Below are positions 1-64,000 of a stretch of 64,000 nt of DNA, in pieces. The notes below the pieces were generated by a model. The model was not told the DNA's origin and did not search any database. It saw nothing but the letters and a program-made list of their open reading frames with translations. Made by a program: the position numbers and the translations under genes. The DNA comes from Actinomycetota bacterium (GTDB taxonomy: Bacteria; Actinomycetota; UBA4738; HRBIN12). Numbering within the stretch: the first letter of the stretch is position 1; each line of letters begins with the position of its first letter. The stretch lies in NCBI GenBank assembly GCA_040004125.1, contig JBDUBL010000002.1:5338-69337 (forward strand), written 5' to 3'.

Positions 1-110
1 CTTTGGTCTTCGTCCAGAACATCCAGCTCATCGGGCCTGTCTTCCGCTCGAACCGACGGTCATGATGCCGTATCGGTCGCTCCGACCGTGAACCGGAACC
101 GAACCCCCGG

Positions 111-1655
111 TCAAGCGTTCGAGTCGGGGAAGCTGGCTTTCTTCCGGTCGATCCACTCGCGGAGCTCTTCGTCCTTGGCATCGTCCAACGGCGGCGCCTC
201 GTACTCCGCGAGGGTCTTCTTCCAGATGGCGTTGGCACGCTGAGCGGCATCCAGCGAGCCGTCGATCTCCCACTGTTCGAACGAGTTGTTGTCCGCCGTG
301 CTGGACCGGTAGAAGGCTGTTTCGAAGTTGGCGAGCGTGTGCGCGGTACCGAGGAAATGCGTTCCGGGGTCGTTCGCGAGGATCGCGTCGAGCGCCTGCC
401 CGTTGGGCGACAGATCCATCCCCTTGGCGAGCTCGTGCATCTGGCCGCACTGATCGAGGTCCAGGACGAACTTCTCGTAGCCCATCGCGAGGCCGCCCTC
501 CAGCCAGCCCGCGGCGTGCAACACGAAGTTGACGCCGCCCAGGATCGTCGGCTGCAGCGTGTTGGCGCTCTCGTAGGCGGCTTGTGCGTCCGCGATCTTG
601 CTCGCCGTCAACGACCCACCGCTGCGGAACGGCACGCCGAGGCGGCGCGCGCAGGCGGCAAGCGCGTACAGCACGAGCGCGGGCTCGGGAGTCCCGAACG
701 TCGGCGCGCCCGACTGCATCGACATCGACGATGCGAAAGAGCCGAACACGACCGGCGCGCCCGGGCGCACGAGTTGGATGTAGGCCATGCCGGCAAGGGC
801 TTCGGCCAAGGTCTGGGTGGCCGCGCCCGCCGACGTCGCCGGGCTCATCGCGCCCGCCAGGATGAACGGCGTCATGATGACGGCCTGATTGGCCTCCGCG
901 TAGGCCTTTGCGGCGCCGAGCATGATCGAGTCCCAGACGAGCGGGCTGTTCGCGTTGATCAGGCTGAGGACGTAGGGATGTTCTTCCAGTGCGTCGGCGC
1001 CGAACAGGATCCGCGCCATGTCGACGGTGTCGCGCGCCCGGAGCGGATGCGTGACCGAGCCCATGAACGGCTTGTCCGAGTACCGCATGTGCGCGTAAAC
1101 CATGTCGTAGTGGCGCTTGTTCACCGGCAGGTCGACCGGCTCGCACACCGTGCCGCCCGAGTGGTGCAGGAACGGGGTCGAGTACGCGAGCCTCACGAAG
1201 TTGCGGAAGTCCTCGATCGTGCCGTAGCGCCTGCCCCCGTCGAGATCGCGCACGAACGGCGAGCCGTAGGCCGGCGCAAGCACGGTCGCCATGCCGCCGA
1301 GGTGCACGGTGTTGGCGGGGTTGCGTGCATGCTGATCGAACGCGCGCGGGGCCGTCGCCTGCACCAGCTGGCGCGCCAGCCCCCGCGGGAACCGCACCCG
1401 CTCGCCGTCGATGTCGCAGCCTGCTCCCTTGAGCAGCTCGAGCGCGTCGGACATGCCGCGGAACTCGATCCCGACGGTCTCCAGGATCGTGTCGGCGTTC
1501 TGCTCGATCGTGGCGAGGCCCTCTTCGGACAAGACCTCGACGGGCTGCAGCTGACGCGTGATGAACGGGACCTTCTCCGCGACCTCGGCCAGGCGGGCGG
1601 CGCGGCGCCCCTCCCGGCCGCCGGTGCGACGTCCACGGGCTTGGGTGTCGCTCAT
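111..1655 (-). CDS. MttB-superfamily methyltransferase without pyrrolysine codon (glycine betaine / quaternary amine:corrinoid methyltransferase-like)
   Basis: Uninterrupted 514-aa frame (C-terminal part of track ORF 111..2798) beginning MSDTQARG. Full-length resemblance to the trimethylamine methyltransferase (MttB) family. No in-frame TAG. ATG at 1655-1653 overlaps the TGA of the upstream gene (ATGA). Confidence 0.85.
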   Translation of the reverse strand: MSDTQARGRRTGGREGRRAARLAEVAEKVPFITRQLQPVEVLSEEGLATIEQNADTILETVGIEFRGMSDALELLKGAGCDIDGERVRFPRGLARQLVQATAPRAFDQHARNPANTVHLGGMATVLAPAYGSPFVRDLDGGRRYGTIEDFRNFVRLAYSTPFLHHSGGTVCEPVDLPVNKRHYDMVYAHMRYSDKPFMGSVTHPLRARDTVDMARILFGADALEEHPYVLSLINANSPLVWDSIMLGAAKAYAEANQAVIMTPFILAGAMSPATSAGAATQTLAEALAGMAYIQLVRPGAPVVFGSFASSMSMQSGAPTFGTPEPALVLYALAACARRLGVPFRSGGSLTASKIADAQAAYESANTLQPTILGGVNFVLHAAGWLEGGLAMGYEKFVLDLDQCGQMHELAKGMDLSPNGQALDAILANDPGTHFLGTAHTLANFETAFYRSSTADNNSFEQWEIDGSLDAAQRANAIWKKTLAEYEAPPLDDAKDEELREWIDRKKASFPDSNA

Positions 1656-3631
1656 GCGGTGCTCCTCTCTTGGGTGCTGCGGCGGCGTCGGCCGGTGGTG
1701 GCGGCGGAGCGCTCGGGTAGTTGGACGTGCTGGGCGAGCCGCGGATACGGGTCCGTCGCATGCGGGATGCCCATCGCCCCGACGAAGTGCTCTTGGAAGC
1801 GAGGCTCGGTGGCGGTCTCGATCTTCTCGACGCGGCGAACAACGGCCTCGATCTCGGCACGGGCCTCTCGGTTGAGCAGGGCGATGCGCGCGCCGGTGCC
1901 GGCCGCGTTCCCGGCGCTCGTCACATCGGCCGGCTCGCAATCGGGGACGAGCCCGAGCACCATCGCGTGCACGGGGTCGATATGTGCCCCGAAGGCGCCG
2001 GCAAGGCGGATCCGATCCACCTGCTCGATCCCGTAGTGGTCCATCAGCAGCCGGCAGCCCGCGTACAGCGCGCCCTTGGCCAGCTGGATCTGGCGCACGT
2101 CGTTCTGCGTGAGCACGAGGCGCGGCGCGTCTGCGTGCACGACATAGGCGCTGGTGCGACCGTCCGCGACGACGCGGTCGGTTCGCTCTGCGGCGGCTGA
2201 GTCGATGACGCCTTCCCCCGTCAGGATCCGCGCCAGATAGAGCTCGGCGACGAGCTCGATGATGCCGGAGCCGCAGACACCGGTCGGCGTCGGCGCGCCC
2301 GGTTCGTCGCTCCAAACCTCGCTGCCGATCGTGCGGTAGCGCAGCTCGAGCGTCTCGGCCTCGATCCGGACGCGCTCGATCGCCCCCGGCGCGGCCCGCT
2401 GGCCGCATGAGATCTGGGCGCCCTCGAAGGCCGGACCGGTCGGGCTGGACGCGGCAAGCAACCGATCCCGGTTCCCGAGCACGATCTCGGCGTTCGTGCC
2501 GACGTCGACGATCAGATTGACGACGTCCTGGTCGTGGGGTGCTTCCGACAAGATGACCCCCGCGGTGTCGGCCCCCACGTGGCCCGCGATCAGCGGCAGT
2601 GCGTAGACACGGGCGCCGGGGTTCACATCGATGAACAGATCCCGCGCCGGCACCGTGAGCGCATGATCGGTGACGAGCGCGAAGGGCGCGCCGCCCAGCT
2701 CGGTCGGATCGAAGCCGAACACGAGGTGGTGCATGATCGGGTTCCCCACCACGACCAGCTCCAGGATGTCCTCGCGCACGGCGTCGGCCGTCGCGCACAG
2801 CTCGCCCACCAGCTGGTCCAGGCAGGTCCGGACCGCGGCGGTGAGCTCAACCTCGCCGCCCGGATGCATCATCACGTAGCTCACCCGGCTCATCAGGTCC
2901 TCGCCGAAACGGATCTGCGGGTTCATCGCGCCGGCGCTGGCAAGCACCTCGCCGGTGTACAGGTCGCAGAGATGTCCCGCCACGGTGGTCGAACCGACGT
3001 CGAAGGCAACGCCGAGCGCGACGTCGTGGAACCCCGGGAAGACCGCGGTGATCAGTGATCCATCGCGCACCGCCACCGTCGCGGTCCAGTCGCCGGCGCG
3101 AAGCGTCTTCTGCAAACCGGGCAGGACGATCGGGTCGACCTGCAGATCGATCAGTGACCAGTCGCGCTCGAGCGCCGCCAACAGCCGTTGCAGATCGCCC
3201 GACGAACGCTCGAGCGAGGGTTGCACGATGTCGACGTAGTGCAGCCGCACGATCGGGTCGACGTCGATCGGATGGGCGTCGGCCTCCTTGCGCACGACCT
3301 GGCGGTGGATCTGCGATTCGGGCGGCACGTCGATCAGCAGATCGCCGCAGATCTTCGCGTGACACCCAAGGCGACGATCCTCGGCGAGGCCGTCGCGTTC
3401 GCGATACCGCTCCTCGGGCTCGGTGAACGCGATCATGTGATCGGCCGCGCTGGTGATGCCGTGCTTCGCAAACGACCCCGTCATCGGCACGATCTGGCAG
3501 CGTCCGCAGATCCCGCGGCCGCCGCAGACGGAGTCGAGATCGACGCCGAGCGTGCGCGCCGCATCGAGCACGCTCGCACCGTCGGGCACCTCGCCGCGGC
3601 GCCCCGAAGGGGTGAAGACGACGGTGTTCAC
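1652..3631 (-). CDS. Corrinoid reductive activase (RACo/RamA-like): N-terminal plant-type 2Fe-2S ferredoxin plus ASKHA-fold ATPase
   Basis: Sequence begins (V)NTVVFTPSGRRGEV. Ferredoxin Cys motif CGGRGICGRC...GCH. Long ASKHA-like body (DVGSTTV, VDVGTNAE, GICGSGII-like CGSGIIE). GTG at 3631-3629 sits in a GTGA overlap with the upstream stop. I rejected the longer track start at 3904. Confidence 0.8.
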   Translation of the reverse strand: MNTVVFTPSGRRGEVPDGASVLDAARTLGVDLDSVCGGRGICGRCQIVPMTGSFAKHGITSAADHMIAFTEPEERYRERDGLAEDRRLGCHAKICGDLLIDVPPESQIHRQVVRKEADAHPIDVDPIVRLHYVDIVQPSLERSSGDLQRLLAALERDWSLIDLQVDPIVLPGLQKTLRAGDWTATVAVRDGSLITAVFPGFHDVALGVAFDVGSTTVAGHLCDLYTGEVLASAGAMNPQIRFGEDLMSRVSYVMMHPGGEVELTAAVRTCLDQLVGELCATADAVREDILELVVVGNPIMHHLVFGFDPTELGGAPFALVTDHALTVPARDLFIDVNPGARVYALPLIAGHVGADTAGVILSEAPHDQDVVNLIVDVGTNAEIVLGNRDRLLAASSPTGPAFEGAQISCGQRAAPGAIERVRIEAETLELRYRTIGSEVWSDEPGAPTPTGVCGSGIIELVAELYLARILTGEGVIDSAAAERTDRVVADGRTSAYVVHADAPRLVLTQNDVRQIQLAKGALYAGCRLLMDHYGIEQVDRIRLAGAFGAHIDPVHAMVLGLVPDCEPADVTSAGNAAGTGARIALLNREARAEIEAVVRRVEKIETATEPRFQEHFVGAMGIPHATDPYPRLAQHVQLPERSAATTGRRRRSTQERSTA

Positions 3632-4542
3632 GACTCGGCCTGTGTGCCCAGACGGGCCGAGCGACCGCCTCGACGACGGCCCGTCGCCTCGGTGCCTGCC
3701 CGATCCGAGTAGGCCTTGATCCAGGCCTCCGAGTGCTTGTCGGTGCCCATCAGCACGTCGGCGGCCATCGTGGCTTGCCGAACCTCCTCGTGCAGCGGGG
3801 ACGTGATCGCGCTGGTCAGGCCGTTGGCGATCGCCATCGCCAGGAACGCGCCGTTGATCCCGTTGCGGTTCGGCAGCCCGAACGACACGTTCGAAGCGCC
3901 GCACGTCGAGTTCACGCCGAGTTCGTCGTGCAGCCGCCGCACCAGCGAGAACACCTGCCGCCCTGCGGTGCCCATCGCGCCGATCGGCATCACCAGCGGG
4001 TCGACGACGACGTCGTGCGCCGGGATCCCGTGGTCGGCGGCTGCGTGCACGATCTTCTCGGCGATGCCGAATCGCACGTCGGGGTCCTCGCTGATCCCGG
4101 TCTCATCGTTCGTGATCGCCACCACCGCGGCGCCGTGCTTGGCCACGAGCGGCAACACCGACTCGATCCGGTCGTCCTCGCCGGTCACGGAGTTCACGAG
4201 CGCCTTGCCCTCGTACACGGCCAGCCCGGCCTCCAGCGCCGCCACGATCGAGGAGTCGATGGACAGCGGCAGGTCGGTCAGCGACTGCACGAGCTTGATC
4301 GTCGCGGCCAGGATCCCGGGCTCGTCGGCGAGCGGGATGCCGGCGTTCACGTCGAGCATGTCGGCGCCGGCGCGCACCTGCGCATCGACGTCGGCGATCA
4401 CCGTCGAGAAGTCACCGGCGGCCATCTCGGCGGCGAGTCGCTTGCGCCCGGTCGGATTGATCCGCTCGCCGATGATCGTGAACGGCCGGCCCGTGCCGAT
4501 CACGTGCTCGCGAGTGGCTGAGGAGACGACCGTATCGGCCAT
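3628..4542 (-). CDS. Pterin-binding methyltransferase (methyl-corrinoid:tetrahydrofolate methyltransferase, AcsE/MtrH/MetH-pterin-domain-like)
   Basis: MADTVVSS...IIGERINPTGRK...DMLDVNAG...ALVNSVTGE...CGASNVSFGLPNR is typical of the pterin-binding TIM barrel. ATG at 4542-4540 overlaps the upstream TGA by 1 nt (TGATG). Confidence 0.8.
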   Translation of the reverse strand: MADTVVSSATREHVIGTGRPFTIIGERINPTGRKRLAAEMAAGDFSTVIADVDAQVRAGADMLDVNAGIPLADEPGILAATIKLVQSLTDLPLSIDSSIVAALEAGLAVYEGKALVNSVTGEDDRIESVLPLVAKHGAAVVAITNDETGISEDPDVRFGIAEKIVHAAADHGIPAHDVVVDPLVMPIGAMGTAGRQVFSLVRRLHDELGVNSTCGASNVSFGLPNRNGINGAFLAMAIANGLTSAITSPLHEEVRQATMAADVLMGTDKHSEAWIKAYSDRAGTEATGRRRGGRSARLGTQAES

Positions 4543-4892
4543 CAGTCCTCGCTCGAGGGCCGCACGGCCTCGCCCTGCGCGGCGACGTCGGCGCCGCCGC
4601 GGTACCCACCGGCCCGTATCGCGACCTTCAACGCCTCGTCGGTCCACTCCGCGAGCACGGCGTCTTCGGCGGTCTGCGCCTCGACCTCGAGATCCTCACC
4701 CACCCCGCTGCGGTTCGTCGCCATCTGCCCGGTGTAGTCGTCGGAGCCGATCAACCCGGCCACCATCGCCGCGGCGTCGACCGCCTCTTGGAACTTCTCG
4801 GGCAGTAAGCGTCGGGCCGACGCACCGGCGTCGTCGCGCACGACGATCTGCATCGGGATATCGCGCCACGCGATAACGGTGAGCTCTGCCAC
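4542..4892 (-). CDS. Small conserved protein of unknown function embedded in the corrinoid operon
   Basis: 116-aa frame (MAELTVIAWRDIPMQIVVRDD...) with a GTG start preceded by AAGGGGGA. G/C-rich third codon positions. From unverified recollection it resembles small proteins annotated 'virulence factor' next to corrinoid methyltransferase genes. Confidence 0.6.
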   Translation of the reverse strand: MAELTVIAWRDIPMQIVVRDDAGASARRLLPEKFQEAVDAAAMVAGLIGSDDYTGQMATNRSGVGEDLEVEAQTAEDAVLAEWTDEALKVAIRAGGYRGGADVAAQGEAVRPSSED

Positions 4893-4901
4893 GGATCCCC
4901 C

Positions 4902-5597
4902 TTACGTTGCGGCCATGGCCCGCTTCGCGAGCACCAAGGCCTGGGCGGTTTCCGCCGCCACCGCTGCGTCACGGCAGTATGCATCGGCGCCGACGGCTTT
5001 CCCGAACTCCTCGTTCAGCGGAGCGCCACCGACCATGACGATGTACTTGTCGCGAAGTCCCTTCGCCTGGAGCTCGTCGATCACGACCTTCATGTAGGGC
5101 ATCGTCGTGGTGAGCAACGCGCTCATGCCGAGGATGTCGGGCTGGTGTTCCTCGAGGGCGGCGAGGTAGTCCTCGACCGGGTTGTTGATGCCGAGGTCGA
5201 CGACCTCGAAACCAGCGCCCTCGAGCATCATCGCGACCAGGTTCTTGCCGATGTCGTGGATGTCGCCCTTGACGGTGCCGATCACGACCGTGCCCATGCG
5301 CTCGGCGCCGGTCTCGGCCAGCAACGGGCGCAGCAGCACCATGCCGGCCTTCATCGCGTTGGCCGCCAGCAGCACTTCCGGTACGAACAAGATGCCGTCG
5401 CGGAAGTCGATGCCAACGATCCGCATGCCTTCGACCAGGGCTTGGTTCAGCACCTTGTCGGGCGCCCAGTCGCGCTCGAGCAGGATCTGCGTCCCCTCCG
5501 CGATCTCGTCGGCCAGCCCGTCGTACAGGTCGTCGTGCATCTGTTTCACGAGCTCGTCGTCCGGCAAGGCCGACAGCACGATCTCTTCGTCGCTCAT
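4902..5597 (-). CDS. Corrinoid (cobalamin-binding) protein
   Basis: B12-binding signature GDIHDIGKN (DxHxxG), MSALLTTT and VMVGGAP, with an N-terminal helical cap domain. GAGAGGAA Shine-Dalgarno sequence upstream of the ATG. Confidence 0.9.
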   Translation of the reverse strand: MSDEEIVLSALPDDELVKQMHDDLYDGLADEIAEGTQILLERDWAPDKVLNQALVEGMRIVGIDFRDGILFVPEVLLAANAMKAGMVLLRPLLAETGAERMGTVVIGTVKGDIHDIGKNLVAMMLEGAGFEVVDLGINNPVEDYLAALEEHQPDILGMSALLTTTMPYMKVVIDELQAKGLRDKYIVMVGGAPLNEEFGKAVGADAYCRDAAVAAETAQALVLAKRAMAAT

Positions 5598-5607
5598 CTC
5601 GTTCCTC

Positions 5608-8079
5608 TCATGCTTTGAGTCGTTCGCCCTTTGGGTCGAACAGCGGCTCCGCCGCGACCGTGGCCGGGTACCGCTCGCCGAAGTACTGCACCTCGACCGA
5701 CGTGCCTTCGACGGCCAGCTGCGCCGGCAGGTACCCGTAGACGATGCCCCGGCCGATCGAATAGCCGTAGTTCGCGCTGGTCACGTAGCTCACCACCCGG
5801 CCCTCGTGGCGGATCGGCTCCTTGCCGAGGACGACGTGTCGCGGATCGTCGAACGTCATCGGGACCAACCGCTTGGCCGGTCCGCGGTCCCGGATCGCCT
5901 CCAGCGCTTCCTTGCCATGGAAGTCCTTGTCCCATCGCACCGCGAACCCGAGACCGGCCGACAGCGGGTCGTACTCGGTGTGGATGTCCTGACCCCAGAG
6001 GCGATAGCCCTTCTCCAGGCGCATCGCATCGAAGGCCCCGAGCCCGGCGGCGATCAGCCCGTGGGACCGGCCCGCACCCCAGAGTGCGTCCCATACGCGC
6101 TGACCCATCTCGGTGGGGCCGTACAGCTCCCAGCCGAGCTCGCCCACGTAGCTGATCCGCTGCGCGAACACCGGCGCCTCCGCGACCTCGATCTCGGCGC
6201 CGGTCATATACGGGATCGCGGCGCTCGACACGTCATCGTCGGTGACCGCCGCAAGGATGTCGCGGGCGCGTGGCCCCCACAACCCTAGGCAGAACGACCT
6301 GCTCGAGCTGTCGAAGATGCGGACCTGGTCGCCGTCATGCACCTGGGTGCGGAGCCACGCGAGGTCGTGCATACCCGAGCCGCCGCCCGTCACGACCATG
6401 AAGACGTCTTCGTCGTGCCGCGTCACCGTGAGGTCGCAGCGGATGCCCCCGCGCGCCGTGAGCATCGCGGTGTAGACGACCGTCCCGACCGGCCGGTCGA
6501 TGCGGTTGGCGCAGACGCGCTCGAGGAAGGCCAGCGCATCGGGCCCCTGGACACGGATCTTCACGTACGGCGTGATGTCGAACAGACCCGCCGCCTCGCG
6601 CACGGCGAGGTGCTCGCCCCCTTCGATCGGCGACCACTCCTGCGCGGCCCAGCCGCCGCGTCGCGCCCACTCGTGCATCACGCCACCGACGAGGTCGCGA
6701 TTGTCCTCGAACCACTGCGGACGCTCCCAACCGGCGCCGGTGATGCATCGCGCGCCCTGTTCCCGGTGGCGGGCGAAGAACGGTGTCAGCCGCAGGCCGC
6801 GAGGTTTCGCCGGCTGCTGGCGCGGGTGCAGGATGTCGTAGACCTCCCGGTACTGCTGCTTCCCGCGTTCGATGACGTATGGCGCGGCGGTCTGGAACGG
6901 GTAGAAGCGGTTCGCGTCAGCCTCGGCCAAGTCGTAGCTCGGCTCGCCCGCCTCCATCCACTCGACGACCTGGCGCGCCATGCCGCCGGCGTGCGTCACC
7001 CAGACGGCCTCACAGACCCACACGCCGCGCACGGTCGCGCTCTCTCCGACGATCGATCCCGCGTCGGGTGTGAACGAGAACATCCCGTTCAGCGAGCGGT
7101 CGGGGTCGCTCGGGCGCATGCGGCCCGCAAGCGCCGGGAACAGACGCGCCGCCTCCGCCTCGCACAGATCGAAGTCCTCGGGGGTGAACGCCATGAGCGA
7201 CGGTTGCATCGGGCCGCCGGGCGCACGGATGCCGGCTTGCGGCGTCACGATCGGTTCGTGCCGGTAGTTGCCGACGCCGAAGTGATCGTCGCGCTGGCGG
7301 AAGTACAGCGACAGGTCCTGGTGGCGAACGACCGGCTGCTCGAGCCAGCCCATCCCCTCGAGACCGGGGATCGGTTCGGTCCACACGAGCTGATGCTGCA
7401 CGGCGACGAGCGGGATCGGCACGCCCGCCATCGCGCCGATCGTCGGGCCCCAGATGCCGGCGCACAGCAGGACACGTTCGCATTCGATGCGGCCCTGCGC
7501 GGTCTCGACCGCGTGGATCCGGCCGCCAGACGTGTCGAACCCGGTGACGGTGACGCCGCCGGCGAAGCGGACGCCCGCGTCCTGCGCGCGTCTCGCAAGC
7601 GCCTCGACGATCTCCACGCCTTTGCCGGCGCCGTCGCTCGGGGTCCAGTAGCCGCCGAGGACCGTCGAAGGGGCCAGCAACGGCGAGCGCTCGGCACACT
7701 CGTCGGGCGACAGCAATTCCGTCCCCTCCAGGCCATAGGCCTGTGCGAACCCCTGGCGGCGCTTCAGCTCCTGCATGCGCTCGACGGTGGTCGCCACCTC
7801 GAGACCGCCGACCCCGAACCAGACCTTCTCGCCGTCGACCCTCAGCGCGTCGTAGAGGGCGACGGAGTCCTGCGCGATGCGACACATCGTGCGGGAGCCG
7901 TTGGTCTGGAAGATGATCCCGGGTGCGTGCGAGGTGGAGCCGCCGGTGGCGAACAACTGACCTTGGTCGAGCACCAGCACATCGGTTACACCAAGCTCTG
8001 CCAAGTGGCATGCCGCCGAGGCGCCGACGATACCGGCGCCGACGATCACGGTCTGGGCACGGGTGGGCAGTTCAGCCAC
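5608..8079 (-). CDS. Dimethylglycine oxidase-like flavoprotein (FAD DAO domain fused to GcvT-type folate-binding aminomethyltransferase domain)
   Basis: VIVGAGIVGASAA dinucleotide fold and GGSTSHAPGIIFQ (covalent-FAD His motif as in Arthrobacter DMGO). C-terminal RISYVGELGWELY...EKGYRLWG GcvT motifs. The start is taken as GTG 8079. The track ORF extends to 8367, but that N-terminus is Arg/Pro-rich junk. Confidence 0.85.
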   Translation of the reverse strand: MAELPTRAQTVIVGAGIVGASAACHLAELGVTDVLVLDQGQLFATGGSTSHAPGIIFQTNGSRTMCRIAQDSVALYDALRVDGEKVWFGVGGLEVATTVERMQELKRRQGFAQAYGLEGTELLSPDECAERSPLLAPSTVLGGYWTPSDGAGKGVEIVEALARRAQDAGVRFAGGVTVTGFDTSGGRIHAVETAQGRIECERVLLCAGIWGPTIGAMAGVPIPLVAVQHQLVWTEPIPGLEGMGWLEQPVVRHQDLSLYFRQRDDHFGVGNYRHEPIVTPQAGIRAPGGPMQPSLMAFTPEDFDLCEAEAARLFPALAGRMRPSDPDRSLNGMFSFTPDAGSIVGESATVRGVWVCEAVWVTHAGGMARQVVEWMEAGEPSYDLAEADANRFYPFQTAAPYVIERGKQQYREVYDILHPRQQPAKPRGLRLTPFFARHREQGARCITGAGWERPQWFEDNRDLVGGVMHEWARRGGWAAQEWSPIEGGEHLAVREAAGLFDITPYVKIRVQGPDALAFLERVCANRIDRPVGTVVYTAMLTARGGIRCDLTVTRHDEDVFMVVTGGGSGMHDLAWLRTQVHDGDQVRIFDSSSRSFCLGLWGPRARDILAAVTDDDVSSAAIPYMTGAEIEVAEAPVFAQRISYVGELGWELYGPTEMGQRVWDALWGAGRSHGLIAAGLGAFDAMRLEKGYRLWGQDIHTEYDPLSAGLGFAVRWDKDFHGKEALEAIRDRGPAKRLVPMTFDDPRHVVLGKEPIRHEGRVVSYVTSANYGYSIGRGIVYGYLPAQLAVEGTSVEVQYFGERYPATVAAEPLFDPKGERLKA

Positions 8080-8151
8080 GGACAGATGATGCCCTACCGA
8101 GTTGCCGACGCAACGTCGGCGTTGCGGGAACCGCAACGACGGGCGACGCGG

Positions 8152-8178
8152 ACGGGGCGGACCAGAGGCCCGCCCCGT
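8152..8178 (-). terminator. GC-rich hairpin downstream of proX (possible terminator or processing site), followed by two short hairpins at 8104-8137
   Basis: ACGGGGCGG (8152-8160) pairs with CCGCCCCGT (8170-8178). No clear U-tract. It lies 33 nt after the proX stop. Confidence 0.35.
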
Positions 8179-8210
8179 TCGTAAGCACTCGCCTTCGCCG
8201 AGCCGATCAG

Positions 8211-9230
8211 TTACGCAGCAGGCGATGCCGACTGCGCTGCCAGGCCGGCGTCGACCCAACTCTGCCACGTGTCGGGGTTCGCGTCGATCCATTTCTGTGC
8301 CGCGTCCGCCGGGTCCATCTCGCTGTACAGGTCGTGAGAGACGGCATTCTGGTCGGCTTCGGTCCACTGCATCGCCGACAGGAATGCGAACGCCGCCGGG
8401 GCATTCGTCTGCAGGTCAGCGTTGAAGGCCTTGTAGAGGGGATCGGTCGGGTAGTCGCAGTTGTACGCATCGGCGTTCTCGCCGGTCGCGTAGATCTGCG
8501 TGCAGGCGTCGGTCACCTTTGGCAGCTTGATCTGGGTCAGGTCGTAGTTCTCATGAGCCCAATGGGGAGTCCAGAAGTACATCAAGATCGGCTTCTGAGC
8601 CTGATAGGCGGTATCCAGCTCCGTGAGTTCCGCCTCCTCTGACCCGGCGTACTTCGCCTTCAGGTTCAAGCCCAGGTTCTTGGCGATCGTGTCGTCGAAC
8701 GTCACGTAGCTGGGGTCCCCGTCGAGGATCTGCCCCATGTCGCCGGAATCCGACGTCTGGAACAACTGCCAGTCTGTCTTGAGCCCTTCCCAGGTGGCAA
8801 GCTCAGGATGCTGCTCCACGAGGTATGTGGGCACGTACCATCCGATCTGACCCGTGATGCCGAGCTCCCCACCGTCGACCACACCGTTTCCACTCGCGAT
8901 GTAGTTCTGATAGTCGGCTCCGTGCCCCGAGGGCCAGATCTCCAGGGTCGCGTCGATGTCGCCGTTCGAAAGCGACTTGAACTGCGCGTACTCGTTGGCG
9001 TTCTTGGTGTCGACCGTGTATCCGAGCTTATCCTGCAGCAGCTTCTGCGCGACTGCGACGTTCGACGCCGACCCCAGCCACGGGCTGATCGCCAGCGTGA
9101 GGGTGGTATCGCTGTTGTCAGGTACCCCCGCCGCCGCTGTGGACGAGCTCGACACATCGCTGCATGCCGTCCCGACCAGCGCCAGGACGGTTACGGTCAC
9201 CCCCAAGAGAACCCTCTTGCGTGATCTCAT
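8211..9230 (-). CDS. proX: Glycine betaine/proline betaine ABC transporter substrate-binding lipoprotein
   Basis: Signal peptide with lipobox LVGTAC. ProX/OpuAC-like body (LEIWPSGH, GWYVPTY, FWTPHW aromatic-box-type motifs). ATGA overlap with the permease stop. Confidence 0.85.
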   Translation of the reverse strand: MRSRKRVLLGVTVTVLALVGTACSDVSSSSTAAAGVPDNSDTTLTLAISPWLGSASNVAVAQKLLQDKLGYTVDTKNANEYAQFKSLSNGDIDATLEIWPSGHGADYQNYIASGNGVVDGGELGITGQIGWYVPTYLVEQHPELATWEGLKTDWQLFQTSDSGDMGQILDGDPSYVTFDDTIAKNLGLNLKAKYAGSEEAELTELDTAYQAQKPILMYFWTPHWAHENYDLTQIKLPKVTDACTQIYATGENADAYNCDYPTDPLYKAFNADLQTNAPAAFAFLSAMQWTEADQNAVSHDLYSEMDPADAAQKWIDANPDTWQSWVDAGLAAQSASPAA

Positions 9231-11317
9231 CCCTCCTCCTTCCCATCCGGAATCTCTCCCGGGATCTCTGCTTCACTCACCTGTACGACCGTACGGCGCA
9301 TCTGAGACGTACCGAAGAACCAACCAACCGGATGGGGCCCGGTCGCGGGCCTGCCGGCCGGCGTCCCCATCGCCTGCGTGATCCGGTCGATCACGACAGC
9401 GAGCAACAGGATGCAGAGACCGGCGACCAGCCCCCGACCGAAATCGTGCGAGAGCCCGTAGATCACCTGGTAGCCGAGCCCCTCGCCACCGACCAGGCCG
9501 GCGATGATCACGACGGAGAGCACCATCATGATCGTCTGGTTGACCCCGAGCATGATCGACGGTTTCGCGAGCGGGAGTTGCACCTTGCGCAAGAGCTGCC
9601 GGTCGGTGGCCCCGAAGGCAACGGCCGCCTCGACGCGATCCGACGGCACCTGACGGATACCGAGGTCGGTCATGCGGATACAGGGCGGCAGCGCATAGAC
9701 GAGGGCGGCGATCACGCCCGGCACACGGCCCACATGGAAGAGTGCGATCACCGGGACCAGATAGACGAACTGTGGAAGCGTTTGCATGGCGTCGAGGACC
9801 GGTTTGAAGGCGCGCTGCACGCGATCACTTCGCGCAGACCAGATCCCCAGCGGGATCGCGATCGCCACGCTCACGGAAACGCCGACGATTACTTGGCTGA
9901 GCGTATCCATCGCGTTGTCCCACTGACCGACCGCGCCGATCGCCGCGATGAGAAGAAAGGAGGCGACCGCCAAACTGATCCTGCGCGCGGCTGCCCAGGC
10001 GGCGATCGCGGCGCCGAGGCAGACCATCCACCAGGGCAGTCCCTGGAGGAGCTCCCGCAACGGGTTGAGCGCGTACGTGTCCGCATATGTGGTGACATGC
10101 GAGGTGATCGGCCGAATGGCGTTCACGACGGACCGATCCACCCGGTCGATCGTCGGCGCGATCTTGATCACCAGTGCGTCCGGGAACTCCTGCTGGCGAA
10201 GCACCTGTCGGCCAACGACGATCGCGCCGATCGAGATCACCACCAGAAGAAGCAGCGCCACGCGCCGGGAGATGCTCCAGCCGAAGAGGTGGATCTTGGT
10301 CTCACCCCTCGACGTTCGGCTGCGATCGCTCCATCCCAGGGTGACCCGGTCGAGCACGATCGCCAACGCAACGATGGCGAGGCCGGCGACGAGTGCGGAC
10401 CCGACGTGGAGTCCCTGCAGCGCCTCGTACACGCGAAGGCCAAGTCCTGGATAGCCCACCGTGGCGGCGATCACGATGATGCCGAGCGCCATCATGATCG
10501 TCTGGTTGACGCCGACCATGATCGTCGGCCGAGCGATCGGCAACTGCACCTTGCGAAGCAACTGCTGCTTGGTCACGCCGAAGGCGAGACCGGCTTCAAG
10601 CGCGTCCGACGGCACTTGCCGTATCCCGAGACTCGTCAGCCGGATCGCCGGCGGCAACGCGAAGATGACGGTGGCGATCATGGCCGAGGTTGCCCCGATC
10701 GAGAACAACAGCACCACGGCGACGAGATACGAGAACGCCGGAACGGTCTGCATGGCGTCGAGTACCGGGCGAAGGAGCTTCTCCACCGTCGGATGCCGTG
10801 CGGAGTAGATCCCCATCGGGATCCCGATCGCCAGCGCGACGATCACGGACAGGGCGACCAGGGCGAGGGTCTCCAGGCTGTCGGTCCACAACCCGAGGAC
10901 ACCGACCGCGAGAAACCCGACCACGGCGAGGATCCCCTTGCGCCACCCGGCGACATACGCCGAGGTGGCCCAGACGATCGCCAGAAAGCCGAGCCAGGTC
11001 AGTCGCGAGAGCGTCGCCACCAGTTGATCGACAGCCTTGTTCACCCCGTTCTTGAGCGGCACGAGCACGTGCACGAACAAAGGGTGGGTGCGTTGGTGGG
11101 CGATGACCCAGTCGCTCGCCGCGTTGAACGGCTTCGTCGCGTCCAGCGTCAGTCGCTCGGGAAACCCTCCGGGGAACACCACGAGCCCCACCACGATCGC
11201 CGCGACGATGGCTCCGATCCAGATCAGGCGACGACGCCACGGGTGCTCGGCCTGGCGGATCGTTCCTGACGTCGCGCTGAGCTCGAGGAGCGACTGGTCG
11301 TCGCGAACGACCGCCAC
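9227..11317 (-). CDS. proW: Betaine ABC transporter permease, tandem fusion of two ProW-like domains
   Basis: Two homologous halves, each with an EAA loop (EAGLAFGVTKQQLLRKVQLP and EAAVAFGATDRQLLRKVQLP) and a VLDAMQT(V/L)P motif. The GTG start directly abuts the proV TAG. Confidence 0.85.
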   Translation of the reverse strand: MAVVRDDQSLLELSATSGTIRQAEHPWRRRLIWIGAIVAAIVVGLVVFPGGFPERLTLDATKPFNAASDWVIAHQRTHPLFVHVLVPLKNGVNKAVDQLVATLSRLTWLGFLAIVWATSAYVAGWRKGILAVVGFLAVGVLGLWTDSLETLALVALSVIVALAIGIPMGIYSARHPTVEKLLRPVLDAMQTVPAFSYLVAVVLLFSIGATSAMIATVIFALPPAIRLTSLGIRQVPSDALEAGLAFGVTKQQLLRKVQLPIARPTIMVGVNQTIMMALGIIVIAATVGYPGLGLRVYEALQGLHVGSALVAGLAIVALAIVLDRVTLGWSDRSRTSRGETKIHLFGWSISRRVALLLLVVISIGAIVVGRQVLRQQEFPDALVIKIAPTIDRVDRSVVNAIRPITSHVTTYADTYALNPLRELLQGLPWWMVCLGAAIAAWAAARRISLAVASFLLIAAIGAVGQWDNAMDTLSQVIVGVSVSVAIAIPLGIWSARSDRVQRAFKPVLDAMQTLPQFVYLVPVIALFHVGRVPGVIAALVYALPPCIRMTDLGIRQVPSDRVEAAVAFGATDRQLLRKVQLPLAKPSIMLGVNQTIMMVLSVVIIAGLVGGEGLGYQVIYGLSHDFGRGLVAGLCILLLAVVIDRITQAMGTPAGRPATGPHPVGWFFGTSQMRRTVVQVSEAEIPGEIPDGKEEG

Positions 11318-12361
11318 CTACCGCACCTCGATCATGGCGGCAAGCACCGCCGTGCGATCGACGACGCCGATCTGCGCTCCCCCGTCCACCACCCGGAACG
11401 GACGATGCTCCTCGGCGACCTTCGGTAGCAACGTCTGCACGATCTCGCCGGCGTCGACATCGCCCGCGTACTCTGCATCGCCGTTCGCAGCGCGCATGAT
11501 CGTACGGACCGTCAATACATGCGCGCGCGGCACGTCGCGCGTGAAGTCCGCCACGTAGTCGTCCGCCGGATGTGCGACGACGTCCTCCGGCGTCCCCACC
11601 TGCACGAACTTGCCGTCCTTCATGATCGCGATCCGGTCGCCTAGCTTCAGCGCCTCGGCCAGATCATGGGTGATGAAGATCATGGTCTTCTGCACGTCGC
11701 GCTGCAGTCGGATCACCTCGTCCTGCATGTCGCGGCGGATCAGCGGATCCAACGCGGAGAACGGCTCGTCGAACAGCATGATCTCCGGGTCGGTCGCCAA
11801 CGCGCGTGCCAACCCCACGCGTTGTTGCATGCCTCCCGAGAGCTCATCAGGGTAAGAGTTCCCCCACCCATCAAGGCCGACCGTTTCGAGCACTTCGTTG
11901 GCCTTGGCTTCACGGGGCTCTTTCTCGACACCTCGGATCTCCAAACCGAAGGCCACGTTTTCCACGATGCGACGATGCGGCAACAAGCCGAAGTGTTGGA
12001 AGACCATCGAGATCTTCGTACGTCGCACCTCGCGCAGGCGCTCGTCGTCGAGGTGCATGATGTCCTCACCGTCCAGCAGCACCTGGCCTGCCGTCGGATC
12101 GTGGATGCGGTTCAACATCCGCACGAGGGTGGACTTGCCGGAGCCCGACAGCCCCATCACCACGAACACCTCGCCGGGCGCCACATCGAACGAGACGTCG
12201 CGCACGGCCGCGACGCAGCCGGTCTTCTCCTGGAGTTCCGCGCGCGGCAGATCGGCGTCCGGCGTGCCTACGATCTTGTTCGCGTTCGCGCCGTAGATCT
12301 TCCATACGTTGCGACACGACACCGTCGCTTGCGCTGCGTCTGCCTGCGTCACGTCGCTCAA
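11318..12361 (-). CDS. proV: Betaine ABC transporter ATP-binding protein with C-terminal CBS-like region
   Basis: Walker [10 protein letters not shown], signature LSGGMQQR, Walker B MLFDEP. The start is proposed at TTG 12361, 7 nt after GAGGGGG. GTG 12352 is an alternative. Confidence 0.85.
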
Positions 12362-12508
12362 CTCTGAGCCCCCTCGCGTTCGAGCCGACCGCCGGATGGT
12401 GGGCCACCGGCGCGAAGAGCGCAACACGGCGGTTGCCGCCTCGACAACACGAGGCGCGCAGGGCGCGCCCGCGCCGTGTCAGACTCCCGCCGAGCGACGG
12501 GAGGGCAG

Positions 12509-14173
12509 ATGACCGAAACGTATGACTTCGTGATCATCGGCGGCGGCTCCGCGGGCAGCGCGATGGGCAATCGCCTGTCCGCCGACCGCGGCAACCGCGT
12601 CCTCGTCTTGGAGGCCGGCCGTTCCGACTACCCGTGGGACGTGTTCATCCACATGCCTGCGGCGCTTGCCTTCCCGATCGGCAGCCGGTTCTATGACTGG
12701 AAGTACGAATCCGAGCCCGAGGCCCATATGAACGGGCGCAGGGTTTACCACGCGCGCGGCAAGGTGCTCGGCGGTTCCAGTTCGATCAACGGCATGATCT
12801 TCCAGCGCGGCAACCCTTTGGACTACGAACGCTGGGCCGCCGACCCCGGCATGGAAACGTGGGACTACGCGCACTGCCTCCCCTATTTCAAGCGGATGGA
12901 GACGTGTCTGGCCGCCGAGCCCGACGACCCGTTCCGCGGGCACTCGGGGCCACTCGTTCTCGAACGGGGCCCGGCGACCAACCCGTTGTTCGGCGCGTTC
13001 TTCAAGGCGGTCCAGGAGGCCGGTTATCCCCTCACCGACGATGTGAACGGCTACCGCCAGGAGGGGTTCGCGCCGTTCGATCGCAACGTGCATGACGGCA
13101 AACGCTTGTCGGCGGCGCGCGCCTACCTGCACCCCGTGATGCACCGCCAGAACCTCGAGGTGCACACGCGCGCGTTCGTCACGAGGATCCTGTTCGAAGG
13201 CACCCGCGCGGTGGCGGTCGAATACACGCGTGGGCGCTCGACACATCGCGTGCGCGCCGGCGAGGTCGTGCTGTGCGGTGGCGCGATCAACTCGCCCCAG
13301 ACCTTGATGCTCTCGGGCGTCGGGCCGGCCGAGCATCTGCAGGAGCACGGCATCGCGCCCGTCGCCGACGTGCCCGGCGTGGGGGAGAACCTCCAGGACC
13401 ACCTGGAGGTCTATATCCAATACAAGAGTCTGCAGCCGGTCTCGGTCGCGCCCTACATGAAGATGTGGCGCCGCCCGTTCGTCGGCGCCCAGTGGCTGTT
13501 CTTCAAGAAAGGCCCCGGCGCGACCAACCACTTCGAAGCAGGCGGGTTCGCTCGCAGCAACGGCGACGTCGCCTACCCAAACCTGATGTTCCATTTCCTG
13601 CCGATCGCGATCCGCTACGACGGTTCGGCACCGGAAGGCGGCCACGGGTACCAGGTCCACATCGGGCCGATGTACTCCGATGCGCGAGGCACGATCCGCC
13701 TCACGAGCGCCGACCCGGCGGTGCACCCGGCGCTGCGGTTCAACTACGTGTCGACCGACCAGGACCGCCGCGAGTGGGTCGAGGCGATCCGCGTCGCGCG
13801 CGACATCTTGGGCCAGCCTGCGATGGGACCGTTCAACGGCGGCGAGATCTCACCGGGGCCGGGCGTCGCAACCGACGAGCAGATCCTCGACTGGGTCGCG
13901 CGCGACGGCGAGACCGCCCTGCACCCGTCGTGCACGACCAAGATGGGCGACGCCACCGACCCGCTGTCGGTGATCGATCCGCTCACGATGCAGGTGCACG
14001 GCACCGAGGGTCTGCGGGTGGTCGACGCCGGCGTCTTTCCCTACGTCACGAACGGCAACATCTACGCGCCGGTGATGATGGTCGCCGAGAAGGCCGCCGA
14101 CCTGATCCTCGGCAACACGCCGTTGGAGCCCGAGAAGGTCGAGTTCTACCGCCACGGCGTGAGCGAGCGTTAA
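12509..14173 (+). CDS. betA: Choline dehydrogenase (GMC oxidoreductase)
   Basis: [16 protein letters not shown] fold, [13 protein letters not shown], and C-terminal [12 protein letters not shown] signature. ATG 12509 is preceded by GGGAGGG. Confidence 0.85.
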
Positions 14174-15030
14174 GAACCGAGACCGAGCATGAGCAGACCC
14201 AGGACGACGAAGCCGATCCCGACGTACTGGTTGGTCGCGAGCCGTTCGTGCAACGTGACGTGCGACAGCAACACCGCGATCAGCGGGAACACCGCGCTCG
14301 CCGCCAGGACGATCGACAGCGAGCCGGCCTCCGCACCGGCGGAGTAGCTCGCGACCCCGAGTACGTCGGTCGCCCCGGCGACCAACGCGAAGGAGACGCC
14401 GAGCAGGGTCGCCGTGCGCAGCCGTGAGAACTCGCCTCGGCGCGCGACGGCCAGCGGCACGAACGCCAACACCATCGCCCACCGGGACGCGAACGTGGCG
14501 ACCTGCCAGAGGCCCGTCTTCTGCGAAACGACACCGAGGGTGAACCCGGCAACGCCGAACCCGACTGCCGAAGCGACGGCCCACCAGAGGCCGGGCGGAT
14601 GCCGCCGCAGGCCTGCGCGCATGGCCGTGAGATCCGTCGACACGAGCACGGCGCCGACGATCGAACAGCCGATGCCGACGAACGCCAACGGGCTCGGGCG
14701 CTCGCCGAGCACGGCGATCGCCAGCAACACGCCCACGACCGCATAGCCCGCGCCGATCGGTGAGACCACCGACACCGGCCCCAGCTCCAACGCGTGGTAG
14801 TGCAGCGCGTACGCCGACATCGCGACGATCCCGTTGATCGCCACCAGCCACCACCACCCGCCGAGCGACGAGAGGCCGTAGCCCGACACGAGGAAGATGA
14901 CCGTGATCGCGACGATCGCCAGCATCTGCCCGATGAGCACCGCCATGAGCGACCCGAGCCGCCTGCTCGCCAGGTGGGCGAAGAAGTCCGCGAGGCCCCA
15001 GCCGAGCGCCGCGAACAGCCCGTAGATCAC
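14170..15030 (-). CDS. EamA/DMT-family transporter
   Basis: A 286-aa polytopic membrane protein with two EamA-like halves. GTG 15030 sits in a GTGA overlap with the upstream stop. The track ORF extension to 15936 is non-coding-like. Confidence 0.75.
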
Positions 15031-17132
15031 GCGGGAGGCTTGGCTTCGGCCAGCGCGTCGACGGCGACCGCGCCGCGCGGTCCCACCAGCAGTGGATTGG
15101 CCTCCAACGAGGTGATCCGATCGCGCAGGTCGTGGGTCGCCCGGGCGATCGCCTCGACGGCCTTGGCCACCGCGCCGAGGTCGTGCTCGTCGGCGTTGAG
15201 GCCGCAACGCTCCGCCTGCGAATCCACGTACGCGCGGGCCTGCTTGGCGCTCAGCGGCGCCGCCACGAACGTCGCCTCGCCGGCCTCGGCCAGCGCGCCG
15301 CCGGGGCGGATCGTGATCGTCGCGCCGAACTGTTCGTCGACGATCGCACCAACCAGCACCTCGTGGCCGTGCACCATCTCCTGGACCAACACCTTGGGTG
15401 ACTTCGCGCCACCTCGTCGGGCTGCGGCCAGCACGTCGGCCGCCGCCGCCTCGACCTCGCCGGTGCCGCGCAGGCCCAACCGGACACCGCCAAGACGGGC
15501 CTTGTGTGGGATCTCGGGCGCGAGAGCCTTGATCGCCACCGGCCCCCGGATCTTTGCCGCGGCCGCGGCGGCCTGCGCCGGCGTCGCGACCACCGCTTCC
15601 TTCGGCCGCCGCACGCCGTACAGCTCGAGCAGCGCGGCGCCCGTCGCCTCGTCCACCGGCCCCGAGGCCCCGCGCAACACCCGCATCGCCTTCGCGCGGT
15701 TCGCATGCGGTGGCAGCGTCGGCACCGCACGCTGCCGCACACCCTGGAACTCGAGCAGCGCGCGGATCGCGTTGGCCGACGCTCGATGCCCCTGCAGGAA
15801 CGGCAGCTGCTTCCACCTCTTCGTGAAAGCTTTGGCCTCGCCGGTGTAGGCCAGCGGGCTCATGCACAACGAGAGGAACGCAACGCCCGTGGAGCGCTGC
15901 AGCTCGATCGCCTTGGACAGCACCGGGTCCGACCACGGGCTCTCCCCGGGCAGCCGTGGCGGGAACGCGTCGAACGCCACCAGGCCGATGCCGGGATCCT
16001 TGGCGAGCGCAGCCAGCGCGTCGACGAACATGCCGGTCTCGACCGCCGCCTGGCCGGTCACGTCCAGCGGGTTATTCTGCGACGCGAACGATGGCAACGC
16101 CTTCTTCAGCGCTGTCTTCGTCGCACGCGCGAACTCGGGCAACGGCAGATCGGCCGCGCCCGCAGACTCGGCGAACAGCGTGCACGCTCCACCGGACTGC
16201 AGCGCCGCGGTCACCCCATCGGTGCGGAGCTTCTTCACGTGCGACAGCAACACGGCGGCCTCGAACATCGTGACCGGGTCCTCGACGAGCACGACGCCGT
16301 GACCACGCAACCAGGCGTCGCGCAGGCCCGTGTTGCCGGCCAGCGCCCCGGTGTGCGCGATGATCGAGCGCAACGCCGCCTCGGACTTGCCCTCGGGCGC
16401 GCAGATGAGGACCGGCTTGCGCGCGGCGCGCAGCGCGTCGAGTCCGGCGCCGATCCCCTCGACATCCCGCATCGTCTCGATGTAGCTGGTCACGACGGTT
16501 GTCCTGTCATCCGCTGCGGCCCAGGAGAACAGATCGCCGAGCCCCAGGACCGCCTCGTTCCCGACACCGAGGATGACGCGCAGTCCGACCGCACGGTCCG
16601 ACGCCATCTGGCTCATCGTCCAGGCGACCGTGCCCGACTGCGAGATCACGCTGATACCGCCTTTGTGCGGGTCGGCAGGAGGCGTCGTGCCGTACGGTGC
16701 TACTTGGTCAACATAGTTGACGAACCCCTCGACGTTCGGGCCGAGCACCGGGATCTTGTGCCGCAGCGCGGCGTCGCGCAGCTGCGCCTGCAGCTCGCGC
16801 CCTTCCTCGCCGGCCTCGGCGAATCCGGATGACACGACCATGATCCCGCGCACGCCGCGCGCGCCGCAGTCATCGATCATCCGTACCACGACGCGCGCCG
16901 GTACCACGAACACGACCAGATCGACACCGCGGGGCAACTCCGTGATCGAGGACAGGCACGGTCGCCCCCAGACCGTGTCGTACTTCGGGTTGATCGGGTA
17001 TAGCTCGCCCGTGTAGCCGAGGTGGCGCAGCGACCGTTCGATCTCGGGCGCCCACGAGTCCGGCGACTCCGAGGCGCCCACGATCGCGATCGACCGCGGT
17101 GCCAGCAGCGGTTGCAGGTTCCAGCGGGTCAC
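15027..17132 (-). CDS. Acyl-CoA synthetase, ADP(NDP)-forming family (CoA-binding + succinyl-CoA-synthetase-like + ATP-grasp domains)
   Basis: N-terminal PRSIAIVGASE CoA-binding motif, phosphohistidine-loop-like IIAHTGALAGN, and a C-terminal ATP-grasp region. GTG start in a GTGA overlap with the crotonase stop. Confidence 0.8.
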   Translation of the reverse strand: MTRWNLQPLLAPRSIAIVGASESPDSWAPEIERSLRHLGYTGELYPINPKYDTVWGRPCLSSITELPRGVDLVVFVVPARVVVRMIDDCGARGVRGIMVVSSGFAEAGEEGRELQAQLRDAALRHKIPVLGPNVEGFVNYVDQVAPYGTTPPADPHKGGISVISQSGTVAWTMSQMASDRAVGLRVILGVGNEAVLGLGDLFSWAAADDRTTVVTSYIETMRDVEGIGAGLDALRAARKPVLICAPEGKSEAALRSIIAHTGALAGNTGLRDAWLRGHGVVLVEDPVTMFEAAVLLSHVKKLRTDGVTAALQSGGACTLFAESAGAADLPLPEFARATKTALKKALPSFASQNNPLDVTGQAAVETGMFVDALAALAKDPGIGLVAFDAFPPRLPGESPWSDPVLSKAIELQRSTGVAFLSLCMSPLAYTGEAKAFTKRWKQLPFLQGHRASANAIRALLEFQGVRQRAVPTLPPHANRAKAMRVLRGASGPVDEATGAALLELYGVRRPKEAVVATPAQAAAAAAKIRGPVAIKALAPEIPHKARLGGVRLGLRGTGEVEAAAADVLAAARRGGAKSPKVLVQEMVHGHEVLVGAIVDEQFGATITIRPGGALAEAGEATFVAAPLSAKQARAYVDSQAERCGLNADEHDLGAVAKAVEAIARATHDLRDRITSLEANPLLVGPRGAVAVDALAEAKPPA

Positions 17133-17968
17133 GCGGAGTCACCGTCACCGCGAAACTTCGCGTCCCGCCACGCGACCGCCGCCTTGAGACCATCCTCGCC
17201 CGTGATGCGGCGAAACTCGTCGCGGGTAGGCAGGTTCGCCGTCTCGATCATCACGTCGAGCTCGGTGTTGGCGGCCATCGCGGCGCGGAACCCGGCGACA
17301 TCCCACGCCCGGTTGAGCGCTCGCTTGGTCGTCTGGATCACGAACGTCTCGTTCTTCGCGATCTCTTGGGCCAGTGCGAGCGTGGCGTCGTCCAGCGCAT
17401 CGCGTGGCACGACCCTGGTGACCATGCCGATCCGCAGCGCGTCGGTGGCCGAGATCCGGTCCTCGCCGGTGAACAGGAGCTCCTTGGCGGTGCGCACCCC
17501 CACGACCCACGGCAAGAACATCGACACCACGCCCGAGCCGAACCGGATATCGACGTAGCCGAACCTCGCGTCGTCGGCCGCGACCGCAAGGTCGCACGCG
17601 AGCATCAGGTCGGTGCCGCCGGCCAGACAGTAGGACTGCACCGAGGCGATCACCGGCTTGGGGCAATCGAGGATCTCGAGCATCCTGGCGGTGCCGGCGG
17701 CCAGGCTCTCGTGCCAGGCGCGCGCATCGAGCTCGCCCTCATCGGCGTCCTCCGTCAGGTCGTAGCCCGAGCAGAATGCCCGGCCCGCCGCGCGAAGGAT
17801 CACGACCGAGACGCCGTCGTCGGTCCCGGCCTCGAGGATCGCCGCCGAGATCGCCTCGGAGAGTGCGTGGTTCAGGGCGTTCAGAGCTTTGGGTCGGTTC
17901 ATCGTCAGACGCCGGACAGGGCCGATGTCCTCGACGAGCAGGACTTGCTCGGCGGTTGCGTCGCTCAC
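17129..17968 (-). CDS. Enoyl-CoA hydratase/isomerase (crotonase) family protein
   Basis: RPKALNAL, FCSGYDL and YCLAGGTDL crotonase motifs. GTG 17968 is preceded by GAGGAAGAGGGA. Confidence 0.8.
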   Translation of the reverse strand: MSDATAEQVLLVEDIGPVRRLTMNRPKALNALNHALSEAISAAILEAGTDDGVSVVILRAAGRAFCSGYDLTEDADEGELDARAWHESLAAGTARMLEILDCPKPVIASVQSYCLAGGTDLMLACDLAVAADDARFGYVDIRFGSGVVSMFLPWVVGVRTAKELLFTGEDRISATDALRIGMVTRVVPRDALDDATLALAQEIAKNETFVIQTTKRALNRAWDVAGFRAAMAANTELDVMIETANLPTRDEFRRITGEDGLKAAVAWRDAKFRGDGDSA

Positions 17969-18234
17969 GGGTATCCCTCTTCCTCGGTGACTCGCCGCAG
18001 GCGAGGCAGTGGATGCTAGCAACGGGCGACAGGGGGCAAAACGAAGGAGACGCAGGCTTCGAATCCGGCGCCGCTCGTCGTGCGTACTACCGGTTAGGTG
18101 TGACCGAAAGGTCTAGCCACATCGGAGGATGCGGCGCAAACCTTGCATAGTGCGGTCGACCTATGGTACTCACCGCCATCGGCGTTTGAATCGGGGGTCA
18201 GGAGACGGCCACCCGACCGGCACAGGAGGGGTAG

Positions 18235-19482
18235 ATGCGTCACCCGAAGGACTTGTCCCGCCGGCAGTTCCTGACCCGGGCGGGGGGCGCCGCGATCGCG
18301 ATGCCCAGCCTCGCTGCCATCCTGGCCGCCTGCTCCAAGCCCGGCAGCACGGGCCCCAGCGGCGGCGCCTCCGAGATCCCGATCGCCACACTCGAGAACC
18401 CGGTCGAGCTTCCGATGACCAGAGACCCGATCGCGGCCAATACGCCGCTCGAGTCGGGACCGCTCGTGCTCTACAACTGGGCGGACTACATCTGGAAGCC
18501 CGTCGTGCACCAGTTCGAGGATCAATTCGGCGTGAGCGTCGAGATCACGGAGTTCAACAACCTGGAAGAGGGCATCCAGAAGGTCGCCAACGGTCAGGTG
18601 TTGGCCGACGTGTTCGTGCCGACGCCCGGCTACCTCCGACGGCTCGTGGGGAAGGATCTCCTCCAGCCTCTCCAGCAAGAGCTCGTCCCCAACATGCAAG
18701 CGAACGTCTGGCCGAGCTACTACAACCCGGGGCCTTACTACGACCTCAGTTGGAACTATTCGGTGCCCTACACGATCTACACATGGGGCGTGGCGTATCG
18801 GCGCGACCGGCTGAGCGATGAGGAAGCGGCGAGCCAGGGCTGGGATGCGTTGTGGAACAGCGACTACAACGGCGAGATCAGCCTGTATAACTCCTACGGC
18901 GACACGATCGCCGTCACGGTTTTGCGCAACGGAAGCCTCGACGTGAACACCGGTGACCCCGCGCTCATCGAGGCCGCGAAACAATCGATCCTGCAGACGA
19001 TCAACGACAACAAGGCGCGGCTCACGATCAACGGCGTGTATGCCAAGTTGCCGGCGGGCGACATCACCGTCGCCGAGGCGTGGTCCGGCGACATCGTCGG
19101 TGGCCAGTGGTACCTGCCAAAGGACGTCGGCACAGACGTCTTGGGCTTCTGGCGCCCGCCGACGGGGCAGACGATGATCGGCAACGACCTCCTCACCATC
19201 CCCTCCGCCGCCAAGAGCCCGCGTCTTGCACATGAGTTCATCAACTTCATGCTCGACAAGAAGCACGGGACCGACAACTTCGTGAACTGGAACGGTTATC
19301 AGCCACCGTTCACCTCGATCGATCCGAGCACGTTGATCGCCGACGGAGTCGTGCCTGAGAACCTCGCCGCCGCGGTCGTGACCGAGGACATGTTCAAGAA
19401 GGACCTGACGCCCTACGAACTGACGCCCACGGTCGACCAGATGTGGCTCGACGCGTGGACCGAGATCACCGCAGGAGCTTGA
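18235..19482 (+). CDS. PotD/PotF-family (polyamine-type) ABC substrate-binding lipoprotein with Tat signal
   Basis: Tat motif SRRQFL plus lipobox LAAC. The body resembles spermidine/putrescine-binding proteins. AGGAGGGG precedes the ATG. Confidence 0.8.
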   Translation: MRHPKDLSRRQFLTRAGGAAIAMPSLAAILAACSKPGSTGPSGGASEIPIATLENPVELPMTRDPIAANTPLESGPLVLYNWADYIWKPVVHQFEDQFGVSVEITEFNNLEEGIQKVANGQVLADVFVPTPGYLRRLVGKDLLQPLQQELVPNMQANVWPSYYNPGPYYDLSWNYSVPYTIYTWGVAYRRDRLSDEEAASQGWDALWNSDYNGEISLYNSYGDTIAVTVLRNGSLDVNTGDPALIEAAKQSILQTINDNKARLTINGVYAKLPAGDITVAEAWSGDIVGGQWYLPKDVGTDVLGFWRPPTGQTMIGNDLLTIPSAAKSPRLAHEFINFMLDKKHGTDNFVNWNGYQPPFTSIDPSTLIADGVVPENLAAAVVTEDMFKKDLTPYELTPTVDQMWLDAWTEITAGA

Positions 19483-19504
19483 GATAACCTCCCCGGAAAC
19501 AGCT

Positions 19505-20449
19505 GTGACCCCTGCGAAGGTGAAGAAGCGGCGGCGGCACTCCGCGCGAAAAGAGAAGAGCGGGGTCTGGTACCCGAAGTGGTACTGGCCGTCGTTCATC
19601 ACGCCCGCGACGGTGTTCCTGGCGTTCATGTTCGTGCTGCCGCTCTACGTCGTGCTGTCGGTTGCCTTCGGTACGGTGGACTTCGAGAACTTCGGGCTCT
19701 CCGTGCCGTACTACGCCCCGTGGTGGTGGTCGTTCAGCACGTTCAATCAGACACTGAGCAAGTTCTACGTCGGTAGCCACATCTATCAGGCACCGCTGGT
19801 GCGAACCTTCGAGTACGTCGTCTTCGCAAGCATCATCTGCCTCGTGGTCGGCTACGCCGTCGCCTACTACACCGCGCGATTCGCGACCAAGCACCGCGGT
19901 CTGATCCTGATCCTGCTCGTGTCGCCGTTCTGGATCAGCTACCTCATGCGCATCTACGCCTGGCAGGGACTGCTCGATCTCAACGGCCCGATCAACTGGC
20001 TGTTGCGCCCGGTCGGGTTCGGGAACACGAACTTCCTCGAGGGGAGGTCGATCACGGTCGTTCTCGGTCTCGTCTACGGCTACATCCCGTTCATGATCCT
20101 GCCGCTGTACGCGTCCTTGGATCGGATCCAGGAGAGCCTGCTGGAGGCGGGGCGCGATCTGGGTGGCAACGGCGCCCAGACCTTCTGGCGGGTCACCCTC
20201 CCGCTGTCGCGACCCGCCATCCTTGCCGGCATCGTCATCGTCACCCTGCCGATGTTCGGCGACTACTACACCAATGACCTGCTGGGGTCGACGAAGACGG
20301 CGATGTTCGGCAACCTCATCGCGCAACAACGCGAGGCGTCGGGCGGGGCAACCCGCGCGGCATCGCTTGTCCTCATCCTTTCGGTGATCGTGTTGATCCC
20401 GATGATGTATTACCTGCGCGAGACCCGGCGACAGGCGGAGCAGGCATGA
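19505..20449 (+). CDS. ABC transporter permease (PotB-like)
   Basis: Six-TM binding-protein-dependent permease with EAA-type loop EAGRDLGGNGAQTFWRVTLP. Confidence 0.8.
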   Translation: MTPAKVKKRRRHSARKEKSGVWYPKWYWPSFITPATVFLAFMFVLPLYVVLSVAFGTVDFENFGLSVPYYAPWWWSFSTFNQTLSKFYVGSHIYQAPLVRTFEYVVFASIICLVVGYAVAYYTARFATKHRGLILILLVSPFWISYLMRIYAWQGLLDLNGPINWLLRPVGFGNTNFLEGRSITVVLGLVYGYIPFMILPLYASLDRIQESLLEAGRDLGGNGAQTFWRVTLPLSRPAILAGIVIVTLPMFGDYYTNDLLGSTKTAMFGNLIAQQREASGGATRAASLVLILSVIVLIPMMYYLRETRRQAEQA

Positions 20450-21348
20450 GCGCCGCCGTCCAGAAACCGGTAAAGGCCTCCGGTGTGTCGGGCTATTTCC
20501 GCAATCCGTGGCGCCGGCCACGCTTCCTGCAAGCCACGACGATCGTGTACCTGCTCTGGTCGCTCCTGCCGGTCGTGATCGCGGTGATCTTCTCGTTCAA
20601 CGGGGGCCGCTCGCGCAGCGCCTGGCAGGGTTTCTCGCTGCACTGGTGGACCATCGACCCGAGCGACTCGCTGCTGCACGATGCTGCGATCCGCGCGGCG
20701 ATGCTCCAGACCTTCCGCCTGTCGTTCTTCACGGTCCTGATCGCCGTGCCACTGGGCACCCTCTTTGCGATCGGGATCGATCGGTGGCACGGCCGGCCCG
20801 CGCGTGCCGCCAACTTCACGATGCTTCTGTCGTTCGTGGTCCCCGAGATCATCCTCGGCGTCTCGCTGTATATCTTGTTCACGAGTCTGTTCCGCAGCGT
20901 GATCCAGCTCGGGACACAGGCGCAGCTTCTCGGCTTGATCGCCTATCAGATCAGCTATCCCGTGATCATCGTGCGCGCGCGGCTCTTATCGATCGGCCCG
21001 GAGTACGAAGAGGCTGCGATGGATCTCGGCGCGACCCCGAGCAAAGCGATCCGGCGGGTACTCCTGCCCCTGCTCGCGCCGGCCATCCTTGCCAGCGTCG
21101 CGCTGGTGTTCGCCGACACGGTCGATGACTTCGTCACCGTTGCGGCGCTGTCCGGAGCCGCCAACACAGAGACCCTCGCGCAGAAGATCTACTCAGCCGC
21201 TCGTGCGTCACCGACGCCCGAGGTCAACGCCGCAGCCACGACGATGCTGATCTCAACGATGCTTGTCATCGGTGGAGGGTTGATCTTCTACAAGCGGTTC
21301 AACCGCGGTCAGGACACCGGCGGCGCGGCAGACTTCGTCCAGTTATAG
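20446..21348 (+). CDS. ABC transporter permease (PotC-like)
   Basis: ATGA overlap with the preceding gene. EAA loop EAAMDLGATPSKAIRRVLLP. Confidence 0.8.
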   Translation: MSAAVQKPVKASGVSGYFRNPWRRPRFLQATTIVYLLWSLLPVVIAVIFSFNGGRSRSAWQGFSLHWWTIDPSDSLLHDAAIRAAMLQTFRLSFFTVLIAVPLGTLFAIGIDRWHGRPARAANFTMLLSFVVPEIILGVSLYILFTSLFRSVIQLGTQAQLLGLIAYQISYPVIIVRARLLSIGPEYEEAAMDLGATPSKAIRRVLLPLLAPAILASVALVFADTVDDFVTVAALSGAANTETLAQKIYSAARASPTPEVNAAATTMLISTMLVIGGGLIFYKRFNRGQDTGGAADFVQL

Positions 21349-21363
21349 GACGGGAGGAAGGAC

Positions 21364-22491
21364 TCAGGTCTCCTCGAGCGAGACGTCGAGCTCGGCCTCG
21401 TCGAGGACCGCCGTGCCGCCCTCGGGCAGGACGCGAAGCGCCTCGCGCGGGAAGTGCACCGTGATGGCGTCGCCGGAGCGCTGGGGGTCACCGCCGCCCG
21501 TGTTGGGGGTCCATGCCTGGATCGTCTGTCCGGTGGCGAGGTGCAGGATCACCTGCAGCACAGAGCCGACGTAGACCGTGCGCTCGACCATCGCGGGCAC
21601 CCGGTTCTCCCCGGTCGTGCCCTGCGCCTCGATCTCCACACGCTCGGGCCGGATCGTAACTTTGGCATCCCCGACGGTGTCGGCGTCGCCCTGGCCGGCC
21701 ACCAACGAGAACTCGCCGACGGTGACCTTGCAGCCGCCATCGCCGACGCCGGCGGCCTTCGCGTCCATCAGGTTCGACACGCCCAGGAAGTCGGCCACAT
21801 AGGCCGTCGCCGGGGACTCGTAGATCTCTTTGGGCCCGCCGACCTGCTCGACCCGGCCCTGTGACATGACCGCGATGCGGTCCGACATCGTGAGGGCCTC
21901 TTCCTGGTCGTGGGTGACGTAGATGAAGGTGATCCCGACTTCTTCCTGGAGCGCCTTGAGCTCGATCTGCAGGCGCTTGCGCAACTTCGCGTCCAAAGCG
22001 CCGAGCGGCTCGTCCAGCAGCAACACTTTCGGATTGAGGATCAGGGCACGTGCCAGCGCGACGCGCTGCTGCTGGCCGCCCGAGAGCTGATTCGGCCGGC
22101 GCTTCGTGAAAGGGGTCATCTGCACGAGCTCGAGTGCATTGCCGACCCGTTCGCGGCTCTCGTCCTTGGATGCCTTCTGGTACTTCAGACCGAAGGCCAC
22201 ATTTTCCTCAACGGTTAGGTGCGGGAACAGCGCGTAGTTCTGAAACACCGTGTTGACGTTGCGCTTGTGCGGCGGGGTCTGCGCCATGTCGACGCCGTCG
22301 AGCAGGATCTGCCCCTCGGTGGGCCGCTCGAACCCGGCGATCATCCGCAGCGACGTCGTCTTGCCACAACCCGACGGGCCGAGCAGCGAGAAGAACTCGC
22401 CGGATGGCATCTCGAGGTTGACCCCGGCGACCGCGGTGAAATCACCGAATCGCTTCACCAAGTCGACGAGTTGGACCTCTCCGCCTGCCAT
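21364..22491 (-). CDS. ABC transporter ATP-binding protein (PotA-like)
   Basis: Walker [10 protein letters not shown], signature [15 protein letters not shown], Walker B LLLDEP, and a C-terminal TOBE-like domain. It is convergent with the permease genes. Confidence 0.85.
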
Positions 22492-22572
22492 CGCGCGCGG
22501 AGCATACCGCGGGCCAACCCCTGCAGGTCAACCGGTACCGGCGGAGGGCTGAACCTGGCATCATGTCGCTTC

Positions 22573-23339
22573 ATGCAGCAACCACCCCCCCACGCGTCAA
22601 GCGCGGATGCATCGGTGGAGCGCCGCCGCATTCCTGCGCTGCTGACCGGTTACTGGGCCTTCGGGCAGTACTGGGGTATCTGGGTCATCCTGGTCGTGCA
22701 GATCCAGCGGTATCACGATCTCAGCTTCAGCGAGATGGGACTGCTGCTGGCACTGCTGTCGCTGGTGGCGATCATCGTGATGGCGTTCGTCGCTCCGCGC
22801 CTCGCTCGATTCCCGCTGGGAGCCCTGTGCGCATCGGGCTTGCTCGCGCTTGGCACGGGCTCGCTCGGGATGGCGCTGCTGCCGTCGTCGATGCTGTGGC
22901 TCGCGTTCGCGATCGCCGGCGTCGGCAACGGGTTGGTCGACGTGTTCCTGGACGCGTCTTGTTCGGTCTCGGTCGGCGCACGACGATCATGCTGTCGGGC
23001 TCTGGCGGGGTCATCGGCGGCGCGATCGCAACGTTGGCCACCGACCCCACACAGGTCGCCGTCGGGTTCCTGCTGATGGGGTTCTCGATCGCCGCGGCTG
23101 CCCCGGCCGGCTTTGGGCTCGTCGAAACGGTAGCACCCGACGACCAGACGAACGCGATCGCCGCGGTAACGACCGTCGGCTACTCCGGGTTCGTGTGGAG
23201 CCCGCCGATCTTCGCCTGGCTCGCGCAAGCGTTCGATCTGCGAGCCGCGATGGGGGTCATCGTGAGCGCCACGATCGGGATCCTGATCGCGGGCGCCCTC
23301 GCGCCGCGCGACCGCCCCGCGACGGTTACATCGCAGTAA
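22573..23339 (+). pseudogene. MFS transporter remnant (internal deletion plus frameshift)
   Basis: The N-terminal four TM helices are in the track frame 22219..23076 and end ...GVGNGLVDVFLD. The C-terminal four helices are in frame 22563..23339 and start FGLGRRTTIMLSG (loop 8-9-type GRR motif). The frame switches near 22950-22990. About 8 TM helices remain, where a 12-TM MFS of roughly 400 aa would be expected. Confidence 0.5.
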
Positions 23340-23343
23340 GGTC

Positions 23344-23871
23344 GTGCGCATGCGATGGCAAGCCGTCGTGGCCGGAGCGGCGCTCGCGGCCAGCATCGGG
23401 GGCTGCACCTCGGCGCCCGATCCGTACGCCGCCTACCGGCAGACGACCGTCCAGGACGTGCCCGGCACGTTCGACTGGCAATTGCAACCGGTTGACGAGG
23501 GGTTTCGGCCCACCATTGCGCCGCAGGACGCCTACGACCAGGTGTTCGAGGCCGGTCAGCGCCCCTATGCGATCGCGGTGCTCGCGCGGGTCAGCAATAC
23601 GGTCGACAATGGTGTCGGGCCGCCCGCATGGGTCTTCATCACGCCGCACATGTGCTTCGCGACGGCCAAGGGCGACCTCGTGTCGCCTGGACGCTCCGGC
23701 GACGGCTGCACCGACGAGAATCTCTACGTCCAAGGGGTCGACGCCTCGAGCGGCGAGCCGCTGGGCGGGTTCTCCGCGTTCGAACCGCCGGCCCCGTGGG
23801 TGCCCGCGCGAGCCGGGCAGCCGACGCCGGTCGTCGCAACGACTCAGGCCGGCTCTACCCTGCTCCACTGA
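23344..23871 (+). CDS. Hypothetical lipoprotein
   Basis: Signal peptide with lipobox ASIGGC. No recognisable family. The 3' end overlaps the convergent binding-protein gene by 28 nt. Confidence 0.6.
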   Translation: MRMRWQAVVAGAALAASIGGCTSAPDPYAAYRQTTVQDVPGTFDWQLQPVDEGFRPTIAPQDAYDQVFEAGQRPYAIAVLARVSNTVDNGVGPPAWVFITPHMCFATAKGDLVSPGRSGDGCTDENLYVQGVDASSGEPLGGFSAFEPPAPWVPARAGQPTPVVATTQAGSTLLH

Positions 23872-25112
23872 GAGAGCCATCGCGCGTCCTGGGACGGCCC
23901 GAACCCGACCAGCATCTGTCCCGCGGCGAACTCCTGCTCGGACACGATCGCCGAACGCAGGTTGGCGGGAACCGCGTCGTGCCAGCGGAACGAGGGGTCG
24001 GCGAACGCCTCGCGCGTGGCGCCCTCCATCGGCACCTGATAGCCGTTCCAGGCAAAATTATCCAACGCGACGTCGAAGCGCAGTAGGTGGTCCAGGAACG
24101 CGTGCGCCGCGACCGGGTTGCGACCCTGCGCGCAGATCGCGGTGAGGTCGAGGCCGACGACGCGCTCGGGGCCTGTGGGCGACCAATACCGAAGCGACGC
24201 CGCGATCGCCTGCGCGTCGCCGCCCTCCTGGGCAGCGTAGCGGGGCGCCGTCAAGATGTCGCCCGACCACGCTTGGTGCACCGAGAACGTGCCCTCGGGC
24301 AGGCCCTCTTCCGCGCCGTCGTCGGTGAAACGGGCGTTCGTCGCCGCCACCGCTTCGGTCAGGAAATCCGCCGCGGCCGAGAGCTCGGCGTCGGTGGCCG
24401 CGCCAAGATCCACGACGCCGGCGCGCTGCAGACCCAACGCCAGCGCCTCGCGGTACGCGTCGTAGATGCCGACCCGGTTGCGGTAGCGACTGTCGAGGAA
24501 GACCGCGAACGGATCGGCAAGGCGATCGGGCGCATCGGCGGGGGCCAGCAGGTCGGCGCGCCAACCGATGCCACTCGTGTAGACCGTGTACGGCGTCGTA
24601 TAGCGCTGGCCGGGGTCATAGAACGGCCCCTCGCCCGCGCGGAACCAGTTCCACAGGTTGCGGAGATGCGGCAGGTAATCATGGTTCAGCGGCCGCAGCA
24701 GGCTCGCATCGACCAAACCCGGCAGGACGTCGATCACCGGGAACACGACGTCGAAGTCGCTGGCGGGGTCCTGCAGGCGCGCGATGGCCTCATCGATGTG
24801 CGAGAAGCTCTCGACCTGGACGCGGAGTCCATGTTCGGCGTAAGCACGTTCGAACGCCGCGATCACCTCGGCCGACAGATAGTCCTTCCATTCGTAGACG
24901 CGCAGGGTGGCCCCGCGTTCGATCGGCAGGTCGCCGTCGAGCATCAACCCCGCATCGATCGGCAGCGGCTGCCCGAACGCCGACGCCGGTTGCGAACTGA
25001 CGGGGGCCGCGGTGCGGCGATCGCACGCCGCGGCCGCGGCGCCCGCCAGCGGGAGACCGACGGCCAGCAGCGCCGCGCGCCGCAGGAACGTCCGCCTCCC
25101 GATCGGCTCCAT
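23844..25112 (-). CDS. Second PotD/PotF-family substrate-binding lipoprotein with Tat signal (orphan, no adjacent permease or ATPase)
   Basis: MEPIGRRTFLRR Tat motif and lipobox AAAAC. It is similar in architecture to 18235..19482. Confidence 0.75.
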   Translation of the reverse strand: MEPIGRRTFLRRAALLAVGLPLAGAAAAACDRRTAAPVSSQPASAFGQPLPIDAGLMLDGDLPIERGATLRVYEWKDYLSAEVIAAFERAYAEHGLRVQVESFSHIDEAIARLQDPASDFDVVFPVIDVLPGLVDASLLRPLNHDYLPHLRNLWNWFRAGEGPFYDPGQRYTTPYTVYTSGIGWRADLLAPADAPDRLADPFAVFLDSRYRNRVGIYDAYREALALGLQRAGVVDLGAATDAELSAAADFLTEAVAATNARFTDDGAEEGLPEGTFSVHQAWSGDILTAPRYAAQEGGDAQAIAASLRYWSPTGPERVVGLDLTAICAQGRNPVAAHAFLDHLLRFDVALDNFAWNGYQVPMEGATREAFADPSFRWHDAVPANLRSAIVSEQEFAAGQMLVGFGPSQDARWLSQWSRVEPA

Positions 25113-25113
25113 G

Positions 25114-25398
25114 TCAGCCTTCTTCGATGACCCCGTCATGCCACTCGGGGTCCTCCTCCAACAGCGCTCGGATCTCCATATAGCGCTCGTTCTGCGCGGG
25201 GTCATCGGCGTTGGCGTCGTAGCTCGCCCGATCCTTGAAGATCACGAACAGCCACTGCGCGTCGCTGTCGTTCTCGGACAGGACGAACGAGCGAACGTAG
25301 CCGGGGATCGTCGAGCCTTCCATCTGTGCCGACGTCACCTTGCGCAAGGTGTCGACGTTGTCCGGCTTGACGCGCATCTTCGCGACGGTGCCGTACAT
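25114..25398 (-). CDS. Small ABM/Dabb-like (antibiotic-biosynthesis-monooxygenase fold) protein
   Basis: 94-aa frame MYGTVAKMRVKPDNV... preceded by a strong AAGGGAGG Shine-Dalgarno sequence. The fold assignment is by resemblance only. Confidence 0.55.
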   Translation of the reverse strand: MYGTVAKMRVKPDNVDTLRKVTSAQMEGSTIPGYVRSFVLSENDSDAQWLFVIFKDRASYDANADDPAQNERYMEIRALLEEDPEWHDGVIEEG

Positions 25399-25477
25399 GG
25401 TGCCTCCCTTCGAGCCGGAACCGCTCCGGCCGATGCCGACCAGCCTAGAGCGGGTCGTGCGATGGCGGAACCCCCGT

Positions 25478-26281
25478 TCAGGGCTCCAGGGGCGGCGGTT
25501 GCTCACCCATGCCCCAAGCGTCGGCGCCGCCGTCGATCACGACGGTTGTGCCGGTGATGTAGCCGCCGCCGGCCGATGCCAGGAACGCGATCGTGGCCGC
25601 GACCTCCTCGGGCATGCCCGCGCGACGCATGGGCACCTGCTCGGCGAACCCCTCCACCACCGCCTGACCGCCGTACTGCAGGATGCCCTCGGTCTGGATG
25701 ACTCCCGGGGCGACGCAGACCGCCCGGATCCCGAAGGTGGACCACTCGAGAGCGATCCCCGCCGCGAACGTCTCCAGCGCGCTGCGTGCCATCGACGAGG
25801 CCACGACCGAGGGGATCCCTCGACGGGGGCTGAAACCGAGGAACGCGATGAAGCCGCCGCGGTTCGGGATCATCCAGCGCGCCGCAACCAGCTGCGTGAG
25901 ATCCCACACCGCGTCGACGTTCAGCCGGTGCACGGCGCGGAGGCCCTTCAGGGGTGTCTGCGCCAGCGGCGCGGCGAACTGTCCACCGGCGTTGTTCACC
26001 AGGATGTCGACGCGCCCGTACCGCTGTCCGACCGCGTCGAGGAATCGGGCGACCTGCTCGGGCTCGCGGACATCGCAGGGAAGGGCGAGGCACGAGGCGC
26101 CAAGCGACCCAGCCACCTCGGCGAGCGGTTCGGGGCGACGTCCGCAGATCGCCACCGACCCTCCTGCCGCGACGATCGCTTGGGCCGTCGCGGCACCGAT
26201 CCCCGTGCCGCCGCCGGTGACGATCGCGACCTGCCCGGCGAGCGCGTCGGGTGCGATCGGTGAGCGGAAGCCCTCTACCAT
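25478..26281 (-). CDS. SDR-family oxidoreductase, PECR/2,4-dienoyl-CoA-reductase-like subgroup
   Basis: TGGGTGIG, LVNNAGGQF, and ...ARSALETFAAGIALEW..GIRAVCVAPGVI, as in trans-2-enoyl-CoA reductases. Confidence 0.8.
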   Translation of the reverse strand: MVEGFRSPIAPDALAGQVAIVTGGGTGIGAATAQAIVAAGGSVAICGRRPEPLAEVAGSLGASCLALPCDVREPEQVARFLDAVGQRYGRVDILVNNAGGQFAAPLAQTPLKGLRAVHRLNVDAVWDLTQLVAARWMIPNRGGFIAFLGFSPRRGIPSVVASSMARSALETFAAGIALEWSTFGIRAVCVAPGVIQTEGILQYGGQAVVEGFAEQVPMRRAGMPEEVAATIAFLASAGGGYITGTTVVIDGGADAWGMGEQPPPLEP

Positions 26282-27149
26282 GAGCGGGAGTATGCAGGAG
26301 TCGACGGTGATCGGGGCAGACGGTGTGCGCCTGGCGGTGCGCATCTTCGCCGGCCAGGACTCCGGCGTGCCGACCGCGGTGCTCCACCACGGCCTGGCCT
26401 CCAGCCAGCACATCTGGGACCTCATGGTTCCCGCGCTCTCGCGAACGTTCCGCGTCGTGACGTTCGACGCACGGGGACATGGTCGGAGCGGGAAACCTGG
26501 TGCCGGCTACGGCTTCGATCACACCGTGGCCGACACGTTGGCGGTGCTGCGCGCAACCCGCGCACGGCGTCCGGTGCTGGTCGGCCATTCCTGGGGCGCG
26601 ATGGTGGCGCTGGAGCTCGCAGCGCGACACCCACGCGCCCTCGGGGGCGTCGTGCTCGTCGACGGCGGGATCACGCGGATGCGTGACGGGTTCTCGAGCT
26701 GGCCCGAGGCGCGCGCCGCGCTGTCCCCGCCGCATCTGGCCGGCACGCCGGTCGCGGAATTCCGGGCGATGATCCCGATGTTCTTCGGCGATGCCGTCGA
26801 GGTCACTCCCGAGGTCGAAGACATCGTGCTGGCCGTGATGCGGGTGGGTGCCGACGGCACGATCCGGCCGCGGCTCCGCCGAGCGAACCACCTGCGGATC
26901 CTGCGCGCGATCTGGGACCAGGACACCCACGCCCTGCACACGAGGCTCCGCACGCCCGCGCTCGCGATCCTCGCGCGCGGCGGTGACGCCGAGTGGGACG
27001 CGCGGCGGCGCGAGGCGGTGACGACCCTGCGGGCAGCAGGCTCCCCAACCCGCACCGCCTGGTTGGACGGGATCCACGACCTGCCGCTGCAGCATCCGAA
27101 CGCGCTGGCTCGTCGGATCGCAGCCTTTGCGCGAACCGCCGTACGATAG
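26280..27149 (+). CDS. Alpha/beta-fold hydrolase
   Basis: HHGLASS oxyanion region, nucleophile elbow GHSWGA, and C-terminal GIHDLP His motif. Possible starts are ATG 26280, ATG 26292 or GTG 26307. Confidence 0.75.
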   Translation: MSGSMQESTVIGADGVRLAVRIFAGQDSGVPTAVLHHGLASSQHIWDLMVPALSRTFRVVTFDARGHGRSGKPGAGYGFDHTVADTLAVLRATRARRPVLVGHSWGAMVALELAARHPRALGGVVLVDGGITRMRDGFSSWPEARAALSPPHLAGTPVAEFRAMIPMFFGDAVEVTPEVEDIVLAVMRVGADGTIRPRLRRANHLRILRAIWDQDTHALHTRLRTPALAILARGGDAEWDARRREAVTTLRAAGSPTRTAWLDGIHDLPLQHPNALARRIAAFARTAVR

Positions 27150-27153
27150 AGCC

Positions 27154-27423
27154 ATGTTCGTGTTCATGCTGATCTTGATCCTGCTGGCGGTGCTGGGCGT
27201 GCTCGGGCTCGCATTGAAGATCGCGGCCGCGCTCGTGCTCGGCGTGCTGATCGCGATCACGACGCTGCTCGTGATCGGGTACCTCGTCGTTCGCCATCAG
27301 ATGCGCAAGGTGCAACGCCAGATCACCGACGCGCGCCCCACGGCGTCGATCCCCGCGACCACCGTCGAGATCGGCGAACCACGCCGGAGCCTCGAAGACC
27401 CGCCGGTCGACGACCGCTACTGA
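27154..27423 (+). CDS. Small two-TM membrane protein
   Basis: MFVFMLILILLAVLGVLGLALKIAAALVLGVLIAITTLLVIGYLVV followed by a charged tail. Confidence 0.55.
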   Translation: MFVFMLILILLAVLGVLGLALKIAAALVLGVLIAITTLLVIGYLVVRHQMRKVQRQITDARPTASIPATTVEIGEPRRSLEDPPVDDRY

Positions 27424-28850
27424 GGCGGCGCGCCGCGGCTGATCAGCCGCTCCCGATATCGGATCGGCGCGTCACCGATCAGCGCGTAGAGCCTCCCTCG
27501 AGGGTGCCCCGCGTCCTGCCGAGCGTCGCCGCGTGCGAGCGCGAACGCCGCCGCACCCACCGCCGGGTATCGCAACGGCTCCGGCGGTGCCTTCGCGATC
27601 TCCGGTCGGTTGATGGCGAGCGACGTCCACGCATCCTCGAGCCCGAGGGCCGTCGAGGCCAGGATGTGCCCGCCGATGTAGGTCTGGACGAGCCCGTGGC
27701 CACTGAAGCCAAGCCCGGCATGCACGTTGCCCGGCTCGAGCGTTCGATAGAACGGCACGAAGGTCGGCGTCTGGTCGATCGGCCCACCCCACGCGTGCGT
27801 GAAGCGAACCCCTTCGAGCTGCGGGAACATCCAGAGCAACCCACGCGCAGGCGCCTCGGCGTAGTGCCGTGTGCTCGTCGCGGCACGGCCGCTTCCACGA
27901 CCTCCGTAGACCGCGGCACCCGCGCCACCGCCGATCACGATGCGCCCGTCGTCCGTGGGTCGCAGGTAGTAGAGCCATTCCCGTCCGTCCGCGATCCCCA
28001 CCTGGGACGTCCAGCCGATCTCCTTGAGCAGATGCGGGATCGGTTCGGTCGCCACGACGTAGTCCGCGATGACCCCGAAGCTCCGACGGAACGGGGCGAG
28101 CTCCGCCGCCCAGGCGCCCGTCGTCAGCACGACCCGATCCGCTTTGACCGCGCCATGCTCGGTGCGCACGACCGCCGGCCGCGACCGTTCGAGCCCCGTC
28201 ATCCGCGTGCGCTCGAACAGGTGGACCCCGCGCTCGAGCGCGACCCGACGAAGCCCCCTCGCGAGTCGCGCCGGCTGGCAGACCGCGCCGTCCGCAAAGA
28301 AGGCGCCGGCCAAAAAGCGAGGGGAGTCGGCGTGTGCACGCGTCTGCTCGGCGGTCAGCACCTCGACCCGATCCGTGATCCCGAGTCGCTCGAACGCGGC
28401 GAGGTCGCCCCCGAAGCCCGGCTGCCAGGCGCCGGTGCGGGCGCCCAACGTCCCGTTCTTGTGGAACCAGCAGTCGATGTCGTTGGCCGCGGCGAACGAC
28501 CCGATCGCGTCGATCGCGTCGGCTTGCACGGCGCCGTAGCGAAGACCCTCTTCGTCGCCGAACAAACCCACGATCGCGTCGATATCGAACCACGAGGCCG
28601 ACAGGAAGCCACCGTTACGCCCGCTCGCGCCGCCGCCCGCGATGTCCTGTTCGATCAACGCGATGCGGACGCCCGGCTGCCGCTCGGTGAGCTGGATCGC
28701 GGTCCATAGCCCGGCGAACCCGCCGCCGACGATGCAGACGTCGGCCACGAGATACCGCTCGAGGGGCGGCGCAGGCTCACCGGGATCGTCGGCGAGCGCT
28801 TCCTGCAGCCAGAAGCTGCGCGCCGCGCCGGGCGACGGCATGTCGATCAT
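27417..28850 (-). CDS. FAD-dependent oxidoreductase (DAO family, gamma-glutamylputrescine-oxidase PuuB-like)
   Basis: VCIVGGGFAGLWTA dinucleotide fold. Length and layout match the DAO family. ATG 28850 sits in an ATGA overlap with the upstream gene. Confidence 0.75.
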   Translation of the reverse strand: MIDMPSPGAARSFWLQEALADDPGEPAPPLERYLVADVCIVGGGFAGLWTAIQLTERQPGVRIALIEQDIAGGGASGRNGGFLSASWFDIDAIVGLFGDEEGLRYGAVQADAIDAIGSFAAANDIDCWFHKNGTLGARTGAWQPGFGGDLAAFERLGITDRVEVLTAEQTRAHADSPRFLAGAFFADGAVCQPARLARGLRRVALERGVHLFERTRMTGLERSRPAVVRTEHGAVKADRVVLTTGAWAAELAPFRRSFGVIADYVVATEPIPHLLKEIGWTSQVGIADGREWLYYLRPTDDGRIVIGGGAGAAVYGGRGSGRAATSTRHYAEAPARGLLWMFPQLEGVRFTHAWGGPIDQTPTFVPFYRTLEPGNVHAGLGFSGHGLVQTYIGGHILASTALGLEDAWTSLAINRPEIAKAPPEPLRYPAVGAAAFALARGDARQDAGHPRGRLYALIGDAPIRYRERLISRGAPPQ

Positions 28851-29236
28851 GACCTTGCCTTCCGGCCGAACCATACCGAGGTCACCACGCGCGCCACGCC
28901 GACGAACAGCGCCCCGAACACGACCGCGACCACCGCAAAGGTGAGGATCTCCCCGGCGTTCCACGCCTGCACGAATGTGGCGCGGACGACGACGCCCAAG
29001 GGGATGCCCAGGACCAAGGTCAGCAGAAGACCCGTGTTGGACGGCGGGCGGTAGGTGCCGAGGAGCCAGGCCGTCACGAGCCAGGCGACGACGAAGATCG
29101 CCGCCAGCGCCACGAACCGCGCGGCGACGTCCTCGCCGTGGCGATCGAGCCCGATCGCGAGGAACACGAGCAGCCCGAGGAGGTCGCCCACCAGCGTGGC
29201 GCGCGTCAGGTTCGAGCCGTCAGTCATCGGCCGCAT
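28847..29236 (-). CDS. DUF3054-like small membrane protein
   Basis: Four-TM protein with a DLLGLLVFLAIGLDRHGE motif. The start is ATG 29236 or 29227. Confidence 0.6.
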   Translation of the reverse strand: MRPMTDGSNLTRATLVGDLLGLLVFLAIGLDRHGEDVAARFVALAAIFVVAWLVTAWLLGTYRPPSNTGLLLTLVLGIPLGVVVRATFVQAWNAGEILTFAVVAVVFGALFVGVARVVTSVWFGRKARS

Positions 29237-29275
29237 CGGCCTATCATCGCAGGCGCTCGGCCGTACGCTGGAGCT

Positions 29276-29665
29276 ATGGGAACCGTCACCGTGGCCTACG
29301 ACGAGGATTGCGGCCTCTGCCGCTGGACCGCCGATCGGCTCCGCCGATGGGATCGCGTTGGAGCGCTCGCTTTCATGCCGATCCAGGCCTCCGACGACCT
29401 GCTCGCCGCGGTGCCGCCGGCGCGGCGTCTCGACGCGATGCACGCCGTCACCTCCGACGGCCGTGTCTTCACGGGTGGCGCGGCCGTGCCCGTCATCCTG
29501 CGCGTGCTTCCGGGAGGCCCGCCACTCGCCGTGCTCGCCGAAACAGCGCCGGGCGTCACCGATGTCGTCTATCGGGCGATCGTTGCCCGACGCGTCCGCA
29601 TCGGCGCGCTGCTCGGTGAAGACGCGTGCGCGGTCGATCCAGGCAGACCGACGTCGGCGTCTTGA
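29276..29665 (+). CDS. DCC1-like thiol-disulfide oxidoreductase (DUF393)
   Basis: N-terminal VAYDEDCGLCRW CxxC motif characteristic of the family. Confidence 0.7.
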   Translation: MGTVTVAYDEDCGLCRWTADRLRRWDRVGALAFMPIQASDDLLAAVPPARRLDAMHAVTSDGRVFTGGAAVPVILRVLPGGPPLAVLAETAPGVTDVVYRAIVARRVRIGALLGEDACAVDPGRPTSAS

Positions 29666-30052
29666 TCCCAGCGGAGACACTCGAGGACCTTCGCGCGGTC
29701 GCCGATCCGATACGGCTGCCCGGCATGTCGCCGGTCGGTATCGACACGACCAACGCGCTCGGCGTCTCGGTGCCGAACATCCGTCGGATCGCGAAAGGGG
29801 GCCGGGACCATCCCGCAGCGTTCTCGTTCGCGGAGATGACACGCTGGGCGGGCGATCTGGACTCGTGGGATCTGACCGACCTGCTCGCCGAGACGTTCGC
29901 GGCAACCATCCACGTTGACCGCGCGATCCGCACGTGGAGCCGTGCACGGCACGGGTTCAGAGACGCTGCTGACACTCGACGAACGCAGCGCGCGATGGAT
30001 CGCCCGCGACGCGCTGCGCGACCCCGCGGTCGTAGCCCGGATCAGACGCTGA
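29626..30052 (+). pseudogene. DNA alkylation repair protein (AlkD-like HEAT-repeat) remnant
   Basis: Recognisable blocks are GVSVPNIRRIAKGGRDH, AEMTRWAGDLDSWDLTD and, in another frame, DERSARWIARDALRD followed by TGA at 30050-30052. The blocks between them are missing, and the frame shifts near 29950. Confidence 0.5.
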
Positions 30053-30938
30053 GCAACGCCGGTGCGAGGGTGCGAAGCGCAAGGAGGTCCGCCTCGGCGT
30101 CGAGGGACCCGATCACCTGGACACAGACATGGTCCGCGCCCGCCTGCACATGCTCGCGCACGCGCGCCACGATCGCGTCGGCCCCCCAGGCGAACCCGGC
30201 GTCCAGCAGCCGGTCCGAGCCCGAGCCGGCAACGTCCTCGTCGTCGAATCCGAGCCGGCGCCAATTGTTTGCGTAGTTCGGAAGCTCGAGGTAGTGCCGG
30301 GCCCACGCACGGGCGAGCGCACGCGCCTCTGCGTCATCCGAGGTGAGCATCACTCCCTGTTCGACCGCGAGCACCGGCTTGGGGCCGAGCACCCGTCGGG
30401 CGTGCGCCGTGTGGGCGACCGGCACGAAGTAGGTATGCGCACCCAGGGCGTGGGCAGACGACAGTCGCAGCATCCCGTCCCCGAGCGCCGCGAGCAGTCG
30501 CGGCGCGGACGGGAGCGCATCCGCCGCGGCATCCATCGCGTCCAGATAGCTGCGCATGCGCATCAGCGGACGGTCCCACGCGATCCCCCGGCGCTCGGTC
30601 GAGTACTCGTGCCCGATCCCGACGCCGAGCGCGAGGCGTTTTGGATAGGCGTCCGCAAGCAGGGAAGCGCCGCGCGCGAGCACATCCGGCGCGCGAGCAG
30701 TGACGTTGGCGATCCCCGAGGCCACCGTCAGGTGCCGGCTCGACGCGAGCAACCACGACAGCTGGGCCAAGATGTCGGGGGATCCGGAACCTTCAGGGAT
30801 CCACAGCGCCGGATACCCGAGCGTCTCGATCGTGCGGACATCGACGGCAACGGCGGCGGCGCCCCGCCCGTCGAACCCGAAGGTCCACACCCCAACGCGC
30901 CCGAGTGCGCGGCGAACGGTGTCGGCCTCGGCTCCCAC
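30042..30938 (-). CDS. LLM-class (luciferase-like) F420-dependent oxidoreductase
   Basis: LGRVGVWTF N-terminus and overall luciferase-like TIM-barrel pattern. GTG start. Confidence 0.75.
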   Translation of the reverse strand: MGAEADTVRRALGRVGVWTFGFDGRGAAAVAVDVRTIETLGYPALWIPEGSGSPDILAQLSWLLASSRHLTVASGIANVTARAPDVLARGASLLADAYPKRLALGVGIGHEYSTERRGIAWDRPLMRMRSYLDAMDAAADALPSAPRLLAALGDGMLRLSSAHALGAHTYFVPVAHTAHARRVLGPKPVLAVEQGVMLTSDDAEARALARAWARHYLELPNYANNWRRLGFDDEDVAGSGSDRLLDAGFAWGADAIVARVREHVQAGADHVCVQVIGSLDAEADLLALRTLAPALLSV

Positions 30939-30965
30939 GCGGCGGAGCCTACCCCGGGAACGACA

Positions 30966-30996
30966 GAAGGGGGCGGCTCGGGCAGCCGCCCCCTTC
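30966..30996 (-). terminator. 13-bp GC-rich hairpin downstream of the MMPL gene
   Basis: GAAGGGGGCGGCT (30966-30978) pairs with AGCCGCCCCCTTC (30984-30996) around a 5-nt loop. On the minus strand it is followed by a T-containing stretch (TGTCGTTCC). Confidence 0.55.
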
Positions 30997-31020
30997 CGGG
31001 ATCGAACGCGAGTCTGCGCG

Positions 31021-33327
31021 CTAGCTCTGGTCGCGCGCGTCTACCAGCTCGGGGACCTCGATCGTCGCATCGTGACCTTCCACATCGATCTTCGGAAGCC
31101 ACTGGAGCCACGACGGCAGGTACCAGTTCCGATCGCCCAGCAGCTTCATCGCCGAAGGCACCATGACCGATCGCACGAGCGTCGCATCCAGGAATACCGC
31201 CACCGCCAATCCGAAGCCCATCTGCTCGAGCCCGGCGATCCGTCCGGACGCGAAGGCTGCGAACACGGCCACCATGATGATGGCTGCACCCGTGATGATC
31301 CCGCCCGTGGTCCGTAGACCGAACGCCACGGCCTCGGCGTTGTCGCCCGACTTGTCGTACTCCTCACGGATCCGGGTCAGCAAGAACACCTGGTAGTCCA
31401 TCGAGAGCCCGAACAGGATCGAGAACAGGAACAACGGCAACCAGGACTCGATCGCATCGACCTGGATGAACCCGAAGCGGTGCGCGATCGAGGCCGCGAA
31501 CGACGGGCCGCCCTTCTGGAAGATCAACACGATCAGCCCGTACGCGGCGCCCACCGACAGCAGGTTCATCACGATGGCCTTCGCGGGCACCACGATCGAC
31601 CGGAACACGACCGTCAGCAGGAGGAACGAGAGCAGAAGCACCAGCACGATGATGATGGGCGTGTACTGGTCGGAGATGTCGAAGAAGTCCTTGACGATCG
31701 CCGTGTCGCCGCCCACGAGCACACCGGAGCTCTGCCCGAACGCCGCCGGCACGTAGGTATCGCGCAGGCGTGTGATGGCATTGACCGCCACCTCGCTCGA
31801 CGCGTCGGCCGCCTCTCCGGCCATTGGGATCCGAACCAGGGTGACCGAGCCATCCTGGCTGCTGAGCGGGGGCTGCGGTGCCCCGAACGCTGTGTCGTTC
31901 GCGACCGCCACGGTCAGCGCCTGGATGCCCTGATCTCCCGACGCAACGGTCGCCGGAACGACGACGTCCGCCGTCGCCTGCTGGCCGGCCGCCGGGAACT
32001 TCGCGATGAGGACGTCGAACGCCTCCTTCGTTTGGATCCCATCGGGGATGGTCGCGATACCCGAGAACCCCGTCCTGATCCCGCGACCGTTGTCGCCGGG
32101 ATGCGACTGCGCCCAGTACGGGATCGACAGCGCGATCATGAAGGTCGCGGCGAGCACCAGCCACAGGACCGGTCGCGCCATGACGCCGCGGCTTACCCGG
32201 TCCCAGAACCCACCCGGACGTCCACGCTCCAATGTGCGGCCGCGGCCGAACACACGGCCCGGCTTGACCAGCCTGTCACCGAACAACGCCATCAGCGCCG
32301 GCAGCATCGTCATCGAAAGTGCGATCGACACCAACACCACCAAGATCGCGCCTCCGGAAAGCGCCTTGAAGATCGTGCTCGGGATCAGCAGCATCCCTGC
32401 AAGGGCGATCATGACGGTGACGCCACTGAAGAACACCGCGCGGTTCGCCGTGGCCCCCGAGTGGCCGATCGCCTCAAGCGTGTCGCGACCTCGAGCGCGC
32501 TCTTCTCGGAACCGAGACACGATGAACAGCGAGTAATCGATCCCGACCGCCAAGCCCAGCATCGAGATCAGGTTGGTCACGAAGAAGCTGAAGTGCCAGA
32601 TCTGGCCGATCACCCCCACGAGTCCGAGGGCGGTCGTGATCGCCAGGATGCCCATAGCGATCGGGGTGAGGCCCGCAAGCAGCGAGCCGAACACGATCAA
32701 CAGCACGATGATCGCCACAAGGATGCCGATGCCATCGCCCTTCTTGAAGTCCTCGTCGGAGATCTTCTTGAAGTCCGCGGTCGACGTCGGCTCACCAAGC
32801 GCGTACATCTGCGTGTCGCCGGTGGAATACCGCGCGCGGATCGCCTCGAGTTCGGCGACGTGCGAAGCGGTTTGGTCGGTGTCCCCTGTCAGGACGACGG
32901 TGAACAACACGGCGGTGCCGTCCTCCGAGTCGATCGGGCCGAGCGCGGCCACCTGCGGGTCCTTCTCACCGGCGGGAAGCGGGAACCCCGAGGGCACCGT
33001 CGTGACCACATCGGAGCCGAGGGCCCGAAGATCGTCCAGGGCGGCATTGACCGTTGCAGCGAACGCCGGATCCTGGACGGCACCATCGCCCCCGGTGATC
33101 ACGAACGTCTCGGGGATCACGTCTTGCTTGAGGTTGCTCGCCGCAAGGATCTGCTGGGCGCGCTTGGCCTCGGGGTTGTTCGTGAAGTCGAAGTCGGTCG
33201 TCAGGACCGGTCCAAGCAGCGTGGACGCCGCGATGATCCCGGCGACCAGGATGGCCCCCCAGATTCCCACGGTTCGCCACGGGTGCCGGCTGCTTGCTCG
33301 AGCCAATGATTCCGGGTTCAGCTTCAT
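31021..33327 (-). CDS. MMPL/RND-superfamily membrane transporter
   Basis: 768 aa with two 6-TM bundles and two large extracytoplasmic loops, typical of MMPL organisation. Confidence 0.85.
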   Translation of the reverse strand: MKLNPESLARASSRHPWRTVGIWGAILVAGIIAASTLLGPVLTTDFDFTNNPEAKRAQQILAASNLKQDVIPETFVITGGDGAVQDPAFAATVNAALDDLRALGSDVVTTVPSGFPLPAGEKDPQVAALGPIDSEDGTAVLFTVVLTGDTDQTASHVAELEAIRARYSTGDTQMYALGEPTSTADFKKISDEDFKKGDGIGILVAIIVLLIVFGSLLAGLTPIAMGILAITTALGLVGVIGQIWHFSFFVTNLISMLGLAVGIDYSLFIVSRFREERARGRDTLEAIGHSGATANRAVFFSGVTVMIALAGMLLIPSTIFKALSGGAILVVLVSIALSMTMLPALMALFGDRLVKPGRVFGRGRTLERGRPGGFWDRVSRGVMARPVLWLVLAATFMIALSIPYWAQSHPGDNGRGIRTGFSGIATIPDGIQTKEAFDVLIAKFPAAGQQATADVVVPATVASGDQGIQALTVAVANDTAFGAPQPPLSSQDGSVTLVRIPMAGEAADASSEVAVNAITRLRDTYVPAAFGQSSGVLVGGDTAIVKDFFDISDQYTPIIIVLVLLLSFLLLTVVFRSIVVPAKAIVMNLLSVGAAYGLIVLIFQKGGPSFAASIAHRFGFIQVDAIESWLPLFLFSILFGLSMDYQVFLLTRIREEYDKSGDNAEAVAFGLRTTGGIITGAAIIMVAVFAAFASGRIAGLEQMGFGLAVAVFLDATLVRSVMVPSAMKLLGDRNWYLPSWLQWLPKIDVEGHDATIEVPELVDARDQS

Positions 33328-33363
33328 GGTGTGCCCCCCTCACTCCCGCCGGAGTGTCTTGAC

Positions 33364-33410
33364 GTACGGTGTATGCTTACGGTGTACGGAGAATAGGTGT
33401 ACAGCGTAAG
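33364..33410. promoter_or_regulatory. Candidate TetR operator: three TACGGTGTA-type half-sites, including an inverted repeat
   Basis: TACGGTGTA occurs at 33365-33373 and 33378-33386. CTTACGGTGTAC (33376-33387) matches the reverse complement of GTACAGCGTAAG (33399-33410) at 11 of 12 positions. The site lies in the 117-nt mmpL/tetR divergent region. Confidence 0.45.
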
Positions 33411-33444
33411 TGTGTCAACCCCTGAAAAGGAAGCTTCGGACAAG

Positions 33445-34113
33445 ATGGGACGAACGGCAACTCCGGCAACTCCCGCCAAACAGCGAACGCCGCTCACGCG
33501 GGAACGGATCACGCAGGCCGCGCTGCACATCATGGACACCGAAGGACTCGAGGCGGTGTCGATGCGCCGCGTCGCTCGCGAGGTCGGGGTCGAGGCGATG
33601 TCCCTCTATCACCACGTTCGCGACAAGGACGACCTCCTCAACGGCGTCGTCGAGCAGGTCATGCGCGAGTTTCCGTTTCCGCAGGAGCCCGTCGGCGACG
33701 ACTGGCTCGAGGCCGGCCGCGAGATCGCGCGCGGCTGGCGCGATCTGTTGCGCACCCACCCGAGCGCGATCCAATTGTTCGCCGAACGCAAGAGCCCGAG
33801 CGCTTCGGAAGAGAGCCTTCGCCCGATGGACGTCGCCCTGACCGCGCTCCGCAACGCAGGCTTATCCGACCGCGACGCTGTCCAGGCCTTCCACACGATC
33901 GGCGGCTACATCTTCGGCTACGTGATGATGGAGACGGGCCGGCTCTTCGGCGACCCGGCCGCTGCCCACGACTTTCCCGACGTCTCCCCCGAACAGCTCC
34001 CGAGCGTGGCTGCGTGCGCCCCGTTCCTCGCGAACTGCGACTTCGACGAACAGTTCGAGTTCGGGCTCGACCTGATGATCGAGGGGCTGCGCGCGAAGGT
34101 CGGGGCCAACTGA
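33445..34113 (+). CDS. TetR/AcrR-family transcriptional regulator
   Basis: N-terminal HTH region ITQAALHIMDTEGLEAVSMRRVAREVGVEAMSLYHHV. It is divergent from the MMPL gene. Confidence 0.85.
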   Translation: MGRTATPATPAKQRTPLTRERITQAALHIMDTEGLEAVSMRRVAREVGVEAMSLYHHVRDKDDLLNGVVEQVMREFPFPQEPVGDDWLEAGREIARGWRDLLRTHPSAIQLFAERKSPSASEESLRPMDVALTALRNAGLSDRDAVQAFHTIGGYIFGYVMMETGRLFGDPAAAHDFPDVSPEQLPSVAACAPFLANCDFDEQFEFGLDLMIEGLRAKVGAN

Positions 34114-34544
34114 TGGAGGTCGACGCGTTCCTCGCGGATTCGGTGCAGGCAGCGGGCGGCAAGCTGCACGCGCTCGGTATCGGGTGGCGCGTGATCCAGG
34201 CGTCGGCGTTCCCGGCCCGTCACGATCGGATCGGGCTCGGCCTACTGGTCCGCACCGATCCCTCGGAAGCGGGAGCCCACACGCTCAGTGTTTCCCTGCT
34301 GGATCCCGTCGGGAGGCCGCGACCCTTCGGCGAAGGCACCGCCTTCGAAGCGCGGTTCGTCTCGCCCGAGGGCGAGGGCACCGCGACGCTGGCCCTGAAC
34401 CTCGACGGTCTGATCTTCGAGGCCGAAGGGGACCACACGGTCGTGCTGGCGATCGACGCGCGCGAGGCCGCCCGGCTTCCGTTTCGCGTGCAGACTCGAC
34501 CGGAGCCGCCCGCGAGCGAGTTTCGCACCGGCGTCTACCTCTAA
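34113..34544 (+). CDS. Hypothetical protein (DUF6941-like by recollection)
   Basis: MEVDAFLADSVQAAGGKLHALGIGW... The ATG overlaps the tetR TGA by 1 nt (TGATG). Confidence 0.55.
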   Translation: MEVDAFLADSVQAAGGKLHALGIGWRVIQASAFPARHDRIGLGLLVRTDPSEAGAHTLSVSLLDPVGRPRPFGEGTAFEARFVSPEGEGTATLALNLDGLIFEAEGDHTVVLAIDAREAARLPFRVQTRPEPPASEFRTGVYL

Positions 34545-34574
34545 CGCGGGACCCGCTTCCCACGACATAAACGT

Positions 34575-36884
34575 TTGCGCTGTGCTCAAGCTAACCTTCC
34601 CCGGGGCCGATGGAAGGGCATCCGGAACCCGCCGGAACCATCGACCTGCAGGAGCCTGGTGGACGAGCACGCCGAGCACGGTGGCCCCGATCCGCATGCG
34701 ATCGAGTCTGGGTTCTTCGCATCCTCCGATGCGGGACCCGATGCGTCGTCGCGCCTAGCCGACCTCGAAGCGCGATACCGAGGATTGATCGATCACCTGC
34801 CCGCAGTGCTCTACATCGACGGGGTCGAAGACGACGACTCGATGGTCGACGTGAGCCCCGGCATCCAGGACCTGCTCGGTATCAGTCGCGAGACGTGGCT
34901 CAGCGGCGTCCTCGAGTGGCGTCACTATCTGCACGCCGACGACCACGACCGTGTGCTCGCCGAAAGCGACCGATGCTCGGCGACGGGTGAGCCCTTCCAT
35001 TGCGAGTACCGGGCGATCCACGCGGACGGGCATGTCGTGTCGATCCGCGAAGACTCCGTGCTGATCCGCGACGCCGCCGGCGCACCGCTGTACTGGCTCG
35101 GCATCATGCTCGACGTCACCGAGTTGGTCGATGCGCAGCGCGACCTGCACCACCTGCAGAGCACCTATGGCGCGTTGGTGGAGCAGATCCCGGCGATCGT
35201 CTATCAGGACGCGACCGATGAGAGCTGGACGACCGTCTACGTCTCGCCGCAGATCACGAATCTGCTCGGCGTCACGCCCGAAGAGTGGATCGGCGACAGC
35301 AAGCTGTGGTCCGAGATGATGCACGACGACGATCGCGAACGCGCGATCGAAGAGGTCGAGCGTGGCATCGCGTCCGGCGACCCGTACACGGTCGAGTACC
35401 GCATGGTCGGGCGCGACGGACGCGTCAAATGGTTCCAGGACACCGCGGTGATGCTGCCCGACAGCGAGGGCAAGCCCGCCTTCACCCACGGCGTGATGCT
35501 CGACATCACCGAGCGTCGCGAGGCCGAGGAGCGTCTGACCTACCTCGCCTACCACGACAACCTCACCGGGATGCCGAATCGCGCGATGTTCGATGAGCTG
35601 CTCGAGCTCTCGCTGGCGCGCGCGAGACGTGCCGACCGTGGCGTGGCGGTGCTGGCGCTCGACATCGACAACTTCAAGCTGGTGAACGACTCGCTCGGTC
35701 ACGACGCCGGTGACCGCCTGATCGGCCAGGTGGCGCTCCGCCTGCAAGACGCCACCCGTGACACCGACCTGGTCGCCCGCTCGGGCGGTGACGAGTTCCT
35801 CATGCTGCTCGCCGACCTGGATCAGATCTCACCGGTGAACGATGAGAACGGCGGCGCGCTGACCGCGCAGGCGGTCGCGAACCGGGTCCTGCAATCGTTC
35901 GAAGCTCCCTTCGAGGTCGACGGCACCGAGCTCTACGTGACCGCATCGATCGGCATCAGCGTGTTCCCGCTCGATGCCGCCGACGCGACGAGCCTGATGC
36001 GCAACGCCGACAGCGCGATCTACCTCGCCAAGGCCGCCGGGCCTGGCGGCTACGTGCTCAACCACCTCGAGAACGAGGGCGCACTCAGCAAGCTCTCGCT
36101 GTCCACGCGGCTTCGAAAAGCGGTCGAGCAACAGGACTGGACCCTGCACTACCAGCCGCTGATCGACCTGTTCAGCGGCGACATGTTCGGCGTCGAGGCG
36201 TTGATCCGCTGGCCGGACCCCTCCGGCGGCCTGGTGCCGCCTGGGGACTTCATCCCGCTCGCAGAAGAGATGGGGCTGATCGAAGCGATCGGCGCCTGGG
36301 TGGTCGAGGAGATCTGCCGGCAAGACGAGATCTGGCGTACCGAAGGGCTCGAGCTCGAGATCGGATTCAACCTGTCTCCGCGGCAGCTGTGGCAGCCCGA
36401 CCCCGTCGGCCGGATCGCCGATCAGATCGAGAACGCGGGGATCGATCCCCAACGGATCACCGTCGAGATCACCGAGTCCACCGCGATGCACGATCCCGAC
36501 CGGACGCTTGGCGTGCTGCACGGCTTCAAGGACCACGGACTCAAGCTGGCGATCGACGACTTCGGCACGGGGTACTCCTCGCTGTCGCGGCTGCGATACA
36601 TGCCGGTCGACGTGTTGAAGATCGACCGCACGTTCATCCGCGATGTCAACAGCGACGCGCAGAGCGCAAGCATGGTTTCGGCGATCATCGCGCTCGCCTC
36701 CAACCTGAAGATGAACCCGCTGGCCGAAGGGATCGAGACCGAAGAGGAGTGGCGGTTCCTGGCGGCGCGCGGCTGTGCGGCCGGCCAAGGCTTCCTGTTC
36801 TCTCGGCCGGTGCCTGCCGAAGAGATCACGGCGATGCATCGTCGCGCGGGTCTCACCGTGGTCCAGGGCGGCCTCGCCGTCTGA
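34575..36884 (+). CDS. PAS-PAS-GGDEF-EAL c-di-GMP turnover protein
   Basis: Two PAS-like modules. I-site RDTD followed by SGGDEF. EAL domain with EALIRW, DDFGTGYSS, KIDRTF, EGIETEEE and GQGFLFSRP. The true start is uncertain and I give the longest ORF. Confidence 0.8.
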   Translation: MRCAQANLPRGRWKGIRNPPEPSTCRSLVDEHAEHGGPDPHAIESGFFASSDAGPDASSRLADLEARYRGLIDHLPAVLYIDGVEDDDSMVDVSPGIQDLLGISRETWLSGVLEWRHYLHADDHDRVLAESDRCSATGEPFHCEYRAIHADGHVVSIREDSVLIRDAAGAPLYWLGIMLDVTELVDAQRDLHHLQSTYGALVEQIPAIVYQDATDESWTTVYVSPQITNLLGVTPEEWIGDSKLWSEMMHDDDRERAIEEVERGIASGDPYTVEYRMVGRDGRVKWFQDTAVMLPDSEGKPAFTHGVMLDITERREAEERLTYLAYHDNLTGMPNRAMFDELLELSLARARRADRGVAVLALDIDNFKLVNDSLGHDAGDRLIGQVALRLQDATRDTDLVARSGGDEFLMLLADLDQISPVNDENGGALTAQAVANRVLQSFEAPFEVDGTELYVTASIGISVFPLDAADATSLMRNADSAIYLAKAAGPGGYVLNHLENEGALSKLSLSTRLRKAVEQQDWTLHYQPLIDLFSGDMFGVEALIRWPDPSGGLVPPGDFIPLAEEMGLIEAIGAWVVEEICRQDEIWRTEGLELEIGFNLSPRQLWQPDPVGRIADQIENAGIDPQRITVEITESTAMHDPDRTLGVLHGFKDHGLKLAIDDFGTGYSSLSRLRYMPVDVLKIDRTFIRDVNSDAQSASMVSAIIALASNLKMNPLAEGIETEEEWRFLAARGCAAGQGFLFSRPVPAEEITAMHRRAGLTVVQGGLAV

Positions 36885-36887
36885 GCA

Positions 36888-38090
36888 CTACTTGCGCTTC
36901 GGCGGTCGAAACGCGCTGCGGCGTCCCTTCGGTCCCCCGCTGAACACCACGCGCGGCGGGACCACCTTCATTCCCTCTTGCTCGAACTCTTCATGCAGAT
37001 CAAGCCGGGCAGCCATCCGCGACACGTCGCCCTGCTGATCCGGCGTCACGAACGTGATGCTGGTCCCCGATCGCCCGGCGCGCGCGGTACGACCGACCCG
37101 GTGAACGTAGGCCTTGTCGTCCTGCGGCGCGTCGTAGTTCACGACCAGGGTGATGTCATCGAGATCGAGTCCGCGCGCGGCGACGTCGGTGGCCACGAGC
37201 ACCCCCACGTGGCCCTCGGAGAATCGCTTGAGCGCCCGGTCGCGGGCCTCTTGCCGCATGTCGCCGTGCAGCGCGAGCGCGGGCACCTCTTGGGCCTTGA
37301 GCTGCCGGGCCAACGAATCGACGGCCCGCTTCGTATTGACGAAGACGAGCGTGAGTCCTTCCTGCGCCTGCGCCAGCTCGATCAATGCGGAAAGCTTGTC
37401 GTGCACCGGCACCGGCACGAACCGGTGGTCGGCCTCATCCACCATCTGGTTGTCGTAGCCGCCGATCTCGTGCTGGACCGGGTCGCGGGTGTAGACCTGG
37501 GCGATGCGCCCGACGGCGCCATCGAGCGTCGCGGAAAAGAACATCGTCTGGCGATCCTTCGGCAGACGCCGAACGATCCGATCGACCTGGGGCTGGAACC
37601 CCATGTCGAGCATCCGGTCGGCTTCGTCCAACACCAGGATCTGGATGCCGTCGAGATCGACGATGCCTCGGGTCGCGAGGTCGTCGAGTCGGCCGGGCGT
37701 CGCGATCAGCACGTGGGTCCGGTCGACACCCTTGGCCTGCTCCTTGACGTTCGTACCGCCGTACACCGCCATCACCCGCATCTTCGACGCGTCGGTGATC
37801 GCCAGGAAGTCCTCGCAGACCTGTTGTGCGAGCTCGCGCGTCGGCACGAGCACGAGCGCGGCCGGCAACGGGCTCGACGCGGGATCGAGCTGGTCGACGA
37901 TGGGCAGCGCGAAGGCCAGGGTCTTTCCGGAGCCGGTCTTCGAACGGGCCAAGGTGTCGCGCCCGGAACGGGCGTCCTCCCACACCATGGACTGGATCGG
38001 GAAGGGTGCGGTCATACCACGCGCTTCCAGTGCCGCGGCGACCGGCTCGGAGACCCCGAGTTCGCGAAAGCTCTCGGGTACCTCGGTCAC
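36888..38090 (-). CDS. DEAD-box ATP-dependent RNA helicase
   Basis: Q-motif PFPIQ, Walker A SKTGSGKT, DEAD box VLDEAD, SAT, HRVGRTARAG, and a basic C-terminal tail. Confidence 0.9.
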   Translation of the reverse strand: MTEVPESFRELGVSEPVAAALEARGMTAPFPIQSMVWEDARSGRDTLARSKTGSGKTLAFALPIVDQLDPASSPLPAALVLVPTRELAQQVCEDFLAITDASKMRVMAVYGGTNVKEQAKGVDRTHVLIATPGRLDDLATRGIVDLDGIQILVLDEADRMLDMGFQPQVDRIVRRLPKDRQTMFFSATLDGAVGRIAQVYTRDPVQHEIGGYDNQMVDEADHRFVPVPVHDKLSALIELAQAQEGLTLVFVNTKRAVDSLARQLKAQEVPALALHGDMRQEARDRALKRFSEGHVGVLVATDVAARGLDLDDITLVVNYDAPQDDKAYVHRVGRTARAGRSGTSITFVTPDQQGDVSRMAARLDLHEEFEQEGMKVVPPRVVFSGGPKGRRSAFRPPKRK

Positions 38091-38112
38091 CCGTCCAGGC
38101 TACCGCAGGTGA

Positions 38113-39090
38113 CTACAACTCGAACGCCCCGTCGAACGCGCCCACGAGGTGGGAAACGATCAGGAGCTGTGCCAGCGCAAGGGACTCGCTTCGCTCCGGA
38201 TCGCGCCCCGGCCCCCGGACCATCCCGATCCGGTCGCGCTGGAGCCGCTCGTCGGGGTGCAGCGAGGACCACAGCGCCTCCTCCAACTCCGCGCCGAGGC
38301 CCGCGGGACAATCACCATCGATCTCGAGCACGCTCATGGGGCCGCGGCGGTCCGTCCGCACCGACCAACGCACAGGGGTCTCGCCCCGGGCGCGGAACTC
38401 CCCGAGCAGTTCCCGCAGGGCCGGATACGGCAGGGTCGGGCGCACGATCACCCGCGCCGACAGCGGGCCGTCGTCGGACGCCCCGTGCTGCTGGTGGAAG
38501 CGCACGATCACATCCGCGTACTCCCGTTGTGGCCGGATGTACTGCGCGGCATCGGGCTCCCGACGCTTGAGCTCTGCCACGACGTCCTTCGGTGAATAGC
38601 CTCGTTCGAACACGTCGCGCTCGAGCTTCCATCGATGCCGCAGCGATTCCTCGGGCTCGAGGAAGACCGCCACATCGATCGCATCTCGCACCGATCGATC
38701 CGCCAGCGGCAGGAGACCTTCGACGATCACGATCTCACCCGGCTCCACGACCTCGTCCTCGCCGAACGTGCCGGTGTGATGGTCATACGTCGGCTTCGAC
38801 ACCGCGACGCCGGCGGCCAGCGCGCGCAGGTGCTCGGCCATCAGCGCCATCCGGTTGGCCTCGGGAGCCAACGGTGTCACGCCGAGCGTTGCCCGCGCCG
38901 CCCGATCGTGCAGGTGGTAATCGTCGGTGCACACGCGCCCGACGCGGCCGACGCCGAGGATGAACTCGACACCGCGTGACAGTGTGGACTTGCCCGACGC
39001 GCTGTCCCCGGCCAGCGCGAGCAAGACCGGGCGAGGCCCGGAACCGCTTGCGGCCACCCGCGGGGCGATCGAGGCGACGTCGTCGGACAT
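38113..39090 (-). CDS. Phosphoribulokinase-family kinase (cyanobacterial/archaeal class-I-like)
   Basis: P-loop AGDSASGKST, DDYHLHDR, KPTYDHHTG, IVIVEGL, RHRWKLERDVFERGYS and PQREYADVIV. These match my recollection of plant- and cyanobacterial-type PRK. Confidence 0.7.
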   Translation of the reverse strand: MSDDVASIAPRVAASGSGPRPVLLALAGDSASGKSTLSRGVEFILGVGRVGRVCTDDYHLHDRAARATLGVTPLAPEANRMALMAEHLRALAAGVAVSKPTYDHHTGTFGEDEVVEPGEIVIVEGLLPLADRSVRDAIDVAVFLEPEESLRHRWKLERDVFERGYSPKDVVAELKRREPDAAQYIRPQREYADVIVRFHQQHGASDDGPLSARVIVRPTLPYPALRELLGEFRARGETPVRWSVRTDRRGPMSVLEIDGDCPAGLGAELEEALWSSLHPDERLQRDRIGMVRGPGRDPERSESLALAQLLIVSHLVGAFDGAFEL

Positions 39091-39198
39091 GGGTGGCGAG
39101 CCTACCCCTTAGGGCGGGAGCGCCGGTATGCACGAGGACGACCGGCGGTCGCGGTGGGCGGTACCCTTGGCACCGTATCGAGGGGAAGGGAACGCCGG

Positions 39199-41040
39199 GT
39201 GGTCAACGACACACAGCGATGGAACGAACTCGCCGCACAGATCGCGGTGGACAGCATCCGGGCAACGACGGCCGCCGGCTCCGGGCACCCGAGCTCCTCG
39301 ATGTCGTGTGCACACCTGCTGGCCGTCCTGTTCGCCGACCACCTTCGCTACGACGTCAAGGACCCGGCCAACCGGGCCAACGATCGTTTCATCCTGTCGA
39401 AGGGACACGCCGCACCGGCGCTCTATGCCGTCCTGAAGGCCTCGGGGGCCTTCGACGACGAGCGACTGCTCTCGCTGCGCACGCAGGGGTCGCCGCTACA
39501 GGGCCACCCCGCACCGATCGCCGAGCTGCCGTGGGTCGACGTGGCGAGTGGCTCTCTCGGTCAGGGTCTCGCGGCCGGGCTCGGCATGGCGCTGGCGATG
39601 CGGATCGACGGCATCGACGCCAACGTGTGGGTCTTGTTGGGGGACTCCGAGATGGCTGAGGGCTCGGTGTGGGAGGCCATGGAGGCAACGGCGTTCCACC
39701 GGGCCGGAAACGTGACCGCCATCCTCGATCTCAACCGTCTCGGGCAACGCGGCGCCACCATGCACGGATGGGACTCCGACGTCTTCCGCGATCGCGCGGA
39801 GGCGTTCGGGTGGAGCGCGATCCAGATCGATGGCCACGATGTCGATCAGATCGATCGCGCCTTCCGAGACGCCCGCACCGATGACCGACCGACCCTGATC
39901 GTCGCGCGCACGCAGAAGGGCCATGGAGTGTCGTTCATGGCCGACCAGGAAAACTGGCATGGCAAGATCGTGCCGGCCGATCGGTTCGACGAGGCGCTGG
40001 GTGAGCTCGGCGGCGACCGAGGGGTTCGCTGCAGCCCTCCGTCGCCACCCGAGCTTTCCATCGCCCGCGTCGAGCGCGACACCGAGATCGCTCGGCCGGC
40101 GTATGACGGCGCGATCGCGACACGCAAGGCGTTCGGCGATGCGCTCGCGTGGTTGGCGGCGACCTATGACGACGTGGTCGTGCTCGACGGCGAGGTCGGC
40201 AACTCCACCTTCACCGAAGAGTCGGAGGCGGTCGCGCCCGAGCGATTCTTCCAGCTGTATATCGCGGAGCAATGCATGGTCGGGGTCCAGACCGGTTTGC
40301 AGGCTCTCGGCAAGACAGCGTTCGCCGCATCGTTCGGTGCCTTCCTGACGCGCGCGGCCGATCAGATCCGGATGGGGGCGATCAGCAGGGCGAACCTGCG
40401 CCTGTGCGGCTCACACGCGGGCATCTCGATCGGGGAGGACGGTCCCTCCCAGATGGCGGTGGAGGACCTCGCCCTGTTCCGTGCGCTCAACGGCTCGACC
40501 GTGTGGTACCCCGCAGACGGTGCGAGCGCGGTGGCCGCCGTGGAGCAGATGGCGCGCCAGGACGGCATCTCCTACATCCGCACCACCCGCGAGGCCACCG
40601 CGAAGCTCTATCCGACCGACGAAGCGTTCACGGCGGGCGGGTCCAAGACCCTTGCCACCACCGATCACGACGATGTCGCGCTGATCGGCGCCGGGATCAC
40701 GCTGCATGAATGCCTTGCGGCGCATGATCTCCTTGGGGCCGCCGGCATCACCGCGCGGGTGATCGACTGCTACTGCGTCAAGCCGATCGACGCAGCGACG
40801 CTGCGCCGTGCGATGACCGAGACGGGCACCTTGGTCGTCGTCGAGGACCATCGGGTGGAAGGAGGGCTCGGCGACGCGGTGCTGGACGCGCTGGCCGCCA
40901 CGGGCCCGCTCCAGGGCCGGGTGATCAAATTGGGGATCACCGAGATGCCGGGGTCGGCGACCCCCGAACAACTGCGTGCGTGGGCGGGCATCGACGCTGC
41001 CTCGATCGCGGCTCGCGCCCGCGAGGCCGTCGCGGGCTAG
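39199..41040 (+). CDS. Transketolase (single-chain form of the short/split type)
   Basis: GSGHPSSSMS, SKGHAAPALYA, TPP-binding GDSEMAEGSVWEA...LNRLGQ, and C-terminal pyrimidine-binding and TK-C domains. GTG 39199 lies 6 nt after GGGGAAGGGA. Confidence 0.85.
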   Translation: MVNDTQRWNELAAQIAVDSIRATTAAGSGHPSSSMSCAHLLAVLFADHLRYDVKDPANRANDRFILSKGHAAPALYAVLKASGAFDDERLLSLRTQGSPLQGHPAPIAELPWVDVASGSLGQGLAAGLGMALAMRIDGIDANVWVLLGDSEMAEGSVWEAMEATAFHRAGNVTAILDLNRLGQRGATMHGWDSDVFRDRAEAFGWSAIQIDGHDVDQIDRAFRDARTDDRPTLIVARTQKGHGVSFMADQENWHGKIVPADRFDEALGELGGDRGVRCSPPSPPELSIARVERDTEIARPAYDGAIATRKAFGDALAWLAATYDDVVVLDGEVGNSTFTEESEAVAPERFFQLYIAEQCMVGVQTGLQALGKTAFAASFGAFLTRAADQIRMGAISRANLRLCGSHAGISIGEDGPSQMAVEDLALFRALNGSTVWYPADGASAVAAVEQMARQDGISYIRTTREATAKLYPTDEAFTAGGSKTLATTDHDDVALIGAGITLHECLAAHDLLGAAGITARVIDCYCVKPIDAATLRRAMTETGTLVVVEDHRVEGGLGDAVLDALAATGPLQGRVIKLGITEMPGSATPEQLRAWAGIDAASIAARAREAVAG

Positions 41041-43334
41041 ACGCTTCGCATCGCCACCGCGGTTGGGATCCCTCCGAAGGCGTAGGCGATGATCTCCTCT
41101 GGCGGGACCGGCTTGGAGAAGTAGAACCCCTGGCCCAGCTTGCAGCCGCGCTCCCGCAAGAAGGCGAGCTCCTCGGCCGTCTCGATCCCCTCGGCCAGCG
41201 TGACGAGATCGAGGCCGGACGCGAGCTCGAGGAACGCCGCTACGATCGAGGCCGCCTGACGATCCTCATGCACGTTGGACACGAACGACCGGTCGATCTT
41301 CAACACGCGAACGGGCATGTGCCTCAGGCGAGACAGCGACGAGTACCCGGTCCCGAAGTCGTCGATCGCGATCGAGAAGCCCGCCTCGGTGAGTTCCCGC
41401 AGGATGACCTGCGCTCGATCTGGGTCCATCATCGCGGAGGTCTCGGTCACCTCGACCAGCACCTTCGAAGGATCCACGCCCCCCGCTCGGAACTCGCGCT
41501 GGATGCGCTCGGCCAGGTCCGGCTGCCAGAACTGCCTGGGCGACAGGTTGAAGCCGACCTCGAGATCGATGTCAAGCTCCTGCCAGGCCGCCACCTGGTA
41601 GGTCAGCTCGCGCACGACCCAGTCGCCGATACGCTCGATCAGACCGAGCTCCTCGGCAAGGGGGATGAAGTCGTCTGGCGGGATGATCGTGCCATCGGGC
41701 TCGATCCAACGGATCAGCGCCTCGACACCCACCATGCGGCCGTCCTCCAGATCGACGACCGGTTGGTAATACAGCGTCCAACGCTGCGCATCCACCGCCT
41801 TACGCAAACGCGTGACGAAATGCAGCCGCGCACTGGAATCGGCATCCGCACCGCCGGACAGCACGTAGTTCGTGCCGCCGGTGCGCTTGGCTTCGAACAT
41901 CGCCGTCTCCGCATTGCGCTGCAACGCGGCGGCGTCCTCCGCGTCTCGGGGAAACAGGCTGATGCCGACGCCCGCTCCGATATACACCTCGGTGCCATCC
42001 ACGGTAAAGGCTTCCGCCAGCGTCTCGTGCACGCGCTGCGCGACCGATTCCGCCCGCAACACCGCGCCATCGGGCCCGGTCTCCTCGCGATCGAGATCCG
42101 CGAGCAGCAACAGGAACTGGTCGCCCCCACGACGCGCCACCAGATCGGTTTCGCGCGTTGCTCCACGCAGGCGCTCGGCCACCGCCACGAGGAGCCCATC
42201 GCCTCCACGATGACCCAGAGAGTCGTTCACGAGGCGGAAGTCCACCAGGTCGACGCAGAGCACCGCGACCGCGCCGTCGTGGCGCCGGGCCCGTGCGACC
42301 GACAGCTCCACAAGCTCTTCGAACATCTCGCGGGACGGCAGCCCGGTCAGCTCGTCGTGATACGTGCGGAACGCGAGCTGCTCGTCGGCCCGCTTGCGGG
42401 CCGTGACGTCGAGCATCACCCCATGGGAGGCCACGATCTTGCCACGCTCGTCGCGAACGACGCGGGCTTGATCGTGGACCCACACCGCGTGACCTTCGCG
42501 ATGCACCATCCGGTACTCCAGCTCGAAGTCCTCCCCCGTCTCGTTGTGCCGCGCGTTCTCGGCGAGCGCACGCGCGCGGTCATCCGGGTGCAGGATGCTG
42601 GGCCACAGCTCCGGATCGTCCATCCACTCCTGCACCGAGTAACCGATCAGCGCTTCGATCTGCGGGCTGACGTAGACGGCGGCTGCCGCGTCGTCGGGGG
42701 CATCGATGTAGGTGACGAGCGGGCCATCCTCGACGAGGGAGCGGAATCGATCTTGGCGCCGCTGGTGCTCGGTGCGGAGCTCACCATGTCGCGCGGCTGC
42801 CTCGACCGCGGCCGACAGCGAGTGCACGACCTCGCCGTCGGCATCGCTCCACATGCGTGCTGACATTAGGTCGATGCCGACGAAGCCCCACCAGCCCTCG
42901 CCCGCGGAGATCGGCACGAGCCAGGTTGCGACGGTGCCTTCCGCGAGCAACGCGCCGCGAGCCGGCTCGTCCATCGCGTCGGCCGGCCCGACGATCTCTC
43001 GTCCACCGTCGAACACGTCGATCCAGTCGTGGAACGCCGGATGGTAGGGACGCAGGCGAGTGGTCGGCTCGCCGAGCAAGGATCGAACCCCCGGTGCGGT
43101 CCATTCGCCGATCAGATCCATCCACAAACGCCCGTCGTCGCCCCGCAGATTCTCGAAGGCGTAGCAGCGGTCGGCCTCCACCGCGGTCGCGGCGACGGCC
43201 AGGGCATCCGGCAGCCGCTCCCGCCAATCCTCGCCGGTGAGCAGGGCGCCAAGATCCCATCGGGACACGCCGCGGCCGGCTGCAGACGCACTGGTCTCCT
43301 GCATATCAGGGACATCGGCGGGCTTCACCGGCAC
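41037..43334 (-). CDS. GAF-PAS-GGDEF(degenerate GGDQF)-EAL protein, probable c-di-GMP phosphodiesterase
   Basis: The core is paralogous to 34575..36884. I-site RETD followed by RGGDQF. The EAL motifs are intact (EALIRW, DDFGTGYSS, KIDRSF, EGIETAEE, GQGFYFSKP). Confidence 0.8.
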   Translation of the reverse strand: MPVKPADVPDMQETSASAAGRGVSRWDLGALLTGEDWRERLPDALAVAATAVEADRCYAFENLRGDDGRLWMDLIGEWTAPGVRSLLGEPTTRLRPYHPAFHDWIDVFDGGREIVGPADAMDEPARGALLAEGTVATWLVPISAGEGWWGFVGIDLMSARMWSDADGEVVHSLSAAVEAAARHGELRTEHQRRQDRFRSLVEDGPLVTYIDAPDDAAAAVYVSPQIEALIGYSVQEWMDDPELWPSILHPDDRARALAENARHNETGEDFELEYRMVHREGHAVWVHDQARVVRDERGKIVASHGVMLDVTARKRADEQLAFRTYHDELTGLPSREMFEELVELSVARARRHDGAVAVLCVDLVDFRLVNDSLGHRGGDGLLVAVAERLRGATRETDLVARRGGDQFLLLLADLDREETGPDGAVLRAESVAQRVHETLAEAFTVDGTEVYIGAGVGISLFPRDAEDAAALQRNAETAMFEAKRTGGTNYVLSGGADADSSARLHFVTRLRKAVDAQRWTLYYQPVVDLEDGRMVGVEALIRWIEPDGTIIPPDDFIPLAEELGLIERIGDWVVRELTYQVAAWQELDIDLEVGFNLSPRQFWQPDLAERIQREFRAGGVDPSKVLVEVTETSAMMDPDRAQVILRELTEAGFSIAIDDFGTGYSSLSRLRHMPVRVLKIDRSFVSNVHEDRQAASIVAAFLELASGLDLVTLAEGIETAEELAFLRERGCKLGQGFYFSKPVPPEEIIAYAFGGIPTAVAMRSV

Positions 43335-43397
43335 CTATATAGGTGGAGAAGGGTTTCGGCAGGGTCGCAGGAAAACCGCCTGTTACCCTGTTCGGAC

Positions 43398-43673
43398 ATG
43401 TCCGACTACAAAGAGATCATCCACGAACGTCTCTACCTGAAGGTGCCCGGCGGGGACCGTCTGCGCAAGACCGCCGATGCCCGCCTGAAACACCTGCTGG
43501 CCAATGGATGGCGCGAGATGGAGCGAACCCAGACCGCGGACTACCTCCAGGTTCGGCTCGAACGTACCGGACATGCGCCGATGAAGGCGCGCTTGCCCAA
43601 GAAGGGACCCGAGATCCGCGATCAGCGGCGCCCGCGTCGTGACGGCCGCGGTGGCCCCGGCGGACGGCGCTAG
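43398..43673 (+). CDS. Small hypothetical protein with Arg/Gly-rich tail
   Basis: 91-aa frame MSDYKEIIHERLYLKV... No family recognised. Confidence 0.45.
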   Translation: MSDYKEIIHERLYLKVPGGDRLRKTADARLKHLLANGWREMERTQTADYLQVRLERTGHAPMKARLPKKGPEIRDQRRPRRDGRGGPGGRR

Positions 43674-43714
43674 CTTTCGCCCTTTCGGCCTTCACCGAAC
43701 ATCCTGCGGTTTTC

Positions 43715-43733
43715 ACGTTCTCATTCCGAACGT
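43715..43733. promoter_or_regulatory. Inverted repeat ACGTTC-N7-GAACGT in the relatively AT-rich region upstream of the KamA-family gene
   Basis: Arms at 43715-43720 and 43728-43733. A TATCAT -10-like hexamer lies at 43742-47. Confidence 0.3.
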
Positions 43734-43825
43734 TTTCCGGGTATCATCGTGATCTGCCGATGAAATGCCTGTTGCGCGGCTTGGTGTAACCCACCGCCCG
43801 TGCCCAATGCCCAGGAGGTGCCGCC

Positions 43826-45277
43826 GTGAGCGTGGAATTCCAGCCACATCCTTCGAACGTCCGCCCCGGTCACCGCGAAGCACACGCGCATGCGGGCGGT
43901 CAGCCCTTCTCCTACCCCCTGCAACGGGAATACATCGAGCCGGACTGGACCCGGCTTCCCGGGTATGCGGACGTAATCAAGGAGCAGTGGGAGTCGGCGC
44001 AATGGCAGCGCGCCCACTCGGTGAAGAACCTTGGCGAGTTCAAGGGGGCGCTCGGGGCGAACCTGACCGAGGAGCTGTACACGGATATCGAGCGCGACCA
44101 GCAGGAGCGCGCGACGATGTCCATGCTGATCCCCCCGCAGATGATCAACACGATGGACGAGACAGACCTGTACGCCGACCCCGTTCGTCGCTACATGGCC
44201 CCCGCGCTGTCCGAGCGCGAGCCGGAGTGGCCGAGCCACCCGCTGTCCAGCCGGGACTCGCTGCACGAGGCCGACATGTGGGCCGTCGAGGGCTTGACGC
44301 ACCGGTACCCCACGAAGGTGTTGGCTGAGCTGATCCCCACCTGCCCGCAGTATTGCGGCCACTGCACGCGGATGGACCTGGTCGGCAACGACACGTTGCA
44401 GGTGCTCAAGTACAAGTTCGAGATGAAGCAGAACGACCGCTGGGACGCGATGCTCGACTACCTGCGGGCGACGCCGCAGGTACGCGACGTGGTGGTGTCG
44501 GGCGGGGACATGGCCAACGTACCGGCCAAGCGGCTGCAAGAGTGGCTGTTCAAGCTGATGGACATCGAGAACATCCGGGACATCCGCATCGCAACCAAGG
44601 GCCTGATGGGGATCCCGCAGCACTTCCTTCAAGACGACGTGCTGCAGGCCTATGACGCCATCGCGACGCGCGCACGCGAGCGCGACATCGATGTGGCGCT
44701 GCACACCCACGTCAACGCGGCGCAGCAGGTGACGCCCCTGGTGGGCACGGCCGTGCGCAAGCTGCTCGACATGGGCTTCCGCGACGTGCGCAACCAAGGG
44801 GTGTTACTGCGCGGCGTGAACACCACACCGAACCAGCTGCTGGACCTTTGCTTCACGCTGTTGGATCACGGCAAGATCCTTCCGTACTACTTCTACATGT
44901 GCGACATGATCCCCAACGCCGAGCACTGGCGATTGTCCGTGGCCGAGGCCCAGAGCCTGCAGTACGCGATCCTCGGGTACCTGCCCGGGTTCGCGACCCC
45001 TCGCTTCGTCTGCGATGTTCCGTTCGTCGGCAAGCGTTGGGTGCATATGACCGACGACTACGATCACACGCGCGGGATCAGCTACTGGCGCAAGAACTAC
45101 AAGACCGGGATCGAGTTCGACGACCCCGAGGCGTTGCTGCGCCGCTACCACTACTACGACCCGATCTACACGCTGCCCGAGGACGGGCAGGAGTGGTGGC
45201 GGCAGGAGATCGCGGCCGGGCTCGACGATCTGCTTGCCGCGTTGTCCGCCGAACAGGGAATCGCGGTCGGCGCCTAG
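43826..45277 (+). CDS. KamA-family radical-SAM aminomutase (lysine 2,3-aminomutase-like) with long N-terminal extension
   Basis: CPQYCGHCTR CxxxCxxC cluster, VVVSGGD, YYFYMCD, and DVPFVGK (PLP-Lys region). GTG start after AGGAGG. Confidence 0.8.
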   Translation: MSVEFQPHPSNVRPGHREAHAHAGGQPFSYPLQREYIEPDWTRLPGYADVIKEQWESAQWQRAHSVKNLGEFKGALGANLTEELYTDIERDQQERATMSMLIPPQMINTMDETDLYADPVRRYMAPALSEREPEWPSHPLSSRDSLHEADMWAVEGLTHRYPTKVLAELIPTCPQYCGHCTRMDLVGNDTLQVLKYKFEMKQNDRWDAMLDYLRATPQVRDVVVSGGDMANVPAKRLQEWLFKLMDIENIRDIRIATKGLMGIPQHFLQDDVLQAYDAIATRARERDIDVALHTHVNAAQQVTPLVGTAVRKLLDMGFRDVRNQGVLLRGVNTTPNQLLDLCFTLLDHGKILPYYFYMCDMIPNAEHWRLSVAEAQSLQYAILGYLPGFATPRFVCDVPFVGKRWVHMTDDYDHTRGISYWRKNYKTGIEFDDPEALLRRYHYYDPIYTLPEDGQEWWRQEIAAGLDDLLAALSAEQGIAVGA

Positions 45278-45283
45278 GCTCGG

Positions 45284-45880
45284 CTACCAGCTGACATCGG
45301 CCGAACGACGCTGACGCCGCCGCTCCGCGGCGCGCGTCAGCTCTGCTCGCGCCTGAGCGGCGAGATCGGTCGGATCCGGCTGGCGATCGACGGGGACCGC
45401 CATACCGAGCAGCCGACACCACGTCTCGACCACGTCGGCGTCGGCCTCGGCGTCGGCGATCTGCAGGATGGCGTCCATCTCCAAGGGGTCCACCGCCCGT
45501 GGCGCGTGCGCCGACCAGGTGGAAAGCGCCAGCGCGGTGCGCTGGCGCCAACCCGTCGCGCTCGAACCGAACCCACACCGAGCGATCGCCGCGGCGGCCG
45601 CATCGGGGGGGCCGCCGACGTCGACGCCCAGCAGGAACGGGATCGGCGACTCGCCCGCGGCGGCCGCAACCCCGTAGGCGAAGCCGTCGGCCTGCCACAT
45701 CCCCACCGCCGCTCCCGCCCGCTCGGCGACCCCTTGCACGAGCGTGTCCAGGTCCTCGATCGAGTCGACATCACGCACGTGGCCACCGCGCCAACCCAGC
45801 CCGACGGGCAGCGACGACGGAAGTGCCGCGCCGAACGACGCCGCCGCCCCTTCCCGAAACGCGATCCACCGCACGTCCAT
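45284..45880 (-). CDS. Hypothetical protein
   Basis: 198-aa frame from ATG 45880 (MDVRWIAFREG...). The upstream part of the track ORF is Arg/Pro-rich junk. No motif recognised. Confidence 0.45.
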   Translation of the reverse strand: MDVRWIAFREGAAASFGAALPSSLPVGLGWRGGHVRDVDSIEDLDTLVQGVAERAGAAVGMWQADGFAYGVAAAAGESPIPFLLGVDVGGPPDAAAAAIARCGFGSSATGWRQRTALALSTWSAHAPRAVDPLEMDAILQIADAEADADVVETWCRLLGMAVPVDRQPDPTDLAAQARAELTRAAERRRQRRSADVSW

Positions 45881-45924
45881 GCTGCGTGCATCATCGGCGA
45901 AAGCAGGACGGATTTTAAGGAAGC

Positions 45925-46635
45925 TTAGCGGGGACTGAACCGGCGGAGTGCCCAGAGACCAAGCAGCGCAACCCCGATGACGCCGATCGCGACCCGCGCA
46001 GAATCGCCGCCGGCCGCTGCTTTCGAGGGCTCCGAGGGAGCGCTCGTCGGCGCAGGGGAGGGCGGGCGGCTCGATCCCGCCTCCCGAAGCCGCAGCGTGG
46101 GGCGATCGCCGACACGGTCGCATCGATCCCCGTCGCGCACGAACACGCTCCAACGAAGCCGCCGGACCGCCTCGCCCCCGTTTCTCGACTCCCCGAGCAA
46201 AATCCGCCCGGGCACGCGGATCTCGAGCGTTCTTCCATCGATGACCGCGGGGTTGAACGGCGTCCGACTGTGCTCGGGAACCCACACCACGACGATGGGC
46301 CGATCGGGAGAGGATGCGATCCATCGCACCACCCGGTTCAGGCCACGCTCGTCGCCCATCGTCACCGCCGGGAGCTTCGGGTCCCGCACCAGGATGTCGA
46401 CCCGCATGGGCGGCGCGTTCGGATCGGGAACGTCGAGCGGCTCGGCGAATCGGAGACGCCACACGGCCGCCGTTCCCAGCTCCTGGGCCGTCGCCTCGAC
46501 CGCCACCACGTCCGCCATCCCGCCGGTCGCGCCGAGGTTCGACCCGCAGACGGTGACGTCGCCCCGCGGATCGCGGGCGGCCATCAACAACGGGACCGCA
46601 GCGAGCAGCGCTACCAGGGCACCGACACGCCTCAT
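45925..46635 (-). CDS. Secreted protein with Pro/Ser-rich linker and C-terminal TM anchor
   Basis: Signal peptide MRRVGALVALLAAVPLLMA. C-terminal VAIGVIGVALLGLWALRRF with no LPXTG or LAXTG motif. ATG 46635 sits in an ATGA overlap. Confidence 0.6.
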   Translation of the reverse strand: MRRVGALVALLAAVPLLMAARDPRGDVTVCGSNLGATGGMADVVAVEATAQELGTAAVWRLRFAEPLDVPDPNAPPMRVDILVRDPKLPAVTMGDERGLNRVVRWIASSPDRPIVVVWVPEHSRTPFNPAVIDGRTLEIRVPGRILLGESRNGGEAVRRLRWSVFVRDGDRCDRVGDRPTLRLREAGSSRPPSPAPTSAPSEPSKAAAGGDSARVAIGVIGVALLGLWALRRFSPR

Positions 46636-48107
46636 GACGTCGGGCACACGCGCTCGCGTAGCTTCGGAACGTCGAGGCGTGGCGGTTGGGTGAAGTCGAA
46701 CGCGCCGGCCAACGGCGATGCCTGCGCGTCGCGCTCGGTCATCGGGTCCAGCCCGTGCAGGTTCTCCATGAAACGCAACACGCTCGAGAACTCATACACC
46801 GTTGAGTCGATCGAGCCACCGTCGGGGTTCGACCCGGCCACGGTGTAGGGCGAGATGATCAGCGCCGGCGTGCGCGGACCGAGCCCCATCACGTCGTAAT
46901 GCGGGGGCGACACATGGTCGTAGAACCCGCCGAAGTCGTCCCAGACCATCACCACGGCGGTGCTCGGCCAGGCATCTGAGGCGAAGAGCGCGTTGAGGTA
47001 CTGCACCGTCCAGTTCTCGCCGATGCAGATGTTCACGTCGGCGCCCGGGTGCTCGTTCGGATTGCCCTCCGGCGGGATCAACCACGACACGGCCGGCAGT
47101 GTGTTCTTATGCAGGTCGGTCAGGATCGTCTCGGGGGTCTGGACCTTGTTCCACATCGGACCGAAGCGCACGTGCTTGATCGCCTGCATCGCGTTCATCC
47201 ACTGATCCTGGTTCGCGTAGTACTTCCAACTGACCTTGGCCTGCTGAAGCTCGTCGGGCAACACGGGGATGTTCACGCACGTGCGGGTGTCCACCCAGTA
47301 CGCGGCGATCCGGAACTCATTCGCCGGGTCGGCGAGGAAATGGTCTTCGAGGTCCATGATCGTCTTCGTGTCTTTGGTCGTGAGGTCTTCGATCGGGAAC
47401 CGGCGTGTGTGCTCGCTCGGATCGTCGCAGTAGTTCCCCGGAGTGTCGGTGGTGGTCTTGTTGTCGACGATCCCGTAGGACTGCGCGGCGATCGTGTACA
47501 GGTGCTCGGGGAAGGTTGGCCCGTACATCGATGTGAAGAAATGGTCGGCCAGCACGAATCGGTCGGCCAGCGCCCAATACGCGGGCAGCGACTTCCGGTC
47601 GAACTGCGTGTACCCCGTCAGATCGTCGCCGTAGGTCACGCAATTGAACCCGTCCATCTTCCCGCCATCGATCGATGTCAAGCCGGGCACGAACGCGTGC
47701 CCCAGATCGTGTGGGTACAGGTAGGGGGCCGGCGTCAGCGGCACCGTGGGCCCGGGCGCGAAACCCTGATCGCATTTCAGGGTTGGACCCTCGGTCGCGC
47801 CGTCGGCTCCGGGATACTTCCCGAAGTAGTTGTCGAAGGAGTGGTTCTCCTTCACGAGGAAGATCACGTGCTTGATCGGATTGCCCGGCTGGATGGTGCT
47901 CGGCGGCGGGTTGCTACCGGTCGGCTCTCCCGAGCCGCCGGGCCCGGCCTGGCCGGTTCCCCCGATCCCGCCGGCCGGCCAGAATTGCCACAGCGCGATC
48001 AGCACCAGCACGACCGCGGCAACGACCCCTGCACGCCGGCGAGCGATCTGGCTGCGCGTCGGGCGGTCAAGGGAGGATCGGCGGATGATCGGGGGCCTGT
48101 TCTGCAT
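46632..48107 (-). CDS. Phosphoesterase-family protein (phospholipase C / AcpA acid-phosphatase family) with N-terminal membrane anchor
   Basis: IFLVKENHSFDNYFG signature and VWDDFGGFYDH. N-terminal TM segment VVAAVVLVLIALW. Confidence 0.75.
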   Translation of the reverse strand: MQNRPPIIRRSSLDRPTRSQIARRRAGVVAAVVLVLIALWQFWPAGGIGGTGQAGPGGSGEPTGSNPPPSTIQPGNPIKHVIFLVKENHSFDNYFGKYPGADGATEGPTLKCDQGFAPGPTVPLTPAPYLYPHDLGHAFVPGLTSIDGGKMDGFNCVTYGDDLTGYTQFDRKSLPAYWALADRFVLADHFFTSMYGPTFPEHLYTIAAQSYGIVDNKTTTDTPGNYCDDPSEHTRRFPIEDLTTKDTKTIMDLEDHFLADPANEFRIAAYWVDTRTCVNIPVLPDELQQAKVSWKYYANQDQWMNAMQAIKHVRFGPMWNKVQTPETILTDLHKNTLPAVSWLIPPEGNPNEHPGADVNICIGENWTVQYLNALFASDAWPSTAVVMVWDDFGGFYDHVSPPHYDVMGLGPRTPALIISPYTVAGSNPDGGSIDSTVYEFSSVLRFMENLHGLDPMTERDAQASPLAGAFDFTQPPRLDVPKLRERVCPTS

Positions 48108-48118
48108 TGCGCGCGAGT

Positions 48119-49504
48119 CTACTGCCGGGCTCCGGCGGCCAGGACCTCGAATACCGCGCGGGCACGCCTCAACAATCGTCCTGCCGACGGGTCCAGCGCA
48201 AGGTTGTCGCGTTGGTATGTGTCGACAGTGCGGTACAGCTCTTCGAACCCCCCTTCGTTGCGCACGTAGAGGTAGCCGCGGGTTCGCACGCCCCGCCAGG
48301 CCGGGACGTTCAGGTCACCACCCCAATCCAGGAAGACGCCGGGGCGAGGTGCGAGCGGTGCCCCGTGCAAGGCCGGCACCAGGCTCACACCGTCTTGTGG
48401 AAGGCCGGGCTGCACGCCCGCAAGCCCTGCGATCGTGCTCGCGAGGTCGAGGTTCGCCACGAGTTCCGGCACCCTGGCGGCCGTGGCCCATGGCGTGCGT
48501 ATCGCAAAGGGAAGCCCGATCGAATCGGTGTACGGAAAGCGCTTCCCGTCGAGGCGATGCAGACCCAGCACGTAGCCGTTGTCGGTCAGAAAGACGACGA
48601 CGGTGTTGTCCAGCTCGCCACGCGCCGCGATCGCATCGACCAGCGATCGGAAGGCGTCATCGACCGACAGCAGCATCGCCCGCTCGTTCCGATCGTCTTG
48701 CAGGTAGGCCTGCCGGTCTGCCTGCGTCTTGGCGGGCAGGCCCGTTATGTACGCCGGCTTGCCGGCCACGTCGTTCAGCACGGCCAGCGGAGCGATCGGC
48801 GGCGTGACGTCTGCGAAAGCGCCGGCGTAGCGCGGCGCCGGGATCCAGGGCAGATGCGGCGCGTTCGGGCTGAAGTACAGGAACCACGGCTGGCCCGTCG
48901 GCGCCTGCTGGACGAACCGCACAGCCTGCGCCGCAAGCACGTCGGTCGCGTAGTTCTGGGGGATCGCGCCGTAGTGCCGAGACACACCCTGGTCGACCAC
49001 GTCGTAGTCGTAGTACGAGGTGGACTCGTTGAGGTTCTGCTTGGCGAACCAACGATCCCAACCCGGCGGGATGAACGGCGCTCGCCCCCACGGATACGCG
49101 TTGAGATACTTGCCTACGAGCCCCGTGCGGTAGCCGGCGTCGTGCAGCCACACCGGCAGGGTGTTCGTGTCGTCAAGGTTTGGTCCCTGCGTGTTGTCGC
49201 GCACTTGGGTGTGGGTGTCGTACCGGCCGGTGAGGATCGTCGAACGCGACGGACAACACAGCGGCGTGGACGCCACCGCGTTCGGGAACCAGAGCCAGTG
49301 CCCCGACGGATCCTCCAGCTGCGCCTGGAACCAGGGCATCGCCGGCGGATCCGACGGCAACGTGTCGAGGGTCTGGTCGTCGGTGAGGACGAGCAAGATG
49401 TTCGGACGCGGGTCGGGGGCCGCCGGGGGCGCGAGCGGCGGTGCGAGCCAGGCGGCGGCGAGCAGCGCGAGTCCGGCAAGTCCGGCGGCCAGCCCCTGCC
49501 TCAG
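48119..49504 (-). CDS. Cys-type sulfatase with signal peptide (proposed CTG start)
   Basis: NILLVLTDDQ metal site and formylglycine motif PLCCPSRSTILTGR. The track ORF starts at TTG 49396, inside the first conserved strand. The in-frame upstream sequence encodes RQGLAAGLAGLALLAAAWLAPPLA and contains no ATG, GTG or TTG. CTG 49504 lies 5 nt after AAGGAG. Confidence 0.75.
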   Translation of the reverse strand: MRQGLAAGLAGLALLAAAWLAPPLAPPAAPDPRPNILLVLTDDQTLDTLPSDPPAMPWFQAQLEDPSGHWLWFPNAVASTPLCCPSRSTILTGRYDTHTQVRDNTQGPNLDDTNTLPVWLHDAGYRTGLVGKYLNAYPWGRAPFIPPGWDRWFAKQNLNESTSYYDYDVVDQGVSRHYGAIPQNYATDVLAAQAVRFVQQAPTGQPWFLYFSPNAPHLPWIPAPRYAGAFADVTPPIAPLAVLNDVAGKPAYITGLPAKTQADRQAYLQDDRNERAMLLSVDDAFRSLVDAIAARGELDNTVVVFLTDNGYVLGLHRLDGKRFPYTDSIGLPFAIRTPWATAARVPELVANLDLASTIAGLAGVQPGLPQDGVSLVPALHGAPLAPRPGVFLDWGGDLNVPAWRGVRTRGYLYVRNEGGFEELYRTVDTYQRDNLALDPSAGRLLRRARAVFEVLAAGARQ

Positions 49505-50268
49505 GACGACTCCTTCCGCACCTTCCAGATGTGCTCACCGGGGAAGTCGCGCGCCCACGCCGCGTCGGCGTACCCCGCATACGTCGACGCACTCTCGGGC
49601 CCCGGGCGCAACTCGATGAGGTCCTCGATGCGCAGGCCACACGACCGGAAGAGCCGGATCCACTCCCCGTAGGTGCGTTGGAAGTCGACCGAGCCATCCT
49701 CCTCGTCCCAGACCATCCGGCCCATCCCGAAGTACGGACGCAGCAGCTCCCGACCCGGCGGACCGTCGACCAACGGCCACGTCATCCAGATGATCGGCGT
49801 CGAGATGTTGAACACGAGCGCGCCGCCGGGGCGAAGGACACGGGCGACCTCCGGCACGGTGGTGCCAGGATCGGTGAACGTCGTGGCTCCGTGGTCGCAG
49901 AACACCAGGTCGAAGCGCTCGTCGGCGAACGGAAGCTCTTCAGCGCTTCCTCGTACCAGTGGCATGCGGACGCCGGTTTCGAGCAGGTGGGGTCGGGCCG
50001 CAGCGAGCTGGTTGGCGCTGACGTCGAGCCCGACGACGCGGGCGCCCCGCATGGCGACCCGGATCCCGAACTGCGCGGCGCCACACCCGAGCTCCAGGGC
50101 GTCCAGCCCCTCGACATCGCCCAACGCACCGACCTCGTCTTCCGGCAGATCCCAGATGCCCCAGGCGAGCCTGTCCCAGCGGTTCAGCTGAGCGGCGTTG
50201 CGCTCCTGGTAGGCGGCGCTGTCGGCCTCCCAGCTCGCGAGGTTGGCACGCACGTCGTCGCGGCTCAT
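49501..50268 (-). CDS. Class I SAM-dependent methyltransferase
   Basis: Motif I LELGCGAAQ, RPGGALVF. ATGA overlap with the upstream gene. Confidence 0.75.
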   Translation of the reverse strand: MSRDDVRANLASWEADSAAYQERNAAQLNRWDRLAWGIWDLPEDEVGALGDVEGLDALELGCGAAQFGIRVAMRGARVVGLDVSANQLAAARPHLLETGVRMPLVRGSAEELPFADERFDLVFCDHGATTFTDPGTTVPEVARVLRPGGALVFNISTPIIWMTWPLVDGPPGRELLRPYFGMGRMVWDEEDGSVDFQRTYGEWIRLFRSCGLRIEDLIELRPGPESASTYAGYADAAWARDFPGEHIWKVRKESS

Positions 50269-51491
50269 CGATCCATCCAGCCACCGACGCGGTCGTTCGC
50301 GTCGGCCACGATCCCCGCGGCGATCGACAGCGCGATGCCGTCGGCATCGCGGCGACCCAGGTCGAGCCCGACCGGGATGCGCACACGGGCGACGTCCTCC
50401 GGCGCCAGGCCCATCCCGCGCAGGGCGTCAAGGTGGCCTGCCGCGTGGCGCCGCGAGCTCATCATCCCGACGAACCGCGCCGGCGAACGCGCGGCATCCG
50501 CGAGCATCTGACTCGCGTAGGGCGCATCGTGATCGGTCAGGACGATCGCGTCTCGATCGGTCAGGGCGAGATCGGCGAGCGACGCCACGACGGGCTCGTC
50601 GCCACGCGCGACCCGTTCGTCGCGCGGCTCCACGATGACCGTGTCGTACCCGAGCATGCCGAGGTGGCGACACAGGGCGCGGGCGACATCGGTCGCCGAC
50701 ACGGCGACGACGCGTTGGGGCGCGCGGTGCGGTTCCAGGAAGATCTCGATATCGCCGTCGTCGTGGTGTAGGACCCGCGTGCCCGGCTCCCCTACCTGCA
50801 AGATCTCGGCCGCCGCGACGACGGCCTGCTGATCGAACTCGGCGCACCCGAGCGTGCCGTGTGTCGGGCCGCCCGGGTCGATAGTCATGCGCATGCCGAT
50901 GCGGCACGGCGGCGAACCGGCGATCACCTTGACGGCGCGGACCACCACGCGGTCTCCGACCGCCGAGGCAGGAGACGACGTCGAAACGGTATGGCCGGTG
51001 GGATGTTCGCCAGTAGCGCCGCCCATCAAGCCCACCGCATGAGGGAGAACCGGTAAGATCGCCTCCAACGACTCGCGCACGCCCTTCGGGCTGCCCGGGA
51101 GGTTCACCACGACGGCGTCGCCGATCGTGCCGGCCACCGCTCGTGATAGCGATGCCATCGGCGTGTGGGCGAGGCCCACGGTGCGCATCAGTTCGGCCAA
51201 GCCCGGCGCCTCACGCTGCAGCACGGCTTTCGTCGCCTCGGGAGTCACGTCGCGTGGCCCGAACCCGGTTCCTCCGGTCGTCACGACCAGGGCGTGGGCC
51301 GCCGCGAGTCGCGATAGGGCTGCCTCGATGTCAGGCCCCTCGTCGGCCACGACCTCTCGAGTCGTGACATCGAAGCCGGCGTCGACCAGCAGCTCGTGTG
51401 CGAGGTCGCCCGATCCGTCGGTCCGAGTGCCGTGCGTCACACCATCGGAAACGGTGAGCACGGCGGCGGTCGAGCGGGTCACGATCGTCAT
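50265..51491 (-). CDS. MogA/MoaB-like molybdopterin-binding domain fused to an XdhC/CoxI-family Moco chaperone
   Basis: N-terminal TVSDG...VVTTGGTGFGPRDVTPEA...NLPGSP (MoaB/Mog). The C-terminal half has GTLGCAEFD (XdhC_CoxI-like) and a Rossmann-type XdhC C-domain (VVAVSATDVARAL). Confidence 0.7.
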   Translation of the reverse strand: MTIVTRSTAAVLTVSDGVTHGTRTDGSGDLAHELLVDAGFDVTTREVVADEGPDIEAALSRLAAAHALVVTTGGTGFGPRDVTPEATKAVLQREAPGLAELMRTVGLAHTPMASLSRAVAGTIGDAVVVNLPGSPKGVRESLEAILPVLPHAVGLMGGATGEHPTGHTVSTSSPASAVGDRVVVRAVKVIAGSPPCRIGMRMTIDPGGPTHGTLGCAEFDQQAVVAAAEILQVGEPGTRVLHHDDGDIEIFLEPHRAPQRVVAVSATDVARALCRHLGMLGYDTVIVEPRDERVARGDEPVVASLADLALTDRDAIVLTDHDAPYASQMLADAARSPARFVGMMSSRRHAAGHLDALRGMGLAPEDVARVRIPVGLDLGRRDADGIALSIAAGIVADANDRVGGWMDR

Positions 51492-51522
51492 CCTGCCATC
51501 CGGGGACGCCGTGCGCGACCGG

Positions 51523-51957
51523 TCAGGCCGCCGAGGTGAGGATGTCGAGGATGCTCGCGGCCACCTCGGGTGCGCTTTTCAGGCTCTTGGCGCGACGGAA
51601 CACGGCCCGTCCACGAACGTCGGCGCCACGCTCCTCGAGCCAGTCGGTCAGCGTCGCGAGCGTCCCCCGGGGCCCCACTTCGCAGGTGCAGAAGACGACG
51701 GTCGGGATGCCCTCCAGATCGGGCAGCGCCTCGACGCCTTCCCGCGTACCGGTCGCCGGCCCCACGCCGACGACGATCAGACCCTTGACCCACGTACCGA
51801 CCACCAGCGCATCCGCGGCGGCGAGCGTACCGGCGTCGACGCCGCGCAAGGGCGCGGCCGTAGCCTCGACGCCTCCTGCGCGCAGGCCATCCCGCAGGGC
51901 ACGGGCCACCGTCAAGGTGAAGCCGCGGCGGGATTCGTACAAGACCAGGACGCGCAT
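51523..51957 (-). CDS. Flavodoxin-like protein
   Basis: MRVLVLYESRRGFT N-terminus typical of flavodoxin-fold proteins. Confidence 0.6.
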   Translation of the reverse strand: MRVLVLYESRRGFTLTVARALRDGLRAGGVEATAAPLRGVDAGTLAAADALVVGTWVKGLIVVGVGPATGTREGVEALPDLEGIPTVVFCTCEVGPRGTLATLTDWLEERGADVRGRAVFRRAKSLKSAPEVAASILDILTSAA

Positions 51958-52055
51958 CGCACGATATGGATAGCAGGTCCTTCAGAACCTGACCCGTCTG
52001 GGGAACCCCGCGGACGGGCGGCTCCGCTCGACCCGAGGTACGCTGGGCACCTGCC

Positions 52056-53066
52056 ATGACGAGTCTTCCTATGCCCACGACCGGACCCCTGCTGGACACG
52101 TTCGGACGCGTGGCCGACGATCTGCGCATCTCGGTGACCGACCGGTGCAATTTCCGGTGCACCTACTGCATGCCCGCCGAGGGTCTGAAGTGGTTGCCGA
52201 AAGACGAGCTCTTGACGTTCGAGGAGATGACCCGTCTGTTGGCGGTGTTCGTGCGTCTGGGCGTCAAATCGCTCAAGGTGACCGGCGGGGAACCGACGAT
52301 CCGCGCCGACCTCCCGACCCTCGTTCGGATGTTCCGTCACGTCGGCCCCGACCTCGACATCTCGATCACCACCAACGGCATGCTGCTGGACTCGATGGCG
52401 GCCCCGCTGGCCGACGCCGGCATCGACCGGGCCACGGTGTCGTGTGACTCGCTCCTGCGCCACCGGTTCGAGGAGATGACCCGGCGTGACGCACTGGACA
52501 AGGTGCTCGCGGGTCTGCGGGCCGCCGAAGCCGCTGGCCTCACGCCGATCAAGATCAACACCGTGGTGATCGGCGGCACGAACGACGACGAGGTCCTGGA
52601 CTTCGCACGCTGGGCGCGCGAGACCGGCTACGAGGTGCGGTTCATCGAGTACATGCCGCTGGATGCGCAACATGCGTGGGAACGCGCGAAGGTCGTGCCG
52701 GGTGCCCGGATCCTCGAGGCGATCGACGCGAGCTATCCACTCCGTGCCGATGGTCCCGACGCCGAGCCGGCCACGACTTACGGCTTCGCCGACGGCGCAC
52801 CGGGCAAGATCGGCGTGATCGCGAGCGTCACCGAGCCGTTCTGCGACACGTGCAACCGCCTGCGGATGACGGCCGAGGGCGAGTTCCGCAACTGCCTGTT
52901 CGCGCTGGAGGAGACCGATCTGCGCGGACCGATGCGCGCAGGCGCCACCGACGACGACCTCGAGCACCTGATCCGCCAGGGCACCTGGGCGAAATGGTCG
53001 GGCCACCGCGTCAACCACGCGGACTTCGTGCAGCCCGCCCGTTCGATGAGCGCGATCGGCGGCTGA
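52056..53066 (+). CDS. moaA: GTP 3',8-cyclase (molybdenum cofactor biosynthesis protein A)
   Basis: LRISVTDRCNFRCTYCMP radical-SAM cluster, C-terminal CDTCNRLR second cluster, and terminal GG. Confidence 0.9.
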   Translation: MTSLPMPTTGPLLDTFGRVADDLRISVTDRCNFRCTYCMPAEGLKWLPKDELLTFEEMTRLLAVFVRLGVKSLKVTGGEPTIRADLPTLVRMFRHVGPDLDISITTNGMLLDSMAAPLADAGIDRATVSCDSLLRHRFEEMTRRDALDKVLAGLRAAEAAGLTPIKINTVVIGGTNDDEVLDFARWARETGYEVRFIEYMPLDAQHAWERAKVVPGARILEAIDASYPLRADGPDAEPATTYGFADGAPGKIGVIASVTEPFCDTCNRLRMTAEGEFRNCLFALEETDLRGPMRAGATDDDLEHLIRQGTWAKWSGHRVNHADFVQPARSMSAIGG

Positions 53067-53079
53067 CCCCCAGCGCGCG

Positions 53080-55032
53080 TTAGCGGTTCTGGATCGGCAG
53101 CGTCGGCACGTCACCGGCTGGCTGGAACCCGAGGATCTGCGCGTAGAAGGACAGCTCGGCGTTGCGAGCGCGCACGATCGTCTCGGCCTTGCGGAACCCA
53201 TGGCCTTCGCCCTCGTACAGCTCATAGGCATGTGGGATGCCCTTTCGCTTCAACGACTCGACGATCACCTCGGCCTGCGACGGCGGCACCACGTGGTCAT
53301 CCGCACCTTGCAGGACGAGCATGGGCGTCGAGAGCAACTCGACGAAGTTGATCGGGCTGCGAGCACGATAGGTGTCCTCGGCCTCCGGCCACGGCCCGAT
53401 CAACGTGAACTCATAGCGGCATTCGAACTTGTGCGTGTCGCCCGTGGCAAAGGGCACCAGGTCGGAGATGCCGAAGAACGAGGTCCCGGCGGCGAACACG
53501 TCGGTGAACGTGAGAGCGCACATCGTCGTATAGCCGCCGGCACTCCCGCCGCGGATCAGCAGACGATCGCCGTCGGCGTCGCCTCGATCCACGAGGTGCC
53601 GCGCGGCGCTGATGCAGTCGTGCAGGTCGACGACCCCCCAGTTGCCGTTGAGCCGCTGACGGTATTCGCGACCGTACCCCGTTGAGCCGCCGTAGTTCAC
53701 GTCGACCACACCGAACCCGCGCGACGTGAAGTACTGGATCCCCAGATCGAACATCGGCGTGCAGTGGCTCGTCGGCCCACCGTGGCTCATCACGATCAAG
53801 GGAGCGCGTTCGCCCTCCGGCGCCGCCGTGTCGGGGTTGGTCGGGGGGTAGAAGAGGGCGTGCGCGGTCACACCGCCGTCGGTCGGAAACTCTATCGCCT
53901 CTGGGACCGACAGGTACCCCGGCTCGATCGGCACGCTCGTACTCGTGCGCAAGACCTCGATGGAGCGCGCGGCAAAGTCCAGCCAAATCACTTGACTCGC
54001 CTCGGTTGCCGACCCCGCGGTGAGCACGATCGTCGATCCCTCGGCACGGATCCCGGGTCCCCATCGCAGGGCGTCCAGTGGCAGATCGAGATCGACCAGC
54101 TCCCGCGTCTCGGGATCGAGGATCGCCGTGTGGGTGCGGCCCTCGAGGTCGTAGTGGCATGCGATCCGCCCATCGCCCAAGAACGCGATCGAGCGTTCCC
54201 CCATGGCCCATTGCGGGTAGCCGAACTCCGCCTCGGTGTGGTGCAGGACCGTGCGTGCTCCATCGCTGATGCGCTCCAGGTTCCACCAGCCGCTACGATC
54301 CGAAGCGAACACGAGATCGCCCGCCGAGCTCCATTCGGGATCCCAGATCGACTCCTCGCCGGGGCGTCCGGCCAGCGAGACCGCCTCACCGAGCTCCGCC
54401 TCGAGCGAGAGCGGCGCCACCAGCAGCTCGGTACCGTCCCAGGGCATCCACGGAAGGTCCCAGCTCAGCCACGCGAGTTGCGAGCCGTCGGGCGAGATCC
54501 GCGGCGACGAGTAGAAGTCGCGGCCCCTCGCGAGCGTGCGAGGCTCCGACGATCCATCGGTCGGCACGGCGACGAGCTCGTTCACCACGTCGAGCATGGC
54601 CGGACCGAGGTCGTGGCGTTCGCGCACGCCGATCCACCAGCGGCCGTCCGGCGTGATCACGCCATCGGCGAAGCGCTGCGCCGCGTTCGTGTCGGGAGTG
54701 ATCCCAACCGGTGCGGCACCCGGGTCCTGTCGGTACAGCCGCGCATCCGGCATGTTCGAGAAGAACACCGTGCCATGGCGCACCGTATAGGAGCCTCCGC
54801 CGTACTCGTGCACCATCGTGCGGGCATCGAACCCTTCCGGCGTCACGTCGACCGGCTCGGAGTGCGGATCGCCTTTGACCACGACGTATCGGCCGCCCTC
54901 GGTCGGGCGCATCTCCAGCCAATAGGCGATGCCGTCGTCCAGCCACGCCTCGCCGAGACCGATCGCGGTCGTGGCGAGCATGTCCGCGGTGATCGGCGAC
55001 GGCCACGCACCGTAGGGCGCGGTGGTCTTCAT
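53080..55032 (-). CDS. S9-family serine peptidase (acylaminoacyl-peptidase / dipeptidyl-aminopeptidase-like, beta-propeller + alpha/beta domain)
   Basis: Nucleophile elbow GGSAGGY, QGADDHVV, and His motif EGEGHGF. ATG 55032 sits in an ATGA overlap with the upstream gene. Confidence 0.8.
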   Translation of the reverse strand: MKTTAPYGAWPSPITADMLATTAIGLGEAWLDDGIAYWLEMRPTEGGRYVVVKGDPHSEPVDVTPEGFDARTMVHEYGGGSYTVRHGTVFFSNMPDARLYRQDPGAAPVGITPDTNAAQRFADGVITPDGRWWIGVRERHDLGPAMLDVVNELVAVPTDGSSEPRTLARGRDFYSSPRISPDGSQLAWLSWDLPWMPWDGTELLVAPLSLEAELGEAVSLAGRPGEESIWDPEWSSAGDLVFASDRSGWWNLERISDGARTVLHHTEAEFGYPQWAMGERSIAFLGDGRIACHYDLEGRTHTAILDPETRELVDLDLPLDALRWGPGIRAEGSTIVLTAGSATEASQVIWLDFAARSIEVLRTSTSVPIEPGYLSVPEAIEFPTDGGVTAHALFYPPTNPDTAAPEGERAPLIVMSHGGPTSHCTPMFDLGIQYFTSRGFGVVDVNYGGSTGYGREYRQRLNGNWGVVDLHDCISAARHLVDRGDADGDRLLIRGGSAGGYTTMCALTFTDVFAAGTSFFGISDLVPFATGDTHKFECRYEFTLIGPWPEAEDTYRARSPINFVELLSTPMLVLQGADDHVVPPSQAEVIVESLKRKGIPHAYELYEGEGHGFRKAETIVRARNAELSFYAQILGFQPAGDVPTLPIQNR

Positions 55033-55892
55033 CGGGGACGCTTCCCGACGATCACGCGCGTGATGGGGATCGGGCCCCCTTTGGTCGACTCCACGTCCCG
55101 GAACCCCCCGGCGGCCATGACCTTTCGCACGTCGCGCGCCCGATCCGGGTCGGTCTCCATCAGGAGCCAACCGCTCTTCACGAGCCAGTCGGGCGACTCC
55201 TCGACCGTTCGGCGCACCAACCCGAGTCCATCGTCGCTCTGATCGGTCAGTGTGTGCGCCGGTTCCCAATCCTTGATCTCATCGGGCAGCTCGTCCAATT
55301 CGTCCTTGGCCACATAGGGCGGGTGGATCGTGATCACGTCGACCTTGCCTCGCAGCCGCGAGGGCACGGGGGCGAACAGATCGCCGGCGCCGAACTTCGC
55401 GTGCAGTTTGAAGTGCCGGGCGTTTCGACGAGCCAGCTTGACCCCTTCGTCAGACAACTCTGCCCCGAACACCTCGGCCTCGGGCACCTCGTTGGCCACA
55501 GCCAGCGCGATCGTGCCCATCCCGCTGGCAAGGTCGACGTGCACCGGCCGTTTGCGCCTGCGCAACCGGCGCACGGCCTGCTCAGCGAGCCACTCCGAGG
55601 AGTCGCGAGGCACGAACACGCCCGGCTCGACGATGAGGTCGAGACCACGGAACTCCGTCACGCCCGTGATGTGAGCGACCGGCTCACCGGTGTATCGCCG
55701 TTCGATCCACTCCTCGAAACGGCGCTGCTTCTTCTTCGAGATCTGTTCGGTGGGCTCGGGCTCGTAGCCGTCGTTGATCGCTATCAGGAGGATCTCGGCT
55801 TCGATCTTCTCGCGACCGGCCTGCCAGTGGTCGATCGCCGGCGAATCCTTCAATCGCGCCGTGCCTGCCTTCAAGAGCGTTCGCGCCTTCAT
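55029..55892 (-). CDS. HemK/PrmC-like class I methyltransferase with HPPY in place of NPPY
   Basis: SAM motif VDLASGMGTIALA. Substrate motif ITIHPPYV. C-terminal layout as in HemK (GWLLMETD...GFRDVE). Confidence 0.7.
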   Translation of the reverse strand: MKARTLLKAGTARLKDSPAIDHWQAGREKIEAEILLIAINDGYEPEPTEQISKKKQRRFEEWIERRYTGEPVAHITGVTEFRGLDLIVEPGVFVPRDSSEWLAEQAVRRLRRRKRPVHVDLASGMGTIALAVANEVPEAEVFGAELSDEGVKLARRNARHFKLHAKFGAGDLFAPVPSRLRGKVDVITIHPPYVAKDELDELPDEIKDWEPAHTLTDQSDDGLGLVRRTVEESPDWLVKSGWLLMETDPDRARDVRKVMAAGGFRDVESTKGGPIPITRVIVGKRPR

Positions 55893-55934
55893 GGACCGCA
55901 CATGCTAGCGGGTCGCGCTCGGTACACTCGGCCC

Positions 55935-56357
55935 ATGCCACGCGCCACCGACACCAAGGACGGCGCCACCTCGTCGAAGACCAAGACGACGGCCGCGAAA
56001 CCGCGGAAACCTCGCAACGCCACGGCGTCGGCCGACCCCGCCCTGCGGCTCACCGGCGACCGCCTCGTGGTGCGCGTGCCGGGCAACGGCGAGCGCAAGA
56101 GTGCGGGTGGGCTCCTGATCCCGGCCACGGCGATGCCCGCCCCCAAGCGACTGTCCTGGGGCGACGTCACGTTGATCGGGCCCGACGTGCGCGTCGCCAA
56201 GCAAGGAGACCGGGTGCTGTTCCTGCCCTCCGCGGGCCTGGAGGTCGAGCTCGAGGGCGAGGACCTGGTCCTGCTCCGTGAGCGCGACGTCCAGGCGGTT
56301 GCCGAGACCCCCGCCGCGTCCACGGCGAAGGACCGCGCGCCCGGCCAGTACCTCTAG
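55935..56357 (+). CDS. GroES/Cpn10-fold protein with Lys/Thr-rich N-terminal extension
   Basis: GDRLVVRV...ERKSAGGLLIPATA (mobile-loop-like)...GDRVLF...LLRERDVQAV. No groEL nearby. Confidence 0.65.
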   Translation: MPRATDTKDGATSSKTKTTAAKPRKPRNATASADPALRLTGDRLVVRVPGNGERKSAGGLLIPATAMPAPKRLSWGDVTLIGPDVRVAKQGDRVLFLPSAGLEVELEGEDLVLLRERDVQAVAETPAASTAKDRAPGQYL

Positions 56358-56758
56358 GCAGGCACGAAGCTCAGACGAACCGTGCGCTCGTTGTTCTCCC
56401 GGTTCGGGTCCACGAGCACGATCGACTGCCACGTGCCGAGCGCGATCTCGCCGTCCAACACCGGCACGATCAGCGATGGCGAGACGAACGCCGGCATGAT
56501 GTGATCCCCGCCGTGACCAACGCTCCCGTGACGATGCGCATAGCGATCCTCCCGGGGGAAGGTCCGCTCGAGCAGCTCGTCCAGGTCCTGCTCGGAACCG
56601 GCGCCGATTTCGATCATAGCGACGCCGGCCGTCGCGTGCGGAACGAATACGTGCAGGAGCCCGTCGCCGCCGACGTCGCGGACGAACGCACGCGCCTCGA
56701 ACGTGAGATCCACCGTTCGCCGCCCGCGCGTGTCGGCAGTCAACGTGGCCGAACGCAT
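56354..56758 (-). CDS. YjbQ/UPF0047-family protein
   Basis: HATAGV, GDHIMPAF, and LGTWQSIVLVD family motifs. Confidence 0.75.
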   Translation of the reverse strand: MRSATLTADTRGRRTVDLTFEARAFVRDVGGDGLLHVFVPHATAGVAMIEIGAGSEQDLDELLERTFPREDRYAHRHGSVGHGGDHIMPAFVSPSLIVPVLDGEIALGTWQSIVLVDPNRENNERTVRLSFVPA

Positions 56759-56761
56759 CGT

Positions 56762-57808
56762 TCAGCCGGCGGAGGTGGCGAACGTCGGCTCGGCGAGCAC
56801 CTCGGTGTGCTCATCCTCGACGAACGCGTCGAAGCCGAGCTGCCACGTCCTTGCCGGCCAAACGTACCGCGCGACCCGCTCGGTCGCGCGGTACACGGCC
56901 GTGTACAGGGTGCCGAACCCGTGGGCATACGATGTCGAGAACAACGGGGCTCGCAGGAAACTCTCCACGAAGGTATCGGCGTCGATCGTCGCATCGTCCA
57001 GCAGCCGGACGATCGTCTGCTCGCGCTCGATCGTGCGGGTCGCGCGCGCCTGCTCGGGCCACTCCACGATCCCCTGATGGTTCGTCGCCGCCGGGAAGGC
57101 GCGGAAGATCGGCTCCCGGTCGGGCGACAAGTAGGCGGTCAGCACGGCTCCCGTCCCGTCTACCAGCGTGAGGTTGTGACTCAGCGAGTACGGCAGCCGC
57201 GTCAGGACGGCGCGTGCTTCGTCGATCGTGCTGCAGGTCTCCAACAGGTAGCGCAGCACGATCGGGATGCCGAACCCGTCGCCGAGCACGCGACGCCCAC
57301 CGAAGGTCAACGAGACCGCGAGCCCGTCGTCGTTCATGCCGTCGAGCAGCCCCCACAGACAGTCGGTCATGCCGAGCACGCGCTTGTCGAGCAGCCGCGT
57401 CGACCAGATCAGCCCCTCGAATCGCGACGGCGCGTAGTCGTAGTTGCGCACCAGCATCGGCGTGGCGTCACGCGTCCAGACACCCTGGGAGCAGGCCGCA
57501 AGGTACGGCGGTGGCTTGTAGAGCGAGAGCATCCTGGCCGCCAGGTCGCCTCCACCCGCTAGCTCGACGACCCGCTCGTAGGCGGGCATCAGCTCCGGCA
57601 TGTGCGCGCGGAGCATGCGGACACTTGTCGCGTAGGAAGACCGCGCCGCCTCGCCTTCACGCAGGAACCACGTCTTGTAGTGGGGCCATTTCTCCTCGAA
57701 GACGGCCTGCCATTTCGGGCCGGCCTCGAGTTCCTCGACGGCACGGAACGTGAACGGGATCATCCGCATCGCGAGATGTTCCCAGGTCGGCGGTGCCGAA
57801 GCCACCAC
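56762..57808 (-). CDS. C45-family (acyl-CoA:6-APA acyltransferase-like) Ntn-hydrolase-type protein
   Basis: Overall resemblance to the C45/AAT family, with a candidate nucleophile Cys in LAACSQGVW. The start is GTG 57808 or ATG 57769. Confidence 0.55.
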   Translation of the reverse strand: MVASAPPTWEHLAMRMIPFTFRAVEELEAGPKWQAVFEEKWPHYKTWFLREGEAARSSYATSVRMLRAHMPELMPAYERVVELAGGGDLAARMLSLYKPPPYLAACSQGVWTRDATPMLVRNYDYAPSRFEGLIWSTRLLDKRVLGMTDCLWGLLDGMNDDGLAVSLTFGGRRVLGDGFGIPIVLRYLLETCSTIDEARAVLTRLPYSLSHNLTLVDGTGAVLTAYLSPDREPIFRAFPAATNHQGIVEWPEQARATRTIEREQTIVRLLDDATIDADTFVESFLRAPLFSTSYAHGFGTLYTAVYRATERVARYVWPARTWQLGFDAFVEDEHTEVLAEPTFATSAG

Positions 57809-57814
57809 CGTGCG

Positions 57815-59425
57815 TCAGAGCATCTTGAAGCCGAAGGGCTCTGGCTTGACCGTCGGCGGCTCGTCGGCGCCCGGCGGAACGCTTGCGAACTCCCCTTTGA
57901 TGCCCGTGATCCAGCCTCGCGCCCGGTCGAGCAACCGGTGCTCTTCGTCCATGAATCGCCCGCGTGTCACCATGATGCCGAGATCGGCACCCGGGTAACG
58001 GTACTGACCGACCCCGGCGATCCGCAGATAGAACGCCTCACTCTCGTCGGCCACGGTGTGCCAGTCGGTATCGCGACGCGCGAACCCGATGTCGCCGTCG
58101 CCCATCCGCCAGATCCCCGAGCGTGGCGCCTCGGTGATCAACTCGGTCACGTCCTCCGTCTGCTTCAAGATGAACTGGGTCCATTCATCGAGGTTGTGCG
58201 TCTGTGCCCACCGCTCGTTGAGCTCCTGCACGTCGAACTCGAAGTCGACGTCCATGAACTCCAGTAAGTGGAACAGGAATAGCGGCATGTCCCCGTAGGC
58301 GACGGCGGTGACGTTCGTGATGCTGCTCGCGCCAGTGACGCGGGGGTTGAGCTCGCCGAGCCACATCTCTCCGGTGTCGGCGTCGAGCAAGAAGTCCAAC
58401 TCGAAGTACCCGCGGTAGCCCTCTTGGCGCAGACGCTCGCCCATCGCGATCGTGCGCTCGCGCGCGGTGCGCCGCTGTTTCTCGGTGAGCAGCTCCGGCG
58501 AGACATCGTTGCCGCACCAGCCACCGTCGTACGGGGTTAGCTCCGGGAACCCCGTGAGCTCGGCCATCAGCGGACCCACCAACGTGCCGTGACGGGTGAT
58601 CACGCCCTCGATCGCGAGCTCGCGAGGCTCGATACGTTTCATCACCTTGATCCGATCGCCGACGATCTTCTTCTCGTGCTCCTTCCAGCCCCTTCGATCG
58701 GCGATGAAGAAGGTGGTCTGGCCGGAGTCGCCGTACGGCGTCTGCACGACCAAGTCGCTGCCGAGCCCCGCGTCGGCCGCCAACTGCAGCAGCGCCTCGT
58801 AGTCGGTACCGCGGCCCATGACGTTCGGCACACTCGGCACCCCGGCCTCGTTGCCGAGCCGGGTGGTCTCGATCTTGGAATCCATGCGATGGCGCAGCGA
58901 GGCTTTGGGGAACACGACGTCGAGCCCAAGCTCTGCGGCCAGTTCCTCGGTCTCCTCGTCGAACATCAGGAAGGCCGCCTTGCCTGATCCGCCGTTGGCG
59001 GCGATCAGGTCGCCAACCTCCTTGTGCCCCAGCAGGTAGTTGACGATCTCCTCGATCGACTCGAAGGCGCGAGGCGTCTGCTCCTTCGGCACGACGACGT
59101 TCGGATGGGTGCCGTCGAACGAGTCGTAGTAGTTCACGAACCGGAAGTTCCGCACCCAGCGGTCGATCCCGAGCAGATTGAACGCGGTCGCACTGACGAA
59201 ATAGATCGGGGTCTCGTTCGTCCGAAAGAAATTCCGGATCTCCGGGATGCCAGTCAGCGGCTTGGTCGTGATCAGCAAGCCGGGCGCGCCGATCGGCAGG
59301 GTCGGCGTCGCGACCGGCGCCGGGGCCTCTCGCGACAGGTGGTCACGACGATCGGTCCACGCAACCAGCTCGCGGGCGGCGAAGACGAGCACCACCGCGC
59401 CGAGCGCCCACAGCACGGCGGTCAT
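57815..59425 (-). CDS. ATP-grasp ligase with pre-ATP-grasp domain and N-terminal TM helix (peptide-ligase PGM1-like by recollection)
   Basis: ATP-grasp Mg/ATP motif FELDFLLD...GELNPRVTG. N-terminal MTAVLWALGAVVLVFAA. ATG 59425 sits in an ATGA overlap with the M20 gene. The track extension to 60307 is junk. Confidence 0.7.
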   Translation of the reverse strand: MTAVLWALGAVVLVFAARELVAWTDRRDHLSREAPAPVATPTLPIGAPGLLITTKPLTGIPEIRNFFRTNETPIYFVSATAFNLLGIDRWVRNFRFVNYYDSFDGTHPNVVVPKEQTPRAFESIEEIVNYLLGHKEVGDLIAANGGSGKAAFLMFDEETEELAAELGLDVVFPKASLRHRMDSKIETTRLGNEAGVPSVPNVMGRGTDYEALLQLAADAGLGSDLVVQTPYGDSGQTTFFIADRRGWKEHEKKIVGDRIKVMKRIEPRELAIEGVITRHGTLVGPLMAELTGFPELTPYDGGWCGNDVSPELLTEKQRRTARERTIAMGERLRQEGYRGYFELDFLLDADTGEMWLGELNPRVTGASSITNVTAVAYGDMPLFLFHLLEFMDVDFEFDVQELNERWAQTHNLDEWTQFILKQTEDVTELITEAPRSGIWRMGDGDIGFARRDTDWHTVADESEAFYLRIAGVGQYRYPGADLGIMVTRGRFMDEEHRLLDRARGWITGIKGEFASVPPGADEPPTVKPEPFGFKML

Positions 59426-60717
59426 GACAAGCCGCACCAGTCCCGGATGAACAGCCCCATCACCTGTGCGGTCTGGACCACGCTCGGAAGGTACACCCGT
59501 TCGCCTACGCCGTGCGCGGCCTCGGCATACGGCCCGAAACACACAGACGGGATCCCACCGACGTGCCCGAAGACGCGCGCGTCGGTGGTGCCGGTCGTTG
59601 CCACCAAGGCGGGCGAGGCCCCCATGTGCCGGGCATAGGCAGCCGACAGCGAGTCCACGAGCAAGTGGTCCTGCGCGAGCTCGTACCCTTCCGCGGCGAA
59701 CCCTCGGTACACGACCTGCGGCGGTCGAGGGAACGCCGCAGCGTTCGCCGCAGCCGCATCGGCCACGACCCGCTCGACGCGCCGCCGAAGTTCCTGTAAC
59801 GACATGCCCGGGTAGGCAGCGAACCGGTAACCCGTGACGCATTCCCCGGGCACGGTGGAGTTCCAGTCTCCGGCGTGGATCTGCCCGACGTTGAGCGAGA
59901 TCGGGTGCGGGTATGCGTCGTAGGGCGGCGGCGGCGAGGCGTTGAGCTCCGCTTCCAGCACGCGCAGCGCACCGATCATCGTCAGGCTCGCCTCGATCGC
60001 GTTGATCGCGTTGCCCGCCTCGGCGGCGTGGCCGGGCAACCCCTCGATCACGACGTCGAACCACAACACGCCGACCTGCGACGTCGTGATCGCCGCTCCG
60101 AAGGGCTCGGCGATGATCGCGGCGTCGGCCCGGTACCCGGCGAGCAGCGTCTGCAGCGAGCCGTTCCCGGTGCACTCTTCCTCGACGACCGACTGGAGGA
60201 ACACCGGCGCATGGGGCGACAGACCGAGCTCGCGGAGACCTTTCACCGCACCCAGGATCGCGGCGAGCCCGCACTTCATGTCCGCCGCGCCGCGTCCGTA
60301 CAACCAATCGGCCTCGACGTGTGCCGTGAATGGATCACGTTCCCACTGCCCGAGGGGCTCCGGGCTGACGACGTCGATGTGACCGTTCAGGATCAAGCTG
60401 AGCCCGCCGTCGCGGCGCTCGGGAGCCCAGGCGGCGACGAGGTTGTTCTTGCCGCTCACGTGCCAGTCAAAGGGTGAGGCCGCTGGGTGGGCACGCAGTG
60501 CCTCGGGATCCATCGCCACATCGACGGGCTCGAGCCCCAGCTCCCGCAGCGCCTCGCGCATCACGCCCTGACCGGCTTCCTCGTTCCCAAGCGTCGTATC
60601 GCGGTCCACGAGACGGGCGAGCACCTCGGTCATCCAATCGGCACCGGCGGCGATCGCCTCGGCGATCTCGGTGTCCTCAGGAGCCATCTCGGCTGCCTCG
60701 AAGTCGGGCCCCGGCAT
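59422..60717 (-). CDS. M20-family deacylase/peptidase (ArgE/DapE-like)
   Basis: Metal ligands NGHIDVV, GRGAADMKCG and VVEEECTGNG. C-terminal GTTDARVF. The start is ATG 60717 or 60687. Confidence 0.8.
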   Translation of the reverse strand: MPGPDFEAAEMAPEDTEIAEAIAAGADWMTEVLARLVDRDTTLGNEEAGQGVMREALRELGLEPVDVAMDPEALRAHPAASPFDWHVSGKNNLVAAWAPERRDGGLSLILNGHIDVVSPEPLGQWERDPFTAHVEADWLYGRGAADMKCGLAAILGAVKGLRELGLSPHAPVFLQSVVEEECTGNGSLQTLLAGYRADAAIIAEPFGAAITTSQVGVLWFDVVIEGLPGHAAEAGNAINAIEASLTMIGALRVLEAELNASPPPPYDAYPHPISLNVGQIHAGDWNSTVPGECVTGYRFAAYPGMSLQELRRRVERVVADAAAANAAAFPRPPQVVYRGFAAEGYELAQDHLLVDSLSAAYARHMGASPALVATTGTTDARVFGHVGGIPSVCFGPYAEAAHGVGERVYLPSVVQTAQVMGLFIRDWCGLS

Positions 60718-60891
60718 CGGGAGACCCGCGTACGCCAGTTCCGGTGGCCCGGGGCCGGCCGAGAGCTGACTCCCCGCGTACGCCGCCGGGGCCACGTCTT
60801 CAGGAAGCGGTTCCAAGGTCGTGAAGCGTACCAACCGAACGTGACGCCACGTGGGACTGGACGTATGGATGTAATGATGTAATCTTCTCGC

Positions 60892-61416
60892 ATGAATGAA
60901 AACAGCGATTTCCAGGAACATCTTGTCGGTTGGTTCGCAGGACGCCTCCCCAACGATTGGTTCACGGCGGCGCCGGACGTGCGATTCGATCGAGACGAGA
61001 TCCTGGTGGTGGGATCGCTCGACGAACCCGACCTGCCAGGGGATGCCGGCCCCGAAACCCGCAAGGCGGCCCTCTCGGCCCGGATCCAGGGGTTCCGCGA
61101 GGACACGCGTGGACAGCGGATGCGGGTCGCCGATGAGGCGGAGCGCCGATTCGGGCGCAAGGTCAGTTGGGGCGCAACGTGTGGTGACCATCGTGTCTTG
61201 TTCACCGCGGTCGCGACGCCGGCCATGACCCGCCTGCGGATGCCCGAGCGCACCGTGCTCGACACGCTCGTCGACGCAGGGGTCGCCCGCTCTCGCAGTC
61301 ACGCCTTAGCCTGGTGTGTGCGTCTGGTCTCGGAGAAGCAGGAGGAGTGGCTGGCTGACCTCCGACAGGCACTCGAAAGCGTCGAGGCCGTCCGCCGGGA
61401 GGGGCCGACGACCTAA
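60892..61416 (+). CDS. Hypothetical protein
   Basis: 174-aa frame with an AT-richer 5' end. No family recognised. The C-terminal part is helical and charged. Confidence 0.5.
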   Translation: MNENSDFQEHLVGWFAGRLPNDWFTAAPDVRFDRDEILVVGSLDEPDLPGDAGPETRKAALSARIQGFREDTRGQRMRVADEAERRFGRKVSWGATCGDHRVLFTAVATPAMTRLRMPERTVLDTLVDAGVARSRSHALAWCVRLVSEKQEEWLADLRQALESVEAVRREGPTT

Positions 61417-61634
61417 GGGCGGCCCGAGCGCCGCTCGATCCCTACGACAACGTTCATCGCGAAACGCACCACGACGGGCTCACCGACGACGAGCGCCTCT
61501 GGAACGCTCTCGGTCCCGAGTTGCGCCTGCATGAATGTGTGATCGGGGAAGGCGAGCGCGACCCTCACGTACGGCGATCCATGGACCGCATACGGCTCCA
61601 CCTGCGCCACCACCGCGTCTCGCTCCCCCAGCAC
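61413..61634 (-). CDS. Small hypothetical protein
   Basis: 73 codons with a strong G/C third-position bias. GTG start. Confidence 0.4.
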   Translation of the reverse strand: MLGERDAVVAQVEPYAVHGSPYVRVALAFPDHTFMQAQLGTESVPEALVVGEPVVVRFAMNVVVGIERRSGRP

Positions 61635-61728
61635 ACAACGAGCCTACCGCCTCAAGGTTCTTGGCCCCAGGGCCGACCACCACTACATGCTTCCGGGGGG
61701 ATGCCCGTTGGGTCGTCGTGCGCGCACG

Positions 61729-63021
61729 ATGGCCGTCGCGATCGTCGCATCGCTGGCGGTGTGCATGCCATCTGCCCTGTCGCCCGCACACGCACAGCCC
61801 CGTCAGCACGTCAGCGATGCCGGCGATGCAGGTACCGGTCTGCCGGCGATCCCCGTTGTCTATCCGCGCGTTCGTTCCGTCGTGGATCGGTCCGCGCGCA
61901 GTGCCACCAAGAGCACCACCGTGACGTTCGCCGACCTCGATATGAGCGACACGTGGGCCAAGGAAGGCATCGTCTGGGTCGCCAAGACGAACAGCTGGAT
62001 GCTGGACTTCGCACCCAAAGCCGACGGCACCTACAACTTCCGACCCAGCGCGATCGAGACCCGCAAGTACTTCGCGCGCTCGGTCGTGCACGCCTTTGCA
62101 CCCGATGAAGCCCCCGATCCGTCGATCGTGTTCAACGACCTCGACGCGTCGGTCGCCTGGTATCGCTACGCGGCGGTCGCCGTCGCCCACGGCTGGCTCA
62201 CGGCACGAGGCGGAGCCTTCGACCCCGATGGTCACGTCACTATGGCGATGGTGCACCGCGCGCTCGCGCTGGCGCTCGGGCTCGGTCCGGCGGCCAAGGC
62301 ACTCAACGCCATCCACACACGCGACGGTGTGACGTTCAAGACGTCCCCCAACTTCGGCACGAACGTGCTCGGCATGCGGCTCGGGCTCCGGTACAACGCC
62401 CCGACGGGATCAGAATCCCACGACGTGGCTCCCGGCGACGAGATGCCCCGCGCCCAGGTCGCCTACTCCTTGTGGCGCGCCACCACGCAGCCCTCATGGA
62501 ACGTCCCGGGCCTGCTCGCCCAGTACGCGAACGTCGAGTTGCCACATCTCGGGCCCCGCGCGACCCAGATCGTGCGATGGGGCATCCGCTACGCGGGCTA
62601 CCCCTACGTCTGGGGGGGTGAGTGGGGGTTCGAAACGCAGGAGCCCTCGGCGCTGGGCGGTCAGCCCCGGAGCGGCTTCGACTGCTCCGGCCTGACGTGG
62701 TGGCTGCTGCGCGCCGACGACGGCGGGTACTGGAACGTCAACCCACCCCGGCCCTATCACGGCTGGTCGCTGCCCCAACGGACCTCGGCCGATATGGCGG
62801 CGATGGCGCCCAAGAAGCTGCACTATGCCGACCTGCACCCCGGCGACCCGATGTTCTACGACGGCGATCTCAACGGCACCGTCGACCACGTCGACACCTA
62901 CATAGGCAACGGGTGGGCGCTCGATTCCTCGAGCACGCCGGGTGGCGTCACGATCATGTGGGTCGGCAGCGGTTGGTATCGCGACCACTTCAAGTGGGGT
63001 CGGCGGATCCTGCCGACCTAG
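61729..63021 (+). CDS. Secreted cell-wall hydrolase: SLH-like repeats + C-terminal NlpC/P60 domain
   Basis: Signal peptide MAVAIVASLAVCMPSALSPAHA. Repeats of type F(A/N)DLD..W.......GW......F.P. NlpC/P60 catalytic GFDCSGLTWW ... DHVDTYIGNG. Confidence 0.75.
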   Translation: MAVAIVASLAVCMPSALSPAHAQPRQHVSDAGDAGTGLPAIPVVYPRVRSVVDRSARSATKSTTVTFADLDMSDTWAKEGIVWVAKTNSWMLDFAPKADGTYNFRPSAIETRKYFARSVVHAFAPDEAPDPSIVFNDLDASVAWYRYAAVAVAHGWLTARGGAFDPDGHVTMAMVHRALALALGLGPAAKALNAIHTRDGVTFKTSPNFGTNVLGMRLGLRYNAPTGSESHDVAPGDEMPRAQVAYSLWRATTQPSWNVPGLLAQYANVELPHLGPRATQIVRWGIRYAGYPYVWGGEWGFETQEPSALGGQPRSGFDCSGLTWWLLRADDGGYWNVNPPRPYHGWSLPQRTSADMAAMAPKKLHYADLHPGDPMFYDGDLNGTVDHVDTYIGNGWALDSSSTPGGVTIMWVGSGWYRDHFKWGRRILPT

Positions 63022-63410
63022 GCGCCGTCCACCACGATCGCAGCATCCAACCAAGCGCGTTCCTGCGCCGTCAGCGCACGCGATCGGCGATCGGTGGCAT
63101 CGTGTGCCACGACCACCGACTGGGCCTCGGCCGCGACCCAGCCGGCCCTCGCGACGACCTGCTCGGCCGTTCTGATCGAGGAGGTGCCGTAGCCGGTACC
63201 CCGGCAGGTCACGGTCACCTCCTCGTCGTCGAGGGCAAGCTCCCGCCGGTAGTCGATCGCGATCCGCACGATGACGAAGTTGGTGTCGGGCAGGGTCGTC
63301 TGCACCCAGCGATCGCGCGCCTCCTCCAGGTACGTGAGGTACACGGCGTTGTTGACGTGACCGTAGCTGTCCACGTCGCGCCACCGGATCCGGATGGGGA
63401 GTTGGATCAT
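63018..63410 (-). CDS. Hotdog-fold acyl-CoA thioesterase (4HBT/YbgC-like)
   Basis: IRIRWRDVDSYGHVNNAVYLTY N-terminal motif. Confidence 0.75.
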   Translation of the reverse strand: MIQLPIRIRWRDVDSYGHVNNAVYLTYLEEARDRWVQTTLPDTNFVIVRIAIDYRRELALDDEEVTVTCRGTGYGTSSIRTAEQVVARAGWVAAEAQSVVVAHDATDRRSRALTAQERAWLDAAIVVDGA

Positions 63411-63428
63411 GGCGAGGAGCCTAGATGG

Positions 63429-63465
63429 TCGAAGGCCCCAGCCGCGGGGCGGCCGGGGCCTTCGA
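63429..63465 (-). terminator. 17-bp hairpin after the cNMP-binding gene
   Basis: TCGAAGGCCCC(A)GCCGC GGG GCGGC(C)GGGGCCTTCGA. The single imperfect position is a G-U wobble in the minus-strand RNA but an A-C mismatch in the plus-strand RNA. Confidence 0.5.
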
Positions 63466-63540
63466 TCGGAGAGAGGGGCTCCACCCCTGCGTTCGACCGA
63501 TCCGAGCGCGAGGTTCGCGCCAAGTTGTTGCGATGGTGTG

Positions 63541-63990
63541 TCAGTCCTCGTCGAGGGTATCGAGCTCCGAGAGACGTCGATCCACCTCCGCATCGGCCAT
63601 TCGCACCCCCCGGCGTGAGCCGGTGAGCGCGAGGAGGAAGTCCTCTCGCTCGAGGGCGAACAGTTCGACGTCGGTCTCGGCTACGACGTCGGCAGTACGG
63701 GGGACGTCGCGGAGCAGGGCGATCTCGCCAACGTACCCGCCCCGGCCGTGTCGGGCGACCTCGTGCCCGTTCACGCGGACGACGACCTCGCCGCCGGCCA
63801 CGATGTAGAAGCGCTCCCCCACCTCCCCGCGACGGATGACGAGTTCCCCCTCGGCGACCCGTACCGGCTGGAGAAGCGCCAGGATCCGCTCGAGCCGAGG
63901 CTGCGACAGCAACCCGAACATCGGGATAGACCGCAGCAGCGCCAGCCGTTCGGGATCGGGGAGCACCGCGCGACGGTCGAGCGAACGCAA
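63541..63990 (-). CDS. Cyclic-nucleotide-binding domain protein (N-terminus may be cut by or lie near the window edge)
   Basis: cNMP-binding motifs GEVGERFYIV and VGEIALLRDVPRTADVVA. The ORF start is 10 nt from the window end, so the 5' boundary is uncertain. Confidence 0.65.
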   Translation of the reverse strand: MRSLDRRAVLPDPERLALLRSIPMFGLLSQPRLERILALLQPVRVAEGELVIRRGEVGERFYIVAGGEVVVRVNGHEVARHGRGGYVGEIALLRDVPRTADVVAETDVELFALEREDFLLALTGSRRGVRMADAEVDRRLSELDTLDED

Positions 63991-64000
63991 CGCGGGCAGC

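Follow-up and report, generated by a model that had tools for sequence, protein, structure and literature searches.

Genes and junctions of the locus

On the minus strand of the window, by which we mean the whole 64-kb stretch of DNA that was analysed, nine co-directional genes run from position 12361 to 111, with betA oriented divergently beside them. Pfam and NCBIfam profile searches of the window proteins, read against the curated bit cut-offs of NCBIfam, confirmed this arrangement of the initial annotation gene by gene and coordinate by coordinate:

12476..14173, plus strand: betA, choline dehydrogenase of the GMC oxidoreductase type, in divergent orientation to the operon; TIGR01810, GMC_oxred_N and GMC_oxred_C
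11318..12361, minus strand: ProV-type ATPase of a betaine/choline-family ABC importer; TIGR01186, ABC_tran
9227..11317, minus strand: fused double ProW-type permease, 696 aa; two BPD_transp_1, NF008196
8211..9230, minus strand: ProX/OpuAC-type substrate-binding protein; PF04069
8080..8210, minus strand: ProX-DMGO spacer, 131 nt, with three GC-rich hairpins; RNA fold
5608..8079, minus strand: dimethylglycine oxidase (DMGO) homologue, FAD oxidase plus folate-binding GcvT domain; DAO, FAO_M, GCV_T and GCV_T_C
4902..5597, minus strand: corrinoid (B12-binding) protein, MtgC-like; B12-binding_2, B12-binding, DIHDIG
4542..4892, minus strand: small PF13769 ('Virulence_fact') protein, 116 aa; PF13769 at 4.3e-12
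3628..4542, minus strand: pterin-binding methylcorrinoid:tetrahydrofolate methyltransferase, MtgD-like; Pterin_bind, NF005719
1652..3631, minus strand: RACo/RamA-like reductive activase (2Fe-2S plus ASKHA ATPase); RACo_linker, Raco_middle, RACo_C_ter
111..1655, minus strand: non-pyrrolysine MttB-superfamily methyltransferase, MtgB-like, 514 aa; PF06253
1..31, minus strand: start (10 codons) of a putative MTHFR-like gene, a MetF2 analogue that the window edge truncates; MSWMFWTKTK

The choline dehydrogenase scores 826.8 bits with TIGR01810 (equivalog cut-off 732.1) and the ATPase 377 bits with TIGR01186 (cut-off 326.6), while the permease is matched in two stretches by the ProW model NF008196 (476 bits); permeases of similar length were also found at three other loci (L043, L052, L066). 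ProX matches OpuAC at 5.5e-43, its best PDB match is the TmoX structure 4XZ6 (1.8e-34), and the aromatic box for the trimethylammonium group is kept (W51, W99, Y175, Y218, W220). Assignment as a TMAO-specific TmoX was rejected: Glu131, which hydrogen-bonds the N-oxide, corresponds to Ile129, and F106 to His103. The DMGO homologue aligns with PDB 1PJ5 at 6e-222 (residues 9–822 to 6–829) and has an identical STSHAPG motif, whose His we take to be the carrier of covalent FAD. The window was found to contain neither betB nor a riboswitch, and no genes for the synthesis or uptake of cobalamin.

ProV and ProW abut (0 nt) and ProW and ProX overlap by 4 nt. Beyond the 131-nt gap between ProX and DMGO, the genes from DMGO to MttB are closely spaced with overlapping stop and start codons: gaps of 10 nt (DMGO/corrinoid protein, as initially described) and 9 nt (corrinoid protein/PF13769) are followed by overlaps of 1 nt (PF13769/pterin methyltransferase), 4 nt (pterin methyltransferase/RACo) and 4 nt (RACo/MttB). 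All ORFs of the module are intact and have host-like codon usage (GC3 0.84–0.92). The spacer folds at -71 kcal/mol as compared to -58.7 +/- 4.1 kcal/mol for shuffled sequences (z = -3.0) and has no T-tract; it is possibly an attenuator, a processing site or an internal promoter region. Because of its hairpins, the importer and the catabolic genes may be separate or attenuated transcription units, and co-transcription across this spacer is uncertain.

At the left edge, positions 31–1 encode MSWMFWTKTK, which aligns with MSWKFWKKTA, the start of an MTHFR-like ORF in the related locus L001. The operon extends past position 111, off the window, into a putative MTHFR-like gene. The module had been regarded as complete within 111–14173, which we correct here because the MTHFR-like gene follows MttB.

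The corrinoid module and its counterparts in other genomes

Domains and motifs of the four main module proteins bear out the initial assignments. The corrinoid protein contains both B12 domains and a DxHxxG motif (DIHDIG at residue 112), and stays under the NCBIfam cut-offs for MtgC (NF047996, 211 bits vs 370; NF047995, 173.5 bits vs 310). The pterin methyltransferase matches Pterin_bind at 2.2e-26 and NF005719 with 339 bits (cut-off 259); the NCBIfam MtrH-family model matches it only marginally (E 1.7e-4). In the activase all three RACo domains are matched, and the N-terminal Cys 36, 42, 45 and 90 form the C-x5-C-x2-C...C motif of a 2Fe-2S cluster. For the 116-aa protein the initial size and place hold, while its designation as unknown does not, since it belongs to a named family, PF13769. 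Its AF2 model has a pLDDT of 88.9, and a fold comparison against the PDB gave no match. The entry 6SJ8 and its relatives ('Tetrahydromethanopterin S-methyltransferase', 'Methylcorrinoid:tetrahydrofolate methyltransferase'), which we take to be D. hafniense MtgA of the MtrH family, turned up solely at chance level, among the matches of the PF13769 query.

Orthology to the aerobic MtgBCD system was measured against the proteins of the S. meliloti cluster (the bmt-containing, SMc04325-type locus), with identities of 79% for the corrinoid protein, 64% for MttB, 60% for the pterin methyltransferase, 55% for RACo and 35% for PF13769. The S. meliloti pterin methyltransferase is named 'methyltetrahydrofolate cobalamin methyltransferase', the RACo orthologue is an ASKHA protein, and MttB of this cluster is 100% identical to PDB 4YYC. 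Mausz et al. (PNAS 2025, PMC12478193) assigned the S. meliloti cluster to aerobic MtgBCD glycine betaine demethylase; MtgBCDE genes, two genes for reductive reactivation and a cobalamin synthesis operon lie together there. In Ruegeria pomeroyi the same study demonstrated aerobic, cobalamin-dependent demethylation by MtgBCD with genetics and proteomics: mtgC and mtgD mutants neither grew on nor consumed glycine betaine under aerobic conditions, the mtgB genes themselves not having been mutated, and MtgB paralogues, RamA, DUF1638 and MetF2 were induced on betaine, choline and carnitine. MtgBCD was further found to be widespread, co-located with genes for the later demethylations and present in some Actinomycetota reads (PMC12478193). 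The initial premise that characterised non-Pyl MttB members come from strict anaerobes is thus outdated.

As bmt lies within the S. meliloti cluster, and Phaeobacter inhibens and R. pomeroyi depend on the orthologous proteins both to make methionine and to use betaine, the corrinoid protein, pterin methyltransferase and activase could mainly or also serve as a split methionine synthase, passing the methyl group of CH3-THF to homocysteine as in these two species, with an MtgE/Bmt-like subunit encoded elsewhere. We consider this quite unlikely as an account of the locus: no homocysteine methyltransferase (MtgE-like) was found in the operon, among the Pfam-scanned genes of the 64-kb window or in 21.5 kb of the related locus L083, and the operon is centred on betaine uptake and further degradation, not on methionine synthesis. 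A dual role would also be compatible with betaine demethylation as the main function.

The closest relatives of the locus are environmental metagenome assemblies. The arrangement is kept across several related MAGs (MttB identity 84–96%), and in L083, with an MttB 88% identical to that of the window, the order is DMGO, corrinoid protein, PF13769, pterin methyltransferase, RACo, MttB and MTHFR, followed by soxG/A/D/B, an IclR gene and a PALP enzyme. Corrinoid protein, pterin methyltransferase and RACo genes are co-oriented upstream of MttB in 18 of 21 evaluable actinobacterial and 9/9 Chloroflexota loci, and in 18 of 28 and 11 of 12 loci, respectively, MttB is immediately followed by an MTHFR gene. 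Among the relatives examined individually, Pfam MTHFR directly follows MttB in L001, L002, L003, L010 and L083, and full MTHFR-like genes are located downstream of MttB in L001, L003, L005, L010 and L083. The MTHFR of the actinobacterial and Chloroflexota modules is of a short type (best PDB match 7XG9), whereas proteobacterial clusters carry a pair of MTHFR and DUF5981. Neighbours of the module in many genomes are betA, betB, choline/betaine transporters, DMGO-like enzymes, sarcosine oxidase and MTHFR; an orthologue in Azoarcus KH32C (70%) adjoins folD, a choline-binding protein, betA and betB. That no regulator lies in the cluster is correct for the window, but in relatives an IclR-type gene lies next to the module or follows it at a distance of a few kb.

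In modules from three phyla, and in that of S. meliloti, the PF13769 gene occupies the same place. DUF1638, which in P. inhibens is required together with the RamA-like protein (PMC5764234), accompanies 17 of 21 actinobacterial and 8 of 9 Chloroflexota modules; tblastn detected none in the 64-kb window, L001, L002, L003 or L005, and none lies within +/-10 kb of the module in L083. For the window system, its gene could lie in another part of the genome. The missing DUF1638, the oxygen sensitivity of Co(I) chemistry and the 55–79% identity to proteobacterial versions, which suggests lateral transfer, would fit a module used under O2 limitation only, or a non-functional horizontally acquired passenger, with aerobic betaine use by another route. 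This appears highly improbable given the intact ORFs with host-like codon usage, the tight coupling to the gene of an O2-dependent oxidase, the conservation across related MAGs at 84–96% MttB identity, and the fact that the same system functions in aerobically grown R. pomeroyi.

Active site and predicted substrate of the MttB homologue

The window MttB matches PF06253 (MTTB) over its full length (730 bits, E 9.4e-220, profile positions 17–500 of 500). Its 514 codons include no in-frame stop, and the protein is therefore without a Pyl codon. A Pyl-dependent trimethylamine MttB was rejected on these grounds (no in-frame UAG) and by its score with TIGR02369 (234.5 bits, equivalog cut-off 525). 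Matches to Pyl-MttB structures are limited to the C-terminal half (E ~1e-25), that to Methanosarcina 7XCL being partial and weak (3.9e-25). Identity is 64% to 4YYC and 43%, over nearly full length, to D. hafniense MtgB (2QNE). The 4YYC-type clade is called MtgB-like here on the basis of sequence and gene context.

In the pocket of D. hafniense MtgB, R312 and H348 are carboxylate ligands and Y97 and F356 are cation-pi residues, and the exchange F356L raises the Km several hundred-fold (PMC13080624). Three of these four glycine-betaine-binding residues are kept in the window MttB: Y97, R312 and H348 align with Y130, R344 and H380, and these positions are conserved in 83–86 of 88 aligned sequences. 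The initial annotation had named betaine-binding residues as a point to be checked, and the expectation holds for these three but not for F356, which is replaced by Gly388, a Gly in 85/85 orthologues including 4YYC. A second difference from D. hafniense MtgB is found at I352, the position of W384, a Trp invariant in the clade; located four residues before Gly388, it may stand in for F356.

We conclude that the window MttB and its corrinoid module act on a quaternary amine, of which glycine betaine is the most probable. With one of four contact residues not conserved, the initial caveat of an alternative substrate stands. The same machinery might use another methyl donor (proline betaine, carnitine, gamma-butyrobetaine, choline, phospho- or sulfo-choline), with the DMGO-like enzyme taking the respective product or being only loosely linked. 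MtcB and MtyB, MttB-superfamily members 53% identical to each other, differ in substrate, F356 is not conserved in the clade, and ProX is distant from characterised betaine-binding proteins, its best PDB match being a TMAO binder. We nevertheless judge another donor unlikely. The carboxylate ligands and the aromatic Y97 are conserved, and the sole close solved MttB-family structure with an assigned substrate is the glycine betaine enzyme MtgB. The recurring neighbours betA, betB, DMGO, soxBDAG and MTHFR constitute the series from choline to glycine and are not carnitine or proline-betaine genes, and 10 nt separate DMGO from the corrinoid gene, which makes the two translationally adjacent.

More tentatively, and with only a modest chance of being right, a distinct 'oxic' design of corrinoid demethylase could be represented here by three features in combination: an MttB of the 4YYC-type clade, a PF13769 protein that is invariant, and the absence of DUF1638, lost in this lineage of actinobacteria. 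In such a design the pocket would be rebuilt, Trp384 would replace the cation-pi wall of F356 and PF13769 would be a functional subunit. PF13769 might then take the role of DUF1638, with cobalt kept at or returned to Co(I), or link the module with MTHFR; in a stronger form, the true substrate of the clade might be other than glycine betaine.

Proposed route and comparison with known systems

Glycine betaine catabolism under aerobic conditions by the cobalamin-dependent MtgBCD route is, in our view, the probable function of the operon. Betaine would be imported via ProVWX or made from choline by BetA. The non-Pyl, MtgB-like MttB would transfer one N-methyl group to the Co(I) form of the MtgC-like corrinoid protein, leaving dimethylglycine, and the MtgD-like pterin-binding methyltransferase would pass the methyl group on to tetrahydrofolate. 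Methyl-THF could then be converted to methylene-THF by the MTHFR-like product encoded just past the window edge, a direction that we infer, while the RACo/RamA-like protein would spend ATP to re-reduce corrinoid that has been adventitiously oxidised to Co(II). The dimethylglycine oxidase, whose gene lies 10 nt upstream of the corrinoid gene, is predicted to yield sarcosine and methylene-THF, and conversion of sarcosine to glycine would be carried out by soxBDAG in close relatives. The sequence from choline via betaine and dimethylglycine to sarcosine had been proposed in the initial annotation; it is the best-supported reading because the module proteins are orthologues of those in the S. meliloti cluster assigned to aerobic MtgBCD, and the recurrent neighbours agree with it, but its framing as remarkable does not hold.

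The kind of biology is already known, aerobic B12-dependent betaine demethylation having been shown in 2025, and nothing new in kind is opened. Our data would add uncultured high-GC Actinomycetota to the marine Proteobacteria in which it was established, and the comparative data would do the same for Thermoleophilia, Acidimicrobiia and Chloroflexota, implying that these bacteria require B12 to turn over osmolytes. Importer, first and second demethylation and methyl-THF oxidation are combined in one string, the most compact arrangement in this survey, and the locus is therefore a convenient template for annotation and a convenient target for heterologous reconstitution. Annotation names such as 'trimethylamine methyltransferase' and 'virulence factor' mislead for genes of such modules.

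Among known systems, the Pyl-containing MttB of Methanosarcina (7XCL) shares PF06253 with the window protein and differs in its UAG codon. The dimethylglycine oxidase of Arthrobacter globiformis (1PJ5) has the same four-domain architecture and STSHAPG motif and is matched over its full length; the window homologue, with a predicted substrate, differs in that its gene belongs to a corrinoid methyltransferase operon. The three-part split methionine synthase of P. inhibens (Price et al. 2018, PMC5764234) consists of the same corrinoid, pterin-binding methyltransferase and RamA-like families, whereas the window lacks the homocysteine-binding subunit and DUF1638 and has an MttB partner and betaine genes instead. 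D. hafniense, a strict anaerobe, carries out glycine betaine:corrinoid:THF methyl transfer with MtgABC, which has in common with the window a TIM-barrel methyltransferase of MtgB type (structures 2QNE, 9YCE) and the logic of a corrinoid protein with an ATP-dependent activase. In contrast, the second methyltransferase of the window is of the Pterin_bind type (MetH/AcsE-like), and the context is one of aerobic catabolism, not of anaerobic respiration or acetogenesis. The system of R. pomeroyi DSS-3 and S. meliloti shares PF06253 MtgB, DxHxxG MtgC, Pterin_bind MtgD and RamA/RACo, and likewise lies among genes for choline, betaine, dimethylglycine and sarcosine; its MTHFR paralogue has a putative counterpart in the MTHFR-like gene at the window edge. 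Unlike these clusters the window is without DUF1638, IclR and MtgE/bmt, and in this actinobacterium the genes are strung together in one orientation with translational coupling, an Arthrobacter-type dimethylglycine oxidase and an importer lying immediately upstream.

Gene content and layout of the cluster

The G+C content of the window lies between 64 and 71%, and coding frames were recognised by their GC3 (0.84-0.92). For the nine ORFs on the minus strand running from 12361 to 111 we obtained the same Pfam/NCBIfam assignments as had been listed in the initial annotation, with betA in divergent orientation next to them.

Genes of the cluster (window coordinates, strand, assignment)
12476-14173, plus: betA, scoring above the curated cut-off of the choline dehydrogenase equivalog
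11318-12361, minus: ProV (Pfam and NCBIfam)
9227-11317, minus: double ProW permease, fused (Pfam and NCBIfam)
8211-9230, minus: OpuAC/ProX binding protein (Pfam and NCBIfam)
5608-8079, minus: dimethylglycine oxidase (DMGO)-like protein, 823 aa (DAO, FAO_M, GCV_T and GCV_T_C)
4902-5597, minus: corrinoid protein (B12-binding_2 and B12-binding; motif DIHDIG)
4542-4892, minus: PF13769 protein, 116 aa (Pfam, 4.3e-12)
3628-4542, minus: Pterin_bind methyltransferase (Pfam and NCBIfam)
1652-3631, minus: RACo-type activase with Cys36, Cys42, Cys45 and Cys90 in its N-terminal ferredoxin-like part
111-1655, minus: MttB-family protein, 514 codons without an in-frame stop

The motifs claimed for these proteins, namely DIHDIG, the RACo cysteines and the uninterrupted MttB frame, are all present. 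The DMGO-like protein aligns end to end with the N,N-dimethylglycine oxidase of Arthrobacter (1PJ5, E 6e-222) and keeps the STSHAPG motif. Two details had to be revised: the 116-aa protein described as unknown belongs to PF13769 ('Virulence_fact'), and the cluster does not end at position 111 but is cut by the window edge, as the last 31 bases (1-31, minus strand) hold the start of an MTHFR-like gene. They encode MSWMFWTKTK, which aligns with the N-terminus of the ORF that follows MttB in the related locus L001.

From DMGO to MttB the genes are separated by gaps of 10 and 9 nt and then overlap by 1, 4 and 4 nt. Between ProX and DMGO lies a spacer of 131 nt (8080-8210, minus strand) with three GC-rich hairpins (-71 kcal/mol, z = -3.0) and no T-tract, which could be an attenuator, an element of mRNA processing or stability, or the boundary of two transcription units. 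Because of this spacer the importer and the catabolic genes may not form a single unregulated transcript. A search of the whole window against Rfam yielded neither a riboswitch (cobalamin, THF or glycine) nor any other RNA family, and a scan for consensus promoters and terminators over positions 1-14500 gave nothing exceeding shuffled sequences.

Elsewhere the window encodes an EamA transporter, an ADP-forming acyl-CoA synthetase-like protein, an enoyl-CoA hydratase, a luciferase-like monooxygenase, MMPL and TetR proteins, molybdenum-cofactor genes and peptidases; no cobalamin or methionine-synthase genes were found among the window genes. A second ABC importer (18415-28874; binding proteins, two permeases and a TOBE-domain ATPase) has an SDR and a 485-aa DAO-family FAD oxidoreductase in its vicinity, and may be a further amine or osmolyte catabolic set. 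Two PAS-GGDEF-EAL paralogues of about 765 aa (34575-36884, plus; 41037-43334, minus) enclose a DEAD-box helicase, a PRK/uridine-kinase-family protein and a transketolase-like protein. Two long ORFs with coding-type GC3 (44021-45277, plus, 418 aa; 57815-59437, minus, 540 aa) gave no Pfam match at E ≤ 1e-5. The ORF at 55413-56357 (plus), called as 314 aa, carries a Cpn10 (GroES) domain at residues 212-296 only, so that its start was probably mis-called by the GC3 heuristic, or else it has an unusual N-terminal extension.

Conservation of the module in related genomes

Close homologues of the window MttB number in the thousands. In a scan of species-representative genomes we collected 80 loci with MttB proteins of 68-96% identity, spread over Actinomycetota (Actinomycetes MAGs, Gaiellales/Thermoleophilia, Acidimicrobiia), Chloroflexota and Alpha-, Beta- and Gammaproteobacteria. 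Isolate rather than MAG genomes among them are those of Labrys and Virgifigura, both of which are aerobes; Paracoccus and Sinorhizobium are further cultured bacteria with an orthologous MttB. Mapping of the window proteins on the loci revealed a conserved order, [IclR] - corrinoid protein - DUF1638 - PF13769 - pterin methyltransferase - RACo - MttB - MTHFR, which 18 of the 21 evaluable actinobacterial loci and all nine from Chloroflexota have in full and in one orientation; the module genes of Proteobacteria are mostly dispersed. The window forms a sub-type together with five loci (L001, L002, L003, L005 and L083; MttB 84-96% identical), in which DUF1638 and IclR are missing from their usual position and DMGO (at least 75% identity) stands directly upstream of the corrinoid gene.

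Of the actinobacterial modules 17 of 21, and of those from Chloroflexota 8 of 9, have DUF1638 (Pfam 3e-28) placed between the genes for the corrinoid protein and PF13769; it is absent from the window (1-64000) and from the clusters of the five sub-type loci. Fusion of DUF1638 to another module protein was considered and rejected, since neither the corrinoid protein nor RACo carries an extra domain: the match of the corrinoid protein to that of S. meliloti covers only its first 203 residues, with no space for a DUF1638 of about 200 residues, and RACo matches its S. meliloti counterpart nearly end to end. In Alphaproteobacteria DUF1638 co-occurs almost perfectly with a RamA-like protein, and in P. 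inhibens there is a genetic need for it (Price et al. 2018, PMC5764234).

PF13769 is fixed in the corrinoid module of Actinomycetota, Chloroflexota, Gammaproteobacteria and S. meliloti, as seen in the window (4542-4892, minus) and in L010 (6635-6964), L036 (16957-17262) and L081 (9111-9413). Although AF2 models it with confidence (pLDDT 88.9), Foldseek returned no PDB match at E ≤ 0.001, the PDB sequence search gave chance-level matches only, and we found no mention of the family in the literature. It may act within the module, and the label 'virulence factor' that databases give it is probably misleading.

As stand-ins for the sequence past the left edge of the window we used L001, L003, L005 and L083. 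The ORF downstream of MttB carries an MTHFR domain in L001, L002, L003, L010 and L083, and its best solved relative is 7XG9, an MTHFR of 288 aa. In L083, on a 1.14-Mb contig, MttB is followed by genes for MTHFR and an acetyltransferase, then by soxG/A/D/B on the opposite strand, and finally by those for an IclR regulator and a PALP-family enzyme, so that a full series from betaine to glycine is present at a single site; this order probably shows what lies past the window edge. Two gene calls in these relatives may reflect frameshifts or assembly errors, namely the MTHFR-like gene of L002 (11560-12446), which seems split in two, and the RACo of L083 (8003-10004), called as one ORF with Fer2 and linker and another with the middle and C-terminal domains.

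Candidate substrates of MttB and ProX

In MtgB of D. hafniense, glycine betaine is bound at a site made up of Y97, R312, H348 and F356 (Picking et al. 2026, PMC13080624). The 2QNE and 4YYC sequences were rebuilt from printed alignments and joined in a single alignment to 86 MttB-like sequences of the window and the loci; the comparison was limited to the solved MttB-family structures 4YYC, 2QNE/9YCE and 7XCL (Pyl-MttB) and to the paralogues in the loci. The window MttB is 43% identical to MtgB and keeps three of the four contacts (Y130, R344 and H380), while F356 is replaced by Gly388, a glycine in 85/85 orthologues including 4YYC. Four residues before it, an invariant Trp (W384) stands where MtgB has I352, within the motif HxAGW(L/T)EGGL found in 85/85 orthologues (HAAGWLEGGL in the window; 492-518, minus strand, MttB residues 380-388). 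Trp384 may take over the cation-pi role of F356.

Genomic association argues for glycine betaine as the substrate: betA is present in the window, an Azoarcus locus carries betA, betB, folD and a choline-binding protein, and close relatives of the window hold DMGO and sox genes. The best solved relative of ProX is the TMAO binder TmoX (4XZ6), which raised the possibility that ProXWV is a TMAO importer (TmoXWV). The aromatic box is kept (W51, W99, Y175, Y218, W220), but the N-oxide-binding Glu is missing, with Ile129 in its place, and this reading was rejected for that reason; F106 is replaced by His103. The residues fit a trimethylammonium ligand other than TMAO.

Proposed pathway and comparison with known systems

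The pathway reading of the initial annotation is well supported. The parts, their order, the motifs, the S. meliloti orthology and the genomic context are shown directly, and the substrate, the direction of the reactions, the transcription and the role of PF13769 are inferred. Betaine would be imported, or made from choline by BetA, and the MtgB-like MttB would methylate the corrinoid protein in its Co(I) state, with dimethylglycine as the product left over. The methyl group would pass through the pterin methyltransferase to CH3-THF, which the MTHFR-like enzyme would oxidise to CH2-THF, with RACo repairing Co(II). DMGO would convert dimethylglycine to sarcosine and CH2-THF, and a sarcosine oxidase, off the window and encoded in relatives, would yield glycine.

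A protein search of annotated records placed an MttB orthologue of 64% identity in S. meliloti, on a 3.7-Mb record labelled pSymB. Its neighbourhood contains an ASKHA-domain protein, a methyltetrahydrofolate cobalamin methyltransferase, MTHFR with an MTHFR C-terminal-domain protein, a 'virulence factor', DUF1638, a cobalamin-binding protein and the MttB-family protein, followed a few genes on by bmt, and a betaine ABC ATPase. Identities between window and S. meliloti are 55-79% for the four main components and 35% for the PF13769 protein. Since 4YYC is 100% identical to the MttB of this cluster, a structure has already been solved for the clade. The actinobacterial and Chloroflexota MTHFR after MttB (e.g. 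L003 11495-12370, L001 8117-8749) is short and divergent, matching Pfam MTHFR only at about 1e-9, whereas proteobacterial clusters carry a pair of MTHFR and DUF5981 (3e-32).

The corrinoid protein stands apart in the comparison of actinobacterium and S. meliloti (window 4902-5597, minus; L081 12662-13360), with 79% identity against 35-64% for the other module proteins, a difference that points to very strong constraint or to lateral transfer. Neither this identity nor PF13769 nor the absence of DUF1638 from the cluster changes the classification of the system.

In S. meliloti MtgBCDE and reactivation-module ORFs are co-located with a cobalamin operon (Mausz et al. 2025, PMC12478193), and it is via this cluster that the window is tied to the experimental system of R. 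pomeroyi. In that aerobe mtgC and mtgD mutants neither grow on nor consume glycine betaine, and betaine, choline and carnitine induce two PF06253 proteins, RamA, DUF1638 and MetF2 (PMC12478193). The same study found genes for the later demethylations adjoining mtgBCD in many marine bacteria, and about 5% of oceanic mtgC reads classified as Actinomycetota. The cluster had been considered unusual on the grounds that such systems were known only from strict anaerobes; this view is superseded by the 2025 work, and with the reports of Mausz et al. and Price et al. this kind of system, of which the window holds a compact actinobacterial member, is already known, aerobes included.

Follow-up and report, generated by a model that had tools for sequence, protein, structure and literature searches.

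Which of the neighbouring genes at this locus act together, and on what kind of compound? In the window, the 64,000-nt stretch of Actinomycetota DNA analysed here, the original prediction had placed a cassette of four genes, encoding an M20 deacylase, an ATP-grasp ligase with an N-terminal membrane helix, a C45 amidase-like protein and a YjbQ protein. An uncharacterised set of an amide ligase with amide hydrolases was indeed found, and its surroundings contain neither an NRPS nor a precursor peptide or known pathway. The functional unit is the M20-ligase-C45 block with a ligase-C45 core, and in this it differs from the four-gene unit proposed before.

Gene organization

Re-reading the sequence reproduced the gene order, strand and junctions described earlier. 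All four genes are on the minus strand, beginning with M20 (59422-60717; NF005306, 445.8 bits against a cut-off of 376; PF01546 and PF07687). It shares an ATGA overlap (59422-59425) with the ATP-grasp gene (57815-59425; 536 aa), whose TGA is followed after 6 nt by GTG 57808 or, alternatively, after 46 nt by ATG 57769 of the C45 gene (56762-57769/57808; NF040521, 161.9 bits against a cut-off of 85; PF03417). Between the TGA of C45 and the ATG of YjbQ (56354-56758; PF01894, 87.8 bits; TIGR00149, 69.5 bits against a cut-off of 67.75) there are 3 nt (ACG), and given this gap the two genes are probably co-transcribed in the window. One or two extra genes are inserted between C45 and YjbQ in relatives.

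Upstream of M20, a divergent spacer (60718-60891, no strand) leads to an Rv1265-like gene on the plus strand (60892-61416) and represents the upstream insertion boundary of the block. An AT-rich GAGATTACATCATTACA motif adjoins the start of the Rv1265-like gene; it is conserved whether or not a genome has the block and was therefore assigned to that gene. The search for short conserved ORFs in the region 60892-61634, suggested previously, disclosed only backbone genes retained in genomes without the ligase, namely the Rv1265-like gene and a small conserved ORF at 61413-61634, and no precursor candidate.

Distribution of the unit among genomes

Phyletic counts were made in 121 genomes of the window's own family, 47 of them positive and 74 negative for the ATP-grasp gene. 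Orthologues of C45 occur in 46/47 positive genomes and those of M20 in 31/47, compared with 0/74 negative genomes for both. YjbQ is uncoupled from the ligase, being present in 105 of the 121 genomes, including 62 of the 74 that lack the ligase. A complete genome of the same genus provides an empty site, in which exactly M20, ligase and C45 are missing and YjbQ is retained, so that the order reads NlpC, Rv1265-like, 183 nt, YjbQ, Cpn10, PrmC, S9 and MoaA. In addition, 90 ligase loci from six or more phyla were surveyed, with ORF calls and clustering made in this analysis and, for the neighbouring genes, existing annotated records as well. C45 lies no more than 3 kb from the ligase in 80 of these loci and no more than 350 nt from it in 71, with junctions that often overlap or measure 3 nt. 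Beyond the window's own clade, no locus had YjbQ close to the ligase.

These comparisons show a three-gene, co-oriented and tightly coupled block, M20 followed by the ATP-grasp gene and C45, which occurs either in full or not at all between Rv1265-like and YjbQ, both of them backbone genes. The ATP-grasp and C45 pair forms its constant core and is positioned side by side in many phyla, while M20, the first gene of the block, is a dependent and dispensable third partner. YjbQ is a backbone neighbour and not a member of the unit; because it is unlinked to the ligase, the idea of a four-gene cassette was abandoned.

The M20 partner is confined to an actinobacterial clade, and in the other clade a CN-hydrolase occurs at the ligase loci. 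One or the other is found at ligase loci, never both. As this alternation tracks a single deep split in the ligase tree, it counts as about one evolutionary event and not as many independent ones.

Sequence and structure of the ATP-grasp enzyme

The ligase belongs to NF005096/PRK06524, an equivalog model with the NCBI name "biotin carboxylase" (743 bits against a cut-off of 684). The family comprises more than 7500 homologues, with no fewer than 592 loci among species-representative genomes, and literature searches found no paper on it. No Pfam model matches the ligase, those for pre-ATP-grasp and PGM1 domains included, and for this reason the pre-ATP-grasp-type N-domain proposed earlier is not confirmed as that family. 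With the AlphaFold2 model (pLDDT 87, pTM 0.82) as a query, the top 50 Foldseek matches are all biotin carboxylase or PurK, at 11-16% identity. The family profile matches biotin-carboxylase domains with E = 3e-12, urea amidolyase with 3e-6 and carbamoyl-phosphate synthetase with 2e-4. The resemblance to PGM1 proposed earlier amounts to E = 0.003 (3wvq) across a generic C-terminal motif, and was given up. As anticipated, the enzyme maps to no characterised housekeeping ligase family.

The ELNPR motif noticed before is part of GELNPR (residues 357-362; 58340-58357, minus strand as for the following elements), an ATP-grasp Mg/phosphate motif with invariant E358, N360 and R362 that aligns to EVNPR of pyruvate carboxylase. 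The general-base Glu of biotin carboxylase (E296 in E. coli, E305 in R. etli pyruvate carboxylase) aligns to the variable Ala366, and biotin carboxylase K238 is not conserved in the family. The strand which in biotin carboxylases bears DCSxQRRxQK, with K238, here carries the family-specific and nearly invariant GGWCGN (residues 301-306; 58508-58525), a candidate substrate-site element. A conserved glycine-rich loop, GDSGQTTFF (residues 232-240; 58706-58732), is probably the flexible loop covering ATP. Judged by its sequence, the function implied by the name "biotin carboxylase" is not backed, and the label is a mislabel.

The predicted N-terminal helix occupies residues 3-21 (59363-59419, minus strand; Kyte-Doolittle 2.0), is modelled by AlphaFold2 as a helix over residues 2-30, and leads into a stretch rich in Arg and a disordered linker (residues 32-52). 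A Kyte-Doolittle value of at least 1.6 was observed at the N-terminus of 86 of 108 homologues with at least 72% identity; distant full-length homologues have no such helix. The transmembrane segment described in the original prediction therefore holds for the close clade and not for orthologues beyond it, as a putative clade-specific membrane anchor. According to the positive-inside rule, the catalytic domain is predicted on the cytoplasmic side.

The two hydrolases

The C45 protein is a predicted autoproteolytic Cys-Ntn amidase/acyltransferase. The most likely start of its gene is ATG 57769, which yields 335 aa; relatives are called at 334-335 aa. The best Foldseek match of its AlphaFold2 model (pLDDT 94) is isopenicillin-N acyltransferase 2x1c (TM 0.71 over the full length, 14% identity), followed by bile-salt and penicillin V hydrolases. 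Cys93 (codon 57491-57493, minus strand) is the predicted N-terminal nucleophile, exposed by predicted self-cleavage between Ala92 and Cys93. It lies in the motif A92-C93-S-Q and is invariant in 66 orthologues within [G/A]-C-S-Q, as is RNYDY (residues 108-112). In the model, Cys93 opens strand 92-98, behind a largely helical N-terminal segment of about 91 residues.

M20 is a predicted ArgE/DapE-type metallo-deacylase of the PRK06837 subfamily, with 3pfo as the nearest solved structure (E = 3e-72). The HxD, DMK and EEE metal sites reported before were located as HID 113-115, DMK 146-148 and EEE 179-181. Candidate starts are ATG 60717, GTG ~60792 and TTG ~60815; relatives are called at 464-481 aa, and the start may lie upstream of ATG 60717.

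Neighbouring genes in other lineages

Among the 90 ligase loci, 43 contain a 925-aa protein of the Orn/Lys/Arg-decarboxylase fold and 39 a CN-hydrolase. Further neighbours of the pair are a class-III aminotransferase, an SSADH-like aldehyde dehydrogenase, an amino-acid permease and TAXI-TRAP transporters; Solirubrobacterales and further Actinomycetota have a copper amine oxidase there. As an illustration, a Chondrinema plasmid carries SSADH, gabT, CN-hydrolase, decarboxylase, permease, ligase and C45, and loci of Gemmatimonadales consist of aminotransferase, CN-hydrolase, decarboxylase, ligase, C45, permease and aldehyde dehydrogenase. On a Roseobacter ponti plasmid the pair is found with gabT, in Shinella and Roseateles it is embedded in an arginine to 4-guanidinobutyrate operon, and in Halomonadaceae it is surrounded by genes of the ectoine-degradation (doe) cluster. 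Halophilic or marine bacteria are numerous among the carriers.

This context points to catabolism of amines derived from basic amino acids, and it lends no support to the earlier suggestion of a peptide made, trimmed and recycled at the membrane. Taken across lineages, the neighbours represent every functional role of a Puu-type route, i.e. decarboxylase, ATP-dependent ligase, amine-to-aldehyde enzyme, aldehyde dehydrogenase, amide hydrolase, GABA aminotransferase and SSADH. In the window, no oxidase, aminotransferase or dehydrogenase adjoins the block. The window's genome (80% complete) contains no homologue of the large decarboxylase or CN-hydrolase, and its paralogues of the aminotransferase/copper amine oxidase and aldehyde dehydrogenase families lie elsewhere.

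Possible function

We tentatively suggest a route of the type protect, oxidise, deprotect, although as a complete scheme it must be considered somewhat doubtful. The ATP-grasp enzyme would use ATP to convert a small carboxylate into an acyl-phosphate. The acceptor of the acyl group would be the amino group of an amine, or of an omega-amino compound, that stems from a basic amino acid (arginine, ornithine, lysine, diaminobutyrate family). The remainder would be oxidised by an aminotransferase or copper amine oxidase and then by an aldehyde dehydrogenase, after which self-processed C45, with N-terminal Cys93, would cleave the amide to a GABA-type omega-amino acid and the recycled carrier acid. 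M20 might remove a second N-acyl or N-carbamoyl group; loci outside the actinobacterial clade have a nitrilase-superfamily CN-hydrolase. In the window's clade the N-terminal helix would tether the ligase to the cytoplasmic membrane face. Such a route would be analogous to the gamma-glutamylation (Puu) pathway (reviewed in PMC9397018), assembled from unrelated enzymes. As a precedent within C45, insect Tan has been characterised as a hydrolase of N-beta-alanyl-amines (PMC1285064).

Several observations do not fit this scheme. Intermediates in Shinella and Roseateles are guanidino compounds (2-ketoarginine, guanidinobutanal, guanidinobutyrate) and not free diamines, so a diamine-protecting ligase has no obvious substrate there. 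Only one hydrolase is needed, and the near-constant second one, CN-hydrolase or M20, is therefore not really explained. The very tight coupling of ligase and C45 is easier to reconcile with two successive reactions, or with a single complex, than with enzymes that open and close a pathway. Bicarbonate-using carboxylases are the nearest folds of the ligase, and the window's own block lacks adjoining oxidation genes in a genome without large decarboxylase or CN-hydrolase homologues.

Some of these features would be accounted for by ATP-dependent N-carboxylation, which we regard as unlikely overall. Here, the ligase would be a biotin-independent, PurK-like carboxylase acting on guanidino, ureido or urea nitrogen (agmatine, 4-guanidinobutyrate, arginine-derived compounds, guanidine or urea), C45 would hydrolyse or deiminate the labile N-carboxy product, and CN-hydrolase or M20 would complete release of NH3 and CO2, in parallel to guanidine carboxylase, carboxyguanidine deiminase and allophanate hydrolase, and to urea amidolyase. 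The fold and profile matches of the ligase, the constant trio of ligase and two amidohydrolases, the mutual exclusion of CN-hydrolase and M20 (both families rich in N-carbamoyl amidohydrolases), the tight coupling expected of consecutive steps and the arginine to 4-guanidinobutyrate operon are in agreement with it; moreover, no agmatinase- or deiminase-type cluster recurs beside the pair in most decarboxylase-bearing operons. However, the general base and K238 of biotin carboxylase are not conserved, no guanidine or other riboswitch was detected in 24 diverse loci or in the window, and the Shinella operon already encodes a guanidinobutyrase-type ureohydrolase. Complementarity with urease is absent as well, urease-alpha-like genes being present in 31/47 ligase-positive and 37/74 ligase-negative genomes and once in the window's genome, and we know of no C45 enzyme acting on N-carboxy compounds. 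Decidedly improbable is the making and breaking of a small amide metabolite, a dipeptide-like or acyl-amine osmolyte, storage or signalling compound formed by the ligase, as by carnosine synthase or insect Ebony, and turned over by Tan-like C45 and carnosinase-like M20. All three superfamilies include makers or cleavers of beta-alanyl or GABA-yl amides, with carnosine synthase among the ATP-grasp and carnosinases among the M20 enzymes, the trio is self-contained in the window's lineage, without catabolic neighbours, and the halophilic or marine carriers and the doe cluster would also fit. Nevertheless, co-transcribing a synthetase with two enzymes that hydrolyse what it makes would be futile unless some additional control existed, neighbours elsewhere are degradative and not biosynthetic (uptake systems, decarboxylases, aminotransferases, dehydrogenases, gabT, SSADH), and there is no conserved exporter.

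The near-obligate co-occurrence and adjacency of ligase and C45 could also reflect a two-subunit amidoligase, with C45 as an Ntn-type glutaminase donating ammonia as CarA does to CarB. The N-terminal Cys nucleophile, like that of class-II amidotransferases, and the weak profile similarity of the ligase to carbamoyl-phosphate synthetase are compatible with this; yet no C45 member is known to us as a glutaminase, the best structural matches of C45 are an acyltransferase/amidase and then hydrolases, and no ligase-C45 fusion was detected among longer homologues, making this explanation very improbable. A PGM1-type ligase decorating a ribosomal peptide is hardly credible: beyond the common fold and the generic motif, no Pfam match was obtained, the M20/ligase overlap and ligase-C45 gaps of at most 350 nt in 71 of the 90 loci leave no room for a precursor gene, both nearby small genes belong to the backbone, and the context is catabolic. 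That the ligase is a real biotin carboxylase subunit, as its NF005096 name and its similarity of fold would have it, has next to no likelihood, considering the low identity, the missing Glu and Lys, an amidase as partner, and no BCCP or carboxyltransferase among neighbour families annotated at the 90 loci.

Relation to characterised systems

The window's ligase is a member of NF005096/PRK06524 which, unlike what the name suggests, has no BCCP or carboxyltransferase partner among the annotated neighbour families. IAT (acyl-CoA:isopenicillin-N acyltransferase; 2x1c/2x1d), the founding member of C45, shares with the window's protein a pro-segment followed by a nucleophilic Cys opening a strand; in the window's protein and its orthologues, cleavage is predicted within Ala-Cys or Gly-Cys ahead of S-Q, and there is no hint of beta-lactam chemistry. 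PGM1, the pheganomycin peptide ligase, has only the ATP-grasp superfamily in common. Urea amidolyase and the guanidine carboxylase pathway likewise combine an ATP-grasp enzyme of biotin-carboxylase-like fold with subsequent amide hydrolases in the context of nitrogen-rich substrates, but the pair is devoid of biotin-carrier and carboxyltransferase domains and of the catalytic Glu, no guanidine riboswitch was detected in the 24 loci or the window, and there is no anticorrelation with urease. Ebony/Tan and carnosine synthase/carnosinase match in three superfamilies (Tan being C45, PMC1285064), although Ebony is NRPS-like and not ATP-grasp, close sequence relationship is lacking, and the bacterial context is catabolic. 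The Puu/Pau pathway for putrescine and cadaverine (PuuA ligase, PuuB/PuuC oxidation, PuuD hydrolase) also joins an ATP-dependent ligase and an amide hydrolase with amine-oxidising enzymes. Aldehyde dehydrogenase, GABA aminotransferase and SSADH are encoded with the pair, and the same logic would apply. The differences are that Puu employs a glutamine-synthetase fold and a class-I amidotransferase-like hydrolase where the pair consists of ATP-grasp and C45 Ntn enzymes, that a second hydrolase, CN-hydrolase or M20, accompanies the pair, and that the oxidising enzymes do not adjoin the block in the window.

Gene organization at the window locus

Four consecutive genes on the minus strand make up the locus, in a window whose G+C content is 65-73%. 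An M20 deacylase gene (59422-60717, minus strand; NF005306, 445.8 bits against a cut-off of 376; PF01546/PF07687) overlaps through ATGA with the gene of a 536-aa ATP-grasp ligase (57815-59425, minus strand), which exceeds the equivalog model NF005096 (PRK06524, “biotin carboxylase”) with 743.3 bits against 684. The TGA of the ligase is separated by 6 nt from the GTG of a C45-family gene, or by 46 nt from its ATG at 57769 (56762-57769/57808, minus strand; NF040521, 161.9 bits against 85; PF03417, 98.5 bits against 23.2). The C45 gene in turn ends with TGA, 3 nt before the ATG of a YjbQ/UPF0047 gene (56354-56758, minus strand), assigned by PF01894 (87.8 bits against 27) and by TIGR00149 with a score just over the cut-off (69.5 bits against 67.75). 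The start of the C45 gene is likely ATG 57769, because its relatives are called at 334-335 aa, and the M20 gene may begin 75-100 nt farther upstream. HMM scans confirmed the assignments, and sequence checking located GELNPR in the ligase, HID/DMK/EEE in M20 and A-C-S-Q in C45; genes and junctions are as described in the original prediction. A scan of the M20-ligase-C45 block for promoters and terminators gave nothing over background.

Delimitation of the co-inherited unit

A scan of one genome per species disclosed relatives of the ligase at no fewer than 592 loci. The 80 most similar, together with 10 from a phylum-wide search, were analysed (90 loci in total), with ORFs in the fetched loci called heuristically as the longest ORFs passing a GC3 filter. 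In 80 of the 90 loci the ligase has a C45 orthologue no more than 3 kb away, and in 71 the distance is at most 350 nt; the orthologue is nearly always directly downstream and on the same strand. Two of the ten loci without it nearby are contig ends. M20 orthologues were found up to 600 nt from the ligase in 20/90 loci, all in Actinomycetota, and YjbQ up to 3 kb from it in 11/90, all from the window's own clade. These 11 loci also carry the backbone neighbours of the clade, typically Cpn10, PrmC, S9 and MoaA, so the proximity of YjbQ represents lineage synteny. Within the clade, one or two membrane-protein genes sometimes stand between C45 and YjbQ.

Phyletic profiles were constructed for 121 genomes of the window's own taxonomic family, using an identical draw for each gene. 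The ligase is present in 47 of them (34 of the 68 high-quality ones), and the C45 orthologue in 46, comprising 46/47 ligase-positive and 0/74 ligase-negative genomes. The M20 orthologue (≥62% identity) was detected in 31 genomes (31/47 and 0/74, respectively); it never occurs without the pair of ligase and C45, which is found without M20 in 16 genomes of the family. YjbQ is present in 105 genomes, in 43/47 with the ligase and 62/74 without it.

In a complete genome of the same genus, an “empty site” could be inspected, in which NlpC/P60 and the Rv1265-like gene are followed, after 183 nt, by YjbQ, Cpn10, PrmC, S9 and MoaA. Exactly M20, ligase and C45 are missing and YjbQ is kept; a second genome shows the same arrangement. 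Synteny, phyletic profiles and the empty site thus establish the ligase and C45 as an essentially obligate pair, and M20 as a third member that depends on this pair but can be dispensed with. YjbQ belongs to the backbone and is a bystander that lies 3 nt downstream in the window by coincidence. The proposal of a co-inherited four-gene cassette is not sustained, since YjbQ is uncoupled, M20 belongs only to the actinobacterial clade, and the ligase and C45 alone are general. For the window, the unit is redrawn as three genes with a core of two.

Some deviating copies were also observed. In a two-contig genome of the family (94% complete; locus L027, genome and contig G183:C1:1927751-1928536), M20 is reduced to its C-terminal 266 residues beside an intact ligase and C45, which fits a dispensable and decaying M20. 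In another genome (loci L019/L020/L026, G154:C21:297827-299237), the ligase gene is distributed over two overlapping frames, corresponding to model positions 6-181 and 178-478, reflecting a frameshifted pseudogene or else an error in the assembly. A second M20 paralogue, 37% identical, resides elsewhere in the window's genome (G000:C106:5663-6889); it is unrelated to the block, because the same paralogue occurs in ligase-negative genomes of the family.

Sequences surrounding the block

Directly upstream of the Rv1265-like gene (60892-61416), an AT-rich motif GAGATTACATCATTACA, a tandem ATTACATC repeat, was found at 60860-60890. As it is kept in family genomes both with and without the block, it is a candidate operator or promoter of the Rv1265-like gene and not of the ligase operon. 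A 73-aa ORF at 61413-61634 on the minus strand converges on the Rv1265-like gene, with which it shares 4 nt. Pfam gives no match for it, and its conservation across the family (42-54% identity) extends to ligase-negative genomes. The ORFs in 60892-61634 were rejected as precursors or partners, being backbone genes present in empty-site genomes. Short ORFs near the cassette, these among them, had been indicated in the original prediction as worth searching; those in 60892-61634 are kept in genomes that lack the ligase.

Affiliation of the ligase

The ligase has more than 7500 homologues, the best 120 of which are 72-90% identical, and clustering of the family at 50% gave 369 clusters with E<=1e-30. 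A Pfam search retrieved no family at E<=0.01. The AlphaFold2 model (pLDDT 87, pTM 0.82) adopts a three-domain ATP-grasp fold, and E358, N360 and R362 of the E-x-N(-x-R) Mg/phosphate motif are invariant. The model has 583 PDB matches at E<=0.001, and every one of the best 50 is a biotin-carboxylase domain or PurK (E about 1e-16 to 1e-14, TM about 0.5, 11-16% identity). The family profile matches biotin-carboxylase domains (E 3e-12), urea amidolyase (3e-6) and carbamoyl-phosphate synthetase (2e-4), and solved relatives found by sequence comprise weak matches to biotin-carboxylase domains only. No recognisable extra domain was found when the longer homologues (565-775 aa) were searched for fusions.

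In alignment to R. etli pyruvate carboxylase, the base Glu of biotin carboxylase (E. coli E296) corresponds to Ala366, a variable column. The strand DCSxQRRxQK, which bears Lys238, is changed in the ligase into DGGWC-GN, and GGWCGN is family-specific. In biotin carboxylase, this Lys and the base Glu serve the chemistry of bicarbonate and biotin. Neither BCCP nor carboxyltransferase appears among annotated neighbour families at the 90 loci, where the constant partner is the C45 amidase. Based on fold matches, profile matches, missing catalytic residues and neighbour families, the ligase is neither of the PGM1 type nor a canonical biotin carboxylase, and represents an orphan branch within the ATP-grasp enzymes that resemble biotin carboxylase and PurK. 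The suggested resemblance to PGM1-type peptide ligases is therefore abandoned: there is no PGM1 or pre-ATP-grasp Pfam match, and the family profile matches PGM1 (3wvq) only at E=0.003 (19.6 bits, 59 residues).

Homology among ligase relatives always begins near residue 54. The preceding segment, in which a hydrophobic helix is followed by an Arg-rich stretch and a variable linker, is kept in 86 of 108 close relatives (at least 72% identity) and is absent from 27 distant full-length homologues; in the AlphaFold2 model, residues 2-30 form a helix and residues 32-52 are disordered. The transmembrane helix noticed originally is accordingly real and conserved in close relatives, but as a clade-specific anchor and not as a trait of the whole family. 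Since positive charges follow the helix, the catalytic domain would be cytoplasmic.

C45 and M20 proteins

The Cys of the [G/A]-C-S-Q motif and the RNYDY motif are invariant in 66 C45 orthologues. In the AlphaFold2 model of the window protein (pLDDT 94), this residue, Cys93, starts strand 92-98 after a largely helical N-terminal segment of about 91 residues. The best Foldseek match is isopenicillin-N acyltransferase (TM 0.71), followed by penicillin V acylases, bile-salt hydrolases, NAAA and acid ceramidase, while no solved relatives were found by sequence. The invariant Cys, its position in the strand and the best structural matches identify the protein, as judged from sequence and model, as a bona fide Cys-Ntn amidase/acyltransferase, predicted to be self-processing. 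The M20 protein belongs to the PRK06837 ArgE/DapE subfamily and possesses H113-x-D115, D146, E179-E181 and H402; its nearest solved relative, 3pfo, is an uncharacterised structural-genomics protein.

Two ligase clades and their gene neighbourhoods

The ligase tree (90 rows) is divided into two clades, each with 100% local support. Clade I (39 rows), which includes the window, is actinobacterial except for one contig labelled Planctomycetaceae. Clade II (51 rows) is comprised of Alpha- and Gammaproteobacteria, Gemmatimonadota, Bacteroidota, Deinococcota, Chloroflexota and one actinobacterium. M20 serves as the third gene in 21/39 rows of clade I and in none of clade II, whereas a CN-hydrolase of the nitrilase superfamily takes this role in 38/51 rows of clade II and in none of clade I; the two share a locus in 0/90 cases. 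As this split tracks one deep split of the tree, it corresponds to roughly one evolutionary event. The exceptional contig in clade I (JBLMXP010000166.1, loci L004/L031, from a MAG labelled Planctomycetaceae) shares about 80% identity and its complete gene order with actinobacterial loci (Rv1265-like, M20, ligase, C45, ..., YjbQ, Cpn10, PrmC, S9, MoaA). Nested in the actinobacterial clade, similar and syntenic, it is probably mis-binned.

Neighbour families were defined by unsupervised clustering and then annotated with HMMs. A typical clade II operon consists of a CN-hydrolase, a 925-aa PLP enzyme with the Orn/Lys/Arg-decarboxylase fold, the ligase and C45. Frequent companions are class-III aminotransferase and SSADH-like aldehyde dehydrogenase, as well as amino-acid permeases, TAXI-TRAP or SSF transporters and AsnC/MocR regulators. 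On a Chondrinema plasmid, SSADH, gabT, CN-hydrolase, decarboxylase, permease, ligase and C45 are assembled, and on a Roseobacter ponti plasmid gabT is located near the four clade II genes, which are followed by a peptide-type ABC importer. Plasmids of Shinella zoogloeoides (L114) and Roseateles sp. (L115) bear an operon of permease, agmatinase-family (GbuA-like) ureohydrolase, 5-guanidino-2-oxopentanoate (AruI-like) decarboxylase, aldehyde dehydrogenase, ligase and C45, continuing with D-amino-acid dehydrogenase, racemase and RidA, and adjoined by a divergent AsnC regulator and a CN-hydrolase. According to its gene content, this operon apparently encodes a complete route from D/L-arginine through 2-ketoarginine and 4-guanidinobutyrate to GABA.

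In Halomonadaceae (Billgrantia, Halomonas, Litchfieldella and Franzmannia; loci L069, L070, L079, L080, L085, L086, L092, L097 and L100), the ectoine-degradation cluster is interrupted by the genes of the CN-hydrolase, ligase, C45 and 925-aa decarboxylase-fold enzyme. These are flanked on one side by doeA/doeB/doeX, with doeA and doeB over equivalog cut-offs, and on the other by an SSADH-like dehydrogenase and aminotransferase in the positions of doeC/doeD. This insertion suggests a link to diaminobutyrate or ectoine catabolism. In clade I, Solirubrobacterales have copper amine oxidase, aldehyde dehydrogenase and decarboxylase added, and in other Actinomycetota the ligase is paired with a beta-lactamase-fold hydrolase or an amidase-signature enzyme. 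The window's genome (80% complete) contains no homologue of the large decarboxylase, CN-hydrolase or TRAP system.

A variant operon was observed on rhizobial conjugative plasmids (L117, L112 and L113; Rhizobium leguminosarum and Sinorhizobium meliloti symbiosis/mega-plasmids), comprising a ~900-aa PLP enzyme, ligase, C45, peptide-type ABC importer and amidase-signature enzyme. In R. leguminosarum bv. trifolii it is positioned close to a Nif11-type RiPP cluster and fixAB.

Proposed function and alternatives

The loci have in common an ATP-grasp enzyme and a Cys-Ntn amidase, usually a second amidohydrolase, and genes for the conversion of basic amino acids, or of amines derived from them, to GABA-type acids. 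The near-obligate pairing with C45, combined with recurrent arginine, ornithine, lysine, ectoine and GABA catabolic neighbours, suggests a possible, so far unrecognised ATP-consuming step. The best-supported reading, advanced here tentatively, is a “protect, oxidise, deprotect” route resembling Puu, the gamma-glutamylation route of putrescine and cadaverine breakdown. In it, N-acylation at the expense of ATP would fall to the ligase, and deprotection to C45 as the amidase. Several lineages encode all the functions of such a route side by side: ligase, amine-oxidising enzyme, aldehyde dehydrogenase and amide hydrolase come together in the Gemmatimonadales, Solirubrobacterales, Chondrinema and Halomonadaceae loci, but the oxidising enzymes are missing from the window's own locus. 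Nor does this reading account for the second hydrolase; no free diamine is available from the guanidino-type Shinella operon, and the coupling of ligase and C45 is closer than would be required of the opening and closing steps in a pathway.

In the main rival, which we consider unlikely, a guanidino or ureido nitrogen would be N-carboxylated independently of biotin, after which C45 and a decarbamoylase-type hydrolase would act. It is favoured by the constant trio, the arginine context and the nearest folds, whereas the missing catalytic residues of biotin carboxylase argue against it, as does the lack of a guanidine riboswitch in 24 diverse loci; riboswitches of any sort were found neither there nor at 55.5-62 kb of the window. 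It is further disfavoured by the lack of complementarity with urease: no anticorrelation pointing to an alternative urea-degrading system was detected, a urease-alpha-like gene being present in 31/47 ligase-positive and 37/74 ligase-negative genomes, as well as in that of the window. A make-and-break cycle of a small amide metabolite is more doubtful still, and a two-subunit amidoligase highly improbable. We give hardly any credence to a RiPP ligase, for which a precursor gene would find no intergenic room in the block, the nearby small ORF and a 174-aa gene persisting in ligase-negative genomes. The same is true of a genuine biotin carboxylase, given the absence of the catalytic Glu and Lys238 and of BCCP or carboxyltransferase among annotated neighbours.

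Significance

The name “biotin carboxylase” for PRK06524 is very probably wrong. Through automatic naming by the equivalog model, misannotation is likely to extend across thousands of sequences, given the more than 7500 database homologues and the 592 or more loci found in genomes that represent species. No literature was found on the PRK06524 family or on the ATP-grasp and C45 pair, ectoine/doeA and putrescine angles included. The superfamilies are all known already; what is new is an uncharacterised, widely conserved enzyme pair, with a database name that is probably wrong. For the window, the analysis in practice corrects the unit from four genes to three and moves the family assignment away from PGM1/RiPP.

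A bolder claim, and one with rather poor prospects, is that PRK06524 and its obligate C45 constitute an unrecognised ATP-driven two-enzyme step in the catabolism of nitrogen compounds, either N-carboxylation and hydrolysis stripping guanidino or ureido nitrogen, or amine masking by an ATP-grasp enzyme distinct from gamma-glutamylation. If true, at least ~600 species-level lineages, spread over six or more phyla, would employ the step, and its version in the actinobacterial clade would be membrane-tethered, with M20 in place of the other clade's CN-hydrolase. It would bear on the use of basic amino acids and amines by soil and marine bacteria, and thus on nitrogen turnover and compatible-solute recycling. 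Culturable carriers are available in Halomonadaceae, Roseobacteraceae, Cupriavidus and Shinella. In the tentatively preferred “protect, oxidise, deprotect” reading, the likeness to Puu concerns the way of working and not homology.
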